Shown here piece after piece: positions 1-64,000 of a stretch of 64,000 nt of DNA. Every line of letters begins with the position of its first letter. Within the stretch, counting starts at the first letter, position 1. The notes under the pieces are model-generated. The model saw nothing but the letters and a program-made list of their open reading frames with translations, was not told the DNA's origin and made no database searches. The translations under genes and the position numbers were made by a program. Source of the DNA: Chloroflexota bacterium (GTDB lineage: Bacteria > Chloroflexota > Anaerolineae > Anaerolineales > UBA11579); assembly GCA_018662365.1 (NCBI GenBank), contig JABJGH010000035.1, forward strand, positions 23,040 through 87,039. The letters are read 5' to 3'.

Positions 1-219
1 TCTGCCCCCCCCATATTATCTGCAAAGGAAAGAGCGTTGTTTGACTCTGAATTGGCAAGTTGGTGTAAACACAATCCAATTCATAAGACTGATGCGGATA
101 GGTACTGGGGGAATCTCGACCAAGAGGATAATCTCCCTGCCGAAAACCTTTTCGATTCCCTAAGTTACCAACAGGCATATAATTTGGGTCTCGCACCAGC
201 AAACATAGGTGCAGACTAA
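1..219 (+). CDS. 3' end of an unidentified CDS entering from upstream
   Basis: Frame 1 has no stop from base 1 to the TAA at 217-219. The ORF track shows only the part after the first Met (37..219). No recognisable motif. Confidence 0.3.
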   Translation, partial: SAPPILSAKERALFDSELASWCKHNPIHKTDADRYWGNLDQEDNLPAENLFDSLSYQQAYNLGLAPANIGAD

Positions 220-283
220 TTTCACTCAATTTTCCGCTATCCTAAGATCAATATACATAAAGCTTATGTCCATTTCTACTATA

Positions 284-312
284 TTGAAGGAAAATTTAGC
301 CTATGATACAAT
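284..312 (+). promoter_or_regulatory. Sigma70-like promoter candidate for tRNA-Gln (TTGAAG-17 nt-TACAAT)
   Basis: TTGAAG at 284-289, a 17-nt spacer and TACAAT at 307-312, about 38 nt upstream of the tRNA 5' end. Confidence 0.5.
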
Positions 313-349
313 TGCTCCGCTCTGGGCAAAAAACCACAGCAAAAATTTT

Positions 350-420
350 TGGGGCGTGGTGCAACGGTAGCACACCGGACTTTGAATTCGTTGATCCTGG
401 TTCGAATCCAGGCGCCCCGG
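350..420 (+). tRNA. tRNA-Gln (anticodon UUG), CCA not encoded
   Basis: Hand-folded cloverleaf. Acceptor stem is UGGGGCG/CGCCCCG (U1-G72), with U8. D stem is GUGC/GCAC. Anticodon loop is CUUUGAA (UUG). T arm is CCUGG-UUCGAAU-CCAGG and the discriminator is G. The anticodon stem has one C-U mismatch. Confidence 0.8.
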
Positions 421-539
421 CTAATCACAATGTGAAACCCACATTCGTGACCGGATAAATAATTGTTAGACGACCCTGAACCTAAATCATTAATAGGATT
501 TTTTGAAGAGTGACGAACTCTACAACTTCGTTTTAATTG

Positions 540-568
540 TTGTAGCGCTCGTCGTTTTTGCATACAAT
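540..568 (+). promoter_or_regulatory. Sigma70-like promoter candidate upstream of glmU (TTGTAG-17 nt-TACAAT)
   Basis: Hexamers at 540-545 and 563-568 with 17-nt spacing. The glmU ATG is at 585. Confidence 0.35.
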
Positions 569-584
569 GATCAGAGAATAAATT

Positions 585-1940
585 ATGAAAATATCTACAA
601 TTATCTTAGCTGCTGGGAAAGGCACCCGAATGAGATCAAAATATCCCAAAGTTCTCCACCCAATTGCCGGGGAACCTATGGCTTGGCATATCATTCAGGC
701 AGTAAAAGAGTTTTCTGATGAACTCCCAACCGTCGTGGTTGGATACAAAGCCGAAGAGGTAAAAGATAGCTTGGGGGATAACGCTCATTTTGTCCTCCAA
801 AACGAACAAAAAGGAACTGCCCATGCGGTACAACAAGCTGAGGATTTACTAAAAGGAAATTCCGACATAGTAGTCGTCCTCCTTGGCGATATGCCCCTAA
901 TCAAAGGTCAGACGCTAAAAGCATTAACCGAAACCCAAAAGAATAATACTGGGCCGGTGAGTATGCTTACCGTATTATCGGAAAACCCTCGAGGATTTGG
1001 CCGAATTTCACGAAATAAAAAAGGGCAAGTGGAAGCTATTATTGAGGAAGCAGATTGCACTTCTGAACAGCTCAAAATTAACGAATTAAATGTGAGCGTC
1101 TATTGTTTCCAGGCTGATTGGCTGTGGGATAACCTGGAAAATATTCCCGTCTCATCGAAAGGCGAATTTTATCTCACTGATATTATCAAAGTCGCTACGG
1201 ATAAAGGATTAAATGTACATGCTGAAGCAATCTCTGATCCTCAAGAAGCGATTGGGATTAATTCACGAGTCCACCTAAGCGAAGCTGAGAGAATTATGCG
1301 CAGGAGGATTAATCAGACTTGGATGGAAGCAGGTGTCAGTATTATTGACCCACAAACTACGTATATACACACAAACGTCAAAATTGGGCAGGACACGACC
1401 ATTTACCCAAACACCCATTTGCAGGGAAATACAATTATTGGTGAAGATTGCGAAATTGGCCCCAACACAACCATTAATAACACCTGCATTGGTAATAACT
1501 GTAAAATAATTTCTTCCGTTTTAGAATATGCTAAAGTTGAAAACCATGTGGATATTGGTCCCTTTGGCCATTTACGAAAAGGTGCCCATTTGGCAGACGG
1601 CGTACATATGGGCAATTATGGAGAAATTAAAAATTCTTATATCGGACCTGGCACAAAAATAGGTCATTTCTCATACTTGGGAGATACGACGACTGGAAAA
1701 AATGTAAATATTGGCGCTGGAACGATTACCGCCAATTACGATGGTGTGAATAAAAATAAAACCGAAATTGCAGATGATGTCTTTATTGGTAGCGACACAA
1801 TGCTAATTGCCCCAGTTAAGATTGGGAAAGGGGCTCGCACCGGTGCGGGTTCTGTTGTCAATAAAGACGTTGGTGAAGGAGAGGTTGTGGTGGGAATGCC
1901 CGCTAGAGCCATTCGAAGAAGAAAAGACAATAGTGAATAG
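585..1940 (+). CDS. glmU: Bifunctional UDP-N-acetylglucosamine pyrophosphorylase / glucosamine-1-phosphate N-acetyltransferase
   Basis: N-terminal ILAAGKGTRM nucleotidyltransferase motif. The C-terminal half has long left-handed beta-helix hexapeptide repeats. 451 aa is the typical GlmU length. Confidence 0.95.
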   Translation: MKISTIILAAGKGTRMRSKYPKVLHPIAGEPMAWHIIQAVKEFSDELPTVVVGYKAEEVKDSLGDNAHFVLQNEQKGTAHAVQQAEDLLKGNSDIVVVLLGDMPLIKGQTLKALTETQKNNTGPVSMLTVLSENPRGFGRISRNKKGQVEAIIEEADCTSEQLKINELNVSVYCFQADWLWDNLENIPVSSKGEFYLTDIIKVATDKGLNVHAEAISDPQEAIGINSRVHLSEAERIMRRRINQTWMEAGVSIIDPQTTYIHTNVKIGQDTTIYPNTHLQGNTIIGEDCEIGPNTTINNTCIGNNCKIISSVLEYAKVENHVDIGPFGHLRKGAHLADGVHMGNYGEIKNSYIGPGTKIGHFSYLGDTTTGKNVNIGAGTITANYDGVNKNKTEIADDVFIGSDTMLIAPVKIGKGARTGAGSVVNKDVGEGEVVVGMPARAIRRRKDNSE

Positions 1941-1947
1941 TCAACAA

Positions 1948-3204
1948 ATGCTGGTAATTGCAGGCTCATTACTCCTTTTCGATCTAATAATCACCATCGC
2001 ACGGACTGGCTTATTAAATGTTAGCCAAGCCTATTTGATATCTGTACATCAGGAAGATCCCAAAAAAGCAGCCCTCACACTTTCCCTAACTTCTAAAAGA
2101 ACTCAACTAAGAGCAACATTTAAAATCATTCAATCCTTAGTACGATTGTCGATCGCTGGTGCGTTATATGGCTCCTTCTTAAATGGATCAATGTCAATCT
2201 ATCTGCTATTCGCCATACTGGCCCTGATCATTTGGCTCTCCGAATTTTTTATTGAAAGTTGGATATTGAATGATCCAAATCTATGGGCCATTCGACTCAC
2301 ACCATTTGCAAATATATTGGTAATACTTCTAAGCCCGATTATTTATATTCCTCTTGCGCTAACCAAGAAGGATGCCCCCGACGAGAATCCCGCCAAGATC
2401 ACCGAAGATGAATTGATTTCACTGGTGGACGCCAGCGAACAGGCTGGAGAAATTGAGAAAGATGAAAGTGAAATGATCCATTCAGTGTTTCGCTTTGACG
2501 ACACCTTAGTAAGAGAGATCATGGTTCCCCGTGTCGATATCCTCACTCTGGACGCAAATACACCTATCGAAAAAGCTGCCGACGTAGTTCTTGCCTCCGG
2601 ATTTTCCAGAGTGCCTGTGTATAAGAACCAGATCGATAATATTATCGGGATGTTATACACCAAAGATATGTTGAAGGTGTGGCGACAAGGAAACGGAATT
2701 GACTCATTAAGTGAATTGTTACGTTCGGCGTACTTTATCCCTGAAACCAAAAAAGTGGACGAACTTTTAGATGAAATGCAATCCCGCCGAATTCACATTG
2801 CCGTAGTAATTGATGAATATGGCGGCGTTGCTGGGCTTGTCACATTAGAAGATATTGTCGAAGAAATATTTGGTGAAATTGAAGACGAATTTGATGAAGA
2901 GGAAGAGGCACCTTACAAACAAATTTCTAAAAATGAATTCCTTTTCAATGGAAATGTGCTCCTGGTCGAAGTCAACGAACTTTTAGGCAGCCGTCTTGAA
3001 GTCGAAGATACAGACACGATTGGGGGGTTGATCTATGCCCGCACCGGGCACGTCCCAGGAATAGGGGAAAGTTTGGTAGAAAACGAATTGAAAATTACCG
3101 TTGAACAAATTGATGATCGGCGAATCCTAAAAGTACGGGTGATAAAAAATCAAGACCCTGCTTCACTGCCAGAAATCAAAGAGGACAATAAAGATGGAAA
3201 ATAA
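1948..3204 (+). CDS. CNNM/DUF21-CBS-CorC_HlyC family membrane protein (hemolysin/Mg-Co efflux-like)
   Basis: N-terminal TM domain, a CBS pair (REIMVPRVD... GFSRVPVY... HIAVVIDEYGGVAGLVTLEDIVEEI) and a C-terminal CorC/HlyC domain. Start moved to the ATG at 1948, just after the glmU stop. The longer ORF from 1807 overlaps glmU. Confidence 0.9.
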   Translation: MLVIAGSLLLFDLIITIARTGLLNVSQAYLISVHQEDPKKAALTLSLTSKRTQLRATFKIIQSLVRLSIAGALYGSFLNGSMSIYLLFAILALIIWLSEFFIESWILNDPNLWAIRLTPFANILVILLSPIIYIPLALTKKDAPDENPAKITEDELISLVDASEQAGEIEKDESEMIHSVFRFDDTLVREIMVPRVDILTLDANTPIEKAADVVLASGFSRVPVYKNQIDNIIGMLYTKDMLKVWRQGNGIDSLSELLRSAYFIPETKKVDELLDEMQSRRIHIAVVIDEYGGVAGLVTLEDIVEEIFGEIEDEFDEEEEAPYKQISKNEFLFNGNVLLVEVNELLGSRLEVEDTDTIGGLIYARTGHVPGIGESLVENELKITVEQIDDRRILKVRVIKNQDPASLPEIKEDNKDGK

Positions 3205-3598
3205 AGTATCAAAACAAGATCTTATTGCTATGGCAATGGAAGCAAGGAAAAAATCTTATTCCCCTTATTCAAGATATCCTGTAGGGGCTGCCCTGCTAAC
3301 TAAGTCGGGAAAAGTTTTTCAGGGTACAAACATTGAAAATGCGGCTTATTCGTGCACAATTTGTGCAGAACGCACGGCTATCTTCAAGGCAATTTATGAA
3401 GGTGAAAGAGAGTTTGAAGCCATTGCAGTGGTTACCAAGGATGGCGGCTCTCCCTGTGGCAGCTGTCGTCAAGTCTTATCTGAGTTTGGTTTGGATACCA
3501 TAGTTTGGCTAGCTGATGAAAATGGGGATAACATACAAGAGTCAACCGTTGAAGAGCTCATCCCCTTATCTTTCGGTCCCTCCAATTTATTGGAATAA
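3194..3598 (+). CDS. cdd: Cytidine deaminase
   Basis: CAERTAIF and PCGSCRQVL zinc-binding motifs in 134 aa. Overlaps the upstream gene by 11 nt, consistent with an operon. Confidence 0.9.
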   Translation: MENKVSKQDLIAMAMEARKKSYSPYSRYPVGAALLTKSGKVFQGTNIENAAYSCTICAERTAIFKAIYEGEREFEAIAVVTKDGGSPCGSCRQVLSEFGLDTIVWLADENGDNIQESTVEELIPLSFGPSNLLE

Positions 3599-3641
3599 AT
3601 CAATTTCCTTATTTTAATATTTTTATGTTAAGATATTTCCC

Positions 3642-4373
3642 ATGCGCGCTTTAGTAATCACTGACATACATGGGAATAGTGTTGCGTTAGAAACAGTTCT
3701 AAACCATGTCAAAGACGAAATTGATGCTGTTTGGTGTCTGGGGGACGTGGTGGGCTATGGCCCAAATCCAAACGAATGCATTTCGCTCCTGAAAGAACAA
3801 AATAATTTGATCTGCTTATTAGGGAATCACGATGCTGCTGCGGCAAAAGACATGGATATAAGTAGTTTTAATACCGAAGCACGGCAATCCGTGGAGTGGA
3901 CAAAAAACGAACTCAGTAAAGAAAACTTGTCTTTCCTCCAAAATCTTCCTGAAACTGCAGTGATTGATCAGGTAACTTTGGCCCATGGCAGCCCTCGCCA
4001 ACCCGTATTTGAATATCTTTTAGATTCCCAAGTAGCCCAAGAAAATTTTGGTTTTTTCGATACAAATTATTGTTTTGTCGGACATACACACCTCCCTGTG
4101 CATTTTTATCTTGATCCTGCATCAAAAATTACATCCTTGAACATTCCTGAAGTTGACCGAATAAACTCAATTCTCTCAAGGTCAATACTCAATCCAGGGT
4201 CTATTGGACAACCACGCGACAGAGATCCCCGATCTTCTTTTGCTATCTTCGATTCGGAAGAAAAAAGTTGGGATTATCGGAGAATTGAATATAATATTAA
4301 GAAAACCCAAAAAAGAATGAGTTCATATAAAATGCCGGAACGCCAAATTGTCCGGTTGAGCAGTGGGTGGTAG
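3642..4373 (+). CDS. Metallophosphoesterase (calcineurin-like, YfcE/MJ0936-type)
   Basis: DIHGN, GDVVGYGP, GNHD and GHTH motifs in the canonical order. Confidence 0.85.
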   Translation: MRALVITDIHGNSVALETVLNHVKDEIDAVWCLGDVVGYGPNPNECISLLKEQNNLICLLGNHDAAAAKDMDISSFNTEARQSVEWTKNELSKENLSFLQNLPETAVIDQVTLAHGSPRQPVFEYLLDSQVAQENFGFFDTNYCFVGHTHLPVHFYLDPASKITSLNIPEVDRINSILSRSILNPGSIGQPRDRDPRSSFAIFDSEEKSWDYRRIEYNIKKTQKRMSSYKMPERQIVRLSSGW

Positions 4374-4540
4374 TGTTCAAAGAATTTCTCCATACTATCC
4401 AATAAAATAATTCCAAGTTCCCCCCACTATAGACATGCTTAAATTCAAGGCGCTGGGTAAAATGAACCTATCGAATTATTCAATCCTTAAAAATCGAACT
4501 TGCTTAGTTCGAAATTAATTATTCTATTTGGATTTGTTTA

Positions 4541-5683
4541 ATGGCTATTACGAAAAAGAAAATATTGTTTTTAGGCACAAAAATGCAACAAGCGGGTGCC
4601 CAAAAAATGCAGCTAATACAATCGGCGTGGTTCCACAAAAAAGGCCATGAGGTTATTTCAGTCTTTTTATACGATAACGAAAATTTATCTGAGGATTGGA
4701 AATCCAGATATCCCTTTAAGGTAATTAACCTTGACGTTTGGTCTCTACAGGGAAATATTTTTGGCAAGCTTCTTAAATTCTTGCTTGCTTTACCCCGTTT
4801 TTATCGATTTCTAGTTCAAAACAATTTTGATATTATTGAAACATTCACACATGACAGCAACCTAATTGGAATCCCTCTTGGATATCTTGCGGGAATACCC
4901 GTACGAATTCCCGCTCATCAAGGGGATATTGAAGATCGAATTTTTTTTTGGAAATGGCTCCATGGAAGAATGGTAAATAGCCCTCTTTCAACAAAGCTTG
5001 TTGTAGTTTCTAATCGAGTTAAAGAAAATGCAATAGTCCTTGAAAAAGTGCGTCCTGAAAAAATTGAAGTAATCCTAAATGCAATTCAGACCAAAGAACC
5101 CCTTACCGATAAATATCAGGCTAGAAAGTCATTAGGATGGTCCGAAAAAGCTAATATCCTGGTCTCGGTCGGAAGATTATCTGTTCAAAAGGGACATAAG
5201 TATTTAATTGATGCGATGCCCTCTGTTTTAGAAAAATATCCGAACACCCTACTATATATTATTGGAGACGGAAAACTCTGCAATTCATTATCAACTCAAA
5301 TAGAAAACTTAGGTCTTCAAAATAGCATAAAACTATTAGGCGTGAGGAGTGATGTTTTTAAGATTCTTAGAGCCAGCGATATATTCATCATGCCGTCGCT
5401 TTGGGAGGGATTGCCTGTAGCACTTTTGGAGGCAATGTTGATGGAATGCCCAATAATAATTTCGGACGTTGAGGGAATTGATGATGTACTTACCCATAAC
5501 GAAAATGGACTAATTACTCCCTTAAAGGACGTGGCTATTCTTTCAAAATCTATTCTTTATTTAATGGAAAATAAGATTATCCGAAATGAATTAGGAATAA
5601 AGGCTAGAGAACATATTTTAGAAAATTTTTCTGAAGATGAAATGTGCAAGCAATATGAAGAGGTGTTTTTTGATTTAGCTTAA
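4541..5683 (+). CDS. Glycosyltransferase family 4 (GT-B, Glycos_transf_1)
   Basis: C-terminal signature GRLSVQKG ... PSLWEGLPVALLEAM ... P(I/V)I.SD, in 380 aa. Confidence 0.85.
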   Translation: MAITKKKILFLGTKMQQAGAQKMQLIQSAWFHKKGHEVISVFLYDNENLSEDWKSRYPFKVINLDVWSLQGNIFGKLLKFLLALPRFYRFLVQNNFDIIETFTHDSNLIGIPLGYLAGIPVRIPAHQGDIEDRIFFWKWLHGRMVNSPLSTKLVVVSNRVKENAIVLEKVRPEKIEVILNAIQTKEPLTDKYQARKSLGWSEKANILVSVGRLSVQKGHKYLIDAMPSVLEKYPNTLLYIIGDGKLCNSLSTQIENLGLQNSIKLLGVRSDVFKILRASDIFIMPSLWEGLPVALLEAMLMECPIIISDVEGIDDVLTHNENGLITPLKDVAILSKSILYLMENKIIRNELGIKAREHILENFSEDEMCKQYEEVFFDLA

Positions 5684-5717
5684 TAATTAGGTGGGATTAT
5701 TCGAGAATTTAAATCGG

Positions 5718-6593
5718 TCAATCCAACTTCCCCGCAGCCCTCGCCTTCCTTAATACATTTTCGGCTGCTTTCAAATTAGGCATATCGACCATTTTTCCAT
5801 CGATCTCAAATGCCCCGACTCCCCTCTCTTGATGTTTAGTAAATGCTTCAATGAGAACTTTTGCTTTTTCAATTTCTTTATCACTTGGTGTAAAGGCTCG
5901 TTGCACTTCGCCGATTTGCTTGGGGTGAATAATCTGCCTTCCATCATAACCAAGCTCTACTCCCCGTCGGGACTCCTGAAATAAGGTGTCCATTCCTTTA
6001 AAATCAGTTGCCACCATGTCAATTGCCTGCAAATTATAAGCAGCGGCGTGGGTCACTACTGCACTTCTTGCATACAAAACTTCGTTTCCTTCGGGGGTAC
6101 GCACTGCCCCGACATCCCCCGCTAAGTCCTCTGCTCCAAAGATCAATACTTTCAGTCTGCTATCTGAATTGGCGATCTCTTTCAGGTTCACAATTCCTAT
6201 GGCAGATTCAATTAGAGCTAATATGTGTATTGGTTCACCTAAGTCTGGTATCGTTTTTTCCAATTCTACCAAGCGCTCACTCACCCATTGAACATCAGCG
6301 GCAGAACTTACTTTCGGAATGATGATTCCATCTGGGTTAAATGGAACAATGACATCCAGGTCCGCTTCTTCCATGCCCGATCCAACCGCATTAATTCGCA
6401 CCAATTTTTCTGTGCTGCCAAAATCAAGAGTTTTCAAAGCTTTTACAACAGTTTCCCGTGCTTCTTCTTTTCTGCTTAACGCCACGCCGTCCTCAAGATC
6501 CATACAAATGGAGTCTACATCCAAACGGGTTGCCTTTTCAATTTTTCTCCAATCACTGCCTGGCATATAAAGAATCGCTCTTCGAACCCTCAT
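5718..6593 (-). CDS. HpcH/HpaI-CitE-like beta-hydroxyacyl-CoA lyase (HMG-CoA/citramalyl-CoA/malyl-CoA lyase type)
   Basis: CitE-like fold signature (RRAILYMPG, DLEDGV, IPKV, GAEDLA) in 291 aa. It is the last gene of the carboxylase operon. Confidence 0.85.
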   Translation of the reverse strand: MRVRRAILYMPGSDWRKIEKATRLDVDSICMDLEDGVALSRKEEARETVVKALKTLDFGSTEKLVRINAVGSGMEEADLDVIVPFNPDGIIIPKVSSAADVQWVSERLVELEKTIPDLGEPIHILALIESAIGIVNLKEIANSDSRLKVLIFGAEDLAGDVGAVRTPEGNEVLYARSAVVTHAAAYNLQAIDMVATDFKGMDTLFQESRRGVELGYDGRQIIHPKQIGEVQRAFTPSDKEIEKAKVLIEAFTKHQERGVGAFEIDGKMVDMPNLKAAENVLRKARAAGKLD

Positions 6594-6594
6594 A

Positions 6595-7056
6595 TTAATT
6601 TTCCTCCGATTCCCTTTTCAAAAACATCGCGGTCCGCTCCACTTCTAAAACAATTGTGCCGTCTTGCTTTCTTCCGCTATGTTTCAATTTTACAATGCCA
6701 ACAGATATATTAGATTTCGACTCTCGTTTACTTAACACTTCTGTTTCCACATGTAGTGTATCCCCATGAAAAACAGGTGCGGGGTGCTTTACATTTTCAT
6801 AACTCAAATTAGATATGATTGTGCCCTCTGTAAGATCTGCCACGGTTATTCCCACTGCCAATCCAAGGGTATAAATCCCGTTCACAATTATTTGTCCAAA
6901 ATTGGTTTTAGAAGCATATTCTTCATCAGAGTGCAAAGGTTGGGTGTTCATCGTTAAGGCATTAAAGGTTGAATGATCTTTTTTGGTAATCTTTTTTTTA
7001 TTAATATGCTGAAAAGTTTCCCCCACCACCAGATCCTCATAATATTTTCCAGCCAT
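6595..7056 (-). CDS. MaoC-like (R)-specific enoyl-CoA hydratase / hot-dog fold
   Basis: A 153-aa hot-dog fold protein with a MaoC-type N-terminus (YEDLVVGETF... QPLHSDEEYA). Only 1-nt gap to the downstream lyase gene. Confidence 0.85.
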   Translation of the reverse strand: MAGKYYEDLVVGETFQHINKKKITKKDHSTFNALTMNTQPLHSDEEYASKTNFGQIIVNGIYTLGLAVGITVADLTEGTIISNLSYENVKHPAPVFHGDTLHVETEVLSKRESKSNISVGIVKLKHSGRKQDGTIVLEVERTAMFLKRESEEN

Positions 7057-7077
7057 TACTCCTCCTATCGCATTCCC

Positions 7078-7569
7078 TTATTCAATTTCCAAAAGGAAGT
7101 CGTCCTTATCTACCTGCTGATCTTCTTTAACATTCAACCGAATTATCTTTCCATCGCCGGGAGAGAGTATGCGGATTTCCATTTTCATTGCTTCAAGTAA
7201 GAGAAGTAATTGTCCTGAACTTACGTCCTCCCCTTCTTCAATCAACACTTGGCGCACTTGCCCTGGCATTGGCGCATAAACGGAAGTGTCCGCATTTTGC
7301 ATTCCCATCATACCCGAACGTTTTGAAGAAGTTGCCTTTTCTAATAACCACTCTCGCCCATTTACCGCTACCCACCGCTTGCGGTTCCCATCAATTGCCC
7401 AAATTCCTTCAACGTTTTTTCCATTTATTTGCAGGTCGATCTTCCCACCAGAAATATTGGTAGTGGGAATCTGATACTCTTTCTCTCCGATTTTCGCTAA
7501 ATAACCTTCATCTGTAATTTCTAGTTCAATACTATAGCGTTCTTGGTCGATGATATAAGTTAATTTCAC
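7078..7569 (-). CDS. Biotin carboxyl carrier / biotinyl domain protein (C-terminal part of an acyl-CoA carboxylase alpha subunit encoded as a separate ORF)
   Basis: EAMKME biotinylation motif near the C-terminus. The GTG start overlaps the upstream TGA as GTGA (7566-7569). Confidence 0.85.
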   Translation of the reverse strand: MKLTYIIDQERYSIELEITDEGYLAKIGEKEYQIPTTNISGGKIDLQINGKNVEGIWAIDGNRKRWVAVNGREWLLEKATSSKRSGMMGMQNADTSVYAPMPGQVRQVLIEEGEDVSSGQLLLLLEAMKMEIRILSPGDGKIIRLNVKEDQQVDKDDFLLEIE

Positions 7570-9095
7570 GATTCCTTTCCCCCGATCCGAAAGTTTTTAA
7601 ATCTACTCCATGGGCTGTATGGATCACTTTCTGCCCCAATTTCTCCACTGCTCTCCCTATTTTCTGTAAGTTTACTTAATTCAGCTATTGCAGCAATGAT
7701 CAATACCTCATCGGGAACAATTTTGTCCATTGGATGCCAGTCAGAGAAAAATGAATCAATAAAACGGGTATTAGCCAAGCCCTTATTAAATTTCTTGTCC
7801 TGCAGGATATCTACCAAAAATTCTCGGTTGCTCTTTAACCCCAGAAGTACGCTATTTCTAAGGGCATCCATTAACTTTTTTATCGCCTTTGGACGATCAT
7901 CGGCATATGCGATCACCTTCGCCAATAAAGGATCATAATGAACCCCAACTTCTGTGCCTGGAACAACACCACTATCCACCCGCACACCCTCTCCATCCGC
8001 AAAACCTACATGATGAATTCTTCCAGTGGATGGAAAAAATGAATTAGATGGGTCTTCTGCATAAATTCGTGCCTCGATCGCATGCCCTTTCTGTTTGAGA
8101 TCTGATTGTTTGAATGGTAGCTTTTCGCCCGCCGCGATCCTAATCTGCCATTGCACCAGATCAATCCCTGTCACCATTTCCGTAATGGGATGTTCAACCT
8201 GTAACCGGGTATTCATTTCAAGAAAGTAAAATTTTCGGGAGGCGGGATCTACAATAAATTCAACCGTTCCCGCGTTGGTGTAATTCACCGACGTTGCCAC
8301 TTCGATTGCAGTTCTCGCCATTTCCTCGCGCAATGCATCATCCATCAGAGGAGAAGGGCTTTCTTCGATCACCTTTTGATGTCGGCGCTGAATGGAACAT
8401 TCTCTTTCAAAAAAATGCAAAACATTGCCATGTCCATCCGCCAAGATTTGGAATTCAATATGATGGGCATCCGATATATATTTTTCTAAAATAATTCGAG
8501 AATCCCCAAAAGAATTTTGGGCTTCCCGCCGAGCCGCAGATAATAAGTCTTGTAAATCGGCTGGCTCTGTCACCACTCGCATCCCTTTTCCACCGCCACC
8601 CGCAGCTGCCTTGAGCAATACTGGATATCCAATCTCTACCGCTTTCTTTTTTAATTGTTTCAGATCGTCATCCCCCTGATATCCCGGTATTAAGGGAATG
8701 CCCGCTTTTTCCATCAATTGGCGGGCCGCAGATTTATCGCCCATCAACCTGATTGCGTCAGGAGAAGGACCGATGAATACCAACCCCGCATCGATCACCG
8801 CCTGCGCAAAATCCGTATTCTCAGAGAGAAAGCCATAACCGGGATGGACTGCCTCTGCCCCACTTTCTTTGGCGGCAACGAGGATATTCTCAATTTTTAA
8901 ATAGGATTCCAGGGGGGGAGCTGGCCCAATCAGAATCGCCTCATCAGCCATATCCACATGTGGGGCTTTATGATCTGCCTCACTATAAACTGCAACTGTT
9001 GAAATCCCCAATTCTTGACAGGCGCGCATCAACCGCAAGGCGATTTCACCACGGTTGGCGATCAGAATTTTTTCAAATGGGGGTTTTGTAGTCAT
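7566..9095 (-). CDS. Biotin carboxylase subunit of an acyl-CoA (methylcrotonyl-CoA-type) carboxylase
   Basis: ILIANRGEIA, the ATP-grasp glycine loop GGGGKGMRV and the EMNTRLQVEHP motif. 509 aa covers the BC domain plus part of the BT region. Confidence 0.95.
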   Translation of the reverse strand: MTTKPPFEKILIANRGEIALRLMRACQELGISTVAVYSEADHKAPHVDMADEAILIGPAPPLESYLKIENILVAAKESGAEAVHPGYGFLSENTDFAQAVIDAGLVFIGPSPDAIRLMGDKSAARQLMEKAGIPLIPGYQGDDDLKQLKKKAVEIGYPVLLKAAAGGGGKGMRVVTEPADLQDLLSAARREAQNSFGDSRIILEKYISDAHHIEFQILADGHGNVLHFFERECSIQRRHQKVIEESPSPLMDDALREEMARTAIEVATSVNYTNAGTVEFIVDPASRKFYFLEMNTRLQVEHPITEMVTGIDLVQWQIRIAAGEKLPFKQSDLKQKGHAIEARIYAEDPSNSFFPSTGRIHHVGFADGEGVRVDSGVVPGTEVGVHYDPLLAKVIAYADDRPKAIKKLMDALRNSVLLGLKSNREFLVDILQDKKFNKGLANTRFIDSFFSDWHPMDKIVPDEVLIIAAIAELSKLTENRESSGEIGAESDPYSPWSRFKNFRIGGKES

Positions 9096-9130
9096 TAAGC
9101 AATTATAACTTATCGGCTAAGGACAATATT

Positions 9131-10009
9131 TTACTTCTCCCCAAACTTATACTTATTAAAATCACTCACATGCTGATATCCCACATTCATATAGATCTTA
9201 TTTGAGGTCAAGTTTGCAAGGTCAGTAAATAGAGAAGTAAACTCAAAGCCCTCATCCAAAAGTTTTTGGCTAAAAGCTGCCACACTTGCACTCGCATACC
9301 CATTTCCCCGCAATTCAGGCGGAGTATACACACCCGTCACACAAATCCCGTGTCTCGTCGGGCGTGATCGCATCACGATCGAAAGTGGTGTATCTCCATC
9401 TTTCCAGATATACCACTCCCCTTTGCGAATGCGATGCGCCATCGACTCTGTCATTTTTTCTAATGTCGAATTATTTTCACCGAATGCGTCCCGCTCAAAT
9501 CCCATCATCCAATCAGAAATCAACCCTAAATCTTCCTGTGTTGCCATCACCAACTTTCCTTCCACTTTTGCGGGGGGGATCACTTCTCGCAGTTCATAAA
9601 CCCCTTGTCCTATTTCCAATTCATAATCCAATCCGTTTAGTGATGCCCAGATTGGTGCGAAACGTTCAGGCAAAGGCTCTGGCCCATGCACGCTGGGTAA
9701 AGGTCTTTTCGATATTTGAATACTTTCAGCTAATAAAACCAAAGCCTCTTCAGGGCAATCTTTTTCGCCAGCTAAAGTGAGTGGATGCGGGGGATCCATC
9801 ATCGCCACCAAAACGATCTCATCCCTGGCATCTCGAATAATTGCTAGATAAGCCCCATTATCAAAATGTGCTGGGTCATCGATCATCCGCTGTACTACGC
9901 CCAAGATCACCGCATTCAGCACTTCTTGTCTCTCCAAGAATTCTCGCGCTACAAGGAGAAATTCTTTCGGTTTCTCATAGACTTTTATGCTCATATGCAA
10001 AGTATACAA
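9131..10009 (-). CDS. GNAT family N-acetyltransferase with N-terminal extra domain
   Basis: C-terminal acetyl-CoA motif LRGNGYASASVAAF followed by a FTDLAN..SNKIYMNVGY-type tail. Confidence 0.7.
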   Translation of the reverse strand: MYTLHMSIKVYEKPKEFLLVAREFLERQEVLNAVILGVVQRMIDDPAHFDNGAYLAIIRDARDEIVLVAMMDPPHPLTLAGEKDCPEEALVLLAESIQISKRPLPSVHGPEPLPERFAPIWASLNGLDYELEIGQGVYELREVIPPAKVEGKLVMATQEDLGLISDWMMGFERDAFGENNSTLEKMTESMAHRIRKGEWYIWKDGDTPLSIVMRSRPTRHGICVTGVYTPPELRGNGYASASVAAFSQKLLDEGFEFTSLFTDLANLTSNKIYMNVGYQHVSDFNKYKFGEK

Positions 10010-10106
10010 GAAATTGAACCAATGGTTTTAAAACTATTCCTTTTACTTGTTTGCCTATTTTTGTCTATAATTGAATTTGGATAAACAACCCTATTGGGAG
10101 AAAATT

Positions 10107-10427
10107 ATGCCTAAGATCGACCTAGACCAAATTGAAGAACGTGAAATCGTCCCCGGTTTTCATGCCCGTTTTGTGCATAGTGAGAACATGACCCTCGCCT
10201 TTTGGCGCGTGGAGGCTGGTGCATCCCTGCCAGCGCACCAACATGTGCATGAACAAATTGCGAATGTCCTTGAGGGAGAATTTGAACTCACCCTCGATGG
10301 AGAAACCTACCATCTCAAACCCGGGCAAGCCCTGCTGATCCCCTCAAATATGCCCCATGCCGGCCGAGCGATTACAGAATGCCGCCTGCTGGACGTCTTT
10401 CACCCTGTTCGAGAAGAATACAAATAG
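10107..10427 (+). CDS. Cupin domain protein
   Basis: Cupin motifs (H.H..EQ...VLEGE and P...PH). Start chosen at the ATG at 10107, which has a GGGAG RBS. The ORF track begins at 10071. Confidence 0.8.
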   Translation: MPKIDLDQIEEREIVPGFHARFVHSENMTLAFWRVEAGASLPAHQHVHEQIANVLEGEFELTLDGETYHLKPGQALLIPSNMPHAGRAITECRLLDVFHPVREEYK

Positions 10428-10435
10428 TCAATCCC

Positions 10436-11365
10436 ATGCAGTTGCAAACGGTTATCTTTCCTGCCCTCCTATTTGGGCTGATTCTCATAGTATGGTTGGT
10501 TCGCTATTATCAACAAAGCTACCAAGAAAAAATATCCAGCCTGCTGGCGGGCAGCCGAGTATACGAAACAAAACTTGGGCCAGTTGAAGCAGCCATCCTT
10601 GGGGAAGGGCCACCCATCATCGTTTTACATGGTGCCGGGGGTGGTTATGATCGCGGACAAGTCTATGCTCACCCTGATCTTGGTTATCAATATATTGTCC
10701 TCTCCCGCCCTGGTTATTTACGTACCCCCTTGACCTCGGGCAAGACACCTTGCCAACAAGCAGACCTGGTTGCCGCCCTCATGGATGCTTTGAAAATAAA
10801 AAAAGCTTTTATTATGGGGGTATCTGCCGGGGGACCTACCGCTATCGAGTTTTCCCTGAAATTTCCAGAACGCTGTATGGGATTGATCCTTTCTTCCGCA
10901 GTTAACCAGCCCATCCCTGCCTATAAGTTTTTTGCGTATGCCATCGGAAAATACATCATTCCATCCACTTTCATTACATGGCTTTTCTTAAACCGCGGTG
11001 GTTTATTTGCCATTCGCCCAAATTTAGCCTTCCAGCTCTTTGGGAAACCAGAGAAACAAAAGCAAATTAAAAACCTGGTGGCTTCTCTTTGGCCCCCTCG
11101 TCCGAGATTTGCTGGCCTTGAAAATGATATGGAAAACATTAAAGATCAGCTTAACTATTCATTGGCTGAGATCGACCGCCCCACCCTGGTCATCCATGGC
11201 ACCAGTGATGCCGTCATTTCTCACCGCCAAGGCGTACGCGCAGCGGATCAGATTCCAGGGGCCGAGTTCATTAGCGTCAAAGGGGGCACCCATTTCTGCC
11301 TCATCTCCCATTCCGAGATCATTCAACCTGTATTACTCGATTTTTTAGACAGACATACATCCTAG
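10436..11365 (+). CDS. Alpha/beta hydrolase with N-terminal TM anchor
   Basis: HGAGGG oxyanion region, nucleophile elbow GVSAGG, and HGTSD plus GGTHF near the C-terminus. Start moved to the ATG at 10436 to avoid overlapping the cupin gene. Confidence 0.8.
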   Translation: MQLQTVIFPALLFGLILIVWLVRYYQQSYQEKISSLLAGSRVYETKLGPVEAAILGEGPPIIVLHGAGGGYDRGQVYAHPDLGYQYIVLSRPGYLRTPLTSGKTPCQQADLVAALMDALKIKKAFIMGVSAGGPTAIEFSLKFPERCMGLILSSAVNQPIPAYKFFAYAIGKYIIPSTFITWLFLNRGGLFAIRPNLAFQLFGKPEKQKQIKNLVASLWPPRPRFAGLENDMENIKDQLNYSLAEIDRPTLVIHGTSDAVISHRQGVRAADQIPGAEFISVKGGTHFCLISHSEIIQPVLLDFLDRHTS

Positions 11366-11387
11366 GCAATTTCCCCCTTAAACCAAA

Positions 11388-11408
11388 ACCTCCCCGATTT
11401 GGGGAGGT
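11388..11408. terminator. Hairpin between convergent genes (ACCTCCCC-GATTT-GGGGAGGT)
   Basis: Perfect 8-bp GC-rich stem seen directly. The flanking T/A runs are weak. Confidence 0.4.
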
Positions 11409-11428
11409 CTATTTATAGCGCTTAAGAA

Positions 11429-11686
11429 TTATACAGCGATGATTTCTTCCACATCGGGGAAGAACTGCCGGATCGTTCCAGCGATCCATCCCTGCAGGGT
11501 AGTCTCTGTCAGCGAACAGCCATCACAGGCGCCACCCATTTTTACCTTGACGATATTGTCTTCAAAGGAGACAAATTGTACATAGCCCCCGTGAAACTGT
11601 TCGATATAAGCACTCACTCTTTCGAGCAAAGCGGTCATTTTTTCTTCATCACTTGCCACTGCATGGCTGTGGTCGGTCATTTTCAA
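11429..11686 (-). CDS. NifU C-terminal-domain (Nfu-type) Fe-S cluster scaffold protein
   Basis: An 85-aa protein with a GGACDGCS (CxxC) motif and a VKVKMGG context typical of Nfu/NifU_C. Confidence 0.85.
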   Translation of the reverse strand: MKMTDHSHAVASDEEKMTALLERVSAYIEQFHGGYVQFVSFEDNIVKVKMGGACDGCSLTETTLQGWIAGTIRQFFPDVEEIIAV

Positions 11687-11802
11687 CTCCTGCTTGATCT
11701 TTAGGAAGATATTTATTATTTAAGCCTATTTTACCAGAGAGGGGCAGTAATCAAGTTGCCTATTACTTTTATGGTTTCAATGTTACTTGGGTTTGACAAA
11801 AC

Positions 11803-12702
11803 TTATATATTCCTTTTTTGGTGGGTTTCAAATATAAATACAGCCAATGTAATTGCAGACCCAGCTGCTAATCTTGCATGTCTAGGTTCCAAACCTATGT
11901 AATTAGCTTCTTTTCCGTGTCCGCTACCATAAGGATTTCTTAGTTCCGCTAAACTATTTGATATAGAAGCGAGATTCATTAATAATCTCTTTATTGTTTC
12001 TGAAGCTTTGACTTCATTTGGAATATCATTAGGCAATAATTTTAGTTGTTTTAGGGTTTCACGGACTAGCGCTGGTAATTTTGGATTAGTTAATTCGATG
12101 CCTTTTTCTAAGAGAATAGTTTTACATACTGTCTCCAAAAACTCTTTGGAGGCTCCAATTGCTAATTCAGGATCATCAACTATAGATTTTTCAATTCTTT
12201 TTATTTGTGTTTGAACATAATTTGTATCAATTTTTTCTGAAATAATTTTAGTGTTTTTAATTGACTGAGAATTATTTAATAATATTTTCCTATATGAAAA
12301 TATTGGATGTCCAGACATTGAATTGTTCTCATAGATTTCCCAACCATCAAATTTTAAATAATTGTTATAAGCTTCGAAAATTCTTTTTACATCTCCTTCA
12401 TCCGTTCTTACAACTGGATGAATTGTTTCACAAAGGAATTTTAAAAACAATTCATCTGACTCGGAATTTAAACCAAATCTTGAATCAGTTAGTATCCAAT
12501 CATTTTCCCAATCATCATTGTTTTCCCTATGTTGCCAAATATCTCTTTCGGCATCATTAAACCTAGAATCCGTGGATTTTATTTCGTCAAGTTTATATAG
12601 GCGGTATAAAAAAGCAGGTTCATTAAGGGAACCCGACCAATGACATTGAGCCAATTGATAAAAATCGAATATTTTTCTTTTTGTTAGTTCGGATATACTC
12701 AT
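11803..12702 (-). CDS. AbiJ-like abortive-infection protein: AbiJ-type N-terminal domain plus C-terminal Abi_C (HEPN) domain
   Basis: C-terminal LAELRNPYGSGHG (Rx6H) followed by a hydrophobic helix, matching my memory of the Abi_C/HEPN signature. The N-terminal W.G...E..FL.RLY.L....S.D.RF...E.DI.QH..NN.DW motif resembles AbiJ N-terminal domains. The gene is very AT-rich. Confidence 0.7.
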   Translation of the reverse strand: MSISELTKRKIFDFYQLAQCHWSGSLNEPAFLYRLYKLDEIKSTDSRFNDAERDIWQHRENNDDWENDWILTDSRFGLNSESDELFLKFLCETIHPVVRTDEGDVKRIFEAYNNYLKFDGWEIYENNSMSGHPIFSYRKILLNNSQSIKNTKIISEKIDTNYVQTQIKRIEKSIVDDPELAIGASKEFLETVCKTILLEKGIELTNPKLPALVRETLKQLKLLPNDIPNEVKASETIKRLLMNLASISNSLAELRNPYGSGHGKEANYIGLEPRHARLAAGSAITLAVFIFETHQKRNI

Positions 12703-12765
12703 ATATTTTCACTAAAACAATTTTACCGAAATTGTTTTTTACTCATTTTTTAAATATTTCTAGTT

Positions 12766-13635
12766 TTAACTATCAATTTGATCATTAAACTCCCTTAATA
12801 TTTTTAATGAATCTAAAAGTAAAAATAATTTCAATGATATTGACGGTTTGTTAAAATTATATGATACACCATGTAAAACTGTATGCCTGTTAATTATTCT
12901 GGTTTTAGGTGTTTTATTTAACTCTTTTTCAAATGAGGTTTTTGGGTAAATGTTTGTATCAAATTGAAAGAAAAGAGTTTTTGCGATAATCCAGTTTCTA
13001 ATTGTATATTCATTGAAATCGCCAATTGACTTTTTATAAACCTTGGTAATTCTTCCAATATCCGTATCGATATTGTTTTTATATATGTAATCATTTAATA
13101 TTCCTTCAATTTGGGGGAAAAGAGCGGGCACAGACAAAATATATTTTTTCTCACAATGTGCAATTAGGGCATTATTAAAGATTTCCATCCTTTCAGAATA
13201 TAAACTGTTACTCTCCCAGGACTTAACAATTTCTTTTAGATTATTAAAATTATTTTTTTGATAATGTCCTAAGATTTTATTGCTGACTTTGCTTTTTTTT
13301 CCTTGTTTATAGAAGTCGAGGGTATTTAGAATAAAATGCTTAGACATCGAAGGTGAAATTGGCCAATTGGAATCATTAAATGCTTTAATAATTTCTTCTT
13401 CCCTTTCTAATAAATTTTTTATTTCGTCGAATATTCCAGGTTCAAAAACCTTTTTTAATTCTGCTTGAAATTGAGTTAAGAGACGGTTAAGAATGTCTTT
13501 AAATAACTCGGATAATCCCAATAAGTTATTTGATTCGCTATTTCCAAAAGATGAGAGTTTAATAGTTATTTTTGAATTTCCACCTGTTTCATTTTTTGGT
13601 TTTTTTTGTTGAGCATTTTTAATATTGCTTTCCAT
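12766..13635 (-). CDS. Hypothetical protein with candidate HEPN-like Rx4H motif (NRHTVLHG)
   Basis: Clean 289-aa ORF with a GGGAGGAG RBS upstream of the ATG. C-terminal motif RHTVLH (Rx4H), preceded by FPQIEGIL. No family recognised with certainty. Confidence 0.55.
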   Translation of the reverse strand: MESNIKNAQQKKPKNETGGNSKITIKLSSFGNSESNNLLGLSELFKDILNRLLTQFQAELKKVFEPGIFDEIKNLLEREEEIIKAFNDSNWPISPSMSKHFILNTLDFYKQGKKSKVSNKILGHYQKNNFNNLKEIVKSWESNSLYSERMEIFNNALIAHCEKKYILSVPALFPQIEGILNDYIYKNNIDTDIGRITKVYKKSIGDFNEYTIRNWIIAKTLFFQFDTNIYPKTSFEKELNKTPKTRIINRHTVLHGVSYNFNKPSISLKLFLLLDSLKILREFNDQIDS

Positions 13636-13774
13636 TTGTATCTCCTCCCACGCCCCTCCCCCGTTTTCCCCAGCGGCAGTTGTGTGACCAATCTACCAAT
13701 TTCTGCATGGACTGTTTATTACATGCTCCAATATTTTATTATACAAGAATTTATATGCCCCCTACCCATCCCCC

Positions 13775-14773
13775 CTACACCACATAATGCTCATTCGGGT
13801 ATTCCGAAAAATATCTGTCCCGCCTATCCACCAAAACTGTCACGATCTTCGAGCCTTTCTTCATTGTCTTCGCCATCTCTATCGCTGCAAAAACGTTTGC
13901 CCCCGAGGACATGCCGCAGAATAAGCCCTCCTCGCTCGCAAGTCGATTCGCCATGTTTTTGGCATCTTCGTTCCGTACCACGATCTCATGATCCATGATT
14001 TTTTCATCAAGCACATCCTCGATCAAAAACCGCAATCTCGGCGCTCCAAATTTTTCTAAGGCATCATGCACCGCCCCAGACCGCACCCACTCGATCCTTC
14101 GGTCATCGGTCGGCACCACCCCAGTAACCACTATTTCCGGGTTGGCCAGCTTAAGCGCCTGCGCCACCCCCATCAACGTGCCCCCCGTCCCAACCGAAGC
14201 CACCCAAGCATCCACCTTGCCACCCATTTGCTCCACAATTTCTCTGCCTGTTTGTTCACGATGGGCCTTTGTATTATCAGGATTCCCCAATTGATTCGCC
14301 CACCACGCCTTCGGGTTCTTTTGCTGCAGGTCATAACATTGCGCCATCCGCACTGCCACAAATGCCGCCGCCCGTTCCACCTCGCTAAGCACTTCAATAG
14401 TATTGATATGTTTTTTTAGGTCGATTTGAGTGACTTCGCAGCCAAATAACCTTGCGATCCGGATTCTGTCCGCCGGATTATAAGCACTGGATAAGGTCGC
14501 TGGCATGAATAATTGCACATCATATCCCTTTACAGCGCCCACAAAAGCTAGCGCTGGGCCGGTATTCCCTGTCGACTGTTCGACGATCTTGCCCCCCGGT
14601 TTTAGATCCCCCCGCTTCTCGGCTTCCTCGATCATCGTTAGCGCCATTCGGTCTTTGATGCTCCCCCCTGGGTTCATAAATTCACATTTTACATAGATTT
14701 CAACATCATGGTGATCGATCACGCGTTTCAATTTAATTAAGGGGGTATTGCCGATTTCTTTGAGGATGGTCAT
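13775..14773 (-). CDS. PLP-dependent cysteine synthase / cystathionine beta-synthase family protein
   Basis: NPGGSIKDRMAL (PLP lysine), STGNTGPALA and GTGGT motifs in 332 aa. Confidence 0.85.
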   Translation of the reverse strand: MTILKEIGNTPLIKLKRVIDHHDVEIYVKCEFMNPGGSIKDRMALTMIEEAEKRGDLKPGGKIVEQSTGNTGPALAFVGAVKGYDVQLFMPATLSSAYNPADRIRIARLFGCEVTQIDLKKHINTIEVLSEVERAAAFVAVRMAQCYDLQQKNPKAWWANQLGNPDNTKAHREQTGREIVEQMGGKVDAWVASVGTGGTLMGVAQALKLANPEIVVTGVVPTDDRRIEWVRSGAVHDALEKFGAPRLRFLIEDVLDEKIMDHEIVVRNEDAKNMANRLASEEGLFCGMSSGANVFAAIEMAKTMKKGSKIVTVLVDRRDRYFSEYPNEHYVV

Positions 14774-14854
14774 TTTTATCTCCGTGTGATTTCTTCCCCT
14801 TATGTTAATGCATCCCCTTCAAATGCCATAGGGTATAATCGCCAAAAAACTGAA

Positions 14855-15601
14855 TTGGATTTCCCATTGATCTTAAAAATTATTCTTATTGGATTAATAA
14901 GTGGCACATTGATCGGCACAGTCGGGGTAGGCGGTATTTTGCTTACACCCCTATTGGTGTTTTTTGTGGGCACTGATTTACACATTTCCCAAGCATCTAG
15001 CAGCTTCAGCTTTTTGTTTACTGGCATCGTAGGGACCATCGTCTATGCACGCCAAAAGTCAATCTCTTGGTCACATGTGTTATGGATCAGTATCGGCATC
15101 CTCCCTGCTACAGTATTTGGCGCGAAGGTCAATACTTCCCTATCCAGCCCCACCCTCACGCTTATCTTAGCCATATTAATCATGTTTTCCGGGCTCAATG
15201 CCCTAAGAAAGCCCCCCGAAAAAGAAAAAGGGGATTCGCCAATCCATAAAGTATTTCTCGTATTGATCGGCCTCGGGGTTGGCTTTGGTTCCTCCCTCAC
15301 TGGCACCGGTGGCCCGGTTTTGCTCGTCCCACTTTTGCTCCTGCTGAGTTTCCTCCCCCTAACCGCTGTGGGTATCAGCCAAGCCATTCAACTCCCCATT
15401 GCGGTTTTCGCGACCATTGGCTTTATGCTCTTCGGGAAAATTGATTATGCTTTGGGCATTACCCTCGGGCTGGTCCAAGCAGTCGGTGTTGTATTTGGTG
15501 GAAAAATCGCGCATACCCTCCTACATGAAAAACTAAGAAGGGTGGTTGCGCTCACTTTGGTAGGGGTCGGTATGCTGTTGGTCTATAGAGTTCTTTTCTA
15601 A
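14855..15601 (+). CDS. TauE/SafE family sulfite/anion exporter (membrane)
   Basis: Multi-TM protein with duplicated G(V/T)GGG(I/P)(L/V)L.P motifs. The ORF opens at 14786, only 12 nt from the divergent gene's start. A TATAAT at 14834-14839 suggests the real start is the in-frame TTG at 14855. The start is uncertain. Confidence 0.75.
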   Translation: MDFPLILKIILIGLISGTLIGTVGVGGILLTPLLVFFVGTDLHISQASSSFSFLFTGIVGTIVYARQKSISWSHVLWISIGILPATVFGAKVNTSLSSPTLTLILAILIMFSGLNALRKPPEKEKGDSPIHKVFLVLIGLGVGFGSSLTGTGGPVLLVPLLLLLSFLPLTAVGISQAIQLPIAVFATIGFMLFGKIDYALGITLGLVQAVGVVFGGKIAHTLLHEKLRRVVALTLVGVGMLLVYRVLF

Positions 15602-15610
15602 ACAAAAAAA

Positions 15611-15634
15611 GTGCAGATGATTAATCATCTGCAC
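15611..15634. terminator. Hairpin between convergent genes (GTGCAGATGA-TTAA-TCATCTGCAC)
   Basis: Perfect 10-bp stem with an A-run on the 5' side. It lies between the TauE-like gene (+) and clpC (-). Confidence 0.5.
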
Positions 15635-15666
15635 TTGTATGCTTACTCTTAGAAATTTCCTGCGTT

Positions 15667-18141
15667 TTATTCTTTCAACGCTGGTTCTTTCTTCTTTTTC
15701 TTAGATTTTACCTTTACGTTAAAAGTCACTTCGCCTTCCTCGTTTACATCCACGATCACCGTGTCCCCCGCCACGAATTCACCTTTCAACAAACGAATGG
15801 AAAGAGGGCTTTCAACGCTCTTTTGCAGCACTCTTTTCATCGGGCGAGCACCAAAAGCAGGATCATAACCTTCTTTGGCAACCCATTCTCTGGCTTTATC
15901 GGTCAATTCCACTTGTAACCCCACATCTGCCAATCGTTCACCGATCTCTTTCATTTGTAATCCAACGATCTCGGTCATTTCCTCCACAGATAATTGTGAG
16001 AAGGTAATGATTTCATCGATTCGGTTTAGAAATTCTGGGCGGAAGGTATCTTTCAGGGCTTTCTCAATCTTTTTATGAGATTCTTTAATCTCTGCATCCC
16101 CTTCGGTTTGCAAGAATCCAAGAGAGCCAGCCTGGCGCACAAATTCGGTACCCAAGTTGCTGGTCATGATCAAAACTGTATTACGGAAATTGACTGTGCG
16201 GCCTTGTCCATCGGTCAAGCGTCCATCATCCAATATTTGCAATAATGAATTCCAAACTTCAGGATGTGCTTTTTCGATCTCATCAAAAAGAATCACTCGG
16301 TAGGGTCGCTGCCGAACGGCTTCGGTTAACTGACCACCTTCTTCATAACCCACATACCCAGGAGGGGCACCAAACAATCGAGACACAGCATGCTGTTCAC
16401 GATATTCACTCATATCGATCCGCACCAAGGCATCTTCGTCATCAAACATAAATTCGGCCAATGCTTTGGCTAATTCGGTCTTACCCACGCCCGATGGACC
16501 AATAAAAATAAAGGAACCGATCGGTCGCTTAGGATCTTTCAACCCCGAGCGAGATCTTCTAATGGCATCCGATACAGCGGAAATCGCTGCAGATTGTCCA
16601 ACGATTCGTTCCTGGATTCGGTTTTCCATGGTTAGTAATTTTTCGGCTTCGGTTTCCATCATTTGGCTCACCGGAATACCTGTCCATTGAGCCACGACTT
16701 CAGCGACATCATTGACGCCAACGATCTCGTCGAGCTCATGTTCTTCTTCCCATTTTCGCCGTTCTGCGTTGTAGTCTTCTTCCATCTGAAGTTTTTTAGT
16801 ACGCATTATTGCTGCTCGTTCATAATCTCTTGAAGTACTCGCTTGTTCTTCTTCAGCCTGTAATCTATCAAGTTCGGTTTTTAATTCTTTCAACTCTTTT
16901 GGCAGTGAGAATAAAGCGACACGTAATTTTGCGGCCGCTTCATCCATCAGATCGATCGCCTTATCGGGCAATCTGCGGTCCGGCAAATAGCGCACTGAAA
17001 ACTTTACGGCCGCTTCTAAGCTCTCATCCGAAATACTCACCTTATGATGGGCTTCGTAGCGATCTCGCAATCCGTGGAGCATCAAGATCGTGTCTTCCTC
17101 ACTTGGCTCTTCAACGAACACCGGTGCGAAACGTCGCTCCAATGCGGAATCCTTTTCAATATATTTTTGATATTCGTCGAGGGTGGTTGCCCCAATCGCT
17201 TGCAGTTCACCCCGTGCCAATGCAGGTTTAAGCATATTAGAAGCATCCATTGCCCCTTGCGCTGCCCCTGCACCTACAACCGTATGCAACTCATCAATGA
17301 ACAAGATGATCTCACCCTGCGCTCGTTGAACTTCTTCAATTGTTGTTTTCAAACGTTCTTCGAACTCACCTCTAAAACGAGAACCAGCGATCATCCCACT
17401 CAAATCCAGGGAAAGCACTCGCTTGCCATTCAAGATTTCGGGTACATCATTGGTATCGATCTTTTGGGCTAATCCTTCCACAATTGCGGTTTTACCCACA
17501 CCAGCTTCACCAATCAACACCGGGTTATTTTTCGTTCGTCGGGAAAGGATCTGGATCACTCGCAAGATCTCTGAATCACGCCCGATCACCGGGTCCAACT
17601 TCCCTTCCCGTGCCATCAAGGTTAGATCACGCGAATATTTTTCTAGAGTTTTATATTTGGTTTCTGCTTGAGGATCGGTAACTCTTTGTCCTCCGCGCAC
17701 TTGCTGCACAGCGTCCAAAGCACGTTCTTTTGTCACCCCTGCGCCTTCCAATAAACGAGCTGCGGGGGTGCTGCGTTCACTCAAAATAGCTAAGAAGATA
17801 TGCTCGGTAGAAATATATTCATCCTTCAATTTATTGGCTTCTTCATTAGCGAGGTCAATTATTCGTTTAACCCGCGGGGTGATAAAGATCTGCCCAGCGC
17901 CACCGCCAAAAATGTTGGCTTTTGGGCTAGTTTTCAAAATATAGTCTAAGCGCTCTGTAAGCGCCTCAGGCTCTACGGTTAAAATTTCTAATAGCTGGGA
18001 GATAATCCCTTGGGGTTGTTCGATCAATGCCAGTAACATATGCTCGGTATCGATCTGATTATGCCCATATCGTTGAATGATCTCGGCAGCTCTTTGGGCG
18101 GCTTCTTGGGCTCGCTCTGTAAAACGGTCAAATCTCATCAT
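15667..18141 (-). CDS. clpC: ClpC-type AAA+ unfoldase (two NBDs, Clp_N repeats, UVR-like middle domain)
   Basis: Duplicated Clp N-domain repeats. Walker A motifs GEAGVGKT and GPSGVGKT. The short middle domain has a UVR-like DYERAAIMR. An LGF tripeptide lies in the position of the ClpP-docking loop. 824 aa. Confidence 0.9.
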
Positions 18142-18299
18142 AATTAAATAAACCTGCCTTTAGCTGTTCTATAACGATGTTACTCTAAATTGTACCTTGA
18201 GCATATCAACAAAAAAACAACGTCTCATTAGATTATTATTTGAATCATTGCAATAATCTTGCCGTATTATTTCTTGTTTTTCAGGTGTTACAACCTTTA

Positions 18300-19853
18300 T
18301 TAAGGTATTACCGTACTGGTTGCTGGTTCCGCAACCTGTCCAAACGGAGTTGATGTAGGGGTTGGGGTGGACAAGAAAAAGAGCTGTACCCAACCAGTTC
18401 TCCCGAAAGGTTCGACAACTTCGACCCAAACCCAGCCATCTAGGATCTCATATCCATACAACACAGTTAACTCAGTGCCTTCCGGCATATAGATTAGTGA
18501 TGGACCATCTGGAAATGCTCTTAGATATGTGCCATCTCCATAGGTTTTTGCGAGAATGGCCTGCGCCGGGGTGGGTGTCAATGTCGCTGTAGCAGTAAAT
18601 GTTGCTGTCGCTATCGGCGTAAAGGTTGCAATAGCTGTGCCTGTAGGGGTTATCGGCATCGGTGTATTCGACGGGATTGGGCTGGGGCCTAATGTAGCCG
18701 TTGGTGTATGAGTAGGGGGGTTTAAAGGATTCAATTGTGCTGCGATCACTTGATTCACCTTTAACTGCACAATCCTGTCTAATCTGGTAGCAAGTTCATT
18801 CTGGAGTTCAACACTATTAGGATGGGATAAGGCAGAGGTCACCTGCACGTCCACATCAATAACCAATATCGACTCCCCATCGATCTGATTTTCCCCCCAA
18901 CTCATATCAATTAATTCCGCGCCAATACTCTCAACTTCTTCTTTAACAACTTCATTGATTTGATAGGTAAAGGTTGCATCAACCACAAAATTATAACTAG
19001 TGATCGCCAAGGGGATCAAAAGAACCATTGTAAGACCAATGGATATCCAGAGACTTCCAGGAATCAGCCCGCTGCCTTCGCGTCGAGTGGGACTAAACCC
19101 CAAAATAAAGAATAGGAAAATTGAAGAAGCGGCAATTGTGACTGCGTTAGTGACGAATAACAAGAATGCACCCGCAGCCACGGACCAATCTCCCAACGCG
19201 ATCCCCACACCCACTGCACATAAGGGGGGCATCAAAGCGGTCGCAATTGCAACACCCGGCAATGCTGCCGAGAGCTGTGGCTGAGCCAATGCAAAGGTCG
19301 CTGCCAATCCACCCGCCAAAGCGACGCCTAAGTCGATCGGAGAAGGTTGAGTACGAACCAAAACTTCTTGCGGAATATCTTGCAACGAGACAAAAGGTAA
19401 AAGTGTGTTAACCCAGGTAATTATTGTGGACAATACGATTGCAAGCAAAGCGCCCTGAAGAAGAGCCTTTACCGCATCGGTCAATAAGGTTGTATCCCCA
19501 CGAATCGAGGCCAACCCGATCCCCAAAATGGGGGACATTAAGGGCGCAACCAACATGGCGCCGATGATCGTTGCAGGGGAATCGATTAATAGACCTAATG
19601 TTGCGATCGTGCAAGAAAGGAATACCAAAACGAAATAATCAAAATCTGGCTTAGATTCCTCTCTTAAGTCCACCTGAACTTTACTGCGCTCTTCTCGGCT
19701 AACAGCTGGTACAACTTTTCGTAAATAAAACTTCACCTTCACGCGTAGACGCTGTAAATAATACGATACAGTACCCCAAAACTCTTCCGGAATCTCTGGA
19801 GGGCCATTTTGAATATATTTATTATTTTCTGGCTTTGGGTCCATTTCTGACAT
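18300..19853 (-). CDS. DUF389 (TIGR00341-like) membrane protein with PT-rich linker and C-terminal SH3-like domain
   Basis: DUF389-type core (GAMLVAPLMSPILGIG...), a long Pro/Thr/Ala low-complexity linker, and a C-terminal YLRAFPDGPS...GWVWVEV segment resembling bacterial SH3. Confidence 0.75.
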   Translation of the reverse strand: MSEMDPKPENNKYIQNGPPEIPEEFWGTVSYYLQRLRVKVKFYLRKVVPAVSREERSKVQVDLREESKPDFDYFVLVFLSCTIATLGLLIDSPATIIGAMLVAPLMSPILGIGLASIRGDTTLLTDAVKALLQGALLAIVLSTIITWVNTLLPFVSLQDIPQEVLVRTQPSPIDLGVALAGGLAATFALAQPQLSAALPGVAIATALMPPLCAVGVGIALGDWSVAAGAFLLFVTNAVTIAASSIFLFFILGFSPTRREGSGLIPGSLWISIGLTMVLLIPLAITSYNFVVDATFTYQINEVVKEEVESIGAELIDMSWGENQIDGESILVIDVDVQVTSALSHPNSVELQNELATRLDRIVQLKVNQVIAAQLNPLNPPTHTPTATLGPSPIPSNTPMPITPTGTAIATFTPIATATFTATATLTPTPAQAILAKTYGDGTYLRAFPDGPSLIYMPEGTELTVLYGYEILDGWVWVEVVEPFGRTGWVQLFFLSTPTPTSTPFGQVAEPATSTVIP

Positions 19854-20078
19854 AAAGCTTTCTTCCTCAAAATTCGTCTTGTTTTATTTTACTTGTTTAT
19901 GGAGAAGAAGTAACTTATAGAACCTATCCAATCTACGCATATTTTTTCATTTTTTGCAGGGAATATATTTTGCGGAAGTGGTTTATGTATATTTTTTCAA
20001 TTTGGTATAATCCCTTGTATCAAAAAACACAATTTCCAGGCGAAGTGCAAGGTCAATTCCTCGCCTGAGGAGAAATGC

Positions 20079-20315
20079 ATGTCTTACGATCCCGAATATA
20101 AAACTAAAGAACAAGCGGAAATTTTAAAACGCTTACGCGAAAACCCCAGAGTCGGTCAAGTTCGGCTTGCTGCGCCTAAGGATTGCAATGTCGGGCAAAA
20201 CGCCCAGGGTGTCTTTGAAAAGGATGATGTTCCCGAACTGCCCGTGAGGGGATGCTCACGGCCGGGTGGGTGTATCTGCAATTATGAACCCGTTTTAGAT
20301 GATATTTTTCCATAG
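20079..20315 (+). CDS. Small hypothetical protein (78 aa, 4 Cys)
   Basis: GAGGAG RBS 6 nt upstream of the ATG, with an extended -10 (TGGTATAAT) about 75 nt upstream. No family recognised. Confidence 0.5.
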   Translation: MSYDPEYKTKEQAEILKRLRENPRVGQVRLAAPKDCNVGQNAQGVFEKDDVPELPVRGCSRPGGCICNYEPVLDDIFP

Positions 20316-20728
20316 AAAAAATTATAAAAGCGGATCTCTAAGCTTTCATTTTTATGCACTTTAATTAAACAAAATATATTTAGCAAAAATCATCAATTAG
20401 ACCAACTCTTATTTCTCAACTACCCCTTCATGGCAAAACAAAGGTTGAAATACATTAAGATCATGCTGCCATGTGTAATCTAAACGCAAAGATGTTACCT
20501 CGGTTTGAGAAGGGATGAAAATAGATTTACTACGCCTGATAATGACTTGGTTGGTACTTGGTTAATATCCAATATGAATATGTACTGTTTTGTCCTGATT
20601 TAACCGCATCCGCCCAGTTTTAGTAGGGTTTTTGGGAAAAATATTTATAAATCTTGCCTAATTTAAATAAAAAGATTTGGGGAGGGTAAAAACCCATACA
20701 GAGCATAATGACAAATTTCTAAGATTTA

Positions 20729-22402
20729 CTATTCATCCTTTCGGAAATCAATCCTTACCTTTTGTGAACAATTTTCCATCATCACAATTTTAATAAAAAC
20801 CTCAACTACCTCAGGGTCAAAATGCTTCCCGGATTGTTCCTTTATATGGTCAAGGGTCATTTCGTCTGTCCAGGCTTCCCGATAGGGTCTGTCAGAACGT
20901 AAAGCATCCCAAACATCTACAATTGCAAAGCAGCGTGCAGCTATTGGAATTTTTTTTCCCGCCAAACCTCGAGGATATCCAGTCCCATCCCATTTTTCAT
21001 GGTGGCAATAAGGGATATCTAAGGCAGGCCCCAAATATGATATCGGTGACAACAGATTATAAGCGACTTCTGGATGCTTTTTCATAATCTCCCATTCTTC
21101 ATCGTTGAGCGGCCCCTTTTTTTTGAGGATGCTATCAGGCACTGCCATTTTCCCGATATCATGCAATAATGCGCCACGGTAAACATGCACCATTTTGTCT
21201 TTGGGAATATTCATCTCTTTTGCAACTTGCATTGCAATATCAGTGACCCGACGAGTATGACCCTTTGTTTCTTCATCTCTTAGATCCAAATTGTTAACCC
21301 AGCCTTCCAAAGTAGCTTGATAAGCCACCTCCACCTCTATTTTTGCCTGTCGAAGATCATTGAATAAATTAGCATTATCTATTGCCATGGCAGCTTGCCC
21401 TGCTAACATTTCCAAATAAAGCAAGGAATCATGGTCCGGGGCAAAAAGCTTGCGATGAAAAATTGCCATAGCCCCCAAGATTTGATCCTTTACAATTAGA
21501 GGTGTTGCATAACAAGAAATAAATCCCTCGCCATCTAAATTGACCAAATAATCAGCAACAGGATCTGAGTCGATTGAGCGATGAAAGTTTGTCACCTTTC
21601 TTTCAAGAACTGCACGCCCAATTAAACCTTCTCCAACCCGGTAGTTGATTGATTTAATATTATTTTCTGAACGAAAACCCTTTGAAGATTGGTACTCCAA
21701 ATTATGGGAATCATTGAATATAAAAATAGCAGAAGCATCAAAACCAATTCGCTTGAAAACCTGATTCAAAACAATTTCAAGGGTCATATTAATATCTAAG
21801 CTGCTAATAACGGCGCGGTCAATTTCACGAAGAGATTCCAATCTTTCTACGGAAAGTGCAAGTTCTTGAGTCCTTTCGTTTACCAGAACTTCAAGCGAAC
21901 AGTTAAGATCATTTAGTTTTGTTTCTACATTCCTGCGTTCTCGGATAATATTTTCCAAGCTTTGAACTTTTTTTTCTTCAACTTGTCTAACTTTTTCTTC
22001 TTCTGGCAACCATCGTCGAATCAAAAGGATGATTACAATCACTGCTGCACCAACATTTAATAGTTTGGGGATAATTATAATTTCTGGACGAATTAAAAAA
22101 TTATGAATTTCAATTGGAAGCAAACCTGATAAAGATGTATACCAAGCACCGAAATAAATACTTTCAAACAATGTTCGCAGAGCATCAATTGCTAAAACTG
22201 TTATAAGAATAAAATATAGTCGGTTTTCTACCCGCTTCTGCCGGGACCGTTGAATATAAAAAACTAAGATATAGGACCACAATAAAATCAACACCCAATA
22301 AGTTATTGGGGTCAACAGAGAAAAGATACTTATTTTGACCTTCCTAAGAGAAATATAACCATGCTTGATTTTATTAAAATTGTTAACGAGAACCTGCCCC
22401 AA
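20729..22402 (-). CDS. Membrane-anchored GAF-HD-GYP domain protein (putative c-di-GMP phosphodiesterase)
   Basis: N-terminal TM helices, a coiled coil and a GAF-like region. HD-GYP signature: HDIGK ... HHEKWDGTGYPRGL. The start codon is uncertain. Confidence 0.9.
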   Translation of the reverse strand: MGQVLVNNFNKIKHGYISLRKVKISIFSLLTPITYWVLILLWSYILVFYIQRSRQKRVENRLYFILITVLAIDALRTLFESIYFGAWYTSLSGLLPIEIHNFLIRPEIIIIPKLLNVGAAVIVIILLIRRWLPEEEKVRQVEEKKVQSLENIIRERRNVETKLNDLNCSLEVLVNERTQELALSVERLESLREIDRAVISSLDINMTLEIVLNQVFKRIGFDASAIFIFNDSHNLEYQSSKGFRSENNIKSINYRVGEGLIGRAVLERKVTNFHRSIDSDPVADYLVNLDGEGFISCYATPLIVKDQILGAMAIFHRKLFAPDHDSLLYLEMLAGQAAMAIDNANLFNDLRQAKIEVEVAYQATLEGWVNNLDLRDEETKGHTRRVTDIAMQVAKEMNIPKDKMVHVYRGALLHDIGKMAVPDSILKKKGPLNDEEWEIMKKHPEVAYNLLSPISYLGPALDIPYCHHEKWDGTGYPRGLAGKKIPIAARCFAIVDVWDALRSDRPYREAWTDEMTLDHIKEQSGKHFDPEVVEVFIKIVMMENCSQKVRIDFRKDE

Positions 22403-22641
22403 ATTATAATAAGCTGATTATGAACAAGGTTATGAACGAAAATGGGTTAATTTGATGAAGCTCTCTATTTTTACTTGTTTTTCTTACTAAATAATTCTGT
22501 AAAAAGAGCACAGTAATTCAAGTAAAACTAAAATGGACACCCAAAATAACAAGTTTTTTAAGAACCAAGAAAATTCCTTCTTGCGATATAAAAACTTCTG
22601 GTTTCAAATGCCCAGAGGATATTATTGATTAATTAGATACT

Positions 22642-23874
22642 TTACTCAAACTTAAATCTCCAAACTGCCAATCCAAAGAATATCGCCGCAAAAATAAGCA
22701 GCATTCCTGCAGGCAGCCAGGTAGCTTCCAAGCCCTGCCCGCGAATCAAAATATTTTTCAAGCCATCCATCCCCCATGCCACTGGGGTGAAATGTCCCAC
22801 AGTTTGCACAGTCTCACTCGTAAATTCTAGGGGCATCCATGCGCCACCCAACCCAGAGAGAACGAACATGGGGATTAAGGAATAAACCACCGCATTCTCA
22901 GGGGTTTTCGATAATGCACCCACCAATAAGCCTAGAGCGGCTACGCTCAAGGAAATTGTGAAAGCCATCAACAATGAAGCCAATGGGGCATTAAGATAGC
23001 CTAATTTGAGAACAAACTGCCCAAAGATCATTAAGATCATAATCTGGGTAAAGATCATCGTGAACATTGAAAGGAAATGTCCCAAAAGAATTTCAATCCG
23101 CGAAATCGATGTAGTCAATAATCTTTGCATTGATTTCGTTTTTCTTTCATTGACAATGATTTCTGCAGCACCAATCAGACCAGCAATTGCAAATTGGATC
23201 ATCATCCCAGGGGACGAATGAGCATATGGATTTTCCCCAAAGGGGTCTTCCTTCTCTTCTGCCTGGTCCTGACCAGTAAAAGTATTCACCGTTGTTACAG
23301 CGGGTGCCGCCCAGGCCAAGAAAGCTTTATCAAAAGACTTGTTATAAAAAACCATTTCAGCCTCATCATTTTCAAAGGAAGATTGATCCTGAAATACAGC
23401 AACGCTTAATTGAGCTGTCCGTGCAGATCGGAGTAATCGATTACTGATGTTGCTCACGCTATATTCGATTGAAAACCCGTTCGAATTACTCGGATCCATA
23501 ATTAGGGTTAAGGATAGCGGACTTCCATTTCTTACTTGCTCTCCATATCCTTCTGGGATAATTAATCCACCCTCTAAGTCACCATCGGCAACCTGTTCAC
23601 TTAGGCCTTGGTGGGTTAAGCTGTCTTCATCAACCAATCTAAAGACATCCGATTCCTCCAATGCCGCTAACAGAGTGCTAGTATAACCATCGCTATCCTC
23701 CACCAAGATACCGACTGGAAGACGAATATCTTCGGCATCGCTACTTCCGGTGCCCCCAAATATAAAACCAAAAAGGAAAGTAAAGGCGATCGGCATAATG
23801 AGCGAAAACAAGAACGTGCTTTTTTCTCTCAGAAGCTGGGTCAAGTCTTTTATAGCTAAATTTATTATTCGCAT
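22642..23874 (-). CDS. ABC-2 type transporter permease
   Basis: N-terminal TM helix, large extracytoplasmic loop and a C-terminal 5-TM ABC-2 core. Start set at the ATG at 23874 (MRIINLAIKDL), parallel to the paralog's N-terminus. The longer ORF overlaps the upstream gene. Confidence 0.8.
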   Translation of the reverse strand: MRIINLAIKDLTQLLREKSTFLFSLIMPIAFTFLFGFIFGGTGSSDAEDIRLPVGILVEDSDGYTSTLLAALEESDVFRLVDEDSLTHQGLSEQVADGDLEGGLIIPEGYGEQVRNGSPLSLTLIMDPSNSNGFSIEYSVSNISNRLLRSARTAQLSVAVFQDQSSFENDEAEMVFYNKSFDKAFLAWAAPAVTTVNTFTGQDQAEEKEDPFGENPYAHSSPGMMIQFAIAGLIGAAEIIVNERKTKSMQRLLTTSISRIEILLGHFLSMFTMIFTQIMILMIFGQFVLKLGYLNAPLASLLMAFTISLSVAALGLLVGALSKTPENAVVYSLIPMFVLSGLGGAWMPLEFTSETVQTVGHFTPVAWGMDGLKNILIRGQGLEATWLPAGMLLIFAAIFFGLAVWRFKFE

Positions 23875-23884
23875 GCTGTTGCTC

Positions 23885-25138
23885 CTAAGCATATCGCCGA
23901 GTAAAACGACGATTGCCAATCAAGAAAAATGCAAGGCTCCAGAGAAGCAAGACGCCTATGGTTAGAAATAATTGTTGATTGGATCCACCTTCCATCACTG
24001 TTTGAATTGCTTCCAAGGCCCAGCCCTGCGGCACAAACCTAGAAATATAATTAACCGCTTGGGGAGGATCAGGAATGCTCAATGTGAAAACCTTTGCCAT
24101 ACCGATCATTCCAGTAACCGTTACACCCGCACCAAGTGCCACACCAGCTTGTTTACTGTTTTTAAGCAGGGAGATCAGAAAGATTCCAAAACTAGCAGCT
24201 GTAATAGTGATACTCACGACCACCAAGGAAAGCTTCACCAACGGCCCCCAACTAAAATCAAAGACCAATGCGCCAAAAATCAACAAGACGGTCATTTGGA
24301 TCAATACTGTTAAAAAGCTTGCCAAGAATTTCCCTGCCAAAATTGTTCTTTGCGGTGTCGGGGTAGTGAAAAGCCTTGGCAGGGTCCCCTTTTCCTCTTC
24401 CGTTAATACCGACTGAACTGTGGATGCTCCGGTGTAGAAGGCATAAAAGAGCATCATCGCCACCATGATCATTTGTATGAAACCCGCAATTTGACTACTC
24501 TCTTGGCTTTCACCCGAAGTATTTTCTACACTAACAGTTTGGAATTCCCCATGCAATTCTGCGTTTTTTAGTCGGTATTCTTCGACGATTAATCCAATTT
24601 TTTCCTGATCTGCCAGCAACCCAGAAATAGATAGCTGTTCGATCACTACCTGATTATTAATATTGTTCTCAATAAAACCATCCAGGCTTGAATTGACGAT
24701 ATTAGTAACCAGATCAGGCCCTAAGGTTAGGGTTGGGTCACTATAAATTTCAACTTCTGCGGGGTCACCAGAACCCAGCAGGGCTGTGGTGAAATCCTTG
24801 GGGATGATTACTGCCACATTTGCCGTTTGTTCATCTACGGCCAAACGGGCATCTTCCGCATCCTTGTTCAATTTCACATTTAGCAAATCCGCTAAACTCT
24901 CACCCTGAAGTATTTCGGTTAAAACATTGCCTAATCCAATCTCACTCTGATCCAAATTAACTGCTTGAACAGCCACGATCGGCATCGTAAAAGCTTCGTC
25001 TGAATCTCCTGTGCCACCAAAAAGAAAAACGAACATGGTCGTCATCAGTATTGGCACCCCAAACATAAACACCAAAGCCGAAACGTTCCGAAAAGACTGC
25101 TTCAGATCTTTTATCGCAATATCAAATGCTTTCATCAT
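23885..25138 (-). CDS. ABC-2 type transporter permease (paralog)
   Basis: Same architecture as 22642..23874, with N-terminus MMKAFDIAIKDLKQSFRN. Confidence 0.8.
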   Translation of the reverse strand: MMKAFDIAIKDLKQSFRNVSALVFMFGVPILMTTMFVFLFGGTGDSDEAFTMPIVAVQAVNLDQSEIGLGNVLTEILQGESLADLLNVKLNKDAEDARLAVDEQTANVAVIIPKDFTTALLGSGDPAEVEIYSDPTLTLGPDLVTNIVNSSLDGFIENNINNQVVIEQLSISGLLADQEKIGLIVEEYRLKNAELHGEFQTVSVENTSGESQESSQIAGFIQMIMVAMMLFYAFYTGASTVQSVLTEEEKGTLPRLFTTPTPQRTILAGKFLASFLTVLIQMTVLLIFGALVFDFSWGPLVKLSLVVVSITITAASFGIFLISLLKNSKQAGVALGAGVTVTGMIGMAKVFTLSIPDPPQAVNYISRFVPQGWALEAIQTVMEGGSNQQLFLTIGVLLLWSLAFFLIGNRRFTRRYA

Positions 25139-25142
25139 TATC

Positions 25143-26087
25143 TCAGTCCCTTAATGCCCGACCCGTAAGGTGCAGGAACACGGTTTCGAGGTTGGGTTCA
25201 AAAATTTCTACAGATGTGATCCGACTATCCATTTGGTTGGCAGTTTCAAAAATACTCGGTAGCACCTTGTTACTGTCTTTCACCAGTAGGGTGATCGAGC
25301 CATTCTCACTCGTGATCTCAGTAATGCCCGCTAATTTTTTCCATGCGTCGATCAAATTGCTTCCATTTTGGTTGACGGTCAGTTCAATCTTATCCAGTTC
25401 ACCTACGATCTGAACCAATTCATTATGAGTGCCCGAAGCAATGATCTTTCCATGATCCATAATCGCAAGATGGTCTGAAAGCTCTTGAGCCTCTTCCATA
25501 TAATGGGTGGTGTAAAGCACGGTCATCCCGGCGGCATTCAATTCTTTCACACTATCCAATATATTCCGCCTACTTTGGGGGTCTATCCCGACAGTGGGCT
25601 CATCCATGATCACCACCGCGGGTTTATGCAATAAAGCCACTCCAATATTGATCCGTCTTTTCATCCCCCCAGAATAGGTATCAATTCTGTGTTTTTGGCG
25701 ATCTGCCAAACCCACAATATCCAAAATCTCATCAACCCTTTGGTTTAGCGCTTTTCCACTGAGATCATACATCTTCCCCCAAAAGACCAGGTTCTCTCTT
25801 GCGCTCAAGTCTTCATATAAAGCAATATCCTGCGGCACCACCCCGATCGCAGCTTTGGCTTGAGCCGCCTCATTCCGAATCGAATGACCCATGATGCTTG
25901 CATCCCCGCTATCTGCGCGCAATAAACCAGATAACATCGAGATCGTTGTGCTTTTCCCAGCCCCATTGGGTCCCAACAAACTGAAAATCTCCCCTTTCTC
26001 GATTTCAAAGCTGACATCCTTTACGGCATGCACATCGCCAAAATCTTTATCCAGGTTTTTTGCTTCAATTGCCAAATGTTCTTTCAT
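25143..26087 (-). CDS. ABC transporter ATP-binding protein
   Basis: Walker A GPNGAGKST, signature YSGGMKRR, Walker B VVIMDEPT and the H-loop. Confidence 0.95.
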   Translation of the reverse strand: MKEHLAIEAKNLDKDFGDVHAVKDVSFEIEKGEIFSLLGPNGAGKSTTISMLSGLLRADSGDASIMGHSIRNEAAQAKAAIGVVPQDIALYEDLSARENLVFWGKMYDLSGKALNQRVDEILDIVGLADRQKHRIDTYSGGMKRRINIGVALLHKPAVVIMDEPTVGIDPQSRRNILDSVKELNAAGMTVLYTTHYMEEAQELSDHLAIMDHGKIIASGTHNELVQIVGELDKIELTVNQNGSNLIDAWKKLAGITEITSENGSITLLVKDSNKVLPSIFETANQMDSRITSVEIFEPNLETVFLHLTGRALRD

Positions 26088-26276
26088 TAGAACTTCTCCA
26101 ATTTTTTATAATCCTCTTCTTTCTATACGATTTTCCGAAGATTTTGTTTTTTATTGATAAAAGTATAGATGGGAAAACCTGTTCTGCCATCGGCCTTTTA
26201 GTTTTCCAGAACTGTACCTGCGTACACTGTACCCTCGTACACTATCTAGTTTTGAATCCCCGTGTAAAATATAACC

Positions 26277-27521
26277 ATGATCAAAAAGATTCTTTATGTA
26301 TTCTACCCTCAGGATCCCGAAGAACAGGCTGCTTTTAAAGAAACTTTGCCCTTCTTCCTCTTTGCAATTACTGTTTTAGGCTGGCTCTATTTTGAAACAA
26401 TGCGCAGCTCGAATGCATTATCCGAACCTCTCAGGGGAATACTTTTTACTATTCTATATATTATTCACTTAGCCCTCTATTGGACGATCTTCCATTTTAT
26501 AAAATTTGATAAGGGTAGATTTTTCTACATTATTTTTCAAGGAAGCCTTTCATTTGTTTTGGTCTGGATCAGTGGAAGTTTTCCATTAGCAATCGGTTTA
26601 TATTGTGCCCTGATCGGTAACATCGTCGGTATGTTTGGTAGATCAAAACAATCCCTGATCGGGATAAGCTTTTATTTATCACTTTTATTACTTAATTTCT
26701 TTTTACTAAGCGAATTTTCCGTTTTCCAGCAATGGCTTTCATTTTTCGTGCCCGCCGGCAGTTTTGCTGCATTCTTTGCCTATTTTTTAGGGAAGCAAAT
26801 GGAGGGCCGGGAAAAAGATCGTAGCTTATTAAAAGAGTTAGAAGTTGCTCATAAACAATTAGAAGAATATTCGAATGAAGTAGAAAGTCTTACACTTTCT
26901 AACGAGCGGCAACGCATGGCTCGTGAATTACATGACACCCTGGCCCAAGGTTTGGCCGGGCTAATCCTTCAACTTGAAGCCGCCGACCACCATATTGAGA
27001 CAGGCAATATGGAAAAAAGTAAAGAGATCGTCCAGCAAGCGATGACCCGCGCCCGAGTTACATTGGTCGATGCCCGCAAGGCCATTGACGATTTGCGTGT
27101 AGAAATGACTGACCTGGAAGCATTTTGCGATGCGGTCTCAAAAGACGTGGACCGTTTCAAAAATGCCACTGGCATTCCCTGCCAACTCAACATTCATCTC
27201 TCTGAATTCTTTGAGGAAGAAAAGGCCGAACAGCTCTATCGGGCGATTTCCGAAAGTCTCACAAATATTGCCCGCCATGCTCGGGCGAGTGCGGTGATGG
27301 TTTCGATTGATGAAAAAGCCGGCCAAATAGAAGCAGTTGTTTCAGATAATGGCATCGGTTTTGATTATGAAAAAGAACATGCTCAGTTGGGCCATTATGG
27401 TCTTCTGGGTATTAAAGAACGTGTAAGGTTAGCAGGTGGGAAATTGGATATCAACAGCCAACCAGGATTGGGCACTAAGATTAGCATTTCCATTCCAATG
27501 GGAGAAAAAGTCAATGCCTGA
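26277..27521 (+). CDS. Sensor histidine kinase, HisKA_3 (NarX/LiaS/DesK-like) with polytopic membrane N-terminus
   Basis: ERQRMARELHDTLAQGL H-box and an HATPase_c domain with N, G1 and G2 boxes (NIARHA, DNGIGF, GLLGIKER). Confidence 0.9.
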   Translation: MIKKILYVFYPQDPEEQAAFKETLPFFLFAITVLGWLYFETMRSSNALSEPLRGILFTILYIIHLALYWTIFHFIKFDKGRFFYIIFQGSLSFVLVWISGSFPLAIGLYCALIGNIVGMFGRSKQSLIGISFYLSLLLLNFFLLSEFSVFQQWLSFFVPAGSFAAFFAYFLGKQMEGREKDRSLLKELEVAHKQLEEYSNEVESLTLSNERQRMARELHDTLAQGLAGLILQLEAADHHIETGNMEKSKEIVQQAMTRARVTLVDARKAIDDLRVEMTDLEAFCDAVSKDVDRFKNATGIPCQLNIHLSEFFEEEKAEQLYRAISESLTNIARHARASAVMVSIDEKAGQIEAVVSDNGIGFDYEKEHAQLGHYGLLGIKERVRLAGGKLDINSQPGLGTKISISIPMGEKVNA

Positions 27522-28161
27522 CCCAATCCGCATATTGATCGTAGACGACCATGCCATTGTGCGGGAGGGTCTCCGATTGATCTTTGAGACCGTGGAAGAT
27601 ATTGAAGTCGTGGGGGAAGCTGCAGATGGCGCCGAGGGCTTAGCCTTGGTGGACAGCCTAAATCCGGATGTGGTTTTAATGGATCTCCGCATGCCCGGCA
27701 TGGATGGGCTCACTGCCATTCAACATTTACACAAAGACCATCCCAATCTAGCGGTCATTATTTTGAGCACCTATAACGAAGATGAGATGATGCTCAAAGG
27801 CTTGAAAGCTGGGGCAAGGGGCTATTTACTCAAAGATACGGAACGTGAACCGCTATTCAATACTATCCGCGCCGCCGCCAGAGGGGAAACCTTGCTTAGC
27901 CCAGAGATTATGGGGCGCGTAATCTCCCAGGCAGGGAAAGTTTCTCAGCTCAAAAATTCATCAGAAGATATCTCCCTGACCGAAAGGGAAATGGAAGTTT
28001 TAACCGGGGTATCCGAAGGCAAAACCAGCAAAGAGATCGCCTATACATTAGGCATCACCGAGCGCACCATCAAAGCCCACCTCACCAGCATCTACCAAAA
28101 ATTAGGGGTCGACTCTCGTGCCGCTGCCATCGCTGAGTCTGCAAAACGGGGTTGGTTGTAG
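27514..28161 (+). CDS. NarL/LuxR family response regulator
   Basis: REC domain (ILIVDDH ... DLRMPGMDG) plus a C-terminal LuxR HTH (LTEREMEVL...GKTSKEIA). The ATG at 27514 overlaps the kinase stop by 8 nt. Confidence 0.95.
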   Translation: MPDPIRILIVDDHAIVREGLRLIFETVEDIEVVGEAADGAEGLALVDSLNPDVVLMDLRMPGMDGLTAIQHLHKDHPNLAVIILSTYNEDEMMLKGLKAGARGYLLKDTEREPLFNTIRAAARGETLLSPEIMGRVISQAGKVSQLKNSSEDISLTEREMEVLTGVSEGKTSKEIAYTLGITERTIKAHLTSIYQKLGVDSRAAAIAESAKRGWL

Positions 28162-28196
28162 TTTTTCCAGATCATAAATTAAATAATTGCCCCCCA

Positions 28197-29609
28197 CTAC
28201 TTTGTGTTGTTTATCAATATTTGCCAACGCTGCACCTGATTTTGATTTCCAAAGAATGGCACAACTACCACCAAAAGATCTTTGTCCCCATCAGCATCCA
28301 CATCTATCGGGATCATTGTCCCACGCATTTCTTCTTCTAGTGGAAGCAATTCGAAAATACCTTCACCATTATTTAGCCATAGCAATTGAGTATAGTTTGA
28401 ATCTGGCAAATCATAGAGCATCACAAGATCAATATCTCCATCCAGATCAATATCTGTTTTTTCCATTCTCATAACCCACTTTCCCGCCGTATTTCGATCT
28501 AGAAAATTTTTTGTTGGCGATTCTACAAATTCTTCACCTTCACGATTCATCAACACATGTAAAAAACTCCCTTCATAAAATGGCTTTTCCTTGGTTAAGG
28601 ACAGGATAAGATCTTGGAAGCCATCATTATCGAGGTCAAGTGCAAGAATATCCGCTACTATAAAAAAAGGGTCTGCAGAGGGCAATTCAGTATATTCTGA
28701 ACTAAAGCTACCATCACCTCTGTTCCAGAAAACTGCAGATATTGAAGATGAACTATCTCCCCCCAACACTAGGTCTAAATAATCATCATTATTCAGATCA
28801 ACTAATTCAGACGAGGCCCATTTATAATATCCACTTGCTCCTAATATTTTATTGGTATCAAATTGCCCTGATCCATCATTCTTCATAAGATAAACGCCTG
28901 GAGAAGAATTGCCGCCCCAAACATCCACAACTATCAGATCTATATCCCCATCATTCTCAATATCTCCCAGTGCCATAGAGTGTGAAAAACCCAAAACGGG
29001 GTTATTTAATTGATTACTCTTATCGATGTAACTACCATCTGCTTGCGATAGCAACAGCACATTTTCCTCACCGGGAAAGGGGTCTTTATCAAAACCATGG
29101 CCAACAAAAACCATGTCAGCAACTCCATCCCCATTCAAATCTGCTGATTTTGCATCCCGGCCATGCACTAATGTTGGCGCGCCGGAGGGAAAAATAGTCT
29201 TCGTGCCAACCACGAACCCCTTTTCCCCTTTATTCAGCAACACAGTAAGTTCTGTAGGGTCATTTACAAATCCACTCTCCTGATTGACCCATTTCACCCC
29301 AAAATACAAAAGGTCATCCAATCCATCATGATCTACATCTAGAACTGCATATCCCATTATGAACGAACCACTTGAAAACCCTTCGATTTCTAGCATAGGC
29401 CTATCACTGAGGGTAAAAAGGAACGGCACTGGGGTTTCTGAGGGAATTAATAACGGCGCCACAGTCACTGTAGGCTCAAGAACTGATGTTTTTGTTTCAG
29501 CAGATTCTATAACTGAAATCTCTGCCTTATCCCCGCATGCGCTAATCCCGATCAAAAATAAAATCAAAACTAAAAATCTGGTAACAAATTGTTTTATTGA
29601 CATCTTCAT
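28197..29609 (-). CDS. FG-GAP/VCBS repeat lipoprotein
   Basis: Signal peptide with lipobox LIGISAC. Multiple D.D.DG..D(L/I) FG-GAP/VCBS calcium-binding repeats. Confidence 0.8.
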   Translation of the reverse strand: MKMSIKQFVTRFLVLILFLIGISACGDKAEISVIESAETKTSVLEPTVTVAPLLIPSETPVPFLFTLSDRPMLEIEGFSSGSFIMGYAVLDVDHDGLDDLLYFGVKWVNQESGFVNDPTELTVLLNKGEKGFVVGTKTIFPSGAPTLVHGRDAKSADLNGDGVADMVFVGHGFDKDPFPGEENVLLLSQADGSYIDKSNQLNNPVLGFSHSMALGDIENDGDIDLIVVDVWGGNSSPGVYLMKNDGSGQFDTNKILGASGYYKWASSELVDLNNDDYLDLVLGGDSSSSISAVFWNRGDGSFSSEYTELPSADPFFIVADILALDLDNDGFQDLILSLTKEKPFYEGSFLHVLMNREGEEFVESPTKNFLDRNTAGKWVMRMEKTDIDLDGDIDLVMLYDLPDSNYTQLLWLNNGEGIFELLPLEEEMRGTMIPIDVDADGDKDLLVVVVPFFGNQNQVQRWQILINNTK

Positions 29610-29766
29610 CCTCGCTTTATATAAGGAAGACTACTAGTGAATTCTAGTAGCCTTCCTTGATAAAGCAGATAGTGTTGCGGAGGCGTACAAACACGCTCCC
29701 TACCCAAAGTGTTATCAATGCCTTGATGGTTAGTGATTTATTTCATTATACAATAAAAATGCCTCT

Positions 29767-30186
29767 TTACTCCCCCATAAAACAAATAATACTAAGTTCC
29801 ACCCCAAAGGGATCCTTTAACACCGCCATCCGCACATGCTCATACATCAAGGTGTCGATTGGTGCCTCCCCTACCGCACCCGCCTCAACAAACGCCCCAT
29901 ACAGTTTATCCACATCCTCGGGGTTTTCCACCACAAAAGGCACTTCCACATTTTTCGGGTTCCCATCTTTGCTTGGAAATAAGGTGAACAGGGTGTTACC
30001 AACCGTCCACCCATGTGTAAATTCCCCTTCTACATAGTTTGGAGGGCCAATCACCTTTTCCCAAAAAGCCAATGCCTCCGCATAATCTTCATAATATAGG
30101 GCTACCCCATGGATCCCAACAAAGTTAAACCGCTGTTTCGGTTGGGGGTCTACAAAATACTTTTTGCGGTATTCTTCGTAATCCAT
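29767..30186 (-). CDS. VOC (glyoxalase/bleomycin resistance/dioxygenase) family protein
   Basis: 139 aa. The beta-alpha-beta-beta-beta module pattern (HGVALYYEDY...FW..V.G) is typical of VOC proteins. Confidence 0.7.
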   Translation of the reverse strand: MDYEEYRKKYFVDPQPKQRFNFVGIHGVALYYEDYAEALAFWEKVIGPPNYVEGEFTHGWTVGNTLFTLFPSKDGNPKNVEVPFVVENPEDVDKLYGAFVEAGAVGEAPIDTLMYEHVRMAVLKDPFGVELSIICFMGE

Positions 30187-30210
30187 TATCGCTCCAATAT
30201 TTCTGAGGCT

Positions 30211-31002
30211 TTACCCCATCTCCGCCCGTACGGTTTCATATAAGCTCTCTGCTTTCAGATCTGCCAAGGAGTAACATGGCGAACCCAAATGATTAGCCAA
30301 TCCTTGCGCTAAACCCTGATCAAAAGCCGCGTGCTCCATATTGATCACCACACTGCGAATATTTTCTTCAGCGATCTGCTCTGCCAATTGATGCGCTTCT
30401 TTTTGTGGGGAGATTTCACCCGACATCGAAACATTTCCAGCACCATCCGTCAACAAGATCATCAAAGGCAATACATCAGGATGGGTTAATTTTTCTCGTT
30501 TGATCACTTCAAGCGTAAGGAATAAACCAGCCGAAAGAGGGGTTTTCCCTCCCACCGGAATATCTTGCAAGGCGCGCTGTGCCAATTGCACCGAGTTTGT
30601 CGGAGAAAGCACCAAGTTCGCCCGGTCTTTTTGGAAAACCACCAAACCTACGCGGTCACGCCGTTGATAAGCATCCGTCAATAATGAAAGGATCGCCCCC
30701 TTGGTCGCAGCCATGCGTTCCGCCACCGCCATCGACCACGATGCATCCACCACAAATATCACCAGGTTAGCGGTTAACCGAACCCTCACCTTGCGTTGAA
30801 GGTCTTGTTTCTTGATCGCAAAGGCCAGATTCTTTTCTTTGCGTTCCTCTTCCCGCCGTTGCTGGTAGGGCGCGGCTGCCCGAATCGTCGCATCAAAAGC
30901 AATATCATCTGTCCGTCCCATCGCTGGTCGCGACTGAATATACCGTCCGCGCTTCCGTTCCGTGCGCGTCCGTGAACGTCGCCCGCTTTGTTTACGGGTC
31001 AT
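30211..31002 (-). CDS. VWA domain protein equivalent to the C-terminal integrin-I/VWA module of BchD/ChlD (possibly expressed only as a frameshift fusion; see findings)
   Basis: MIDAS motif DASWSM, followed by GKTPL... and LLTDGAGN. The frame is open with no start codon for 57 codons upstream of the ATG at 31002. Confidence 0.85.
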   Translation of the reverse strand: MTRKQSGRRSRTRTERKRGRYIQSRPAMGRTDDIAFDATIRAAAPYQQRREEERKEKNLAFAIKKQDLQRKVRVRLTANLVIFVVDASWSMAVAERMAATKGAILSLLTDAYQRRDRVGLVVFQKDRANLVLSPTNSVQLAQRALQDIPVGGKTPLSAGLFLTLEVIKREKLTHPDVLPLMILLTDGAGNVSMSGEISPQKEAHQLAEQIAEENIRSVVINMEHAAFDQGLAQGLANHLGSPCYSLADLKAESLYETVRAEMG

Positions 31003-31148
31003 TTTATCTAATTGGTTGTCTAGCTTGCGCGGAGCAAATGTCTCTCCAGATTGAACTTTTTGTCCCCCATCCCACCAGTAAGCATCGCCACTATCGAAAA
31101 CCTCTTGAGGCCCCGGTTCTGCTGGGGCCTGCTCAGGTGCATTTTCTG

Positions 31149-32267
31149 TTATTCGACTATCTGCGCTTTTTTTTTATCTGCCGATTCTTTATCACTCGCA
31201 TCTTGATCTTGATCTTCTGCGGTCCCCTCGCCTTGCATTTCCCCTTGCAGGTTTTCGATCTGCTCATGCAGTTGCTCCATCGTCATTTCAGACTGATGGA
31301 ACGGACCACGTTTAATGCGGTGAGGTAAGGCCAATTCTGCTGCAATCGCAATATCCAGATCATTGATCGATTTTCGTCCTTCAAATGCGGCATGGGCTCT
31401 GGCAGCTTTCAAGATCACCAGGTCAGCACGATGTCCATCTACATTTAAAGAGGCTGTCAAAGAGGCAATCGAGATCAGGTCTCTACTGCTATACTGCACC
31501 TCAGCAACCAAATCTCGAGCTTTTGAGATCTTATCTGCAAGGTCTTTCTCTTTTGGTGCCCACTCTTTATAGAAGGCTTCGGCATCTGCTTCAAAGCCCA
31601 AATTGCGCTCCATGATCGCCACCCGGTCTCTTGCATCCCGAATACCACGGATATCCACAGAAAGAGCAAAACGATCCAATAACTGGGGTCGCAAATCACC
31701 TTCTTCAGGATTCATCGTGCCGATCAAAATAAATCGTGCAGGATGCGTGAAGGAAATTCCCTCCCGTTCCACAATATTGATACCCATTGCCGCAGAGTCA
31801 AGCAGCACGTCTACCACATGGTCATCTAACAAATTTACTTCATCAATATAAAGCAATCCGCGGTTTGCTGAAGCCAAGACACCTGGATCAAAATGCTTTT
31901 TCCCTTCCGTGATTGCTTTTTCAATATCTAAAGAACCAACAACTCGGTCTTCGGTCGCACTCACGGGCAGGTCAATAAAGGGCACTTTTCTTTCTTCCAC
32001 TTTAAGCTCGCCATTCTCAGAGTCGTTCTCTTTCGCCCAATCAGACCAATTATTAGGATCATTGGGGTCATCGTTGAAGGGTGAGCCTAAAATGACATCA
32101 ATATCTGGAAGCAGGGCAGCCAACGCCCTGGCGGCAGTAGATTTTGCAGTTCCACGTTCCCCGCGGATCAATACACCACCGATCCTTGGGTCAATGGCAT
32201 TAAGCACCAAAGAACGCACCATGCGTTTCTGTCCGACGATTGCTGTGAATGGAAAAATTGCTCGCAT
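31149..32267 (-). CDS. BchI/ChlI-like AAA+ ATPase (class I chelatase small subunit family)
   Basis: [10 protein letters not shown]...[21 protein letters not shown]-terminus, Walker [10 protein letters not shown], and PQLLDRF. Confidence 0.9.
31167..31175 (-). promoter_or_regulatory. A9 homopolymer: candidate -1 frameshift (slippery A_AAA_AAA) site joining the ChlI-like and VWA reading frames
   Basis: On the minus strand the sequence is GAT AAA AAA AAA GCG, 5 codons before the ChlI-like stop. The -1 frame has a TAA formed at the very start of the run, then stays open to the VWA ORF. Confidence 0.5.
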
Positions 32268-32484
32268 ACGACCTACTCTTTAGATGATTTTTTCAAAATC
32301 AGCAGATTTTGCTCTTATAAAAAAAGACATTTTATCAAGAAATCAATAAGTGTGCATTTCTCGATAAAAATACGGGTATTGACCGACTAAATGTCCTCTA
32401 ATTTTGCGGTTCCAATGTTATCACAAAGGTTGTCAACTTGCATCTTAAGATTTATAATCACTCCTATCTTGTTAAATGGAGTAA

Positions 32485-34077
32485 ATGTCGGACATGAATC
32501 AAAACGACGCCCAAAACGGGCAGAACCTAACGGAAGAAGATCAATTGGAGGCAGAAAACGAAGAACTTTCAATGGAAGAGTTGTTAGCGCAGAGTGATTT
32601 TAGCCTCAACATGCCAAAGCAAGGCCAAGTTCGCCAAGGAATGATTGCGAGTGTTTCTGATGATGAAATTCTTGTAAGCATCGGCACCAAGTCTGAAGGT
32701 GTCATTCCTGGCCGTGAGCTCAGCCAGCTTAGTGATGAAGCTAGAGCCGCCCTTGTTGTTGGCGAAGAGATTACCGTCTTTGTTGTTAGCCCTGAAAGCC
32801 GCCAAGGAACCTTGATGCTTTCGATCCTACGGGCAAAAGAAGAAGATGATTGGAACCAAGCCGAGGAACTATTAGCTTCCAAAGAAGGCTATGAAAGTAC
32901 AATCTCTGGTTTTAACAAAGGTGGACTAATCGTCAATGTTGGATATCTGCGTGGCTTCGTACCTGCATCTCAGGTTAGCCTGACTCGTCGTATGAGCTAT
33001 AAAGGGGATACTCCTGAACAAAGATGGAGCGGAATGGTTGGAGAACCCATTGTGGTTCGCGTGATCGAAGTCGATCGCCAACGCCGCCGCCTAATCATTT
33101 CCGAACGGGCCGCTGCACAAGAATCCCGTGAAACTTTGAAAGAACGCCTGTTAGAAGGTTTGGAAGAAGGCGAGACCCGCAAAGGTCGCGTCACCAGCCT
33201 TGCAGAATTTGGCGCCTTCGTAAATATCAACGGGGCTGATGGCCTCGTCCATCTTTCTGAAATTTCCTGGGAAAGGATTGATCATCCCAGCGAAGTCCTA
33301 GAAGTTGGCCAAGAAGTAGACGTAAAGATCATCAGTATCGATCGAGAACGAAAACGAATCGGTCTCTCCATTCGCCAATTACAGGAAGATCCCTGGAAAG
33401 ATTATTTAGACCAATATGAAGTCGGTCAACTGATCGAAGGCGAAATTACCCGGCTTACAAAATTTGGTGCCTTTGCCAAAATTGATGAAAACCTCGAAGG
33501 CTTGATTCATGTTTCTGAATTAAGTGACCGCCGCATCGAACACCCCAAAGAGGTCTTGGATGTGAGTGACAAAGTTACACTTAGAATTATTAAAGTAGAT
33601 ACCTCACGCCGCCGAATTGGCCTGAGCTTACGCAAAGTCGAATCCATGAAATATTCTGATATGGATTGGGAACTTGCTCTCTCTGAGATCACTGACGAAA
33701 ATGGCGTAGAAAAAGTTGCTGAAGAAGCTGTAGAAGAGGCAACCGCTGAAGTCGAAGAAGCTGTTGAAGAAGCCGTAGAGGTTGTCGAAGAGGTAGTCGC
33801 TGAAGTTAAAGAGGTAGTCGAAGAAGCTGAAGAAGCCACGGAAGAGGCAGTTGTCGAAGAGGCAGCCGCCGAAGTTGAAGAAGCTGTCGAAGAAGCTGAA
33901 GAGGTTGTTGAAGAAGCAGTCGAAGAAGCAGTCGAAGAAGTCGTCGAAGAAGCAACCACCGAAGTTGAAGAAGTTGTCGAAGAAGCTGAAGAGGTTGTTG
34001 AAGAGGCAGCCGCTGAAGTTGAAGAAGCCACGGAAGAAGCAGCCGCTGAAGTCGTTGAAGAAGCGAGCGAAGACTAA
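32485..34077 (+). CDS. rpsA: 30S ribosomal protein S1 with long acidic E/A/V-rich C-terminal extension
   Basis: Four recognisable S1 domains (G.V....GAFV......GL(I/V)H.SE(I/L)S). GGAG RBS. The C-terminal ~125 aa is low-complexity (AEEAVEEA)n. Confidence 0.9.
   Translation: MSDMNQNDAQNGQNLTEEDQLEAENEELSMEELLAQSDFSLNMPKQGQVRQGMIASVSDDEILVSIGTKSEGVIPGRELSQLSDEARAALVVGEEITVFVVSPESRQGTLMLSILRAKEEDDWNQAEELLASKEGYESTISGFNKGGLIVNVGYLRGFVPASQVSLTRRMSYKGDTPEQRWSGMVGEPIVVRVIEVDRQRRRLIISERAAAQESRETLKERLLEGLEEGETRKGRVTSLAEFGAFVNINGADGLVHLSEISWERIDHPSEVLEVGQEVDVKIISIDRERKRIGLSIRQLQEDPWKDYLDQYEVGQLIEGEITRLTKFGAFAKIDENLEGLIHVSELSDRRIEHPKEVLDVSDKVTLRIIKVDTSRRRIGLSLRKVESMKYSDMDWELALSEITDENGVEKVAEEAVEEATAEVEEAVEEAVEVVEEVVAEVKEVVEEAEEATEEAVVEEAAAEVEEAVEEAEEVVEEAVEEAVEEVVEEATTEVEEVVEEAEEVVEEAAAEVEEATEEAAAEVVEEASED
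33700..34070 (+). repeat. In-frame GAA/GAG/GC(N)/GT(N) tandem-repeat region encoding the S1 acidic tail
   Basis: Near-identical ~54-nt blocks occur 90 nt apart at 33868-33921 and 33958-34011, among shorter GAAGAAGC(T/A)GT units. Confidence 0.8.
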
Positions 34078-34101
34078 GAAGTACTGTGATTTATAATTCA
34101 A

Positions 34102-34131
34102 AGGTCTATCGCTAGCGATAGACCTTTTTTT
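34102..34131 (+). terminator. Rho-independent terminator of rpsA
   Basis: AGGTCTATCGC-TA-GCGATAGACCT perfect stem followed by T7. Confidence 0.75.
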
Positions 34132-34302
34132 ATTCACCGGAATTTGGGATATCTAAGAAATTTGTAAGCATTACAGTTCAAACATGAATCTTTGGTAAAA
34201 TTGTGTTTTAATAAATATATAGTATTTAATAAGGAAATAATTTTCGACCAAAAATGGTCTTATTTCTACAGATTGGTACGTATCAAAGTTTAGGAGGCCG
34301 CA

Positions 34303-36807
34303 TTGTCTGGTCTAGAAAAGTTTACACAAAGAGCAAGGCGAGTATTGAGCTTAGCCCATCAAGAGGCCGAGCAATTACGCCATAATTATATTGGCACCGA
34401 ACACCTGCTCCTCGGGTTGATCCGCGAAGAAGGTGGCGTTGCCGCAAGAGTTTTACGCGAACTAGGCTTGGAGACCTCCAGAATTACGGAGATCGTCAAA
34501 CGCCTTTCTCAACCGGGTGAAGAAGTAACCGAAAACATCGACCTTTCCCCTGGAACCCAAGAAGTTTTGCAATATGCTATTGAGGAAGCCGAAAAACTGG
34601 GCAACAGCTATGTCAGCACCGAGCATTTATTGCTTGGCCTAATTCGATATACTGATGGCATCGCCCTCAACGTCCTGCGAAAATTAGGGGTCACTCCCGA
34701 ACAGATTCGCCGACAAACCCGAAGAATTCTTCAATCCGGAGCTTCGTCCAGCACCCGCAGTCCACAAAAATCTCGACAAGGTGCCCGAAGTCGTTCTGCA
34801 AAACCTGACCCCAAATCCCCCATGATCGACCAACTAGCCACCGACCTAACATCATTAGCTGAGGAAGGTAAATTGGACCCAGTAATTGGCCGCCAGATGG
34901 AGATCGAACGTGTGATCCAGATTCTGGCCCGCCGTACCAAAAACAACCCGGCACTGATGGGTGAACCGGGTGTAGGTAAGACCGCCATTGTCGAAGGTCT
35001 TGCTCAACGCATCATCGAGGGTGACGTACCCGCCCTCCTTTTGGGCAAACAAGTGCTCCGATTAGATGTCGGCTCTCTAGTTGCTGGAACAATGTACCGT
35101 GGTCAGTTTGAAGAACGACTTAAAAAAGTAATTGACGAATTAAAAATCTCAGGCGCGATCTTATTTATCGATGAGGTCCATATGCTCGTAGGTGCTGGCG
35201 CTGCCGGCTCCTCAGTCGATGCCGCCAATATTCTAAAGCCCGCCCTTTCACGTGGTGAATTACAGGTTATCGGCGCCACCACCCTTGATGAATACCGAAA
35301 ACATATTGAAAGCGACGCCGCCCTCGAACGACGGTTCCAGCCAATCTTGGTTGAAGAGCCCACCGTCGAAGAAACCATTGATATCCTCAAAGGGGTGCGA
35401 AGTGCTTACGAAGACCATCACCGATTAAATATTACCGATGAAGCACTCGAAGCCGCCGCGCAACTTTCTTCCCGTTATGTAACCGAGCGCTTTTTGCCCG
35501 ATAAAGCAATCGACTTGATCGACGAATCTGGCTCCCGCGTCAGAATGTACAAAAGCCCTGCAGCAGATAAAGCCAAAGAATTAACCCTTGAGCTCAAAGA
35601 GCTGAAGGCGAAACAAGTTGCAAAATCAGAAGAAGAAAATACCGAAGAACTTGACGCATTAAACTTGCGCCAAGAGGAAGTTGAAGCCGAACTCGAAAAA
35701 CTTCGCACCAGTTGGGATCGAGAAACTAGCCCATCCGTGACCGAAGAAGACATCGCTGAACTGGTCGCCATGTGGACCGGCATTCCTGTAATGCAGATTG
35801 CTCAAGAAGAAACAGATCGATTACTCCATATGGAAGAAGACCTCGGTAAAGTCATTGTCGGTCAAGAAGAAGCCATCGTCGCCATTTCTAAAGCAGTCAG
35901 ACGAGCCCGTGCTGGCATGAAAGACCCCGCCCGTCCGATTGGCTCCTTTGTATTCCTCGGCCCCACCGGTGTGGGTAAAACAGAGCTAACCAAAGCCCTC
36001 GCCAAACTAATGTTTGGCAGTGAAGAGGCCCTCATCCAATTAGATATGTCTGAATTTATGGAACGTCATAGCGTCAGTCGTCTAGTGGGTGCCCCTCCCG
36101 GCTATGTCGGTTACGAAGAAGCTGGTCAACTTACTGAAGCCCTTCGCCGCCGCCCCTATTCAATCGTCGTCTTTGATGAGATCGAAAAGGCGCATCCCGA
36201 AGCCCATAATATGCTCTTGCAGATCATGGAAGAAGGACATCTCTCCGATGCCCGCGGTCGCAAAGTAGATTTCCGCAATGCCATCATCGTCATGACCTCC
36301 AACGTCGGTGCCGACATGATCATGCGCCAAGGCTCCCTCGGTTTCAACCTCAAAGTGGAGGAAGAGGTCGAAGAAAAAATAGCCTATCGAGACATGCGCA
36401 AGAAATTAACCGAATCACTGCGCAGGGTATTTCGCCCTGAATTCATCAACCGTGTCGATTCCGTGATCGTCTTCCGAGCGCTCACACCCGCAAATATCCA
36501 AGAGATCGTTTCTTTGGAATTGAAAAAGGTGGCTGAACGCTTGGTTGAGCACGACATTCGCCTCCAACCCACCGATGCTGCTGTTGAGTTATTAGCCGAG
36601 CTTGGCTACGACCGAGAATATGGCGCTCGCCCCCTCAAACGCATCATTCAACAAAAGGTTGAAGATGCCCTCTCCGATGCCCTCCTGGGCGGAGAAGTCG
36701 AAGATGGCGATCTGGTCATTCTTGACATTGAAATGGGAGAAGATGCCCCTGACATTATCATCAAACGTGGCGAATCCGAAGAAGAAGAGCTCGGAACCCC
36801 GGCGTAA
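34303..36807 (+). CDS. clpC: ClpC-type AAA+ unfoldase (second paralog)
   Basis: Clp_N repeats, Walker A GEPGVGKT and GPTGVGKT, and an LGF loop. TTG start with an AGGAGG RBS. 834 aa. The middle domain lacks the UVR-like motif seen in the other paralog. Confidence 0.9.
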
Positions 36808-36866
36808 CAAAACAAGTTTAATTCAAAACAGGTCTGGTGAACACCAGACCTGTTTTTTTATCTATC
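36717..36866 (+). repeat. Repeat copy A: native 3' end of clpC (last 27 codons) plus terminator
   Basis: Reference copy. Homologous copies lie at 39124-39205, 40379-40526 and 41111-41228. Confidence 0.9.
36828..36859. terminator. Rho-independent terminator of clpC (bidirectional position)
   Basis: ACAGGTCTGGTG-AA-CACCAGACCTGT followed by T7, with an A-run upstream. The convergent epimerase gene ends at 36905. Confidence 0.85.
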
Positions 36867-36904
36867 TAGGATAACCAGTCATTAAATTGACTAACATGTC
36901 AATA

Positions 36905-37870
36905 TTACGTATTTTTTTTGATTACCTCTGCCTCAATCCATCGATAGGTTTTTTCCAAACCCTCCTCAAGTGGCACCGAGGGCTCCCAGCCAAACAGCTC
37001 GTTGATCAACTTATTATCTGAGTTTCTTCCTCTAACCCCTTCTGGTCCATCAATATGTTTTTTTACAACTTTTGTCCCACTGATTGAAGCCACAATATCT
37101 ACTAAGCCATTGATCGAGATCAATCGATCACTCCCCAGATTCAGTGGCTCGGCATAGGAACTCTTCATTAATTTAGAAATGCCATCCAGGCAGTCCGTCA
37201 CATAAGCAAAGGATCTCGTCTGATTGCCATCTCCCCAAATCTCAACTTCGGGATTATTCGTTAGCTTTGCAATCGCCACTTTTCTACAAATGGCAGCAGG
37301 AACTTTTTCCCTGCCATTCTCCCACTCGCAATTGGGTCCATAAATATTATGAAAACGGGCAATCCTTACGTTGATCCCATGGTCATGCTGATGGTAAAGT
37401 GCGATTTGCTCCATGGTTAATTTTTCCCATCCATAGGCGTCTTGTGGCTGAGCAGGAAAAGCATCCGATTCCTTCAAGGCCATTACCTTTTCCTCCGTTT
37501 GTTTAAATTCAGGGTATACACAAGCCGAAGAAGAGAAGAAGAAGTTTTTCACATTATAGTCAACTGCCGCCTGAATTGTATTGAGATTGATCCGCAAATT
37601 ATTCTGTAATATATGGGCATGATTGAAAGCAATAAACCCCATCCCGCCCATATCTGCCGCCAAAGCATAAACCGTATCGATCCCTTCAGCAGAAATTTTC
37701 GCATTATTCATTTCTCTTAGATCAATTTGCAAAAACTCATCTGCCACCGTATCTTCAAATTTTGGAGTGATGATATCTACCCCCCGCACCCATTTTCCCT
37801 CTTCTTTTAACCTTCTAACCAAATGATGTCCTACAAATCCACCTGCACCCGTAACAAGAATTCTTTCCAT
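36905..37870 (-). CDS. NAD-dependent sugar-nucleotide epimerase, GDP-mannose 3,5-epimerase-like
   Basis: GAGGFVG Rossmann motif. AYGWEK...RFHNIYGP...GREK.PAA.CRK...E(I/M)WGDG.QTRSF closely resembles my memory of the GME signature. Confidence 0.8.
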   Translation of the reverse strand: MERILVTGAGGFVGHHLVRRLKEEGKWVRGVDIITPKFEDTVADEFLQIDLREMNNAKISAEGIDTVYALAADMGGMGFIAFNHAHILQNNLRINLNTIQAAVDYNVKNFFFSSSACVYPEFKQTEEKVMALKESDAFPAQPQDAYGWEKLTMEQIALYHQHDHGINVRIARFHNIYGPNCEWENGREKVPAAICRKVAIAKLTNNPEVEIWGDGNQTRSFAYVTDCLDGISKLMKSSYAEPLNLGSDRLISINGLVDIVASISGTKVVKKHIDGPEGVRGRNSDNKLINELFGWEPSVPLEEGLEKTYRWIEAEVIKKNT

Positions 37871-37916
37871 ATGTATTACTCCATTAAACTATTTCTGAAC
37901 TCAGATTTCAACACGG

Positions 37917-39011
37917 CTACTTTTTAATCTTCTCAATAACCTCTTGATAGACCTCAAGATGCGCTTTTGCGAAAGAATCCCAATTCAAGCTTTCTTTGCT
38001 ATAGGCCAAAGCATTTTTTCCAAGCTGTTTTCGATATGCTTCATCTTTTGCCAATCTCAAAATCGCCTCAGCCAACAAGGCAGGATTTCTTGCGGGAACC
38101 ATTAACCCCGTATGTTCATCTTCCACCACCGCCCCCAAACTGCCCACATCAGTAGCAACCACCGGGTTCTCAAATTCATAGGCAACCCCCACAACCCCCG
38201 TAGAAGTTGCCGAATTATACGGTAAGACAACCATCTTGGCCTTCTGAAAGAATACCGCCCCTTCCTCATCTTCGATATAACGGTTGATTACCTCTATTCG
38301 CTCATGCCCATCCAATTTCCGGTAAGGTTCAAATTTGCCCTTACCGGCGATCACAATTCGCCAATCTGGTAACTCCTCCAAAACTTGAGGTGCAGCCTGT
38401 AATAAGGTCTCAATCCCTTTATGCAGATCGATCCGCCCAAAAAAGAGAATCATGTTTTCTTTCGGGATTTCTTTATCCCGCCATTGCGTAATCGCCGAAT
38501 AAGAACCCTGTTGGATCACATAAGTTTTATCAGCAGCGTAGCCCTTGGATAAAAAATCCTCTTTTAACCAATCCGTTTGCACAATATAAGCATCTGGAAT
38601 TAATCTGACTAACACCTCCGGGATCAAAAAATAAAGCGGAGTTCCCTCATGCGGTGTAGGATCAAACACCGTATAGACTAACGGCAATTTTAAATATTTT
38701 TTGAGCACCCAGGCCACCATCGGGTTCCATTCATGAGAAACCGTGAGATGAGCGATCTCCGCCCCGCATTCCTTTGCGATAGCAACCAACTCTTTATACA
38801 CCCTTGGATTGAACGCATTCAATAAGGTGCCAACCTTCTTTTTTCCAGTCTCTATCTGATAATGTTTGATCTTTGGGTCAAAGCTGCCCAGCGCCACATC
38901 TTTAGAAGTCACCACAGAGACTTCCGCAAATGCACTAAGCGAATTCGTATGCGCTATGCTGTAATGCACCATCGCACCGTGTCTTGAAAGAGCTACGATT
39001 AATATCTTCAT
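37917..39011 (-). CDS. Glycosyltransferase family 4 (GT-B)
   Basis: GRID.HKG ... LPY....STGVVGVAYEF..PVVATDVG C-terminal Glycos_transf_1 pattern. Confidence 0.85.
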   Translation of the reverse strand: MKILIVALSRHGAMVHYSIAHTNSLSAFAEVSVVTSKDVALGSFDPKIKHYQIETGKKKVGTLLNAFNPRVYKELVAIAKECGAEIAHLTVSHEWNPMVAWVLKKYLKLPLVYTVFDPTPHEGTPLYFLIPEVLVRLIPDAYIVQTDWLKEDFLSKGYAADKTYVIQQGSYSAITQWRDKEIPKENMILFFGRIDLHKGIETLLQAAPQVLEELPDWRIVIAGKGKFEPYRKLDGHERIEVINRYIEDEEGAVFFQKAKMVVLPYNSATSTGVVGVAYEFENPVVATDVGSLGAVVEDEHTGLMVPARNPALLAEAILRLAKDEAYRKQLGKNALAYSKESLNWDSFAKAHLEVYQEVIEKIKK

Positions 39012-39123
39012 AATTATTGGATAGTTTACCTTATCGGTGACAACAAGTTTCCAAACCGATTAAGCAGGTTAGGAAACTGTATTATATATATAAAAAGTAA
39101 ATTACAGAAACATCCTTCGCTAA

Positions 39124-39205
39124 ATTGGGGGCCGTATCATCAAACGGGGTGAATCCGAAGAACTGGGAACCCCAGCGTAGACTGATCAGGTTTATTTTAA
39201 AGCAG
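39124..39205 (+). repeat. Repeat copy B: degenerate copy of the clpC 3' end
   Basis: ATCATCAAACGGGGTGAATCCGAAGAACTGGGAACCCCAGCGTAG reads [14 protein letters not shown] in frame (6-nt in-frame deletion relative to clpC). The terminator part is decayed. Confidence 0.8.
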
Positions 39206-39235
39206 GCCGCTCTTAGATTGTTAATAAAAGGGGTA

Positions 39236-40336
39236 TCAATCGTGGTCTTTTTCAAAGATTAACTTAACTTGTTCTAGAATTTGCCTGAATACTTGTTGGA
39301 TATAGGTAATTTTTAACTTCATTGATCCCTTGTCGCCAAGATCAATTTTGAAAAAAGCACCCTTGCGAAGAGAATACCTGCCCCTTTCGATATCACTTTC
39401 CAGGGCAAAATCGTAACAGGAGAGGGTTGGATTTAGCCATAATGCGTATTCTCCAACAGCAGCGGCCCCTTTGAAAAGGAACTGGCAATTTGAAAGCAAA
39501 AGCATGTCGATAAGGACATCCTCTCCTTTTTTATAATTATTCACGTCTTTAAAGTGAAACGGGGCAACATGGTTTTCTGAGCGAATGGCATTGTAATAAG
39601 AAACTCTTCCAGGAAATTCCTTTTCAAAAACTTCAATAAACTGCACTTGGTCCGTTGCCAAGAACAAGTTAAATTCTTTTATTTTATTCTCATCCAGGTG
39701 GTGATGTATTGCTTCGATATAAGTTTCTGGACTGGTTGGTTTTGCATAGGAAAAATCAGTCCCTCGGATATGCACACCGATTGAATAGGTGTTTTCTAAG
39801 TATTTGGCCTGAAAGTCCGAAACCTTTTGCAGGATATGTGGTTTCACTTTGATGTACTTAGCGACATATTTTCGGCCTAAGGCCCGCTTTTCGTTTATCC
39901 ATTTTTCTGGCGACGGTGGTTTTTCTTTTGACCAAAAAGTAGCAATTCTTGCTGGATCTATATGATGCCAATTTAATATGTTTTCTTTTGAATATTCGTG
40001 GATAAAATCTTTGGCTATTTCATCTTGATCAAGCCAATCCTCCACTTGGTCAATTGAAAGTTTGGCAATCGGATAAAAATAATATGCCCATATGTTTTCC
40101 CCCCTCTCTTCATCATAAAAATAAGCCAAGTTTTGCGCGTTATAGTCAACAACTGGAATCCAGTTGTTTTCAATTGCTTTGCGAACACCATTCAAAGCAT
40201 ACGTTATTAATGCCGAAAAACCCGCATTGCTATCGGCATTTTGAATAACGTGAATCTTTTCATATTTATTTTTTATCTCGATCAAGTCCATGGTCATATC
40301 ATCAAAAGGGTTATTGTTTGATTGCCATTCTATCAT
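39236..40336 (-). CDS. Putative glycosyltransferase of the fucosyltransferase superfamily (GT23/NodZ/O-FucT-like)
   Basis: IGVHIRGTD resembles the H.RR.D motif I of alpha-1,2/1,6- and O-fucosyltransferases. A downstream ATD...DMLLLSNC.FLF pattern is also present. Assignment is from motif memory only. Confidence 0.5.
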   Translation of the reverse strand: MIEWQSNNNPFDDMTMDLIEIKNKYEKIHVIQNADSNAGFSALITYALNGVRKAIENNWIPVVDYNAQNLAYFYDEERGENIWAYYFYPIAKLSIDQVEDWLDQDEIAKDFIHEYSKENILNWHHIDPARIATFWSKEKPPSPEKWINEKRALGRKYVAKYIKVKPHILQKVSDFQAKYLENTYSIGVHIRGTDFSYAKPTSPETYIEAIHHHLDENKIKEFNLFLATDQVQFIEVFEKEFPGRVSYYNAIRSENHVAPFHFKDVNNYKKGEDVLIDMLLLSNCQFLFKGAAAVGEYALWLNPTLSCYDFALESDIERGRYSLRKGAFFKIDLGDKGSMKLKITYIQQVFRQILEQVKLIFEKDHD

Positions 40337-40378
40337 TCGACTATATTACTGATTAAATAAACAAATATATTCCATTTT

Positions 40379-40526
40379 CATTCTTGACATTGAAATCGGA
40401 GAAGATGCCCCCGATAGCTTCATCAAACGTGGAGAATCTGAAGAAGAGCTCGGAACCCCAGCGTAAACCGAACAAGTTTAATTCAAAACAGGTCTGGTAT
40501 ATACCAGACCTGTTTTTTTATTTATC
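40379..40526 (+). repeat. Repeat copy C: clpC 3' end (26 codons, frame intact) plus intact terminator hairpin
   Basis: Reads [27 protein letters not shown] (3-nt in-frame deletion). Hairpin ACAGGTCTGGTATATACCAGACCTGT plus T7 at 40488-40519. Confidence 0.9.
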
Positions 40527-40699
40527 GGGGATTTCTAATTCTTCAAACATAACTTAAAGCAAAACCAACTTAATATTACCTATAAGGTCTTTTATATAAT
40601 AAAATGTAGATATTCATTAACTACTATTTCTCAATTTCTTTACGCTCTGCTAGTGAATATATTTTAAAAAGTTTTCAACGATATCAAGGAGTTTTTATA

Positions 40700-41101
40700 A
40701 TGAAGGTTGCTTATGTTTTTGCAATGCCCCGCTCAGCAAGCTATAAACTGGCCCAGATGATTTTGCCCCAGCTAGAAGCAGGAACCCATGGAGTTGAAGT
40801 TGTCGGTATGTTTTTCTTTGATGATAATACCTTTGTGTTACGCGAAGGCGACCCTATTGGCGAAAGATTGTCAAAAGTCGCAAAAGAAAAGGGAATGCTT
40901 TTAATGATCTGTGATATGTGCGCCCTGGAAAGAAATTTAGCCGAAGGGGAACCCAAATGGTGTGCGCCAGATGGCACTGGGCGAACAGAACCGGGTGTTG
41001 TAAAAACACTTAATACGGTTGAGGGTGTAGCAGTTGGCTGTTTCCCAGATCTTTACACAGCTTTAGCTGGAAACATGCCTGATCAAGTTATCACTCTTTA
41101 A
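40700..41101 (+). CDS. DsrE/DsrF-like family protein
   Basis: 133 aa. MKVAYVF... N-terminus and a CDMCALERNL motif typical of DsrE-like sulfur-relay fold proteins. AAGGAG RBS. Confidence 0.5.
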   Translation: MKVAYVFAMPRSASYKLAQMILPQLEAGTHGVEVVGMFFFDDNTFVLREGDPIGERLSKVAKEKGMLLMICDMCALERNLAEGEPKWCAPDGTGRTEPGVVKTLNTVEGVAVGCFPDLYTALAGNMPDQVITL

Positions 41102-41110
41102 TTTGATTAT

Positions 41111-41228
41111 ATTGGGGCCATATCATCAAACGTGGTGAATCCGAAGAAGAAGAGCTGGGAACCCCAGCATAGTTTCAAAATGTTTAATTCAAAACAGGTC
41201 TGGTGTATGCCAGACCCGTTTTTTTTAT
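41111..41228 (+). repeat. Repeat copy D: clpC 3' end (16 codons, frame intact, TAG stop) plus terminator hairpin
   Basis: Reads [16 protein letters not shown]. Hairpin GGTCTGG-TGTATG-CCAGACC plus T8 at about 41196-41227. The 5' flank ATTGGGGCC.TATCATC is shared with copy B. Confidence 0.85.
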
Positions 41229-41302
41229 GGGGGAGGTTCATATCCTCTTCCCCCAGACAGCTCAACTCATTTCCGAACTTTGGTCTGTGCTAAACTACAA
41301 TA

Positions 41303-41830
41303 ATGAAAATAAAATGGGAAAAACTAAGTGAAAAACGCTATAAAAGCGGTTACCGAAAAATGATACGTAGAAAGTATAAACTCCCAAATGGAAAAATTGC
41401 AGACTATGCTATTGTCGATAACGGAAAAGCAGTTTGCGCTGTAGCGTTAACAAAAGAAAAAAAAGTAATACTGCTTAAGATTTATAGACCTGGACCGGAC
41501 AAGATACTTCTAGAACTTCCAGGAGGTCTTATAGAAAGTGAGGATACGCCGGAAAAGGCCATAAGAAGAGAATTCTTGGAAGAGACTGGCTACACTGGAG
41601 ACTTTGAACTAGTATCTACAACTTATGAAGACGCGTACTCCACCATGATTAGATACAATTTCGTTTCCCAAAATTGTGAAAAGGTTCAAGAACCTGAGCT
41701 TGAAGACGATGAGGGCGGTGCAGAAACAATACTACTATCTATTGACGAATTTAAAAGACATCTTAAAAGTGGTGAATTAACAGATCCTGAAACTGGTTAT
41801 ATTGGATTGTTACATCTAAATTTACTATAA
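41303..41830 (+). CDS. NUDIX hydrolase
   Basis: NUDIX box GGLIESEDTPEKAIRREFLEETGY. Confidence 0.9.
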   Translation: MKIKWEKLSEKRYKSGYRKMIRRKYKLPNGKIADYAIVDNGKAVCAVALTKEKKVILLKIYRPGPDKILLELPGGLIESEDTPEKAIRREFLEETGYTGDFELVSTTYEDAYSTMIRYNFVSQNCEKVQEPELEDDEGGAETILLSIDEFKRHLKSGELTDPETGYIGLLHLNLL

Positions 41831-42107
41831 ACGTTCAAATAGCGTACAGCACTCCCACCCCTTTCCCAATAAATTTCCCCACATCAAACCCTGATACCCA
41901 TCTTAAAATTCAGTACAAATGCCTATATTGAGAGGATTTGTTTTTCTGTATAATGGAATAGGCGTAATGATATATTTGTGGAGGAATTTAAGTGTAATTT
42001 ACGGAGAATATAAATACCGTTTTTGATAAGAGTAATTATCAGTAACTATTCATAAATTTATATGTAGGATTTATTTAGTGCTCCCTTTAAAAAATGTCTA
42101 ATTTAGG

Positions 42108-43646
42108 ATGAAGAAAATGAAAAATAATAAAGCCAATTTTCTATTATTATTCCTCATCTTTTGTTTTGGAATGTTTTTAAGAACCTATAGGCTGAACAAC
42201 ACCTTTCAAAGCTCTGACAATGCATTTCTAGCAACAAAGATTTTGACTAATCCTGGCTATCGATGGATGATTTTTGAGAATTATGGGGTTTTAATAAATT
42301 TCTACGTGAAAGTTTTTACAGGTTTTTTGTCATTATTGGGGATTCCATTAAATGAGTTTTGGTTTAAATTACCTATTGCAATTATTGGCAGCGCGCAAAT
42401 AATTTTATCTTTTGGTTTTTTAAATTGGTTAATGAAGAATAGAGCTTCCGCATTATTAGGCGCAGGTTTAATATCAATTCTTCCAATCCATGTAATGCAA
42501 TCAAGGTATTTATGGGGTTATGAGGTTTTAGGAACTTTTTTCTTAACAATAGCAATATGGGTACTATTGCTTTATTTTGAAAACCCAACCAAAAAGAATG
42601 GTTTTTTTGTATCTTTATCAATAGGGTTTTACAGCATATCCCATGGCTACATACTTCCCGGAAGTATCACACTATTTATCATAATGATGATCTCAGTTGG
42701 GAGAGATGATGGAATAATAAACCGTTTGCGAAAAGTTATTCATCATATTATTAATTCGAAAATTTATCTCATCCCCCTCCTTTTTCTCCCATTAACGATT
42801 TTCCCCCTCATTCATGCACTTTCAAAAGACACAAGATTAGGATTTTATGTTTTTGATTATCTTTGTGACTTTTTATCTGGTTTGGGGGCAGGATTCGCAA
42901 TATTGGTTGGATGGGGAATATTAAAATTCTTTATCTCAAACCATACAAAGGTCCATACTGAATGGCTCTTTTTGATAGTATCATTTATATATTCCGCACC
43001 ACTGATTTTTGGTGCCTCCCCTGGAACAACAGTTGCTGAAGGGTATTTTTTAATTAGTACATATTTCTTATTGTTGTTTGTAATCCTAATTCTAAATAGA
43101 TATATAAAACAAACTAGACTGGTTTTTCGGGTTTTATTTTTTTCGTCGGTATTATTGACCACCTGGGGAATTTTCGAATCGGTTTTACTAAGAGATCAGG
43201 GGTTTGACCCATCTTTTATAAAAGCCAATCGGGGAATGGCAGCTATTGATCCAGGTTCTAAAGCTGCTGCATATGAAATTCGCACGGAACTTGGCAATGA
43301 TATAAAAATCCTAGCTCTCCATGGAGCTCTAGAGCCACCAAATATGGAATATTATTTTGGGAAAACAGAAATTTCTTTTTTCGATTTAACTTCAGAATTA
43401 AAAACTTTAGCCTATCAAAAATACATAAACCTTGTTGATGTTGTTGTTGTAGGAAAAGACTTCTTAACAACTATGAGTATTGATCCCAATTTCTATCAAT
43501 GGATTGAAATTTCATCAGAAAATGTACCCCAAATGTGGGTTTTTTTGAGGAATACTTTTGAAAAACATTCCATTTCAATTTACACCGAGGAATTTAATTC
43601 AAAATATGATTTGTTATATCCAAAATATTCCAACCTTTTAGATTAA
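42108..43646 (+). CDS. Polytopic membrane protein, GT-C fold glycosyltransferase-like (ArnT/PMT/GT39-like)
   Basis: About 11 predicted TM segments over the first ~370 aa, then a soluble C-terminal domain. This is the GT-C architecture. Very AT-rich. Family assignment is tentative. Confidence 0.5.
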   Translation: MKKMKNNKANFLLLFLIFCFGMFLRTYRLNNTFQSSDNAFLATKILTNPGYRWMIFENYGVLINFYVKVFTGFLSLLGIPLNEFWFKLPIAIIGSAQIILSFGFLNWLMKNRASALLGAGLISILPIHVMQSRYLWGYEVLGTFFLTIAIWVLLLYFENPTKKNGFFVSLSIGFYSISHGYILPGSITLFIIMMISVGRDDGIINRLRKVIHHIINSKIYLIPLLFLPLTIFPLIHALSKDTRLGFYVFDYLCDFLSGLGAGFAILVGWGILKFFISNHTKVHTEWLFLIVSFIYSAPLIFGASPGTTVAEGYFLISTYFLLLFVILILNRYIKQTRLVFRVLFFSSVLLTTWGIFESVLLRDQGFDPSFIKANRGMAAIDPGSKAAAYEIRTELGNDIKILALHGALEPPNMEYYFGKTEISFFDLTSELKTLAYQKYINLVDVVVVGKDFLTTMSIDPNFYQWIEISSENVPQMWVFLRNTFEKHSISIYTEEFNSKYDLLYPKYSNLLD

Positions 43647-43783
43647 TTTATAATTATATAAAGATTCTAAATTCTCATGGCAATTAAAATTCATTTGCGA
43701 ATATGGCTAATTTTCAGGATATGAACCCTAGCCGGTGAGGTCGGGTGTTCAAATCCTCTCGTCATAACTTCCCCACTTCCCCC

Positions 43784-43812
43784 TTGACCTTATAGAACAT
43801 CTGTGCTACAAT
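43784..43812 (+). promoter_or_regulatory. Sigma70-like promoter P1 upstream of radA (TTGACC-17 nt-TACAAT)
   Basis: Hexamers at 43784-43789 and 43807-43812. Confidence 0.55.
43795..43806 (+). promoter_or_regulatory. LexA (Cheo/SOS) box-like sequence GAACATCTGTGC within the P1 spacer
   Basis: One mismatch to the GAAC-N4-GTTC core. Confidence 0.4.
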
Positions 43813-43898
43813 TGACCCTGAGAAGGAAATCTTTATGGGCGGAAATAGGGCATATACAAAAATATTCAATTTTCATCTCACTCCCCACCCCCTCCACC

Positions 43899-43927
43899 TT
43901 GCAAATATCTAACTTAAGGGTTAATAT
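43899..43927 (+). promoter_or_regulatory. Sigma70-like promoter P2 upstream of radA (TTGCAA-17 nt-TAATAT)
   Basis: Hexamers at 43899-43904 and 43922-43927, 34 nt upstream of the radA ATG. Confidence 0.5.
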
Positions 43928-43928
43928 A

Positions 43929-43940
43929 GAACATATGTTT
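43929..43940 (+). promoter_or_regulatory. LexA (Cheo/SOS) box-like sequence GAACATATGTTT immediately downstream of the P2 -10 element
   Basis: One mismatch to GAAC-N4-GTTC. The palindromic ATAT centre matches the B. subtilis-type consensus CGAACATATGTTCG. Confidence 0.5.
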
Positions 43941-43960
43941 AGTAAACCGAGGAATAGCTA

Positions 43961-45355
43961 ATGGCCAAAGCACGCACAGTCTATATCTGCCAAGAATGTG
44001 GGCGTCAGTCCACCAAAGAAATGGGGCGTTGCCCCCAATGCGGCGAATACAACACCATGGTCGGCGAAGTCGTCGAAGCAAAAAGTACCGTTAAAAAAAC
44101 AGCCCCCCGTGGCCTCAGTGGTCGCTCCACTCCCCGCAAACTATCCCAGATCACCGGCGATATGGAAGAACGCATGCCCCTCTCCATCGGCGAGTTCGCC
44201 CGCGTCCTGGGCGGCGGCATCGTCCACGGCTCCGTCGTCCTCATCGGTGGCGATCCCGGCATCGGCAAATCCACCCTCCTCCTTCAAGCCGCCATGGCCC
44301 TCGCCAAAAACAAAAAAGTGCTCTATGTCTCTGGCGAAGAATCCGAACACCAGATCAAAATGCGCGCCGTCCGCCTCACCCAGGGAGAAAAAGAGTCCAC
44401 ACCTTTGCCCGATAATCTACTCCTCGTTACCGAAACCAACCTAGAAGTCATCTTAGATCATGTCGCTTCAGTTGCCCCGCCAGTCTTAATCGTCGACTCC
44501 ATCCAAACCACCTACACTTCCGATTCCGACTCTTCCGCCGGGTCGGTCACCCAAGTCCGAGAATGCTCGTCCCGCCTGCGTGAACTCGCCAAGAACAACG
44601 GCATTGCCGTCTTCCTCATCGGTCACGTCACCAAAGAAGGCGCCATCGCCGGCCCCCGCGTCCTCGAGCACATCGTCGATACCGTTCTCTATCTCGAGGG
44701 AGATCGTTTCGGCGCATACCGCTTATTACGCTCCGTCAAAAATCGCTTTGGCGCTACCGCCGAAGTGGGCGTCTTCGAAATGCAAGAACGCGGCATGGTC
44801 GAAGTCAGCAACCCCTCCGAAGCCTTCTTAGCCGAGCGCATGGTCAACGCCCCCGGCTCCGCCATTGCCGTCACCATGGAAGGCACTCGCCCCCTTTTGG
44901 TTGAAGTCCAGGGACTCACCAGTCCCACCTCCTTTGGCAATCCCCGCCGCACCGCCAATGGCGTAGATTTCAATCGACTCCTCCTCATCTCCGCAGTGCT
45001 CACCCGCCGCATCGGTGTCCGCCTCTCCGATCAAGACGCCTTCGTCAATGTCATCGGCGGCCTGAAAATTGGCGAGCCAGCCGCAGACCTTGCCGTAGCC
45101 GTCGCCATCGCTTCTTCAATGAAAGACCAAGCCGTCAAAGCAGACACCGTCCTCATCGGTGAAGTGGGTCTCTCCGGCGAATTGCGCCAGGTCAGCCAAA
45201 TGCCCGCCCGCCTGCACGAAGCCGCCAAATTGGGCTTCAAAACCGCCATCGTCCCCAAACGCCTGCGCAAGGGAGAACCCTGGCCCAAAGAAATCCAGAT
45301 CATCGAAGCGCGTACCCTTAGCCAAGCATTAGACAAGGCCTTATTAAAAGAATAA
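43961..45355 (+). CDS. radA: DNA repair protein RadA/Sms
   Basis: N-terminal zinc ribbon C.ECG....K..G.CP.CG, Walker A GDPGIGKST, the KNRFG motif and a C-terminal Lon-like domain. 464 aa. Confidence 0.95.
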   Translation: MAKARTVYICQECGRQSTKEMGRCPQCGEYNTMVGEVVEAKSTVKKTAPRGLSGRSTPRKLSQITGDMEERMPLSIGEFARVLGGGIVHGSVVLIGGDPGIGKSTLLLQAAMALAKNKKVLYVSGEESEHQIKMRAVRLTQGEKESTPLPDNLLLVTETNLEVILDHVASVAPPVLIVDSIQTTYTSDSDSSAGSVTQVRECSSRLRELAKNNGIAVFLIGHVTKEGAIAGPRVLEHIVDTVLYLEGDRFGAYRLLRSVKNRFGATAEVGVFEMQERGMVEVSNPSEAFLAERMVNAPGSAIAVTMEGTRPLLVEVQGLTSPTSFGNPRRTANGVDFNRLLLISAVLTRRIGVRLSDQDAFVNVIGGLKIGEPAADLAVAVAIASSMKDQAVKADTVLIGEVGLSGELRQVSQMPARLHEAAKLGFKTAIVPKRLRKGEPWPKEIQIIEARTLSQALDKALLKE

Positions 45356-45446
45356 TTTCCAGAATACCGGGGGCAATATGATATATACTAAAAGCATAAA
45401 ATTCAACAAAAAGACATCTGGTTTTAAACATTCAAGGAAGGGCACA

Positions 45447-46934
45447 ATGAAAAAGATGAACCATTCCAGAAGCTGGAGATTAATAGGCTTTGCGCTTTTA
45501 ATCATCATTTCCGCCTTAGCCTGCACCACCACAACAGAGATCGTGGCTACACAAACCCCCGAACAATCTTCCTCACCGACACCTACAAGTGATCCCTCCA
45601 TTTATCCAGATGCAGGCATTGAACCTCCTGAACCCGCAGTTTTAGAGTATGGCCCCTGGGTCTTCTACCAAACCGATCCCCAACACCGCCCCGGCAATTT
45701 TGCTTACCAACTGGCCAATGGCTCCGAAGAAAAATTCCTCGATGACCCCGCCTATATGGGAGATTTTGAACTCTTTTTAAATGGTGCCTTTGATCGAGTT
45801 ATCCTGCCCTCCCCAACCGGGGATAAGGTCGCCTTCTATGTCACCAAAGACGATAAAGCCCAGGTATGGGTTTTAGATCTGGTCAATAATGCGATCACTG
45901 CCAAGATCGAACTGTTTTTCACAGAGACAGACGCCGATCCAACCACCATTCTCAGCAATTATTTATGGCGCCATAAAATGATGCAGTGGTCCCCCGACGG
46001 CAGCTATCTAGCCCTAGCCGCCAATTTACAAAGTTCCGAACACAGCTTGCTCCTCTATGATTTTACCGCCCATGAACTAAGCACCCTCGCCGAACATGTC
46101 CAGCATATTGGCCTTGTCGATTGGTCTCCAGACAGCCATTCAATAGTTTATGTAACCCTCCCCACCTTAGGCCCCTCCGTGCCTTATGCATCCGTTTGGG
46201 CCGCCACCATTGATGGGGATTATCAACCCATAGCAGGCATGTCCCCCTCATACATGGTGGAAAGTCTGGGCTGGATGGATTTCGACCAGGTGGTCGTCGA
46301 AGACCTGCAATGGGAATTTCCCCCCACCAATTTACGAGCCCTGGATTTGAATTCTGGCGAGATTTCTTCTGTCTTTGATGATTTTACGACCAATGCATAT
46401 TTACTCCCAGGTGGGCAATTGCTCTTCGCCAATATTTACGAAGGCAGTATTTATTACTCCCAAGCCCCTACAGAAATGGAGCAGGGCATCTACATTAAAC
46501 AACTTGACGACGGGGCTGTAGACCTGCTTATCCCCAGCAAAACATCCTATTTGGTAAATTGGTATCCCGAAATTGAAAAGTTTTTGGTATTCGACGGACC
46601 AGCGGCATATCTATATGATCTCAACGGGGAAATTGCCTGGGAAACACCCCAAACCCCCGACATTTCCCCCTCCCCAGATGGCAAGTACATCCTGGTCGGC
46701 AATGATCTCCTCTTAGAGATTTATACTCCCTCCGGAGAGTTGCTTTGGTCAACCCCCGCCAGCGCCACCGACCGGGTGCAATGGCTGTCCGATTCGAGCG
46801 GTTTTTACCATTTTGGCAATTCAGACCTGGGTGTCTTTGTCAGCTTATACACCGAAAACAGCAATTGGGAAGCCGAGATATTGGATAATGTGATCTGGAC
46901 TGGTTATGAGTATCAGTATTTTATAGTGGAATAA
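45447..46934 (+). CDS. Lipoprotein with TolB/PD40-like beta-propeller repeats
   Basis: Signal peptide plus lipobox ISALAC. Repeated WSPDG/SPSPDG motifs. Start set at the ATG at 45447, which has an AAGGAAGGG RBS. Confidence 0.7.
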   Translation: MKKMNHSRSWRLIGFALLIIISALACTTTTEIVATQTPEQSSSPTPTSDPSIYPDAGIEPPEPAVLEYGPWVFYQTDPQHRPGNFAYQLANGSEEKFLDDPAYMGDFELFLNGAFDRVILPSPTGDKVAFYVTKDDKAQVWVLDLVNNAITAKIELFFTETDADPTTILSNYLWRHKMMQWSPDGSYLALAANLQSSEHSLLLYDFTAHELSTLAEHVQHIGLVDWSPDSHSIVYVTLPTLGPSVPYASVWAATIDGDYQPIAGMSPSYMVESLGWMDFDQVVVEDLQWEFPPTNLRALDLNSGEISSVFDDFTTNAYLLPGGQLLFANIYEGSIYYSQAPTEMEQGIYIKQLDDGAVDLLIPSKTSYLVNWYPEIEKFLVFDGPAAYLYDLNGEIAWETPQTPDISPSPDGKYILVGNDLLLEIYTPSGELLWSTPASATDRVQWLSDSSGFYHFGNSDLGVFVSLYTENSNWEAEILDNVIWTGYEYQYFIVE

Positions 46935-46950
46935 AAAGAAGGAGAAAGCT

Positions 46951-47814
46951 ATGCCCCAAGTTGCCATTGTGACCGATAGTGTCGCTACAGTGCCCGACGA
47001 AATGATGGAGGAACTAAAGATCAATTGGGTACCCTATTATATTCATCGCGGCAATGAAGTGCTTCGTGACCTGATCACCGTCAAAAGGAAAGAGTTTTTT
47101 GAATGGCTGCCCACCGCCAAAGAGCTGCCCAAAACAGCAAACCCCAGCGCCGGCGAATATTTAGAAAAATATAAAAGCATCGCTGAAAAAGGTATCAAAA
47201 AAATCGCCAGCATTCATATTTCATCGGTAAATAGCGGGGCTTTCCAGGCTGCCAATATGGCAAAATCCATGCTCAAAGAAATTATGCCCGACATCAAAGT
47301 GGAGGTGATCGATAGCTGGAACGCCTCTATGTGCCAAGGCTGGATGGTGATCGAAGCCGCGCGCGCCGCATTGAAGGGCGCAACCCTAACCGAGGTAAAA
47401 GACTTGGTTGAAAAAATGGTGCCGCTCACAAAAATGCTGCAAACTGCGGACACGCTTCGGTATCTTTATTTGGGCGGACGCATTGGCAAAGCAAAACATA
47501 TCGCCGCCACGGCATTAAACATCAAACCGATCATTGGGATCGAAGAGGGCTTGATCGTCCCCCTTGGGCAGGCGAGAACTCGAAAGAAAGTCTATGCAAT
47601 GATGGTGGACAAATTGGATAAGGCGGTTGGTCAGGGCGCGATCAAAATCGCTTATGTGCATGCAGCCGCATTGGAAGAAACGGAAAAACTGCGTGTTTTG
47701 GTTGAACAAAAGGTTGAGGTGGTTGAAACGATCATTGCGGAACTTCCACCCGCCTTAGGGGTTCATACTGGCCCTGGGACGGTCGGCTTCTGCTACTACC
47801 CCGTTACTGACTAA
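46951..47814 (+). CDS. DegV family fatty-acid-binding protein
   Basis: VAIVTDS... N-terminus, LS...SG(A/T)(F/Y)Q.A and a GGRIGKA motif. 287 aa. Confidence 0.9.
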   Translation: MPQVAIVTDSVATVPDEMMEELKINWVPYYIHRGNEVLRDLITVKRKEFFEWLPTAKELPKTANPSAGEYLEKYKSIAEKGIKKIASIHISSVNSGAFQAANMAKSMLKEIMPDIKVEVIDSWNASMCQGWMVIEAARAALKGATLTEVKDLVEKMVPLTKMLQTADTLRYLYLGGRIGKAKHIAATALNIKPIIGIEEGLIVPLGQARTRKKVYAMMVDKLDKAVGQGAIKIAYVHAAALEETEKLRVLVEQKVEVVETIIAELPPALGVHTGPGTVGFCYYPVTD

Positions 47815-47904
47815 AATTCCCTCAAAAAAAAACGATCTTTCGCATTTAATCAGGGTGCTTTATCCCTTTGCACCCTTCCAAAAGACCCATACCTTTGTGA
47901 TACT

Positions 47905-48882
47905 ATGAAGAAGATGAGCGTCAACAAACAAATCACTCCCAAATTTCATATTGCGGACATACCCATTTATGGCGACAAAGTGCTTTCCCCCATGGATGGT
48001 TTTTCCGACCAACCATTTCGGGGTTTAGTACGGCAGATGGGCTCTGCAATTAGTTATACAGAATTCGTTAGCTGTATAGATGTCACATTAAACCGTAGAT
48101 TAACCGATTGGCGATTGACTTATGAAGAAGTTGAACGGCCTGTTGTATTCCAGATCTATGACGACGACCCCAGCAGAATGCTGGAAGCCGCCCTCATCTT
48201 AGAGGAACAAAACCCCGATATCATCGATGTTAATATGGGCTGTTCGGCAAAAGCAGTTTCGGCACGCGGGGCCGGGGCGGGCTTGCTAAAAACACCCAAG
48301 AAGATCGAGGAAATATTCAAAAAACTCACAAAAGAATTATCTATGCCCGTGACGGCAAAGATTCGCATTGGCTGGGATGAAGAAAGCCTCAATTATTTAG
48401 AAGTGGCAAAGATTATCGAAGATAATGGGGGGCAAATGATCGCCGTGCACGGCCGCACCAAGGAACAGGGCTATGGTGGAAAAGCCAACTGGGATACGAT
48501 CGCAGAAGTAAAACAAGCCGTTAGTATTCCGGTGATCGGCAATGGAGACATTTTTTCTGCCAAGGATATCGCTTCAATGAAGGCACACACAAAATGTGAT
48601 GCAGTGATGATCGGGCGTGCGGCCATTGGAAATCCGTGGATCTTTTCCGGATTAGATCGAGACCAGGTAGCACCCGCCCAGGTTAAAATAACCATGCTGG
48701 AGCATCTTGAGAGAATGATAAACTTTTATGGTGAGGACGAGGGGCTTACCCGTTTTAGAAAACATGCAAAACAATATATGAGCCCCGTTTCACTCACTCG
48801 GGAGCAACGAAAAGAAATATTTACGGCTAAAACAACTGAAGATTTTTCAGTATTATTAGATCAAATGCTTATCGCAAGTTAA
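47905..48882 (+). CDS. tRNA-dihydrouridine synthase
   Basis: LSPMDG.SD..FR, D(V/I)NMGC and HGRT motifs of the Dus family. Confidence 0.9.
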   Translation: MKKMSVNKQITPKFHIADIPIYGDKVLSPMDGFSDQPFRGLVRQMGSAISYTEFVSCIDVTLNRRLTDWRLTYEEVERPVVFQIYDDDPSRMLEAALILEEQNPDIIDVNMGCSAKAVSARGAGAGLLKTPKKIEEIFKKLTKELSMPVTAKIRIGWDEESLNYLEVAKIIEDNGGQMIAVHGRTKEQGYGGKANWDTIAEVKQAVSIPVIGNGDIFSAKDIASMKAHTKCDAVMIGRAAIGNPWIFSGLDRDQVAPAQVKITMLEHLERMINFYGEDEGLTRFRKHAKQYMSPVSLTREQRKEIFTAKTTEDFSVLLDQMLIAS

Positions 48883-48903
48883 TCCTTTGGAGAGGAGACT
48901 ATA

Positions 48904-49776
48904 ATGAAAAAGAATTTGAAAATCATTAGTTTTATTCTTATTTTGGTCCTGTCAGCCTTGGCCTGCAATCTGCCAGGTCAAGATGGCGCAGACCAAAAAG
49001 GGCTTGATGATGAAAGTCTAAAAACGAGCGTGGCTGCAACAATTTCAGCCGCAGACCCAGACAATCCTGTTGCCCCAGCCAATACAGAAGAACCGGGTGG
49101 AGATGCCACTGAAAATGTAGCCACTGCTACATTAGAGCCTACTGGCACACCCACTGAAACCCAAGAACCTACCCCCACAGTTTCCCCAACCCCACCTGCC
49201 GGTGACCCAAAATTGACATTGGGCGACCCTGATTTCCGAGATCAATTCAACTCTGGCTCAAATTGGACGGTGCATGATGAGGCCTCATCGACTACCGAGA
49301 TCAAAAATGGAAGATTTTACTTTACTAAACATAATCCCTCCCCCTATTCAGATGAATGGCTCTTTACATGGCCCGAAATCAAAGATTTCTATCTTGAAGT
49401 TACCGCAGTGACTCCCGACAGCTGTACGGGAAAAGACAGGTTTGGGTTAATCTTCCGTGCCCCCACCTATGATAAAGGTTATATCTTTTATTTGGCTTGT
49501 GACGGCACCTATAAACTTAATTTTTGGAACGGCGCAAATATGATTAGTCTAAAGGATTGGACTGCTTCCAGTAAGATTGAAGCTGGTGCGAGCAAAGCCA
49601 ATCGGTTAGGTGTAAAAGCCGAAGACAATGATATTTCATTGTACGTGAACGGGAAATTCTTGGTTACTATTGAAGACGATTCTCATATCGACGAAGGCTA
49701 TTTTGGTTTTGTAATCACCGGAGCCACTACTGCAGAATTTACGGTCACTTTCGATGAACTGATGTACTGGGAATAA
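48904..49776 (+). CDS. Secreted lipoprotein with PT/E-rich linker and C-terminal beta-sandwich (LamG/concanavalin-like, tentative)
   Basis: Signal peptide plus lipobox LSALAC. GGAGAGGAG RBS. The C-terminal domain fold is assigned only by general resemblance. Confidence 0.55.
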   Translation: MKKNLKIISFILILVLSALACNLPGQDGADQKGLDDESLKTSVAATISAADPDNPVAPANTEEPGGDATENVATATLEPTGTPTETQEPTPTVSPTPPAGDPKLTLGDPDFRDQFNSGSNWTVHDEASSTTEIKNGRFYFTKHNPSPYSDEWLFTWPEIKDFYLEVTAVTPDSCTGKDRFGLIFRAPTYDKGYIFYLACDGTYKLNFWNGANMISLKDWTASSKIEAGASKANRLGVKAEDNDISLYVNGKFLVTIEDDSHIDEGYFGFVITGATTAEFTVTFDELMYWE

Positions 49777-49805
49777 AAACATTTTATAGCCCCAAATTAA
49801 TAAAC

Positions 49806-49843
49806 AAAAGACCGCTCAATAATCTAAACTGAGCGGTCTTTTT
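49806..49843. terminator. Bidirectional rho-independent terminator
   Basis: GACCGCTCA-11 nt-TGAGCGGTC flanked by an A-run and a T-run, between convergent genes. Confidence 0.7.
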
Positions 49844-49861
49844 AGTTTTAAGAATAATTGC

Positions 49862-50305
49862 TTAGAATAATCCTGCGGTATAGAATGCAGCAAGGGCAAA
49901 AATGACATGGCCGATCAATCCGCCCATAAAAGCCATCACGCCACCATTCTTGGTCATGTAAAACCCGCCGTCCATGCCCGGCATGATGCCCATCATGAAT
50001 CCGACTACTAACCAATGCACTACACCTAAGATCGCCGCATTAAGATAGGAGTCAAAGAACCCTGAGTAAGAGTAGATAAAAACAAAAACGATGCCCATTA
50101 CAAGGTGCATCATCCATCCAACTGCTTTGTTTCCTTTTCCAAACTTGTTCGTAAGCATCCCGACAATGTCCATTTCGGGCATGCTCATTTTTGGAGCCAG
50201 TACCATTACCATGGTCATGACCAATGTTCCGACAATTCCTGCAATAACTAAATTCACTTTAGCGTCCTCCCGCTGTGATAAAGAAAAAGTTTGTTCGTTT
50301 GCCAA
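49862..50305 (-). CDS. Small integral membrane protein (4 TM), unknown function
   Basis: Hydrophobic Gly/Met-rich helices in 147 aa. No family recognised. Confidence 0.55.
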   Translation of the reverse strand: MANEQTFSLSQREDAKVNLVIAGIVGTLVMTMVMVLAPKMSMPEMDIVGMLTNKFGKGNKAVGWMMHLVMGIVFVFIYSYSGFFDSYLNAAILGVVHWLVVGFMMGIMPGMDGGFYMTKNGGVMAFMGGLIGHVIFALAAFYTAGLF

Positions 50306-50574
50306 TAGTTCCTTGATACGAAAACCTGAGTTATCTTACCTAAACCTTAAAAAAACCTACGGGGTAAGGTTAATTTTCTATGCCACATCCAATTAGTAAG
50401 AGCGATAGCTTAGTACAAATTTTTTCATGATCTTCCTTTCTCCTTGATTGATGTCTTTGATAAGACAGTACAGTTTTTAAAAAAAGAACAACCCCCAAAA
50501 CGGGTTGTTCTTTTTGGGTATAATCAAAGCGTCAGTATTATTCGCCAACCACCTACCAATAATAAAGAAAACCT

Positions 50575-52182
50575 ATGGAAATCCTATCCTCAAAAATTAA
50601 TTCATCTGATCCGAATTTCAAAGAGAACCAATCTCATCACCTTGCATTGGCTAAAGAACTGCGGGCCAGATTGAAAGTTGTTGAGGGAGGAGGTCCAAGC
50701 CGAGTAGAACGACATGAAAAGCGGGGGAAACTTTTTGTTCGAGATCGAATTAAGAAACTATTAGACTCTGGTTCCCCCTTCTTAGAATTATCGGCTTTAG
50801 CTGCCACCGATCTTTATGATGGAAATGCCCATGGGGCAGGGATAGTCACCGGCATCGGGCGGGTAATGGGAAAAGAAGTGATGATCATCGCCAATGACGC
50901 AACAGTTAAAGGGGGTTCCTATTACCCAATGACCGTTAAAAAGCATTTACGTGCCCAGAAAATTGCTGAAGAAAACCATCTTCCTTGCATCTATTTGGTT
51001 GATTCGGGGGGGGCTTTTTTGCCCATGCAAGACGAGGTTTTCCCAGATAGGACTCATTTTGGACGGATTTTTTATAATCAGGCGCAAATGAGTGCAAAAG
51101 GAATCCCACAGATCGCTTCTGTAATGGGTTCGTGCACCGCTGGTGGGGCATACGTACCAGCAATGAGCGATGAGGCGATCATTGTTAAGGGGACGGGCAC
51201 GATCTTCTTGGGTGGTCCTCCCTTAGTGAAAGCAGCTACTGGAGAGGATATACCCGCTGAAGAATTGGGGGGCGCGGATGTGCATACTCGCTTTTCGGGG
51301 GTGGCAGATCATATGGCAGAGGATGATGAGCATGCCTTGGAACTTTGCCGCGATATTGTTGAAACCCTAAATTTTCAAAAAACCCTTTCTACTGAAGTTG
51401 AAATCCCCGAAGAACCCTTGTATGAAGCAGAAGAAATTTACGGGGTGTTGCCCAAATCCTTCCGGGAGAGCTATGATGTGCGAGAGATCATCACCCGCAT
51501 TGTGGATGGCAGCAAGTTCCGAGAATTTAAAGCACGCTATGGCATAACTTTGGTATGTGGATTTGCAAATATTGAGGGCTATCCAGTGGGGATCATTGCC
51601 AATAATGGCATCCTTTTTAGCGAAAGTGCGTTGAAGGGCACCCATTTTATTGAGTTATGTGAGCAACGCGGCATTCCGTTGCTTTTCCTTCAAAACATCA
51701 CCGGGTTTATGGTTGGGCGGGAATATGAGGCGGGGGGAATCGCAAAAGACGGGGCAAAGCTGGTGCATGCGGTGGCTACTGCGACTGTGCCTAAGTTGAC
51801 GGTGATGATTGGCGGTTCTTTTGGGGCAGGAAATTACGGCATGGCCGGCAGAGGGTACAGTCCGCGGTTTTTATGGATGTGGCCGAATGCGCGAATTAGT
51901 GTAATGGGGGGAGAACAAGCAGCAAAAGTGATGCTTACGATTAAACAAGATCAATTAGCCAAAGAGGGAAAACCTGCTCTTTCCGATAAAGAAGCTGAAG
52001 CACTGATGAAACCGATTCTAGAAAAATATGAGAAGGAAGGCAGTCCTTATTATTCTACTGCCCGCCTTTGGGATGACGGAGTGATCGATCCTGCGGAGAC
52101 CCGCCAAGTATTGGGGTTGGCTTTATCGGTTGTCCTTAAAGCGCCTCGGGAAGGAAAGGGCTTTGGTATTTTTAGGATGTAA
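50575..52182 (+). CDS. Methylcrotonyl-CoA carboxylase beta subunit-type carboxyltransferase
   Basis: A 535-aa Carboxyl_trans protein. GGGP....H..RGKL..R.R. at the N-terminus and [13 protein letters not shown] and [15 protein letters not shown] motifs are typical of MccB/AccD1-type enzymes. Confidence 0.9.
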
Positions 52183-52204
52183 TTGCACTAAAGACATAAA
52201 ATAA

Positions 52205-52815
52205 ATGAATGTTTGGGAAGAAAAGGTTCGCAGTAAATTAGCAAAAGACTTGGATGTCGAGACAAGTTTTGATCAAATCAGACAGGAATGGCACTTTACT
52301 GGCAATTATAAAGAACATGGGTCGCCAAATGCGACCTGTGAACTGTGCGGAAATAAGGGGTTAAGACATCATTATCTGATCGCCCACAAACAGACTGGCG
52401 AAGCGCTTTGGGTGGGCTCGCAGTGTATATTGAATTTCGATGAAAGCATTTATGGGGAAGTTAAAAAGTTCGTCGCGCAAAACAAAAAGAAAAACAAATA
52501 CAAACAGATGGGGAACTTTTAGAAAAGATCATGCCGCCAATAGTGGCCTTATATGATCTACTGCCAAGTGAGAGACAGCGAAATTTGCACTGGGTGGTGG
52601 GCAAATTTAGACGACGGGGGGGCTTTTCTCCAGCTGACTTAGCTAAAGTGTTTGCTGCCTAAAAACGTGAGAACATCGATTACCCCGACTCTAGTTACCC
52701 GGTAATCCTCCGATCAAAACAAGATAAGGTTGAGCTTTTGAGCATGGGGAAGAGGGAATTGGAAATCATTTGGGGTTGTCTGACGGAGAAGCAAAGAGAA
52801 AGACTAATCCCATAA
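52205..52815 (+). pseudogene. Probable disrupted gene: 105-aa Cys-motif ORF that continues in the -1 frame and then across an in-frame TAA
   Basis: ORF 52205-52522 ends in an A-rich tract. The -1 frame is open from 52465 (…QTDGELLEKIMPPIVALYDLL…KVFAA) to the TAA at 52660-52662, then continues open in the same frame to the TAA at 52813-52815. Confidence 0.45.
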
Positions 52816-52897
52816 TTTGTTTAGTAATAAATATATGTGATTAAACAAAAGACCACCGAAAGTATATTCGATGGTCTTTTAATTAGTTTATGTTCTT

Positions 52898-53341
52898 TTA
52901 TGCACTCAGATCAAAGTCGTCCTCATCAAAATCATCTTCGTCTTCATTTTCGTCTTCAAAGTCTATATCATCGAAATCATCTTCGTCGTCAAAAATTTCA
53001 TTCTCATCCTGAAAAGTAAATTCGTATTCGACTTCATCTTCAGGCAAGCGGACCCAAAGTAAAAGCAATTGGCCATCATTGCCATCCGCAGAACGGGCTG
53101 CAACGATCGGCACTTCCATGGTTAAACCGGCAGAATCGCGAAATTCTAGATTGATCGGTTCACGGCTGTTCCATGCTCGATAGCAGCGTTCGACGAGCGC
53201 TTGTCCGTTAAAAGTTCTTAGTCGCGTAACTGCCACATTCGCCAAGGTGGGACCTTCAATAATCCCATTGGCCCAAACGTCGTTTACTAATTCAAATGTA
53301 GGGGTTGGACCCTCAATAATTGTGATTTTTTCGTCTTTCAT
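52898..53341 (-). CDS. Hypothetical protein with extremely acidic D/E/F C-terminal tail
   Basis: 147 aa. The last ~45 residues are almost entirely D/E/F/N. GAGGAAAC RBS-like sequence upstream. Confidence 0.6.
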   Translation of the reverse strand: MKDEKITIIEGPTPTFELVNDVWANGIIEGPTLANVAVTRLRTFNGQALVERCYRAWNSREPINLEFRDSAGLTMEVPIVAARSADGNDGQLLLLWVRLPEDEVEYEFTFQDENEIFDDEDDFDDIDFEDENEDEDDFDEDDFDLSA

Positions 53342-53490
53342 AGTTTCCTCAGGTGCTTAATTAATAAACACTTTCGAACATCTTACCACAAAGATTTTGT
53401 TCCCGCTGAGGCTTTAATATAAGTTTAATGTTTGCATTATTTTACGGATTCTCATCAGAGGGTATAATTTTATTCTCAAAGGAGAACCGT

Positions 53491-53856
53491 ATGTTTAAGC
53501 TAATTATCCTGGTTGAGCCGCAAGAAGATTGGCTGCAATTTGAGCAAGCTTGGCCTCAATTTTTGGCAATTGCCGAAAAAATGCCGGGGCTTCAACGTGA
53601 AGTAAACAGCCCAATTTATACTACTTTACACGGCAACAATGAAGTCGCTATGATCCATGAACTCTATTTTAATTCGCAAGAAGATTTGCGTTTGGCGATG
53701 ACATCTGACGAGGGAAAGGAATCAGGGAAAATTTTACAGATCATCACCCATGGCAAGGTGACACTATTATTTGCTGACCACCTTGAGGATGAATTCAAAA
53801 ACATTGAAGCATTGAAAAAACCGGAAATTGAAGGACCCCCCGGTGACAAAGCTTAA
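53491..53856 (+). CDS. EthD-like / dimeric alpha-beta barrel protein (tentative)
   Basis: MFKLIILV... start with an AAGGAG RBS. Size and pattern resemble the EthD/TIGR02118 family. Weak assignment. Confidence 0.45.
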   Translation: MFKLIILVEPQEDWLQFEQAWPQFLAIAEKMPGLQREVNSPIYTTLHGNNEVAMIHELYFNSQEDLRLAMTSDEGKESGKILQIITHGKVTLLFADHLEDEFKNIEALKKPEIEGPPGDKA

Positions 53857-54352
53857 ACCCCTTGGGGTAAAAGATCTGGAAGCCTATCTCAAACAGGAAG
53901 GGATTCCTGGGGAAATATTGATCCTCGACAGCCCCACCCCAACGGTGGAGACTGCAGCAAAAGCCCTAGGCATTGAACCTGATCAGATCGTCAAATCAAT
54001 TTTGTTTATGATTAACGAGGAGCCTGTATTGGCCCTGGGTTGTGGTTTGGACCTGATCGATAGACGGCTGGTGGGGAAATATTTCGAAGTGGGGAGGAAG
54101 AAGGTGAAAATGGCGGATGCGGACGGTGTATTAAAATATGGTGGATACCCGATTGGGACCGTCCCTCCGATTGGTCATCGGCAGCTAATTCCAACCCTGA
54201 TGGATGAAAAAATATTAAGGCATGAAGTCGTCTATGTCGGGGGCGGCGCCCATAATGCGATGCTCAGAATGAAGGCAAAGGATGTGCTACAGTTTTCAAA
54301 CGCCGTGGTACTGGATTTAAGCACTCCCAAAAATATGTCAAAAGGAAAATGA
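53828..54352 (+). CDS. YbaK/ProX-type aminoacyl-tRNA editing (deacylase) domain protein
   Basis: KS(I/L)(L/F) ... GGYPIGTVPPIGH pattern of the YbaK/EbsC family. The start is uncertain (TTG at 53828 or GTG at 53843). Confidence 0.75.
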   Translation: MKDPPVTKLKPLGVKDLEAYLKQEGIPGEILILDSPTPTVETAAKALGIEPDQIVKSILFMINEEPVLALGCGLDLIDRRLVGKYFEVGRKKVKMADADGVLKYGGYPIGTVPPIGHRQLIPTLMDEKILRHEVVYVGGGAHNAMLRMKAKDVLQFSNAVVLDLSTPKNMSKGK

Positions 54353-54353
54353 A

Positions 54354-55139
54354 TTGTCATTTAAACCCATTCCCATCAATCCAAAGAAGTCACCCAAAAT
54401 CTGGGTATACATCGTGGTCTCAACATTAATATTGGGCGTGGTGGGATATTTTGCCTATCAATATCTTTTTTCACCTGGATCTCGCAGATGGTTAGACTTT
54501 TCGGCATTTAAACAAAACCGAGACGATTATGCCGAAATTCTGTTACTGCCCGGGATGCGTTGTGGGGATGCACCCTTTGCTTTTCCTACTACCGGGGCAA
54601 TATTTGGTCTCTGGAGTCAATCCTACCGGCCCGGACATATCCATGCCGGGTTAGATATCTTTTCTGCTACTGAGCCAGGGGCAACACCTGTTTATGCGGC
54701 ATACCCTGGCTATTTGACTCGCAAGGCTGATTGGATCTCAACGGTCATTATTCGCCACCCCAATGACCCCCTGGAACCTGGTAGACAAATTTGGACGTAT
54801 TACACCCATATGGCGGATGACCAGGGTGAAGAAAGTTTTGTGTCAGAAGATTTTCCCACTGGCACCGCTGAGGTCTTTGTGGAAGCGGGGCAATTTTTAG
54901 GGTATCAAGGCAATTATTCCGGAAACCCGGCAAACCCGACTGGGCTTCATTTGCATTTTTCCGTAGTAAAAGACGACGGGAATGGCTCCTTTCTAAATGA
55001 ATTGGAAATCAAGAATACTTATGACCCTTCCCCCTATTTAAATTTAGCAGTTAATCATGAGAATAACCCTGAAACATTTCCAATTTGCGAGGATGAAATA
55101 ACCTTTGAAAATTGGGATCTGGTAAAAGAATATGAATGA
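54354..55139 (+). CDS. M23 family metallopeptidase with N-terminal TM anchor
   Basis: H.G.D (HAGLDI) and GLHLHF motifs of LytM/M23. Confidence 0.85.
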   Translation: MSFKPIPINPKKSPKIWVYIVVSTLILGVVGYFAYQYLFSPGSRRWLDFSAFKQNRDDYAEILLLPGMRCGDAPFAFPTTGAIFGLWSQSYRPGHIHAGLDIFSATEPGATPVYAAYPGYLTRKADWISTVIIRHPNDPLEPGRQIWTYYTHMADDQGEESFVSEDFPTGTAEVFVEAGQFLGYQGNYSGNPANPTGLHLHFSVVKDDGNGSFLNELEIKNTYDPSPYLNLAVNHENNPETFPICEDEITFENWDLVKEYE

Positions 55140-55782
55140 TCTTAAAGGAAAAGTGGTCTTAATCACGGGTGCCGGGCAGGGTTTTGGGGCAGCAATGCTG
55201 CCTGCTTTAGCAAAACAGGGTGCGATCATCGCGGCAAATGATATCACCACGATCAATCTGGATTCTCCAATTGAGCAAATCATCACAGCGGGGGGGCGGG
55301 CAAAGGCATACGATGCAGATGTATGTAAAAAACTAGCGTTACAAACGATGCTTGGTGATGTATTAGAGGATTTTGGAAGAATCGATGTATTGATCAACCA
55401 TGCCAGTGTGCAACCGAGAATGCCAATTCTTGAAATGGACGAATGGGATTGGCATCGCACCTTAGATGTAAATCTCACCGCTACATTTTTGGCAACACAA
55501 AGTGTCGGACGAATGATGCGGGAACAGGGTGGGGGAAAGATTTTAAATATTGGTTTGGTGGAAAGTGGGGAGGGCTTGGATAAAAGAAGTGCCTATTTAT
55601 CCTCTAAAATGGGAATAGAATCTTTCACTTTAGCTGCCGCTTCAGAGTTAGCAGAACACAAAGTTTATGTAAATGCATTATTGCCCAATAAGTCAAATAT
55701 GGAAGAAAGTGTGCAAGCTGCACTTCGTTTAATACTAGGTGATCAAACCGCCCAAGTGATTAAAATAGAAGAAGAAAAATAA
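55132..55782 (+). CDS. Short-chain dehydrogenase/reductase family protein (short form)
   Basis: TGAGQGFG cofactor motif, NHAS, and a Y...K catalytic pair (YLSSK). Confidence 0.8.
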   Translation: MNDLKGKVVLITGAGQGFGAAMLPALAKQGAIIAANDITTINLDSPIEQIITAGGRAKAYDADVCKKLALQTMLGDVLEDFGRIDVLINHASVQPRMPILEMDEWDWHRTLDVNLTATFLATQSVGRMMREQGGGKILNIGLVESGEGLDKRSAYLSSKMGIESFTLAAASELAEHKVYVNALLPNKSNMEESVQAALRLILGDQTAQVIKIEEEK

Positions 55783-55823
55783 TTCTGCCGTATAATTAAT
55801 CAGGTCTGAATTAGGAGTAAAAA

Positions 55824-56600
55824 ATGACGGAATATTCCTCTATCCTTGTTGAAACTCGAGAAAACGTTGGACTGATTCGCCTTAATCGTCCGCGTGCCTT
55901 TAATGCGCTAAACACTGAATTGATCACAGAATTAGTGGATGCCCTGCAAAAATTTGATCAGCAAGATGGGGTGGGAGCGATAGTAATCACCGGAAATGAC
56001 AAGGTGTTTGCTGCGGGTGCGGATATCAAAGAAATGGCCGAGTCGACTGTTGTGGATCGGATAAAGAATGATTCCATCGCAATCTTATCTAAGATCAGGC
56101 AAGTCAAGAAACCGATCATTGCGGCGATTTCTGGATGGGCATTGGGCGGGGGCTGTGAACTTGCCATGGCCTGTGACATGATCATTGCCTCTGAAACCGC
56201 TCAATTTGGGCAACCTGAAATCAATCTAGGGGTGATTCCAGGAGCCGGGGGTACACAAAGATTAACCCGAATAGTGGGCAAAGCAATTGCCATGGAAATG
56301 ATCTTAAATGACCGCAGACTAACCGCCGAAGAAGCCCTTCAAATGGGCCTAATTAATCGGGTTGTACCCGTGGAGATCTATTTAGAAGAAACCTTAAAAA
56401 TGGCCCAAGAAATTGCTGTACGTGCCCCGATCGCGGTTCAGTTCGCAAAGAAAGCGATCAACCAAGCTTACGAATCTTCACTGTCAGATGGGTTGGAGGA
56501 CGAACGCCAGGCCTTTTATCTATTGTTTGGCACTGAAGATCAAAAAGAGGGGATGCGCGCATTTTCCGAAAAACGACCCCCAAAATGGCAGGGGAAATAA
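55824..56600 (+). CDS. Enoyl-CoA hydratase (crotonase family)
   Basis: FAAGADIKEM and GWALGGGCELAM.CD motifs in 258 aa. Confidence 0.95.
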   Translation: MTEYSSILVETRENVGLIRLNRPRAFNALNTELITELVDALQKFDQQDGVGAIVITGNDKVFAAGADIKEMAESTVVDRIKNDSIAILSKIRQVKKPIIAAISGWALGGGCELAMACDMIIASETAQFGQPEINLGVIPGAGGTQRLTRIVGKAIAMEMILNDRRLTAEEALQMGLINRVVPVEIYLEETLKMAQEIAVRAPIAVQFAKKAINQAYESSLSDGLEDERQAFYLLFGTEDQKEGMRAFSEKRPPKWQGK

Positions 56601-56643
56601 ACAATATTCATACGCATCGTCTGCTTTAACAATAAAAGAGGAT

Positions 56644-57453
56644 ATGCAAAAATTTCGAGATCTTGTCCTGGCCTTTAGGCAATTAGATTTAGATGGAAGC
56701 CGACCGGTAATCGCTCATGCTTCCCTGTCTTCTTTTGGCTATGTGAATGGGGGAGCGGAGGCGGTTGTTGGAGCCTTAGATCATCATTTTGATCAGGTGA
56801 TCATGCCCACCTTCACCTATAAAACAATGATTGTGCCGAGTTCTGGCCCACTGAATAATGCCAGCAAATATGGCAGCCTTGTCGATCTGAACAAAATGAC
56901 GGAATTTTTTCATGCAGATATGCCCGCTGACAAACTCATGGGGGCTGTACCGGAATTGCTGCGAAAGCAAGCCAAAGCTACTCGATCATTTCACCCAATA
57001 TTGTCCTTTGCCGGAATCAATGCAAAAGAAATCCTCGATCAACAAACGTTAAAACATCCCCTAGCACCCATCGCAAAATTAGCGGATCTGGACGCATGGG
57101 TTTTGCTCTTGGGGGTGGGTCAAAAAGCTAACACAAGTATTCACCTTGGAGAACGGCTTGCTGGAAGAAAAACTTTTATGCGTTGGGCATTAGTGCCTGA
57201 TCTTATCGTAGAGTGCCCGGGTTTCCCTTCATGCTCAGACGGATTTGATGCGATCGAAGATCATATTCAGCCCATCGTTCGAAAAAAACATGTGGGAAAA
57301 GCTTTGATCAAGGCAATTCCTTTGCGAGGGCTAATTAAAATAACTAGAAAATTGGTAGAAGAAGATCCTCTAGCATTATTATGTGAGAATTTTTATTGTG
57401 AGCGCTGCAAGGCCGTACGCGCAGAAGTGGCATATAAATTGTTAAACGATTAA
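56644..57453 (+). CDS. AAC(3)-family (Antibiotic_NAT) aminoglycoside N3-acetyltransferase-like protein
   Basis: VIAHASLSSFG, MPTF(T/S)Y and N.S.H.GE motifs. Start moved to the ATG at 56644. The longer ORF from 56413 overlaps the crotonase gene. Confidence 0.7.
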   Translation: MQKFRDLVLAFRQLDLDGSRPVIAHASLSSFGYVNGGAEAVVGALDHHFDQVIMPTFTYKTMIVPSSGPLNNASKYGSLVDLNKMTEFFHADMPADKLMGAVPELLRKQAKATRSFHPILSFAGINAKEILDQQTLKHPLAPIAKLADLDAWVLLLGVGQKANTSIHLGERLAGRKTFMRWALVPDLIVECPGFPSCSDGFDAIEDHIQPIVRKKHVGKALIKAIPLRGLIKITRKLVEEDPLALLCENFYCERCKAVRAEVAYKLLND

Positions 57454-57551
57454 TTTCTTCACTATAAAACTAAATTTTCAATTTTTATCGTACCTCTTCC
57501 TGCCACGATGGGTTATTAATTAAAACTATTTATCCCTAGGAGGATATTCTT

Positions 57552-57848
57552 ATGCTTTATGCAATTATTGCTATTCTTTGTGGTCTGTTGCTTCTTTCAA
57601 ACTATTTCCCAAAAATAGCTTCAGCTTTAAAACCAATTGAAGGTATTGTTGGTTTGGTAGCACTTGTACTTGGCATTGTGAGTGTACTCGGCGGCCTTAC
57701 CCTTGTCAATGTCACCTTGATCCTGGCTGGAATTATATTGGCTGTAAGCATGATCCCATCACTGGCGAAAGCGGCGGGCTCCCTGGCTCCCTTACGCACA
57801 GTTTTAGGTGTGATTGCCTTAGTTGTCGGTGTCATAAATTTATTGTAA
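57552..57848 (+). CDS. Small membrane protein (3 TM), unknown function
   Basis: AGGAGG RBS, a 98-aa hydrophobic protein, and a terminator immediately downstream. Confidence 0.6.
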   Translation: MLYAIIAILCGLLLLSNYFPKIASALKPIEGIVGLVALVLGIVSVLGGLTLVNVTLILAGIILAVSMIPSLAKAAGSLAPLRTVLGVIALVVGVINLL

Positions 57849-57869
57849 GCATTTCGGACTTTTCAGAAA

Positions 57870-57899
57870 GGGCTTTGCTATATAGCAAGGCCTTTTTTT
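57870..57899 (+). terminator. Rho-independent terminator
   Basis: GGCTTTGCTA-TA-TAGCAAGGCC (one mismatch) followed by T7. Confidence 0.6.
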
Positions 57900-57964
57900 C
57901 CTTAATTACCCTGAACGACAGGGGTTATTGTATATATTCTGTGTTCTCCTCTATAATATAGTTC

Positions 57965-59641
57965 ATGAGTAAATTTAAACTGTACCCCTGGGTGGAGATT
58001 TTTTTTGTAAGTCTCTTCACCCTTCTTTTTTATTCTTTATTACAAAAATACATTATTCCGCGAACCTATCACTCTGATGTGATCTGGTACCTCGAAGCGG
58101 CATTTCATAACCTTGGAGATTTTTTACTCTGGGTAAATCGATATGCCCATGTATATTTCCTCAAAATTTTCTTTCTTTTCTCCAACGATCCTTTCGAAGT
58201 TGGAAAAAATTATTGGGTGTTTATGTTCACTGCAACAACCTTGTTGGTTTACCTTAATGCCCGCCTTCTAACCCCTCGCAGCAAATTTCTCCATGGCATA
58301 CTGGCCGTTGGATTTTTCCTTTCCATCAATGTTTTTTCAAACACCCTTGGTGTTCCCCTTGTAGATTACACAAGCATGTTGATCGTTTTGACAATCTCGC
58401 TGGTGTATTTGAGCTCTTTGAGAAGGGGGCATACAGTCAAATGGCTGCTGATCCTTTTAGGGTTTTTATTCTTTATAGCCTTTAAGACTAAAGAAACCGC
58501 TTGGGTTTCTGCCATTTTGCTTTTTGGTTTGATGTTTGATGAAAATAATACATTTAATGTCGAAAGTTTGAAAAAAAATGGGCTGCAAGTCCTTATTGGT
58601 GGATTAATTGGCGGATTATTATTTATTGTATTGGATGGTCTTTTGCTTAAGGATCCTCTTTTTGGATTACGGCCAGCTAATCTTTCAACCCCCACCGGTT
58701 TTTTTATCAATGCAAATCCAAATCTCACTGAACCTGGAAACTGGTATAACAATGTGCTTTTCCAAGCTGCCCCCCATCTTTTAGCATTCTATTTAATCAG
58801 CCTGGTAAAACAAAAAAAGCATGCTTGGCCTTTAGCAAATCGGTTGTTTTGGTCAATTCCTATTTTTACTATTCTCAGCATTACCGCTTTCCAACTAACA
58901 GCAAACTATGATCTCTTTTTGCTGCGTTTCTTATTTCCCGTGTTAGCAATATTTTCAATTGCTGCTCCCCAATTTATAGAATTTAAAATGCCCGTTTCAA
59001 AGAAAGATCAAATAATTTTTTGGTCCACCCTCATTTTAGGAAGCATGTTTTTAAGGTATGTTTGGCTAGGAACGGAAATCTTCTCCAACATTAATGATTT
59101 GGATCACCCTCAATTAATAAACAGCTTGTTTCGGCCGATCATTTTCACCTTGCTTTTGTTATTAATCCTATTGGTTGATAAATATAAGTCCTATTTTGTA
59201 TTTATTCCAATATTTTTAATTATTGGTTTTTTAATACAACCGATAAAGAAGAATTATCAAGCACTTGCAATTCCAGAGGAAATATACACTGTTCAACCTC
59301 GCTTTTATCCGTTCATGGAATTTGAGGATCAAATCGAATTCAGTCCGGAGATGAGTTTTTATATTTCGCCGAATGTACCCAAAACGAATTTCTATTTATC
59401 TGAGAATGTGGATACTGTCGTTGCAGTTTTTAACCTGGTCTTCAATGTTCAGGCCGATCGGGAAAATTTTATTTTTAATCCTACCCCCGAAGAACTAATG
59501 GATATAGCGAGCAATAATGAATTTGACTATGTCCTACTGGTCAGCGACGATTGGAATCAATATTTCGATGGAAGCATTTTAGATTTTTGTGCTTTTAATG
59601 AAGATAGTGACGAGATATTAGTACTCCTGGATTGCCGCTAA
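57965..59641 (+). CDS. Polytopic membrane protein, GT-C-like glycosyltransferase architecture (tentative)
   Basis: More than 10 TM helices followed by a ~130-aa soluble C-terminal domain. Similar layout to 42108..43646 but with no obvious sequence identity. Confidence 0.45.
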   Translation: MSKFKLYPWVEIFFVSLFTLLFYSLLQKYIIPRTYHSDVIWYLEAAFHNLGDFLLWVNRYAHVYFLKIFFLFSNDPFEVGKNYWVFMFTATTLLVYLNARLLTPRSKFLHGILAVGFFLSINVFSNTLGVPLVDYTSMLIVLTISLVYLSSLRRGHTVKWLLILLGFLFFIAFKTKETAWVSAILLFGLMFDENNTFNVESLKKNGLQVLIGGLIGGLLFIVLDGLLLKDPLFGLRPANLSTPTGFFINANPNLTEPGNWYNNVLFQAAPHLLAFYLISLVKQKKHAWPLANRLFWSIPIFTILSITAFQLTANYDLFLLRFLFPVLAIFSIAAPQFIEFKMPVSKKDQIIFWSTLILGSMFLRYVWLGTEIFSNINDLDHPQLINSLFRPIIFTLLLLLILLVDKYKSYFVFIPIFLIIGFLIQPIKKNYQALAIPEEIYTVQPRFYPFMEFEDQIEFSPEMSFYISPNVPKTNFYLSENVDTVVAVFNLVFNVQADRENFIFNPTPEELMDIASNNEFDYVLLVSDDWNQYFDGSILDFCAFNEDSDEILVLLDCR

Positions 59642-59754
59642 TCATACTAAAATCCTCCTGCTTTATCAAAAATTTACCCCTTTTAGAAACTTTCGTCCAT
59701 ATATATATCTAGATAATTTTTTGGATTTAAATCAAAACCTTATTACAATAAGGT

Positions 59755-60519
59755 ATGGAAAATAAAAACATCCAATTAATCGAATCTCTGGCGGCGAATG
59801 CCTGGCAAGCAGAAAGCTCACAAGGTTTAGAAGGCTGGCTTTTGCGATTTTCAAGGGGCATTACAAGGCGCGGAAATTCTGTGTTCCCCCAACGCGATCA
59901 TGGGCAGGTTGAGTTGGATAAGAAAATTGATGCAGTTGAAGCCTTTTATTCGAAAAAGGGACAACCTGCGATATTTCAAATGACTCAGGCGGCTCTCCCC
60001 GCAGGTCTATACGAAAATCTAAAAAAGAGGGGATACCGAGATGCCTTTTTCACCCAAGTTCAATCTGCAAAAACTGATGTAGTCCTTAAAAACACAAAAA
60101 GAAAAACGGTGTTTACAGCGATTATGGAAACAAGACCAATTCCCAAATGGCTGGATGTGTATTTTGAAACCAGCCAATATGGGGCGCTTAGCGCAGAAGT
60201 AAGAAAAAATATCCTGGAAAAAATCCCTGGTTTGGCAGGCTTTTTTATGCTCAAAGATGATGCCCAGATCTCTGCAATTGGATTGGGGGTGATTGAGGGA
60301 AAACATCTCGGTATCTACTGTATGGTGACGCCCGAATCCTATCGAAGGCAGGGGGCCGCCACGGAGATTCTTCATGCCCTAGCAAAATGGGGTGGGAATC
60401 ATTCGGTGGAGCACATATACTTACAAGTAATGGAAAACAATCAACCCGCATTAGCCTTATATAAAAATGCCGGATTTAATAAACAATACCGTTATTGGTA
60501 TTCTGAAAAAGCAGTATGA
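59755..60519 (+). CDS. GNAT family N-acetyltransferase
   Basis: YRRQGAATEIL acetyl-CoA motif and a V...N..A..LY...GF tail. Confidence 0.85.
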   Translation: MENKNIQLIESLAANAWQAESSQGLEGWLLRFSRGITRRGNSVFPQRDHGQVELDKKIDAVEAFYSKKGQPAIFQMTQAALPAGLYENLKKRGYRDAFFTQVQSAKTDVVLKNTKRKTVFTAIMETRPIPKWLDVYFETSQYGALSAEVRKNILEKIPGLAGFFMLKDDAQISAIGLGVIEGKHLGIYCMVTPESYRRQGAATEILHALAKWGGNHSVEHIYLQVMENNQPALALYKNAGFNKQYRYWYSEKAV

Positions 60520-61310
60520 AACCAAAACAAACCATTCGACCCTTTCCAATATCACGACAGGCGATCTCCGATTTCAATCGGCTGGCAAAAGAAAAAAACC
60601 TGATTCATGGGATCAGCGAGTTTGATGTATCTAAGGCTCGAATCCTCATTCAAAAATATGAAGAGCAAAGCGGAGAAAAACTTTCCTTCACCGCCTTTAT
60701 TCTCTATTGCATGGCAAAAGCGATTGACCAAAACAAAAATTTGCAAGGGTATCGAAAAGGGCAAAGAAAGGTCGTCGTTTTTGATGACGTGGATGTGACG
60801 ACGATCATAGAAATTGAATTAGAAAATAAACGTTATCCATTGGCGCATATTCTCCGGAGCGCAAACCAAAGGGATGTAAAAAGTTTACACGATGAAATCC
60901 GACAGGTTCAATCCAACCGAGAAAGTAGCCGAAGCATGGGTTACTGGAAATTTATGAAATACTTTCTCCATTTCCCTTGGTTTATTCGTCGGCTCTTCTA
61001 CAAATCAATTCTCAATAACCCTGAACGGCGGAAGGAAATATCGGGCACGGTTTCCTTATCTGCAGTTGGCATGGTAGCTTCGGGTTTAAGCGGCTGGGGA
61101 ATCAACCAACCTAACCATACGCTAAGTGTTGCCCTGGGGGGAATCAGCCAAAAAGCCGTTGTAGTAGATGGACAAATTGTTTCCCGAGAAGTCTTGGATC
61201 TCACTATCGCAGTGGACCATGATATTGTCGATGGAGTGCCGGCCGCACAATTTCTGGCTCATTTCAAAGAATTGGTAGAAAGTGCAGCGGGATTGGAAAA
61301 CCACAAATAA
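60516..61310 (+). CDS. Stand-alone 2-oxoacid dehydrogenase (E2)-type acyltransferase catalytic domain protein
   Basis: C-terminal active-site motif DHDIVDG (DH..(V/I)DG). No lipoyl or subunit-binding domains. ATGA overlap with the upstream GNAT gene. Confidence 0.8.
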   Translation: MKPKQTIRPFPISRQAISDFNRLAKEKNLIHGISEFDVSKARILIQKYEEQSGEKLSFTAFILYCMAKAIDQNKNLQGYRKGQRKVVVFDDVDVTTIIEIELENKRYPLAHILRSANQRDVKSLHDEIRQVQSNRESSRSMGYWKFMKYFLHFPWFIRRLFYKSILNNPERRKEISGTVSLSAVGMVASGLSGWGINQPNHTLSVALGGISQKAVVVDGQIVSREVLDLTIAVDHDIVDGVPAAQFLAHFKELVESAAGLENHK

Positions 61311-61405
61311 AAGCGGGGAAATAATAGGCTGGATAGCCATTAGGGTTAATAGTAGAGCTACCCAATTGATATAATACTCATCAAAAAATAATTAAGGGAA
61401 ATTCA

Positions 61406-62089
61406 ATGAAAATACAGATCTATACGATGCAAACGCCAGAGGAGGCCTTGGAAGTAATTGCCTCAGGGGTTGACCATATAGGCATCACCCCAGGATCTTA
61501 CGGCCTACCGGGAGAGGTTGATTTCCAGACGGCGAGAAAAATTGTGGATACCGTGGGGGATAAGGCGGTTTCAGTTGCGTTAACGGTAGATACTGATCTA
61601 GAAATAATCGAGGAAATGGCAAAAGCCGTGCACCCAGGTATCCTCCATTTATGTGCTTTAGAAGGAGCTTTACCTCCAAACGAAGTTGCCAAATTGAGGG
61701 CAAATCTCCCCGGATTGCCAATCATGCAGGCTATCTCGGTGGCAGGGCCGAAGGCGATTGACCTGGCATTGGCCTATCAAGAAGTGGCGGAATATATTAT
61801 TTTAGATACGCAGGCGGCCGACATTGATGGTATTGGCGCTTCGGGAGAAACCCATGATTGGACTGTCAGCCGGGAAATCGTGCGGCAATTAAATATCCCG
61901 GTGATCTTGGCTGGGGGGCTTTCCCCCGAAAACGTGGGGGAATCGATCAGGGTGGTGCAACCCTGGGGGGTTGATTCTCTAACCCATACCAATCACCCCT
62001 TGGCTGGAGGTGGATTTAAAAAAGACATCGGCCGCATCCAAAAGTTTGTCGAAGAGGCTCACATAGCCGCAATTAAGATTTATGAATAA
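61406..62089 (+). CDS. Phosphoribosylanthranilate isomerase (TrpF)-like TIM-barrel protein
   Basis: D.IG(I/F)... at the N-terminus and (I/L)LD...GG.G...DW......P(V/I)ILAGGL.PENV are typical of PRAI. No other trp genes are nearby. Confidence 0.65.
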   Translation: MKIQIYTMQTPEEALEVIASGVDHIGITPGSYGLPGEVDFQTARKIVDTVGDKAVSVALTVDTDLEIIEEMAKAVHPGILHLCALEGALPPNEVAKLRANLPGLPIMQAISVAGPKAIDLALAYQEVAEYIILDTQAADIDGIGASGETHDWTVSREIVRQLNIPVILAGGLSPENVGESIRVVQPWGVDSLTHTNHPLAGGGFKKDIGRIQKFVEEAHIAAIKIYE

Positions 62090-63014
62090 AAACGAAACCA
62101 AAGTTGTTGTTTTGGGAGACTCAAATGTGGATATACTTGTTCGTCTCCCCGATCGCAATCAACCCATAATAACTGATCATAAATATGCCCCCCCTGAATT
62201 ACACGGTGGTGGCACTGCTGCCAATGTTGCCGTCTCCTTGGCACGATTAGGAGTACCCGTTTCTTTCATGGGATCTGTTGGTGCGGATAATTATGGGCAT
62301 TGGGTGGAAGAAGATTTTAAACGAGAAGGGATAGAAATTAGCGGTCTTCAAATGGTTGAGGATGCTTTTACAGTAATGGTGATGGCCTTAATAGAACCAA
62401 ACGGAGAACGACTCATTTATGTCTGGCCACCGACTGGCGGCGCCCATAACCATTTCACGCTAAACGAAATTGATCTTTCTTCATGGCCGTCAGCAAAATG
62501 GCTGCATACGACCGGAATTTGCTTGCGGGGGAAACCGGTCCGTGAAACCGTACTAGCTGCGATGGTAGAAGCAAGGAAATTAGGTTGGGAAGTTTCCCTT
62601 GACCTCAATCTCCGAACCGAATCATGGGGGTTGAACCCGGAAACGCAAGAAATCTTTGAACGAGCAATCGGCCTTTCTGATGTGGTTTTTGGTAATGCTG
62701 AAGAAGAAATTCTGCCTCTATCAAAGAAAAGAAGTTTGGAATCAGCGGTGAAGGGGCTTTGTGAGAATAAACGAGTGATCATAGCCCGCCAGGGGAGCGA
62801 GGGGGCGTTGATTTGTACCCCCGATGGCCTATTCCATTCTCCTGCATTGCAAGTAAAGGTTGTAGATACGCTGGGCGCGGGAGATGCCTTTAATGCCGGT
62901 TTCATTGCTGCCCAAATTACAGGGGCGGACGTTGCTGAGGCTTCAAAACGCGGGAATGAAACGGCGGCTCTAAAAATTCAATATTCGGGAGCACGCGGAT
63001 TACCAAAACGGTAA
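62082..63014 (+). CDS. PfkB family carbohydrate kinase
   Basis: GGTAANVA N-terminal motif and DTLGAGDAFNAGF C-terminal motif. 8-nt overlap with the upstream gene. Confidence 0.9.
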   Translation: MNKNETKVVVLGDSNVDILVRLPDRNQPIITDHKYAPPELHGGGTAANVAVSLARLGVPVSFMGSVGADNYGHWVEEDFKREGIEISGLQMVEDAFTVMVMALIEPNGERLIYVWPPTGGAHNHFTLNEIDLSSWPSAKWLHTTGICLRGKPVRETVLAAMVEARKLGWEVSLDLNLRTESWGLNPETQEIFERAIGLSDVVFGNAEEEILPLSKKRSLESAVKGLCENKRVIIARQGSEGALICTPDGLFHSPALQVKVVDTLGAGDAFNAGFIAAQITGADVAEASKRGNETAALKIQYSGARGLPKR

Positions 63015-63149
63015 GACCTGCCATTCAGTCAGGCAGGAGGGGGAGATTATTTTTCATCAAATTTCAATAAATTTTCGGTCACCTGTTATAATAGCCATCG
63101 CTCAAAATTCAAACATTTTACATGTTAATCCCTCCTTTAGGAGATAGGT

Positions 63150-64000
63150 ATGACAAAAGATTTCTTTAATGCAAAAGATATTTTAGATACAAGCCATGGA
63201 CAATATGTCTATTATCGATTGGATGCCCTGGAAAAAGAAGGGCATGCAAAATTATCCAAATTGCCGATCTCGATTCGAGTGTTACTTGAAGCGGCTTTAC
63301 GCCAGATCAACGAAAAAGATGTCACAAGCAATGATGTGATTACGCTTGCCGGTTGGACGCCAAAAGTAGCCGATCGACCTGCAATGCCTTTCAAACCTGG
63401 GCGAGTGATTATGCAAGACTTCACTGGCGTTCCCGCGGTGGTTGACCTGGCGGCCATGCGATCCGCAATGGCCCGCTTGGGCGGTGACCCCAAAAAGATC
63501 AACCCCGTCATTCCAGTCGATCTGGTGATCGACCATTCAGTGCAGGTGGATTTCTTTGCTAGCGAGGATGCCCTAGATCGAAACGCTGAGCTCGAATTTG
63601 CCCGCAACAAAGAACGATATGAGTTCTTACATTGGGGGCAAAAAGCCTTCGATAAATTCCGTGTCGTTCCCCCTGCCACGGGCATTGTGCATCAGGTTAA
63701 TTTAGAGTATTTGGCAAAAGGTGTGCTCACCCGCAAGGTAGGTGGTGAGACCGTCGCGTTCCCGGACACTTTGGTTGGCACAGACTCCCATACAACGATG
63801 ATCAATGGATTAGGTGTTGTCGGATGGGGTGTGGGCGGCATCGAAGCAGAAGCTGCGATCTTAGGCCAGTCATTAGATATGTTGACCCCTGATGTCGTTG
63901 GATTCAAACTGTCTGGCGAGATCAAGGATGGGGTAACCCCCACAGATCTGACCTTGGTCATCGTTCAGATGTTGAGAGCACATGGCGTGGTCGGTAATTT
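63150..64000 (+). CDS. acnA: Aconitate hydratase A, N-terminal part (continues beyond the window)
   Basis: Frame open from the ATG at 63150 (AGGAGATAGG RBS) to the window end. The translation contains RV(I/L)[31 protein letters not shown] and [14 protein letters not shown]. Confidence 0.95.

Follow-up and report, generated by a model that had tools for sequence, protein, structure and literature searches.

A predicted frameshift-type chlD gene with a conserved A-run in an Anaerolineae genome

Layout and domain content of the locus

The window, i.e., the whole 64-kb stretch of DNA that was analysed, carries two overlapping reading frames on its minus strand (Table 1). The upstream frame, ORF1, ends as ...GAT AAA AAA AAA GCG CAG ATA GTC GAA TAA, with the stop five codons past a run of nine A's (A9). 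Within this run, an A_AAA_AAA heptamer at 31173..31167 lies in the same phase as ORF1. A TAA at the beginning of the run closes the -1 frame and, together with the ORF1 stop, restricts any productive shift to positions 31173..31152. Past the run, the linker codons of the -1 frame include no ATG, GTG or TTG, and the frame runs open into the ATG of a VWA reading frame. A conceptual -1 slip gives a product of 685 aa (32267..31167 joined to 31167..30211), for which base 31167 is read twice or the mRNA holds one extra A. On recheck, the sequence statements of the preliminary description (ORF, A9, -1 TAA, startless linker and VWA coordinates) all held. The ChlD-like fusion of about 680 aa that it had predicted, with AAA+ module, linker and VWA domain, comes to these 685 aa and matches the TIGR02442 model over positions 1-640/641.

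Table 1. Features of the predicted fs-chlD gene; positions are those of the window.
Feature	Position	Strand	Basis
Whole fs-chlD gene (predicted)	30211..32267	minus	ORF1 plus -1-frame VWA part; long product predicted
ORF1, 372 aa, ChlI/BchI-like AAA+ ATPase, zero frame	32267..31149	minus	ORF, Pfam/TIGR, structure match
ORF1 stop TAA	31151..31149	minus	
A9 slip site (candidate), mRNA GAU AAA AAA AAA GCG, phase 0 with ORF1	31175..31167	minus	
TAA closing the -1 frame at the run start, built from GAT+AA	31176..31174	minus	translation
Startless -1-frame linker, 57 codons, ...WWDGG...NQLDK	31173..31003	minus	translation
VWA/MIDAS ORF, 263 aa, gene-caller name 'VWA domain-containing protein'	ATG 31002..30211	minus	

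ORF1 contains the Pfam domains AAA_lid_2, Mg_chelatase and AAA_5, and its nearest solved structure is that of ChlI (8osf, E 2e-103). All catalytic motifs, namely Walker A, Walker B, sensor 1, Arg finger and sensor 2, are intact. The protein aligns with TIGR02442 over positions 1-356 (497 bits) and scores 418 bits against the BchI-ChlI model TIGR02030, which is under that model's cutoff of 466.95 bits. The downstream frame contains the Pfam domains VWA_2 and VWA, covers positions 383-640 of TIGR02442 (268 bits) and matches the integrin-I domain of BchD (2x31); its AAPxQ motif and intact MIDAS site (DASWS...T...D) are both conserved. Once fused, the two parts score 771.2 bits against TIGR02442, named 'putative cobaltochelatase' (E 8e-232), 8 bits short of the curated cutoff of 779.45. 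The best 120 protein-database matches to the fused product are uninterrupted proteins of 636-736 aa, mostly 680-690 aa, with 61-74% identity over 93-100% of the length (mostly 100%). Source records call uninterrupted homologs 'putative cobaltochelatase' or 'magnesium chelatase subunit D'. Judged by these sequence matches, the gene is a frameshift-type chlD (fs-chlD) of the TIGR02442 family, and the VWA ORF called from ATG 31002 is really the C-terminal part of a predicted long product.

The two-way reading of fs-chlD has already been described, and the window gene is a solid further example of it, neither a new phenomenon nor a new category. Frameshift-dependent production of chelatase subunits from one chlD gene (fs-chlD) is reportedly also the subject of Antonov's 2020 work in MBE. 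The published genes (Antonov 2013 NAR, PMC3711429; PMC9227772) share with the window gene an overlap of ChlI-like and VWA ORFs at a poly-A run and a VWA part placed in the -1 frame, as well as a fused product of full-length ChlD type and the (here predicted) origin of small and medium subunits from one gene. Among Anaerolineae, Kuznetsov 2022 recorded fs-chlD in Brevefilum fermentans, Anaerolinea thermophila, Ornatilinea, Longilinea and Levilinea (PMC9227772); the window species differs in not being among those named there.

Conservation of the A-run and of the linker in related loci

The split state was found repeatedly. An identical split ORF1 protein is present on 53 contigs from independent NCBI, JGI, ENA and Logan assemblies, and a 489.6-kb ENA contig matches the window identically over 5119 nt, split state included. 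A relative with more than 90% identity (P0122) is likewise split. Comparison with orthologs, for which the preliminary description had singled out the run, the -1 arrangement and the linker without a start codon, showed all three to be conserved: 68 of 79 related species genomes, among them the six closest (L001-L006), carry the VWA part in the -1 frame. The same GAT-A9 arrangement occurs in L004-L006, L015, L031 and L041.

A9 or A10 stands at the junction in 75 of the 79 related loci. When the window is included, at least nine A's are found in 67 of 69 -1 genes, versus 12.6 of 69 in which a pure-A KKK would be expected from the genes' own Lys codon usage. Elsewhere in the same genes, Lys codons are 53% AAA and 47% AAG, and only one other run of at least eight A's occurs in 136 kb. 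Across 40 aligned orthologous junctions, the A-run is the sole invariant block, while the linker flanks vary. Since at least nine A's are conserved despite unconserved flanks and 47% AAG among the other Lys codons, the pattern lies far beyond chance. As a statement about sequence, these counts show selection on the A-run at the nucleotide level.

Among related loci, the run is found in all three phases. After the run, the third frame closes at a median of 6 codons, versus 24 in controls. Orthologs in which the two parts are in frame (L083, L084-86, L087-L091, L008 and L012) have retained the A-run and have out-of-frame stops close by, i.e., a dnaX-like layout in reverse; at least nine A's are kept in all seven in-frame Anaerolineae orthologs checked at the DNA level.

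The linker is conserved as protein, with a near-invariant WWxGG motif and with EPGPQ; W99, W100, G102 and G103 of the former are invariant in alignment A1. It is free of stops in 69 of 69 loci, and the 180 nt past the run hold 0 stops in the -1 frame, whereas the other two frames hold 131 and 221. Start-type codons are absent between the -1-frame stop and WWxGG in 40 of 66 relatives. Given the near-invariant WWxGG, the linker must be translated, yet a start codon of its own is absent; such conservation shows that this startless stretch is translated.

Candidate mechanisms and alternative explanations

We consider it highly probable that the locus undergoes programmed recoding into two products, whichever enzyme slips. 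Standard decoding would end five codons past A9 and yield the 372-aa ChlI-like AAA+ ATPase, and a fraction of expression events would enter the -1 frame within the run to yield the 685-aa ChlD-like protein. In the long form, the AAA+ module of the short product would be followed by an acidic/Pro-rich linker and then by a VWA/MIDAS domain. Short and long products may form a mixed AAA+ complex, as the I/D pairs of Mg-/Co-chelatase and CobS/CobT suggest by analogy. A programmed -1 change giving ChlI-like and ChlD-like subunits had been proposed in the preliminary description, and the comparative data (68 of 79 genomes, 53 contigs) support it. What we infer here comprises the production of two proteins, their ratio, the slipping enzyme and the cellular function; the only demonstration of both short and long products comes from cassettes of other genera in E. 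coli (PMC3711429).

That the shift is made mainly by RNA-polymerase slippage on A9, as in Thermus thermophilus dnaX, is our preferred reading, at about even odds. RNA polymerase would slip on the nine-base homopolymer so that some of the mRNAs carry one extra A; the ribosome may contribute by slipping -1 on the in-phase A_AAA_AAA heptamer. A9 has the length associated with transcriptional realignment, an A/T run of about nine or more, corresponding to the RNA-DNA hybrid. Efficient slippage on nine A's or T's and an RNA-polymerase hybrid of 9-10 bp have been described (PMC5009743). RNA-polymerase slippage is favoured over ribosomal slippage by the lack of a conserved RNA structure combined with a run that stays at nine or more in all three phases, though the ribosome requires only seven in-phase bases. 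Despite a fast-evolving linker, 67 of 69 genes keep two or three A's more than the heptamer needs, and the third frame closes early too, although a ribosome slipping by -1 would never enter it; both observations argue against the ribosome. The quick closure of both non-VWA frames after the run, as described for T. thermophilus dnaX, counts in favour of RNA polymerase. An efficiency that rises with run length is typical of polymerase slippage. Chelatase fs-gene cassettes in E. coli gave frameshifting of 10%, 40% and 63% for A7, A9 and A11, respectively (PMC3711429), and this climb likewise speaks against a ribosomal slip.

A ribosomal -1 programmed frameshift (PRF), in which tandem tRNA-Lys would slip on A_AAA_AAA and the same two products would result, is a tenable possibility to which we give somewhat less than an even chance. 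An A9 run of any phase always holds an in-phase A_AAA_AAA or A_AAA_AAG. Accordingly, the window and all related loci contain an in-phase slippery heptamer of the X_XXY_YYZ type, and 38 of 65 loci have a run ending in the classic slippery heptamer, in-phase A_AAA_AAG. The zero frame closes within three codons after the run in 91% of loci. A stop codon close by can favour slippage, and the stop that immediately follows the run in L001-L003 could itself stimulate the ribosomal slip. SD-like 4-mers are about threefold enriched 4-20 nt upstream of the run (24 of 69 loci, 35%, versus 12% in controls), in a Glu/Gly-rich region with which the controls were not matched in composition. The high-GC Thermoflexus ortholog, with A7 only (CC A_AAA_AAG) and GGAGGGAGGG upstream, has a junction resembling that of E. 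coli dnaX. The family has been described as PRF, with the A_AAA_AAR site under purifying selection (PMC5009743, PMC9227772). Its describers call it translational frameshifting (PMC9227772); their E. coli reporters do not separate transcriptional from ribosomal slip. Of the ribosomal slip on A_AAA_AAA put forward in the preliminary description, the heptamer itself stands; the slip by the ribosome is not established. A downstream stimulatory structure is lacking, and the conserved nine or more A's suggest RNA polymerase at least as strongly.

In Pseudomonas and Delftia, fs-chlD combines an A_AAA_AAR heptamer with a potential downstream stem-loop (PMC5009743), unlike the window and its 68 relatives, whose run is strictly A9-A10 and comes with no conserved structure. 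Folding of the window and of the 69 loci revealed no canonical downstream PRF stimulator, i.e., a hairpin or pseudoknot 5-9 nt past the heptamer. No excess folding was detected in the 60 nt downstream of the run (mean z 0.0 over 69 loci), and RNAalifold returned 0 pairs on 40 junctions. When 90 nt past the run were folded in the window, the only hairpin started 37 nt away (z -1.43). The downstream stimulatory structure that the preliminary description had suggested looking for was rejected on these values, and the lack of a conserved or unusually stable structure at any spacing counts against ribosomal frameshifting. Upstream hairpins stimulate RNA-polymerase slippage in some IS elements. A hairpin of this kind was also rejected, as the 45-60 nt upstream of the run showed no excess stability (mean z -0.06 over 69 loci). 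The window hairpin 37 nt after the run overlaps the EPGPQ codons.

Beyond the choice between polymerase and ribosome, a different view is that the locus comprises two separate genes, the VWA protein being started at ATG 31002 or by re-initiation, or a decaying pseudogene of a fused chlD; this we regard as very unlikely. NCBI and JGI do annotate two proteins (MBT3240549.1 and MBT3240550.1), and distinct ChlI and VWA gene pairs are known in other lineages (PMC9227772). Two genes are hard to reconcile with the 57 codons before ATG 31002, which are conserved as protein and open in all 69 loci, yet startless in the window and in 40 of 66 relatives. Independent expression of the VWA ORF was rejected on the missing signals: no SD-like sequence precedes ATG 31002, and no promoter-like site was found in 31003..31180 on the minus strand. 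Decay is opposed by the fact that 68 species have kept the run, both frames and every catalytic and MIDAS motif.

DNA-level phase variation, by which the run would gain or lose an A at replication and toggle the long ChlD-like protein in subpopulations, had been raised in the preliminary description and is very unlikely indeed. Both -1 and in-frame states occur among related species, with the A-run in both, and poly-A runs are also slippery for DNA polymerase (PMC3711429). Within the species, however, the split is the sole state seen: besides the 53 contigs, fused proteins in the protein collection reach at most 74% identity to the conceptual fusion. Free switching would fill all three frames, so the skewed states across species (68 in -1 versus only two or three in-frame and one +1 among short-read assemblies) oppose phase variation. 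The product is, moreover, cytoplasmic and housekeeping-like, with neither a surface nor a restriction function.

The remaining alternative from the preliminary description, a homopolymer sequencing or assembly error that split a normal in-frame chlD, is practically negligible: odd frames at the homopolymer do occur in several long-read (MFD) MAGs among the relatives (L007, L009, L010, L020, L044, L048, L059 and L064) and the top 120 database matches are uninterrupted ORFs, but those in-frame matches belong to other species with at most 74% identity, whereas the same split was recovered on all 53 contigs, in P0122 and, as the -1 state, in each of L001-L006.

Partner subunits, related systems and implications

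As stated in the preliminary description, no large chelatase subunit is encoded nearby. The 64-kb window has no CobN-sized ORF, its largest ORFs (834 and 824 aa) being Clp-type, and no ChlH/BchH/CobN-type gene (PF02514) lies within 4 kb of fs-chlD in 80 related loci. Six large ORFs of at least 975 aa flank related loci; they encode GGDEF sensors, SecA, a BTAD/NB-ARC regulator and one protein without a Pfam match, and none of the six matches the CobN family. A tblastn search for a second ChlI-like gene in the window was likewise negative. The divergent upstream S1 and ClpC genes form the only conserved synteny (43 of 64 loci), while downstream genes vary; as a hint to function, synteny was uninformative.

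In domain composition, the predicted pair resembles BchI/ChlI with BchD/ChlD, and CobS with CobT, in which an AAA+ small subunit is accompanied by a medium subunit made of an AAA+ module, an acidic/Pro-rich linker and an integrin-I/VWA domain with MIDAS. It differs from them in three respects: both subunits would come from a single gene, the AAA+ module of the long form would necessarily be catalytically intact, and the large subunit ChlH/BchH/CobN is missing from the neighbourhood. Since none is encoded in the window or beside the 80 orthologs, chelatase activity is not implied, and an AAA+/VWA machine without such a partner nearby may not be a chelatase at all. In Brevefilum fermentans, which has neither cobN/chlH nor a B12 or chlorophyll pathway, the function of fs-chlD was called unknown (PMC9227772).

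The closest parallel in expression is dnaX. It is also an AAA+ ATPase gene with short and long isoforms that share the N-terminal ATPase module, and its slip likewise takes place at a Lys-coding A-run with stops near in the non-productive frames. Both layouts exist in dnaX, with the slip leading to either the long or the short form, as they do in -1 versus in-frame chlD orthologs. Thermus thermophilus dnaX relies on transcriptional slippage at a nine-base homopolymer, and its non-productive frames are similarly described as closing fast after the run; E. coli dnaX relies on -1 PRF at A_AAA_AAG. The two families differ in that dnaX encodes a clamp loader, whereas chlD belongs to the chelatase I/D proteins, an unrelated AAA+ clade, and its extension is a VWA/MIDAS domain.

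We hypothesize, with confidence just short of even, that Anaerolineae chlD is a two-product switch operated by RNA polymerase, in which the A9-A10 run is a layout-independent isoform generator, dnaX-like and independently evolved, in a system that is maybe no chelatase. If true, the same run would serve the -1 genes (68 species and the window), where a slip gives the long form, and also the in-frame orthologs, where a slip gives the short form. Two aspects may be new: a site that conserves a length of at least nine with no conserved RNA structure, and in-frame orthologs that keep the A-run with out-of-frame stops nearby.

Together, these results bear on how such genes are read in public records, where the gene appears as two entries, an 'AAA domain' protein and a 'VWA domain' protein that is truncated at its N-terminus. 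The truncated annotation drops 57 conserved codons, and at least 68 related species carry the same mis-annotation. The locus also sharpens two questions: which of transcription and translation accounts for the slip in a clade whose junctions keep a strict A9-A10 run and lack an RNA stimulator, and what role a ChlI/ChlD-type AAA+/VWA pair plays without a large chelatase subunit nearby.

Gene anatomy and domain composition

The junction between the ChlI-like AAA+ frame (ORF1) and the downstream VWA part was re-read on the minus strand. ORF1 ends as ...GAT AAA AAA AAA GCG CAG ATA GTC GAA TAA, and the -1 frame carries a TAA made from the T of GAT and the run's first two A's, downstream of which it stays open as far as 30211. 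ATG, GTG and TTG are absent from the linker codons of this frame, since the earliest start-type codon in the ORF listing is the ATG that opens the annotated VWA protein. Slipping back by one base within the run would give a predicted product of 685 aa. The ORF ends, A9 run, -1-frame stop and startless linker all lie where the preliminary description had placed them, and its coordinates and sequence statements were borne out throughout.

The public annotation splits the gene into two proteins. MBT3240550.1, begun at the internal ATG, loses 57 conserved codons, including a near-invariant WWxGG motif; arbitrary other VWA starts are annotated in related strains (P0127, 309 aa; P0129, 281 aa).

Features of the window and of in-frame orthologs (window coordinates unless a related locus is named)
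Feature	Position	Strand	Remark
ORF1	ATG 32267 to TAA 31151..31149	minus	372 aa
Walker A	32159-32133		ORF1 residues 36-44
A9 run	31175..31167	minus	in phase 0 with ORF1
-1-frame TAA	31176..31174
Startless linker	31173..31003		57 codons
First -1-frame start-type codon	31002		ATG
MBT3240549.1	31149-32267	minus	'AAA domain-containing protein'
MBT3240550.1	30211-31002	minus	'VWA domain-containing protein'
S1-like gene	32485-34077	plus
Spurious antisense ORFs	33507..34031 and 33628..34137
Clp-type gene	15667-18141	minus
Clp-type gene	34303-36807	plus
T9	4941-4949		within ORF 4541..5683
Second A9	47824-47832		intergenic
In-frame ortholog L083	4089-4098		A10
In-frame orthologs L084-86	L084:4084-4092		A9, on 7 contigs
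In-frame orthologs L087-L091	gene offset about 1083-1090		L087 A9, L088 A10, L089/L090/L091 A9
Thermoflexus hugenholtzii ortholog	L081:4086-4092		A7

The Pfam domains AAA_lid_2, Mg_chelatase and AAA_5 were identified in ORF1, which matches the TIGR02442 'putative cobaltochelatase' family over positions 1-356 (497 bits), the BchI-ChlI family TIGR02030 (418 bits) and, as nearest solved structure, cyanobacterial ChlI (8osf, E 2e-103). The -1 frame matches TIGR02442 over positions 383-640 (268 bits) and contains a VWA domain akin to the BchD integrin-I domain (2x31); the fused product covers positions 1-640 of 641 with 771.2 bits, slightly below the curated cutoff of 779.45. Both parts keep their motifs intact and conserved, namely Walker A (GERGTAKST), Walker B, sensor 1, the Arg finger and sensor 2 in ORF1 and MIDAS (DASWS, T, D) in the VWA domain. 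Walker A has Ala where Gly is usual before Lys; an alignment of 60 clade homologs with the fused window product shows this form in 57 of the 61, and GERGTGKST in four.

Conservation of the A-run and linker in related loci

A scan with one genome per species yielded 80 related loci. Their titles give Chloroflexota, chiefly Anaerolineales, except for L047 and L075, which are binned to other phyla; the best has 79-84% protein identity to the window gene. To measure the frame relation, the N part and the C part were each run through tblastn: of 79 loci, 68 have the VWA part in -1, five in +1 and six in the frame of ORF1. Eight of these 11 aberrant relations, some with an intervening stop, belong to MFD-series MAGs (L007, L009, L010, L020, L044, L048, L059, L064), which we take for Nanopore (long-read) assemblies, where the A-run is likely to attract homopolymer errors, so these eight should not be counted as biological variants.

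The junction run is A9 or A10 in 75/79 loci (A7, A8, A11 or A14 in the rest), and in a DNA alignment of 40 junctions it is the sole invariant block, column identity averaging 49%. Among the 69 genes of -1 layout (68 loci and the window), Lys codons elsewhere are 53% AAA and 47% AAG; a pure A-run is present in 67, against about 12.6 expected from a plain Lys-Lys-Lys requirement, and their 136 kb hold just one other run of at least eight A's. The 180 nt after the run are free of -1-frame stops in all 69 genes, while the remaining frames hold 131 and 221, and no start-type codon separates the -1-frame stop from the WWxGG motif in 40 of 66 loci. Since the -1 frame is stop-free and start codons are missing in the window and in most of these loci, the linker is predicted to be translated and reachable solely from ORF1, which is the signature of programmed recoding. 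Judged by this comparison, the window gene is a real, conserved, programmed gene with two predicted products, a short one (ORF1) and a long one (AAA+ module, linker and VWA). The preliminary description's reading as programmed recoding is thus supported by the conserved run, the -1 layout and the startless linker, although the phenomenon was already known.

The best 120 database homologs are uninterrupted, at 636-736 aa (mostly 680-690), in a ranking biased toward such proteins, as whole-query cover is possible for full-length ORFs only. KK, KKK or KKN occupies the aligned site in 119 of these 120, within an otherwise variable linker. DNA was examined for seven in-frame homologs from different assemblies, and all seven carry A9 or A10; past the Lys run, a +1-frame stop follows at 1-6 codons and a -1-frame stop at 5-15 codons. 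Here the long form would come from standard decoding and the short form from slippage, the reversed polarity that dnaX of E. coli and T. thermophilus also shows. The in-frame ortholog of Thermoflexus hugenholtzii, a high-GC thermophile, has A7 only, as CC A_AAA_AAG, with GGAGGGAGGG a few bases upstream and a -1-frame stop 13 codons on; this site is closer in look to the ribosomal frameshift site of E. coli dnaX than to the A9 type.

Candidate mechanisms of the frame change

Transcriptional slippage by RNA polymerase stands an even chance of making the frame change. The extra conserved A's, the absent structure and the early-closing frames fit it better: the zero frame is closed within three codons past the run in 91% of loci, and in the third frame the median distance to a stop is 6 codons versus 24 in out-of-frame controls. 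Read from its sequence, the window mRNA with two added A's would give KKKKRR* and with three KKKK AQIVE*, short products both. Nine A's or T's cause efficient slippage in bacteria, the RNA polymerase hybrid being 9-10 bp (Atkins et al. review, PMC5009743), and T. thermophilus dnaX combines nine-base-run slippage with close stops in both other frames (PMC5009743); the window gene clade likewise has such a run with nearby stops in both non-productive frames. Chelatase cassettes in E. coli gave frameshifting of 10%, 40% and 63% for A7, A9 and A11 (Antonov et al., PMC3711429); this rise with run length, in an assay blind to mechanism, is suggestive of polymerase slippage.

Ribosomal -1 frameshifting is a more tentative candidate. 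Seven in-phase bases suffice for it, and since A9 contains them whatever its phase, the route is always open; in 38/65 loci the run's end is the classic A_AAA_AAG. Yet nearly everywhere the run keeps two or three A's more than the heptamer needs, and it is found in all three phases. A downstream stimulatory structure, which the preliminary description had proposed to look for, was not found: folding of the 69 loci gave no excess at the run (mean z 0.0 downstream, -0.06 upstream), RNAalifold predicts no conserved base pairs at the junction, and the sole window hairpin starts 37 nt past the run (z -1.43, not significant).

All non-programmed explanations together are improbable. The exact 372-aa ORF1 is recorded on 53 contigs (NCBI, JGI, ENA and Logan assemblies; 109 index blocks list it), which must share the run length because this ORF1 requires it, and a relative more than 90% identical (P0122) has the same ORF end; a sequencing error was rejected on these grounds. 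A 489.6-kb ENA contig matches the window at 100% over 5119 nt, A9 included. DNA-level switching in this species was likewise rejected, as no fused allele has been assembled and, among 5.8 billion collected sequences, the closest fused protein reaches just 74% identity.

Genomic context and relation to known fs-chlD genes

The gene is surrounded by a two-component system, an FG-GAP lipoprotein and, 25 nt downstream, a glyoxalase-fold gene, with S1 and ClpC genes divergent upstream. The divergent upstream S1 recurs in 43 of 64 related loci, and downstream genes are variable. The S1-like gene has an acidic repetitive C-terminal tail of roughly 130 residues (VEEAVEEA...), a low-complexity stretch that gives rise to long, spurious ORFs on the other strand. 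Two Clp_N/AAA_2 (ClpC/ClpB-type) chaperone genes lie less than 20 kb apart. Only two other nine-base homopolymer runs occur in the window: T9 is in frame within a glycosyltransferase-looking ORF (...RIFFW...) and is long enough for transcriptional slippage, with nothing pointing to use; the second A9 lies between ORFs.

As had been claimed beforehand, there is no CobN/BchH-type large subunit nearby: no ORF in the 64-kb window exceeds 834 aa (the 834- and 824-aa ORFs are Clp-type), and large ORFs in the 4-kb flanks of related loci gave no CobN family match. The window holds no second ChlI-like gene. The gene is predicted to work like the I/D pair of class I chelatases; functional Mg- or Co-chelatase membership cannot be claimed.

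Two-product chlD recoding is already described, and the window locus adds one more member. The model of Mg-chelatase frameshift genes was reportedly developed further by Antonov in 2020. Their cluster was discovered and tested in 2013 (PMC3711429) and reviewed in 2016 (PMC5009743), and in 2022 the same group described frameshift-type chlD (fs-chlD) in Anaerolineae-group Chloroflexi, namely Brevefilum fermentans, Anaerolinea thermophila, Ornatilinea, Longilinea and Levilinea (PMC9227772), the clade to which the window gene belongs. For Brevefilum the authors reported neither a large subunit nor a pathway for B12 or chlorophyll, and called the function unknown (PMC9227772). The present locus is of modest value for the slip mechanism, for its in-frame orthologs with a retained run and for the VWA domain's partner.

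Follow-up and report, generated by a model that had tools for sequence, protein, structure and literature searches.

Displaced ends of clpC and small gene cassettes in an uncultured Anaerolineae bacterium: a footprint consistent with tandem accretion

In an uncultured Anaerolineae bacterium, the end of clpC is found again three times downstream of the gene, which raises the question of how a protein-coding gene came to be followed by a series of its own tails. The window analyzed here is the whole stretch of 64 kb of DNA that includes this locus. It contains four direct copies (A to D) of the last 50 to 90 nt of clpC plus the terminator, bracketing three cassettes of 0.6 to 2.3 kb (Table 1). 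A sequence-only reading of the same DNA had placed these four copies and given their peptides, and sequence comparison confirms both.

Organization of the clpC-radA interval

The target gene, clpC, is full length and intact. Copies A to D share 83 to 91% pairwise identity. The terminator stem is found in the 64-kb window only at copies A, C, and D, with different loops, as the sequence-only reading had it; in copy B, the clpC homology ends immediately before the position of the stem. The hairpin of copy A has a predicted energy of -14.6 kcal/mol (z = -6.2). A search of the 64 kb with a 27-nt core pattern, allowing up to 3 mismatches, returns four matches, which are copies A to D, where shuffled sequences are expected to give none. 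The pattern of a generic REP-like element, with copies behind unrelated genes, is not found in the window: all core and terminator matches lie inside the array.

Table 1. Features of the clpC-radA interval (positions counted from the first letter of the window)
Feature	Position	Strand	Evidence or remarks
clpC, intact target gene, 834 aa	34303..36807	+	ORF; Pfam Clp_N, AAA, AAA_2, ClpB_D2-small
Copy A, working clpC end and bidirectional terminator (36825-36856)	36716..36866	+	Sequence comparison, fold
Cassette 1, 2.27 kb, 42% GC	36867..39135		Pfam, NCBIfam, GC
SDR epimerase resembling GDP-fucose synthase (cassette 1)	36905-37870	-	Pfam, NCBIfam
GT4 glycosyltransferase (cassette 1)	37917-39011	-	Pfam, NCBIfam
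Non-clpC flank AAATTGGGGGCCGT, right end of cassette 1	39116-39135		
Copy B, putatively displaced clpC end, 6-nt in-frame deletion, no terminator stem	39136..39206	+	Sequence comparison
Cassette 2, 1.17 kb, 37% GC	39207..40377		
NodZ-like (fucosyltransferase family) gene (cassette 2)	39236-40336	-	Pfam NodZ, 29.1 bits (cut-off 28.3)
Copy C, longest putatively displaced copy, starts TCATTCTTGAC, terminator 40485-40516	40378..40526	+	Sequence comparison
Cassette 3, 0.6 kb, 39% GC	40527..41121		
SaoD/DsrE family gene (cassette 3)	40700-41101	+	NCBIfam NF040913, 206 bits (cut-off 152)
Non-clpC flank TATATTGGGGCCAT, right end of cassette 3	41102-41121		
Copy D, putatively displaced clpC end and terminator (41197-41216)	41122..41228	+	Sequence comparison
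tRNA-Pro-like T-arm and acceptor-like fragment (GGAGGTTCATATCCTCT-TCCCCCAG)	41229..41258	+	Left direct repeat of segment 4, attL-like
Segment 4, 2.46 kb, 33% GC	41259..43718		Fourth bounded segment
NUDIX hydrolase (segment 4)	41303-41830	+	Pfam
512-aa polytopic membrane protein, PMT/GT-C glycosyltransferase kind (segment 4)	42108-43646	+	Pfam matches of the family
tRNA-Pro 3'-half-like remnant (CCCTAGCCGGTG-AGGTCGGGTGTTCAAATCCTCT)	43719..43759	+	Right direct repeat of segment 4, attR-like
radA, conserved right border of the variable interval	43961..45355	+	

The description of the cassettes as AT-rich holds relative to clpC (50% GC) and radA (58% GC) but not relative to the whole window, which has 43% GC, close to the 42% of cassette 1. 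Likewise, the locus is a glycosylation hot spot only in part, as cassette 3 encodes a SaoD/DsrE family protein and the cargo of the corresponding interval in a sister species consists of surface proteins and an acyltransferase. Elsewhere, the SaoD/DsrE gene is an ordinary chromosomal gene in Promineofilaceae.

Copies B and D begin at the identical base (ATCATCAAACG), each behind a similar non-clpC flank, ATTGGGG(G)CCRT; the similarity of the two flanks is modest (z = 3.8) and is reached by 0.8% of shuffles, uncorrected for 28 comparisons. Copies A and C have a common end point, 7 nt beyond the T-run. Because the starts of B and D and the ends of A and C coincide, cassettes 1 and 3 appear to rebuild one attP-like junction. 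A conserved element-side sequence, resembling an attP arm, adjoins the repeat at B and D in the window and at copies sD and sE of the sister species. Over the copies of both species, the left boundaries fall at no fewer than three different positions in clpC, that of copy C being at approximately the same position as the junction of sD and sE.

Divergence of the clpC-end copies

In the 17-codon tail shared by copies A to D, 7 of the 8 variable codons differ by synonymous or stop-to-stop changes, compared with about 24% expected from random changes, which argues that the copies diverged while coding. Both indels among the copies are in frame, the acidic run of the tail reads EE, EEE, or EEEE, and the terminator stems are conserved between copies that differ in their loops. 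The nonsynonymous changes are in copy C: I>F at a position of the shared tail, and M>I and I>S farther upstream. The statement that the copies differ only by in-frame deletions and synonymous changes is therefore correct for the indels and for seven of the eight variable tail codons, and incorrect for these three changes in copy C. The part of the ClpC tail where the copies differ is poorly conserved. The synonymous divergence, in-frame indels, and retained stems indicate that each copy was a functional clpC end before its displacement. Judged from these sequences, the putative displacement is recent relative to the approximately 15% DNA divergence from the sister species.

Segment 4 and the tRNA-Pro-type remnants

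The sequence-only reading had overlooked a further bounded segment, the fourth, and the att remnants of tRNA-Pro type beside it. The membrane protein of this segment belongs to a family (the window protein and 44 homologues) in which Pfam searches detect the PMT domain in 18 of 45 members and PMT_2 in 10 of 45; the window protein itself matches neither. In some strains, an IS3 element is found at position 41830.

The remnant at 43719-43759 and positions 41232-41248 make up the direct repeat that flanks segment 4. The fragment at 41229-41258 is the weaker of the two remnants and is approximately 72% identical, as counted by eye, to a tRNA-Pro 3' end. The right-hand remnant, which lacks the acceptor strand, shares 86% identity over 43 nt with the L104 sequence and 34 of 45 positions with the flank of sister copy sD (z = 8.1). 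In the sister species, copies sD and sE are joined on their left side to sequence resembling the 3' half of tRNA-Pro, and the transition, between TTCAA and ATCCTC, falls in the T-loop/T-stem. The right-hand remnant and the sD and sE flanks align with L104, with tRNA-Pro genes, and with L102, a metagenome contig in which the remnant sequence is extended to a full tRNA-Pro 3' end; a tyrosine integrase gene and a Cro/C1 regulator lie 2.5 kb away. The link between remnant and integrase comes from this one 6-kb contig, whose taxon is unassigned. Thus, among the features of a tRNA-Pro-targeting element of the L102 type, the att remnant is present in the window, and the integrase and the tRNA-Pro gene are absent from the interval. 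The only tRNA gene in the window is that for tRNA-Gln (350-421), with no gene for tRNA-Pro, and no tRNA gene was found at the clpC-radA locus of relatives.

Distribution of the array and of recombinase genes

The sister species (L090/L095) shares 96% identity in ClpC and 95% in RadA. Its clpC-radA interval spans 11.8 kb and carries four copies of the clpC end, and its copies sB to sE bracket four other units. None of the proteins encoded in this interval is shared with the window, nor was any cassette found to recur in another array. The sister copies are decayed: one has lost its stop codon, and in sC the upstream part is all that is left of the clpC end. The flanks of sD and sE have 38 nt in common, with 95% identity (z = 10.8). 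Homology between the two species restarts about 50 nt upstream of the radA start. Among 83 testable clpC loci across bacteria, clear extra copies are found at the sister's locus only, with one weak match each in L039 and L061. In relatives at 65 to 72% ClpC identity, clpC and radA are separated by a gap of 100 to 243 nt, or by the housekeeping genes msrA-dus, and there are no repeats. An interval invariant in all relatives, which would have spoken against repeated insertion, is thus not what is seen.

Between clpC and radA, Pfam searches detect no integrase, recombinase, or transposase, in agreement with the sequence-only reading, and none among the ORFs of at least 120 aa checked in the window (Pfam scans and precomputed Pfam tables); on the sister contig, about 36 kb yielded no recombinase either. 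A recombinase is missing from all seven or eight units of the two species, which would be unusual had each once been autonomous.

Within the species, the 23 longest contigs with identical ClpC were read; they are independent and come from various samples and assemblers. Gene order is the same on all of them, so that at least 23 contigs agree on the array, and its copies differ too much from one another to be collapsed by an assembler. An assembly artefact is thereby excluded. These contigs display no circular junction, empty site, presence or absence of individual cassettes, or variant of the clpC tail. Variation in cargo is seen between species only.

Origin of the array

The evidence tilts modestly toward the clpC-radA interval being a now fossil additive genomic island, in which small integrase-less cassettes were integrated site-specifically one after the other (tandem accretion) by a recombinase acting in trans. 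The underlying claim, that the locus bears the footprint of repeated insertion into the clpC 3' end, with each new end brought in and the old one displaced, is supported by the synonymous divergence of the copies and by the independent array of the sister species. Each unit would have arrived as a small circular cassette with one or two genes, whose single recombination site imitated the last 17 to 30 codons of clpC, its stop codon, and its terminator. A crossover within that stretch would keep clpC intact with the cassette-borne end and shift the earlier end downstream as a partial copy. Under such serial integration, copy D would represent the original resident end, cassette 3 would have arrived first, followed by cassette 2 and then cassette 1, and the array of today would be a fixed relic in this species.

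As the cassettes encode no recombinase, the enzyme would have acted in trans; a tyrosine integrase of the type directed at tRNA T-loops would be the most likely candidate. The SNP pattern of cassettes 1 and 3 is compatible with a putative crossover in the tail that has the GGN codon on one side and the CTN codon on the other. However, given the differing left boundaries and the upstream-only copy sC, a single fixed crossover does not account for all junctions, so that more than one element family, or rearrangement at a later time, has to be invoked.

The chief alternative, a RecA-driven insertion of the Campbell type, is possible, if on the doubtful side. Circles or fragments from related strains, carrying a cassette and clpC-end homology, would enter the resident end or a displaced copy and would be released by recombination between direct copies, much as in IS26 translocatable units, although here a gene end would take the place of the insertion sequence as the repeat. 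Site-specific integration would give an identical topology, so that the two processes account equally well for the four copies, the restoration of the gene, and the displacement of its earlier ends. Homology-driven insertion requires no integrase, matching the lack of one in cis; homology blocks of differing length fit the variable left and right boundaries, and ends derived from clpC of related lineages fit the synonymous-only divergence. However, 70 to 150 nt of homology at 83 to 91% identity is a poor RecA substrate, and the joining of new cargo to the homology block is left unexplained. Random circularization does not predict the common boundaries and non-clpC flanks of unrelated cassettes (B and D in the window, sD and sE in the sister). 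Furthermore, the tRNA-Pro-type remnants are joined to clpC copies exactly at the T-loop/T-stem, a junction indicative of a crossover of the integrase type.

It is improbable that the clpC end was duplicated locally, that the duplicates diverged where they stood, and that unrelated genes came between them by other means. Such an origin would fit direct repeats that all lie inside 4.5 kb, but drifting noncoding duplicates would gain mostly nonsynonymous changes and frameshifts, as in the older copies of the sister, whereas divergence in the window is nearly all synonymous and both indels are in frame; nor does the sister species have a cassette in common with the window. More improbable still is a role of the displaced copies as a reservoir of alternative ClpC C-terminal tails for recombinational switching. 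The conserved frames and stop codons and the varying acidic run would fit such a reservoir; however, the differences are trivial, in a tail that is itself poorly conserved, neither an invertase nor a recombinase is present nearby, the sister copies are decayed to the point of a lost stop codon, and no tail variants occur among the contigs read for the species. Least credible, and refuted within the sequence examined, is a generic terminator-containing REP-like element or an assembly artefact: the repeat does contain a strong palindromic terminator, but its core and terminator are confined to this locus in 64 kb, part of each copy is coding sequence of clpC, the layout recurs on at least 23 contigs of various samples and assemblers, and a second species has its own array.

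Comparison with known systems

The proposed serial integration of small cassettes at one site brings to mind several known systems. Integron arrays and CALINs consist of one- or two-gene cassettes with one recombination site each and a single chromosomal entry point, and may stand without an adjacent integrase. The clpC array resembles them in cassette size, single site, one entry point, and lack of an adjacent integrase. However, intI is absent, the repeats are a gene end with a plain terminator rather than attC-type imperfect palindromes with R'' and R' boxes, the cassette genes lie on both strands with their own upstream regions, and the entry point is inside a coding end. Identity with integrons or CALINs was rejected on the grounds of the missing integrase, the nature of the repeat, and the gene orientations. 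In IS26 translocatable units and pdif modules, cargo lies between direct repeats and is able, in principle, to enter or leave via repeat recombination. The clpC array similarly has cargo separated by direct copies of one sequence, but this sequence carries no transposase gene and does not constitute a Xer site, with no ATAA-6-TTATG dif-like core visible.

The additive flexible genomic islands of Alteromonas (PMC4898812) and the tycheposon arrays of Prochlorococcus (bioRxiv 10.1101/2020.12.28.424599) are, like the clpC array, cassette hot spots with niche and cell-surface cargo, in which partial copies of the target lie downstream of the cassettes and newer elements displace older ones away from the target. 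In contrast to the clpC array, they have mainly tRNA or tmRNA targets and integrase-bearing elements in the population, and near-identical cassettes recur across genomes, whereas no common cassette was found for clpC.

A parallel within the Chloroflexota is provided by the ssrA islands of Dehalococcoides (PMC3146451), tandem islands downstream of a single-copy essential gene that are bounded by repeats of its 3' end. A conserved element-side motif directly upstream of each direct repeat is comparable to the flanks of cassettes 1 and 3, the region past the last repeat appears fixed, as here, and some units without an integration module have been proposed to be CIMEs. However, the target is the tmRNA gene with a 20-bp repeat, as opposed to a protein-coding end of 70 to 150 nt; 16 of the islands have a CcrB-like serine recombinase module (DsiB), of which none is found in the clpC array; and the cargo is reductive dehalogenases.

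Cis-mobilizable elements (CIMEs) and tandem accretion of ICE- and IME-type elements are known from streptococci, an example being ICESt1/CIME at the 3' end of fda (Pavlovic 2004; Bellanger 2011; reviewed in PMC5704250). As in the clpC array, these units lack integration or transfer genes and have att sites from the 3' end of a protein-coding target; newcomers enter the att site that holds the gene end, forming tandem arrays and leaving the target intact. The clpC array differs in several respects: it has no integrase in any unit and no partner of the ICE, IME, or prophage type; its units, of 0.6 to 2.5 kb with one or two genes, are much smaller; its long repeat, of 70 to 150 nt, takes in a stop codon and terminator; and it belongs to an uncultured Anaerolineae bacterium. 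The sequence-only reading had considered the arrangement an undescribed way of building a hot spot; this view has to be given up, because tandem accretion of att-flanked integrase-less units is known for CIMEs, ssrA islands, additive islands, and tycheposons (PMC5704250, PMC3146451, PMC4898812, and bioRxiv 10.1101/2020.12.28.424599). The array is thus a variant of a described tandem-accretion footprint. What is new is the choice of target, the tail of the essential gene clpC, in which small cell-surface gene cassettes are stacked at a site that now has no integrase.

The clpC-end array and its copies

The last part of clpC with its terminator is found four times in direct orientation at the clpC-radA locus, confirming the sequence-only reading, with copy A at the native gene end and copies B to D displaced downstream. 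A 27-nt core pattern, searched with up to 3 mismatches, has exactly four sites in the 64-kb window (0 expected from shuffles), all of them in the array and none behind other genes of the window, where a REP-like repeat might have been expected. The copies share 83 to 91% pairwise identity, and their translated tails agree with the peptides read earlier. Within the 64 kb, the terminator stem GGTCTGG/CCAGACC is present at A, C, and D only; as had been noted, the stems are conserved and the loops differ. The hairpin of copy A has a folding energy of -14.6 kcal/mol (z = -6.2).

Components of the clpC-end array and the segments bracketed by it
Feature	Position	Orientation	Description
clpC	34303-36807	plus	834-aa ORF, Pfam
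Copy A	36716-36866	same as other copies	last ~90 nt of clpC and terminator
Copy B	39136-39206	same as clpC	displaced clpC end
Copy C	40378-40526	same as clpC	displaced clpC end
Copy D	41122-41228	same as clpC	displaced clpC end
Cassette 1	36867-39135	minus (both genes)	GDP-fucose synthase-like SDR epimerase and GT4 glycosyltransferase
Cassette 2	39207-40377	minus	NodZ-like fucosyltransferase-family gene
Cassette 3	40527-41121	plus	SaoD/DsrE family gene
Segment 4			beyond copy D; NUDIX gene and 512-aa polytopic membrane protein

The gene order is identical in 23 of the 23 contigs examined, which are the longest of those with an identical ClpC, and look-ups with SaoD/DsrE and NUDIX lead to the same layout. 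This agreement among all 23 contigs argues against an assembly artefact. Pfam scans, together with the precomputed Pfam assignments in gene tables, bear out the reported absence of integrases, recombinases, and transposases between clpC and radA; Pfam finds none in the checked larger ORFs of the window either.

One 72-kb Logan contig (L008) starts at window position 40487, inside the terminator of copy C, where A and C have no common 31-mer; this start is due to low coverage or else to a variant path that went unseen. A second Clp/Hsp100 ATPase with the same domain set as ClpC (15667-18141, minus strand, 824 aa) is encoded 16 kb upstream, and the core pattern scan of the window places its 3' end outside the repeat family.

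Divergence of the displaced ends

The 17-codon tail common to A through D contains 8 variable codons, 7 of which differ by synonymous or stop-to-stop changes and one by an I/F change, while ~24% of random single-base changes in this tail are expected to be synonymous. Two indels, of 3 and 6 nt, fall within a GAA/GAG run. The earlier description of the differences as in-frame 3- or 6-nt deletions plus synonymous changes thus holds for both indels and 7 of the 8 codons but not for the I/F change. The near-wholly synonymous changes, in-frame indel lengths, and kept stems indicate that the copies are not drifted noncoding duplicates. Judged by this pattern, each copy must have diverged while serving as a clpC end, whether this took place in another lineage or on a gene-restoring element. 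Very little has changed since displacement, compared with ~15% DNA divergence from the sister species, suggesting that the insertions are recent relative to the split of the two species.

Cargo between the copies

The GC content is 42, 37, and 39% in cassettes 1 to 3 and 33% in segment 4, against 50% in clpC, 58% in radA, and 43% in the whole window. Segments 2 to 4 are therefore compositionally distinct, whereas segment 1 is close to the window average. The 512-aa membrane protein itself has no Pfam match; however, 18 of the 45 scanned members of its family match PMT and 10 of the 45 match PMT_2, which marks it as a GT-C type glycosyltransferase.

BLAST searches of the whole array against plasmids and phages give matches limited to the SaoD/DsrE gene and a fragment of the epimerase. 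Elsewhere, SaoD/DsrE is an ordinary, strongly conserved chromosomal gene whose match to cassette 3 is limited to the ORF. No cassette is shared among the window, the sister species, and all fetched loci. The 133-aa SaoD/DsrE protein (40700-41101) shows unusually high cross-phylum conservation, being 80 to 89% identical to fetched proteins (P0241-P0360) labelled Calditrichota, Bacteroidota, Poribacteria, and Promineifilaceae, and its gene matches Thermus megaplasmids at the DNA level.

The interval in the sister species and other relatives

This lineage of Anaerolineae (Chloroflexota) is represented by MAGs only. In the sister species (SWCD01023897.1), with ClpC and RadA 96 and 95% identical to those of the window, the clpC-radA interval spans 11.8 kb and contains four further clpC-end copies; sB, sD, and sE retain the tail, and sC retains the upstream part only. 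They bracket a beta-helix/sortase-domain protein, an acyltransferase-3 with a DUF4256 protein, an SdrD_B-type protein, and a 201-aa protein, none of them related to the interval proteins of the window. The sister copies are decayed, with many nonsynonymous changes and one stop codon lost. Homology between the two species ends right after the clpC terminator and restarts ~50 nt upstream of radA.

Relatives with ~80% ClpC identity carry a GT2 gene and PMT-type genes in the interval and lack the repeats; at 65 to 72% identity, clpC and radA are separated by 100 to 243 nt or by msrA and dus. Among 83 testable clpC loci across bacteria, clear extra clpC-end copies are found in the sister species only, and two other loci show a single weak match each. 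Across these relatives the interval is hypervariable, not invariant, and the repeat arrays are characteristic of this genus.

In a relative with 90% RadA identity (L097), a PycTM (Pycsar effector-like) gene (1128-1646, minus strand) lies immediately upstream of radA, so that in this further group member the hot spot bears a gene of the defence type. The two species also differ at a second variable spot, which precedes the Mg-chelatase/VWA genes and lies ~5 kb upstream of clpC: the window (~28197-30200) encodes an FG-GAP protein, and the sister (2700-5672 of locus L090) encodes an Rce1-like protein, a 72-aa ORF, and a GT28/UDPGT glycosyltransferase. Ribosomal protein S1 (gene at 32485-34077) ends in a tail of ~150 aa, nearly all E/A/V in loose repeats (EEAVEEA...), and the DNA of this 3' part (33600-34077) contains 28-nt repeats; the sister S1 is ~50 aa shorter. 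The window also carries an AbiJ-type abortive-infection gene (AbiJ_NTD3 and Abi_C; 11803-12702, minus strand) next to a 289-aa ORF without a Pfam match.

Boundaries and flanks

Copies B and D start at the same base (ATCATCAAACG) and are preceded by similar non-clpC sequences, AAATTGGGGGCCGT and TATATTGGGGCCAT; the resemblance is modest, as 0.8% of shuffles score as high (z = 3.8, uncorrected). Copies A and C share an end point, 7 nt past the T-run. Under a Campbell-type or att-type model, each cassette would fix the left boundary of the copy to its right and the right boundary of the copy to its left. Cassettes 1 and 3, with unrelated cargo, rebuild the same junction, a flank followed by the clpC end from ATCATC through the terminator. 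In both, the crossover may have fallen between codons GGN and CTN of the tail, which fits the SNP pattern. The predicted circle junction of cassette 3 would have TATATTGGGGCCAT joined to ATCATCAAACG...terminator...TATTTATCGGGG. In the sister species, sD and sE likewise begin at a common left boundary and are preceded by a 38-nt flank that is 95% identical between them. Upstream of radA, no decayed fifth clpC copy is detected (z = -0.5).

tRNA-Pro-type att remnants

A homolog of the flank of sD and sE separates the membrane-protein gene from radA in the window (43719-43759; 34/45 positions, z = 8.1). A degenerate pattern built from these three sequences and run on JGI metagenomes retrieves two contigs, L102 and L104, both reading CTAGTCCGTG-AGGTCGGAGGTTCAAATCCTCTCACCCCGAC. 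From AGGTCGGAGG on, their sequence is the 3' end of tRNA-Pro: in many viral contigs, tRNA-Pro genes called by ARAGORN end in an exact 23-nt match. Alignment A2 shows a non-tRNA stretch, the variable loop, and the T-arm to be common to L102, L104, the window fragment, and both sister flanks. After CCTC, the metagenome contigs continue into the tRNA acceptor strand, the window into unrelated sequence, and the sister into clpC (GATGCTGAAATGG...). Native clpC reads GTCATCCTCGAT at this point, which places the hybrid junction at the short shared ATCCTC in the T-loop/T-stem. On L102, a tyrosine integrase gene (Phage_integrase, 29.6 bits) and a Cro/C1 regulator lie 2.5 kb away from the fragment. Two other assignments of the sD/sE flank, a plain hairpin and a tmRNA 3' end (10-bit Rfam match), are replaced by this match to the 3' half of tRNA-Pro. 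Rfam and ARAGORN searches find no tRNA, tmRNA, or other RNA family in the clpC-radA interval of the window or of the sister.

Directly after copy D, at 41229-41258, lies another T-arm-like sequence, which ends in an acceptor-like tail. This sequence and 43743-43759 flank the NUDIX/GT-C segment as a direct repeat (2 matches in 64 kb versus 0.19 expected). This segment is a fourth bounded unit, overlooked in the sequence-only reading. The best sigma-70-like promoter match in the interval (43784-43812, TTGACC-17-TACAAT with TG) closely follows the tRNA-Pro-like remnant and precedes radA by ~150 nt; radA might be driven from this island edge.

State of the array within the species

The layout is the same in every contig read for the species (ClpC, RadA, SaoD, and NUDIX look-ups), and the only within-species variation found is an IS3 insertion. 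These contigs give no indication of present-day mobility, and we read the array, identical on all of them, as a recent but fixed relic. L002 to L005, from strains whose RadA is identical, lose homology to the window precisely at 41830, immediately behind the NUDIX stop, where an IS3-family element (HTH_Tnp_1 and rve) is found; beyond it, L002 enters a different genome region (CN_hydrolase, DoxX, RecD2, LytR), through either rearrangement or a chimeric join via a multicopy IS. The clpC core pattern has 0 matches in JGI metagenomes, a collection from which the array of this species is absent. In viral contigs, neither the core pattern nor either of two variants of the tRNA-like flank pattern has a match; 6 matches to the B/D flank pattern are due to chance, as the similarity ends at the pattern edge.

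Origin of the array

The array consists of an intact gene followed by displaced partial ends in direct order, with every unit bounded by a copy. This supports the earlier view of repeated integration, each element bringing its own gene end, and is compatible with site-specific integration as well as with one homologous crossover of a circle bearing clpC-end homology. Site-specific recombination by an enzyme supplied in trans is the reading we favor, with some reservation. It is suggested by the exact common boundaries and element-side flanks of unrelated cassettes, by att remnants of a tRNA-targeting, integrase-associated family, found on both sides of one unit and joined to clpC copies at the T-loop, and by the same footprint documented for the Dehalococcoides ssrA islands (PMC3146451). 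Against it, searches over ~100 kb of the two genomes find no recombinase, the seven or eight units all lack one, the boundaries are spread over at least three clpC positions, and copy sC lies outside the simple scheme.

Homologous recombination of a circle with clpC-end homology would yield the same topology equally well; nevertheless, stretches of 70 to 150 nt at 83 to 91% identity are a poor substrate for RecA, which makes this route the less likely one and favors the trans-acting enzyme. Still more doubtful is a genus-wide, dedicated cassette-capture platform, integron-like in using a gene-end mimic as its recombination site. Entry would take place within the coding end of an essential gene, cassettes of one or two genes would each carry a 70- to 150-nt site mimicking that end, stop codon and terminator included, and a chromosomal recombinase encoded elsewhere would act on all cassettes. 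In that case, the tRNA-Pro::clpC junctions would record the switch of a tRNA-targeting integrase family to a protein-gene target. An integron and, from the scan of the 64-kb window, a REP family are rejected, and so is an Xer/dif module, no dif-like core being visible by eye in the repeat. In-place duplication, at odds with the near-wholly synonymous divergence of A through D, is unlikely. The same holds for the copies as a reserve of ClpC tail variants and for the repeat as a generic element or an artefact of assembly.

Comparison with known systems

With this locus, an additive genomic island is documented for an uncultured and poorly known lineage of Anaerolineae; in practice, the locus is a marker of cell-surface variation (fucosylation, GT-C) between close relatives in anaerobic communities. 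The near-wholly synonymous divergence of the displaced ends points to insertions that are recent compared with the sister split, and shows that every one of these ends once worked as a clpC end, in another lineage or on an incoming element. The proposal of an undescribed mechanism is not borne out, since CIMEs, additive flexible genomic islands, and tycheposons are already known. In the same phylum, the ssrA islands of Dehalococcoides have a conserved motif beside the repeat and units without integration modules (PMC3146451). CIMEs are att-flanked units without integration genes, tandemly accreted at the end of a target gene (PMC5704250), and additive flexible genomic islands are cassette hot spots marked by partial target repeats (PMC4898812). 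In tycheposons, newer elements push older ones into the island, leaving partial tRNAs behind (bioRxiv 10.1101/2020.12.28.424599). Our literature search found no paper linking clpC, attB, integrase, and genomic island.

In contrast to the known additive islands, the target here is the coding end of clpC and not a tRNA gene. The array further differs from CIMEs, additive islands, and tycheposons in its long restored block, which includes a stop codon and a terminator, in its very small cassettes and the complete absence of an integrase, and in its hybrid tRNA-Pro::clpC junctions, which offer a concrete, testable case of how an element family might gain a new target.
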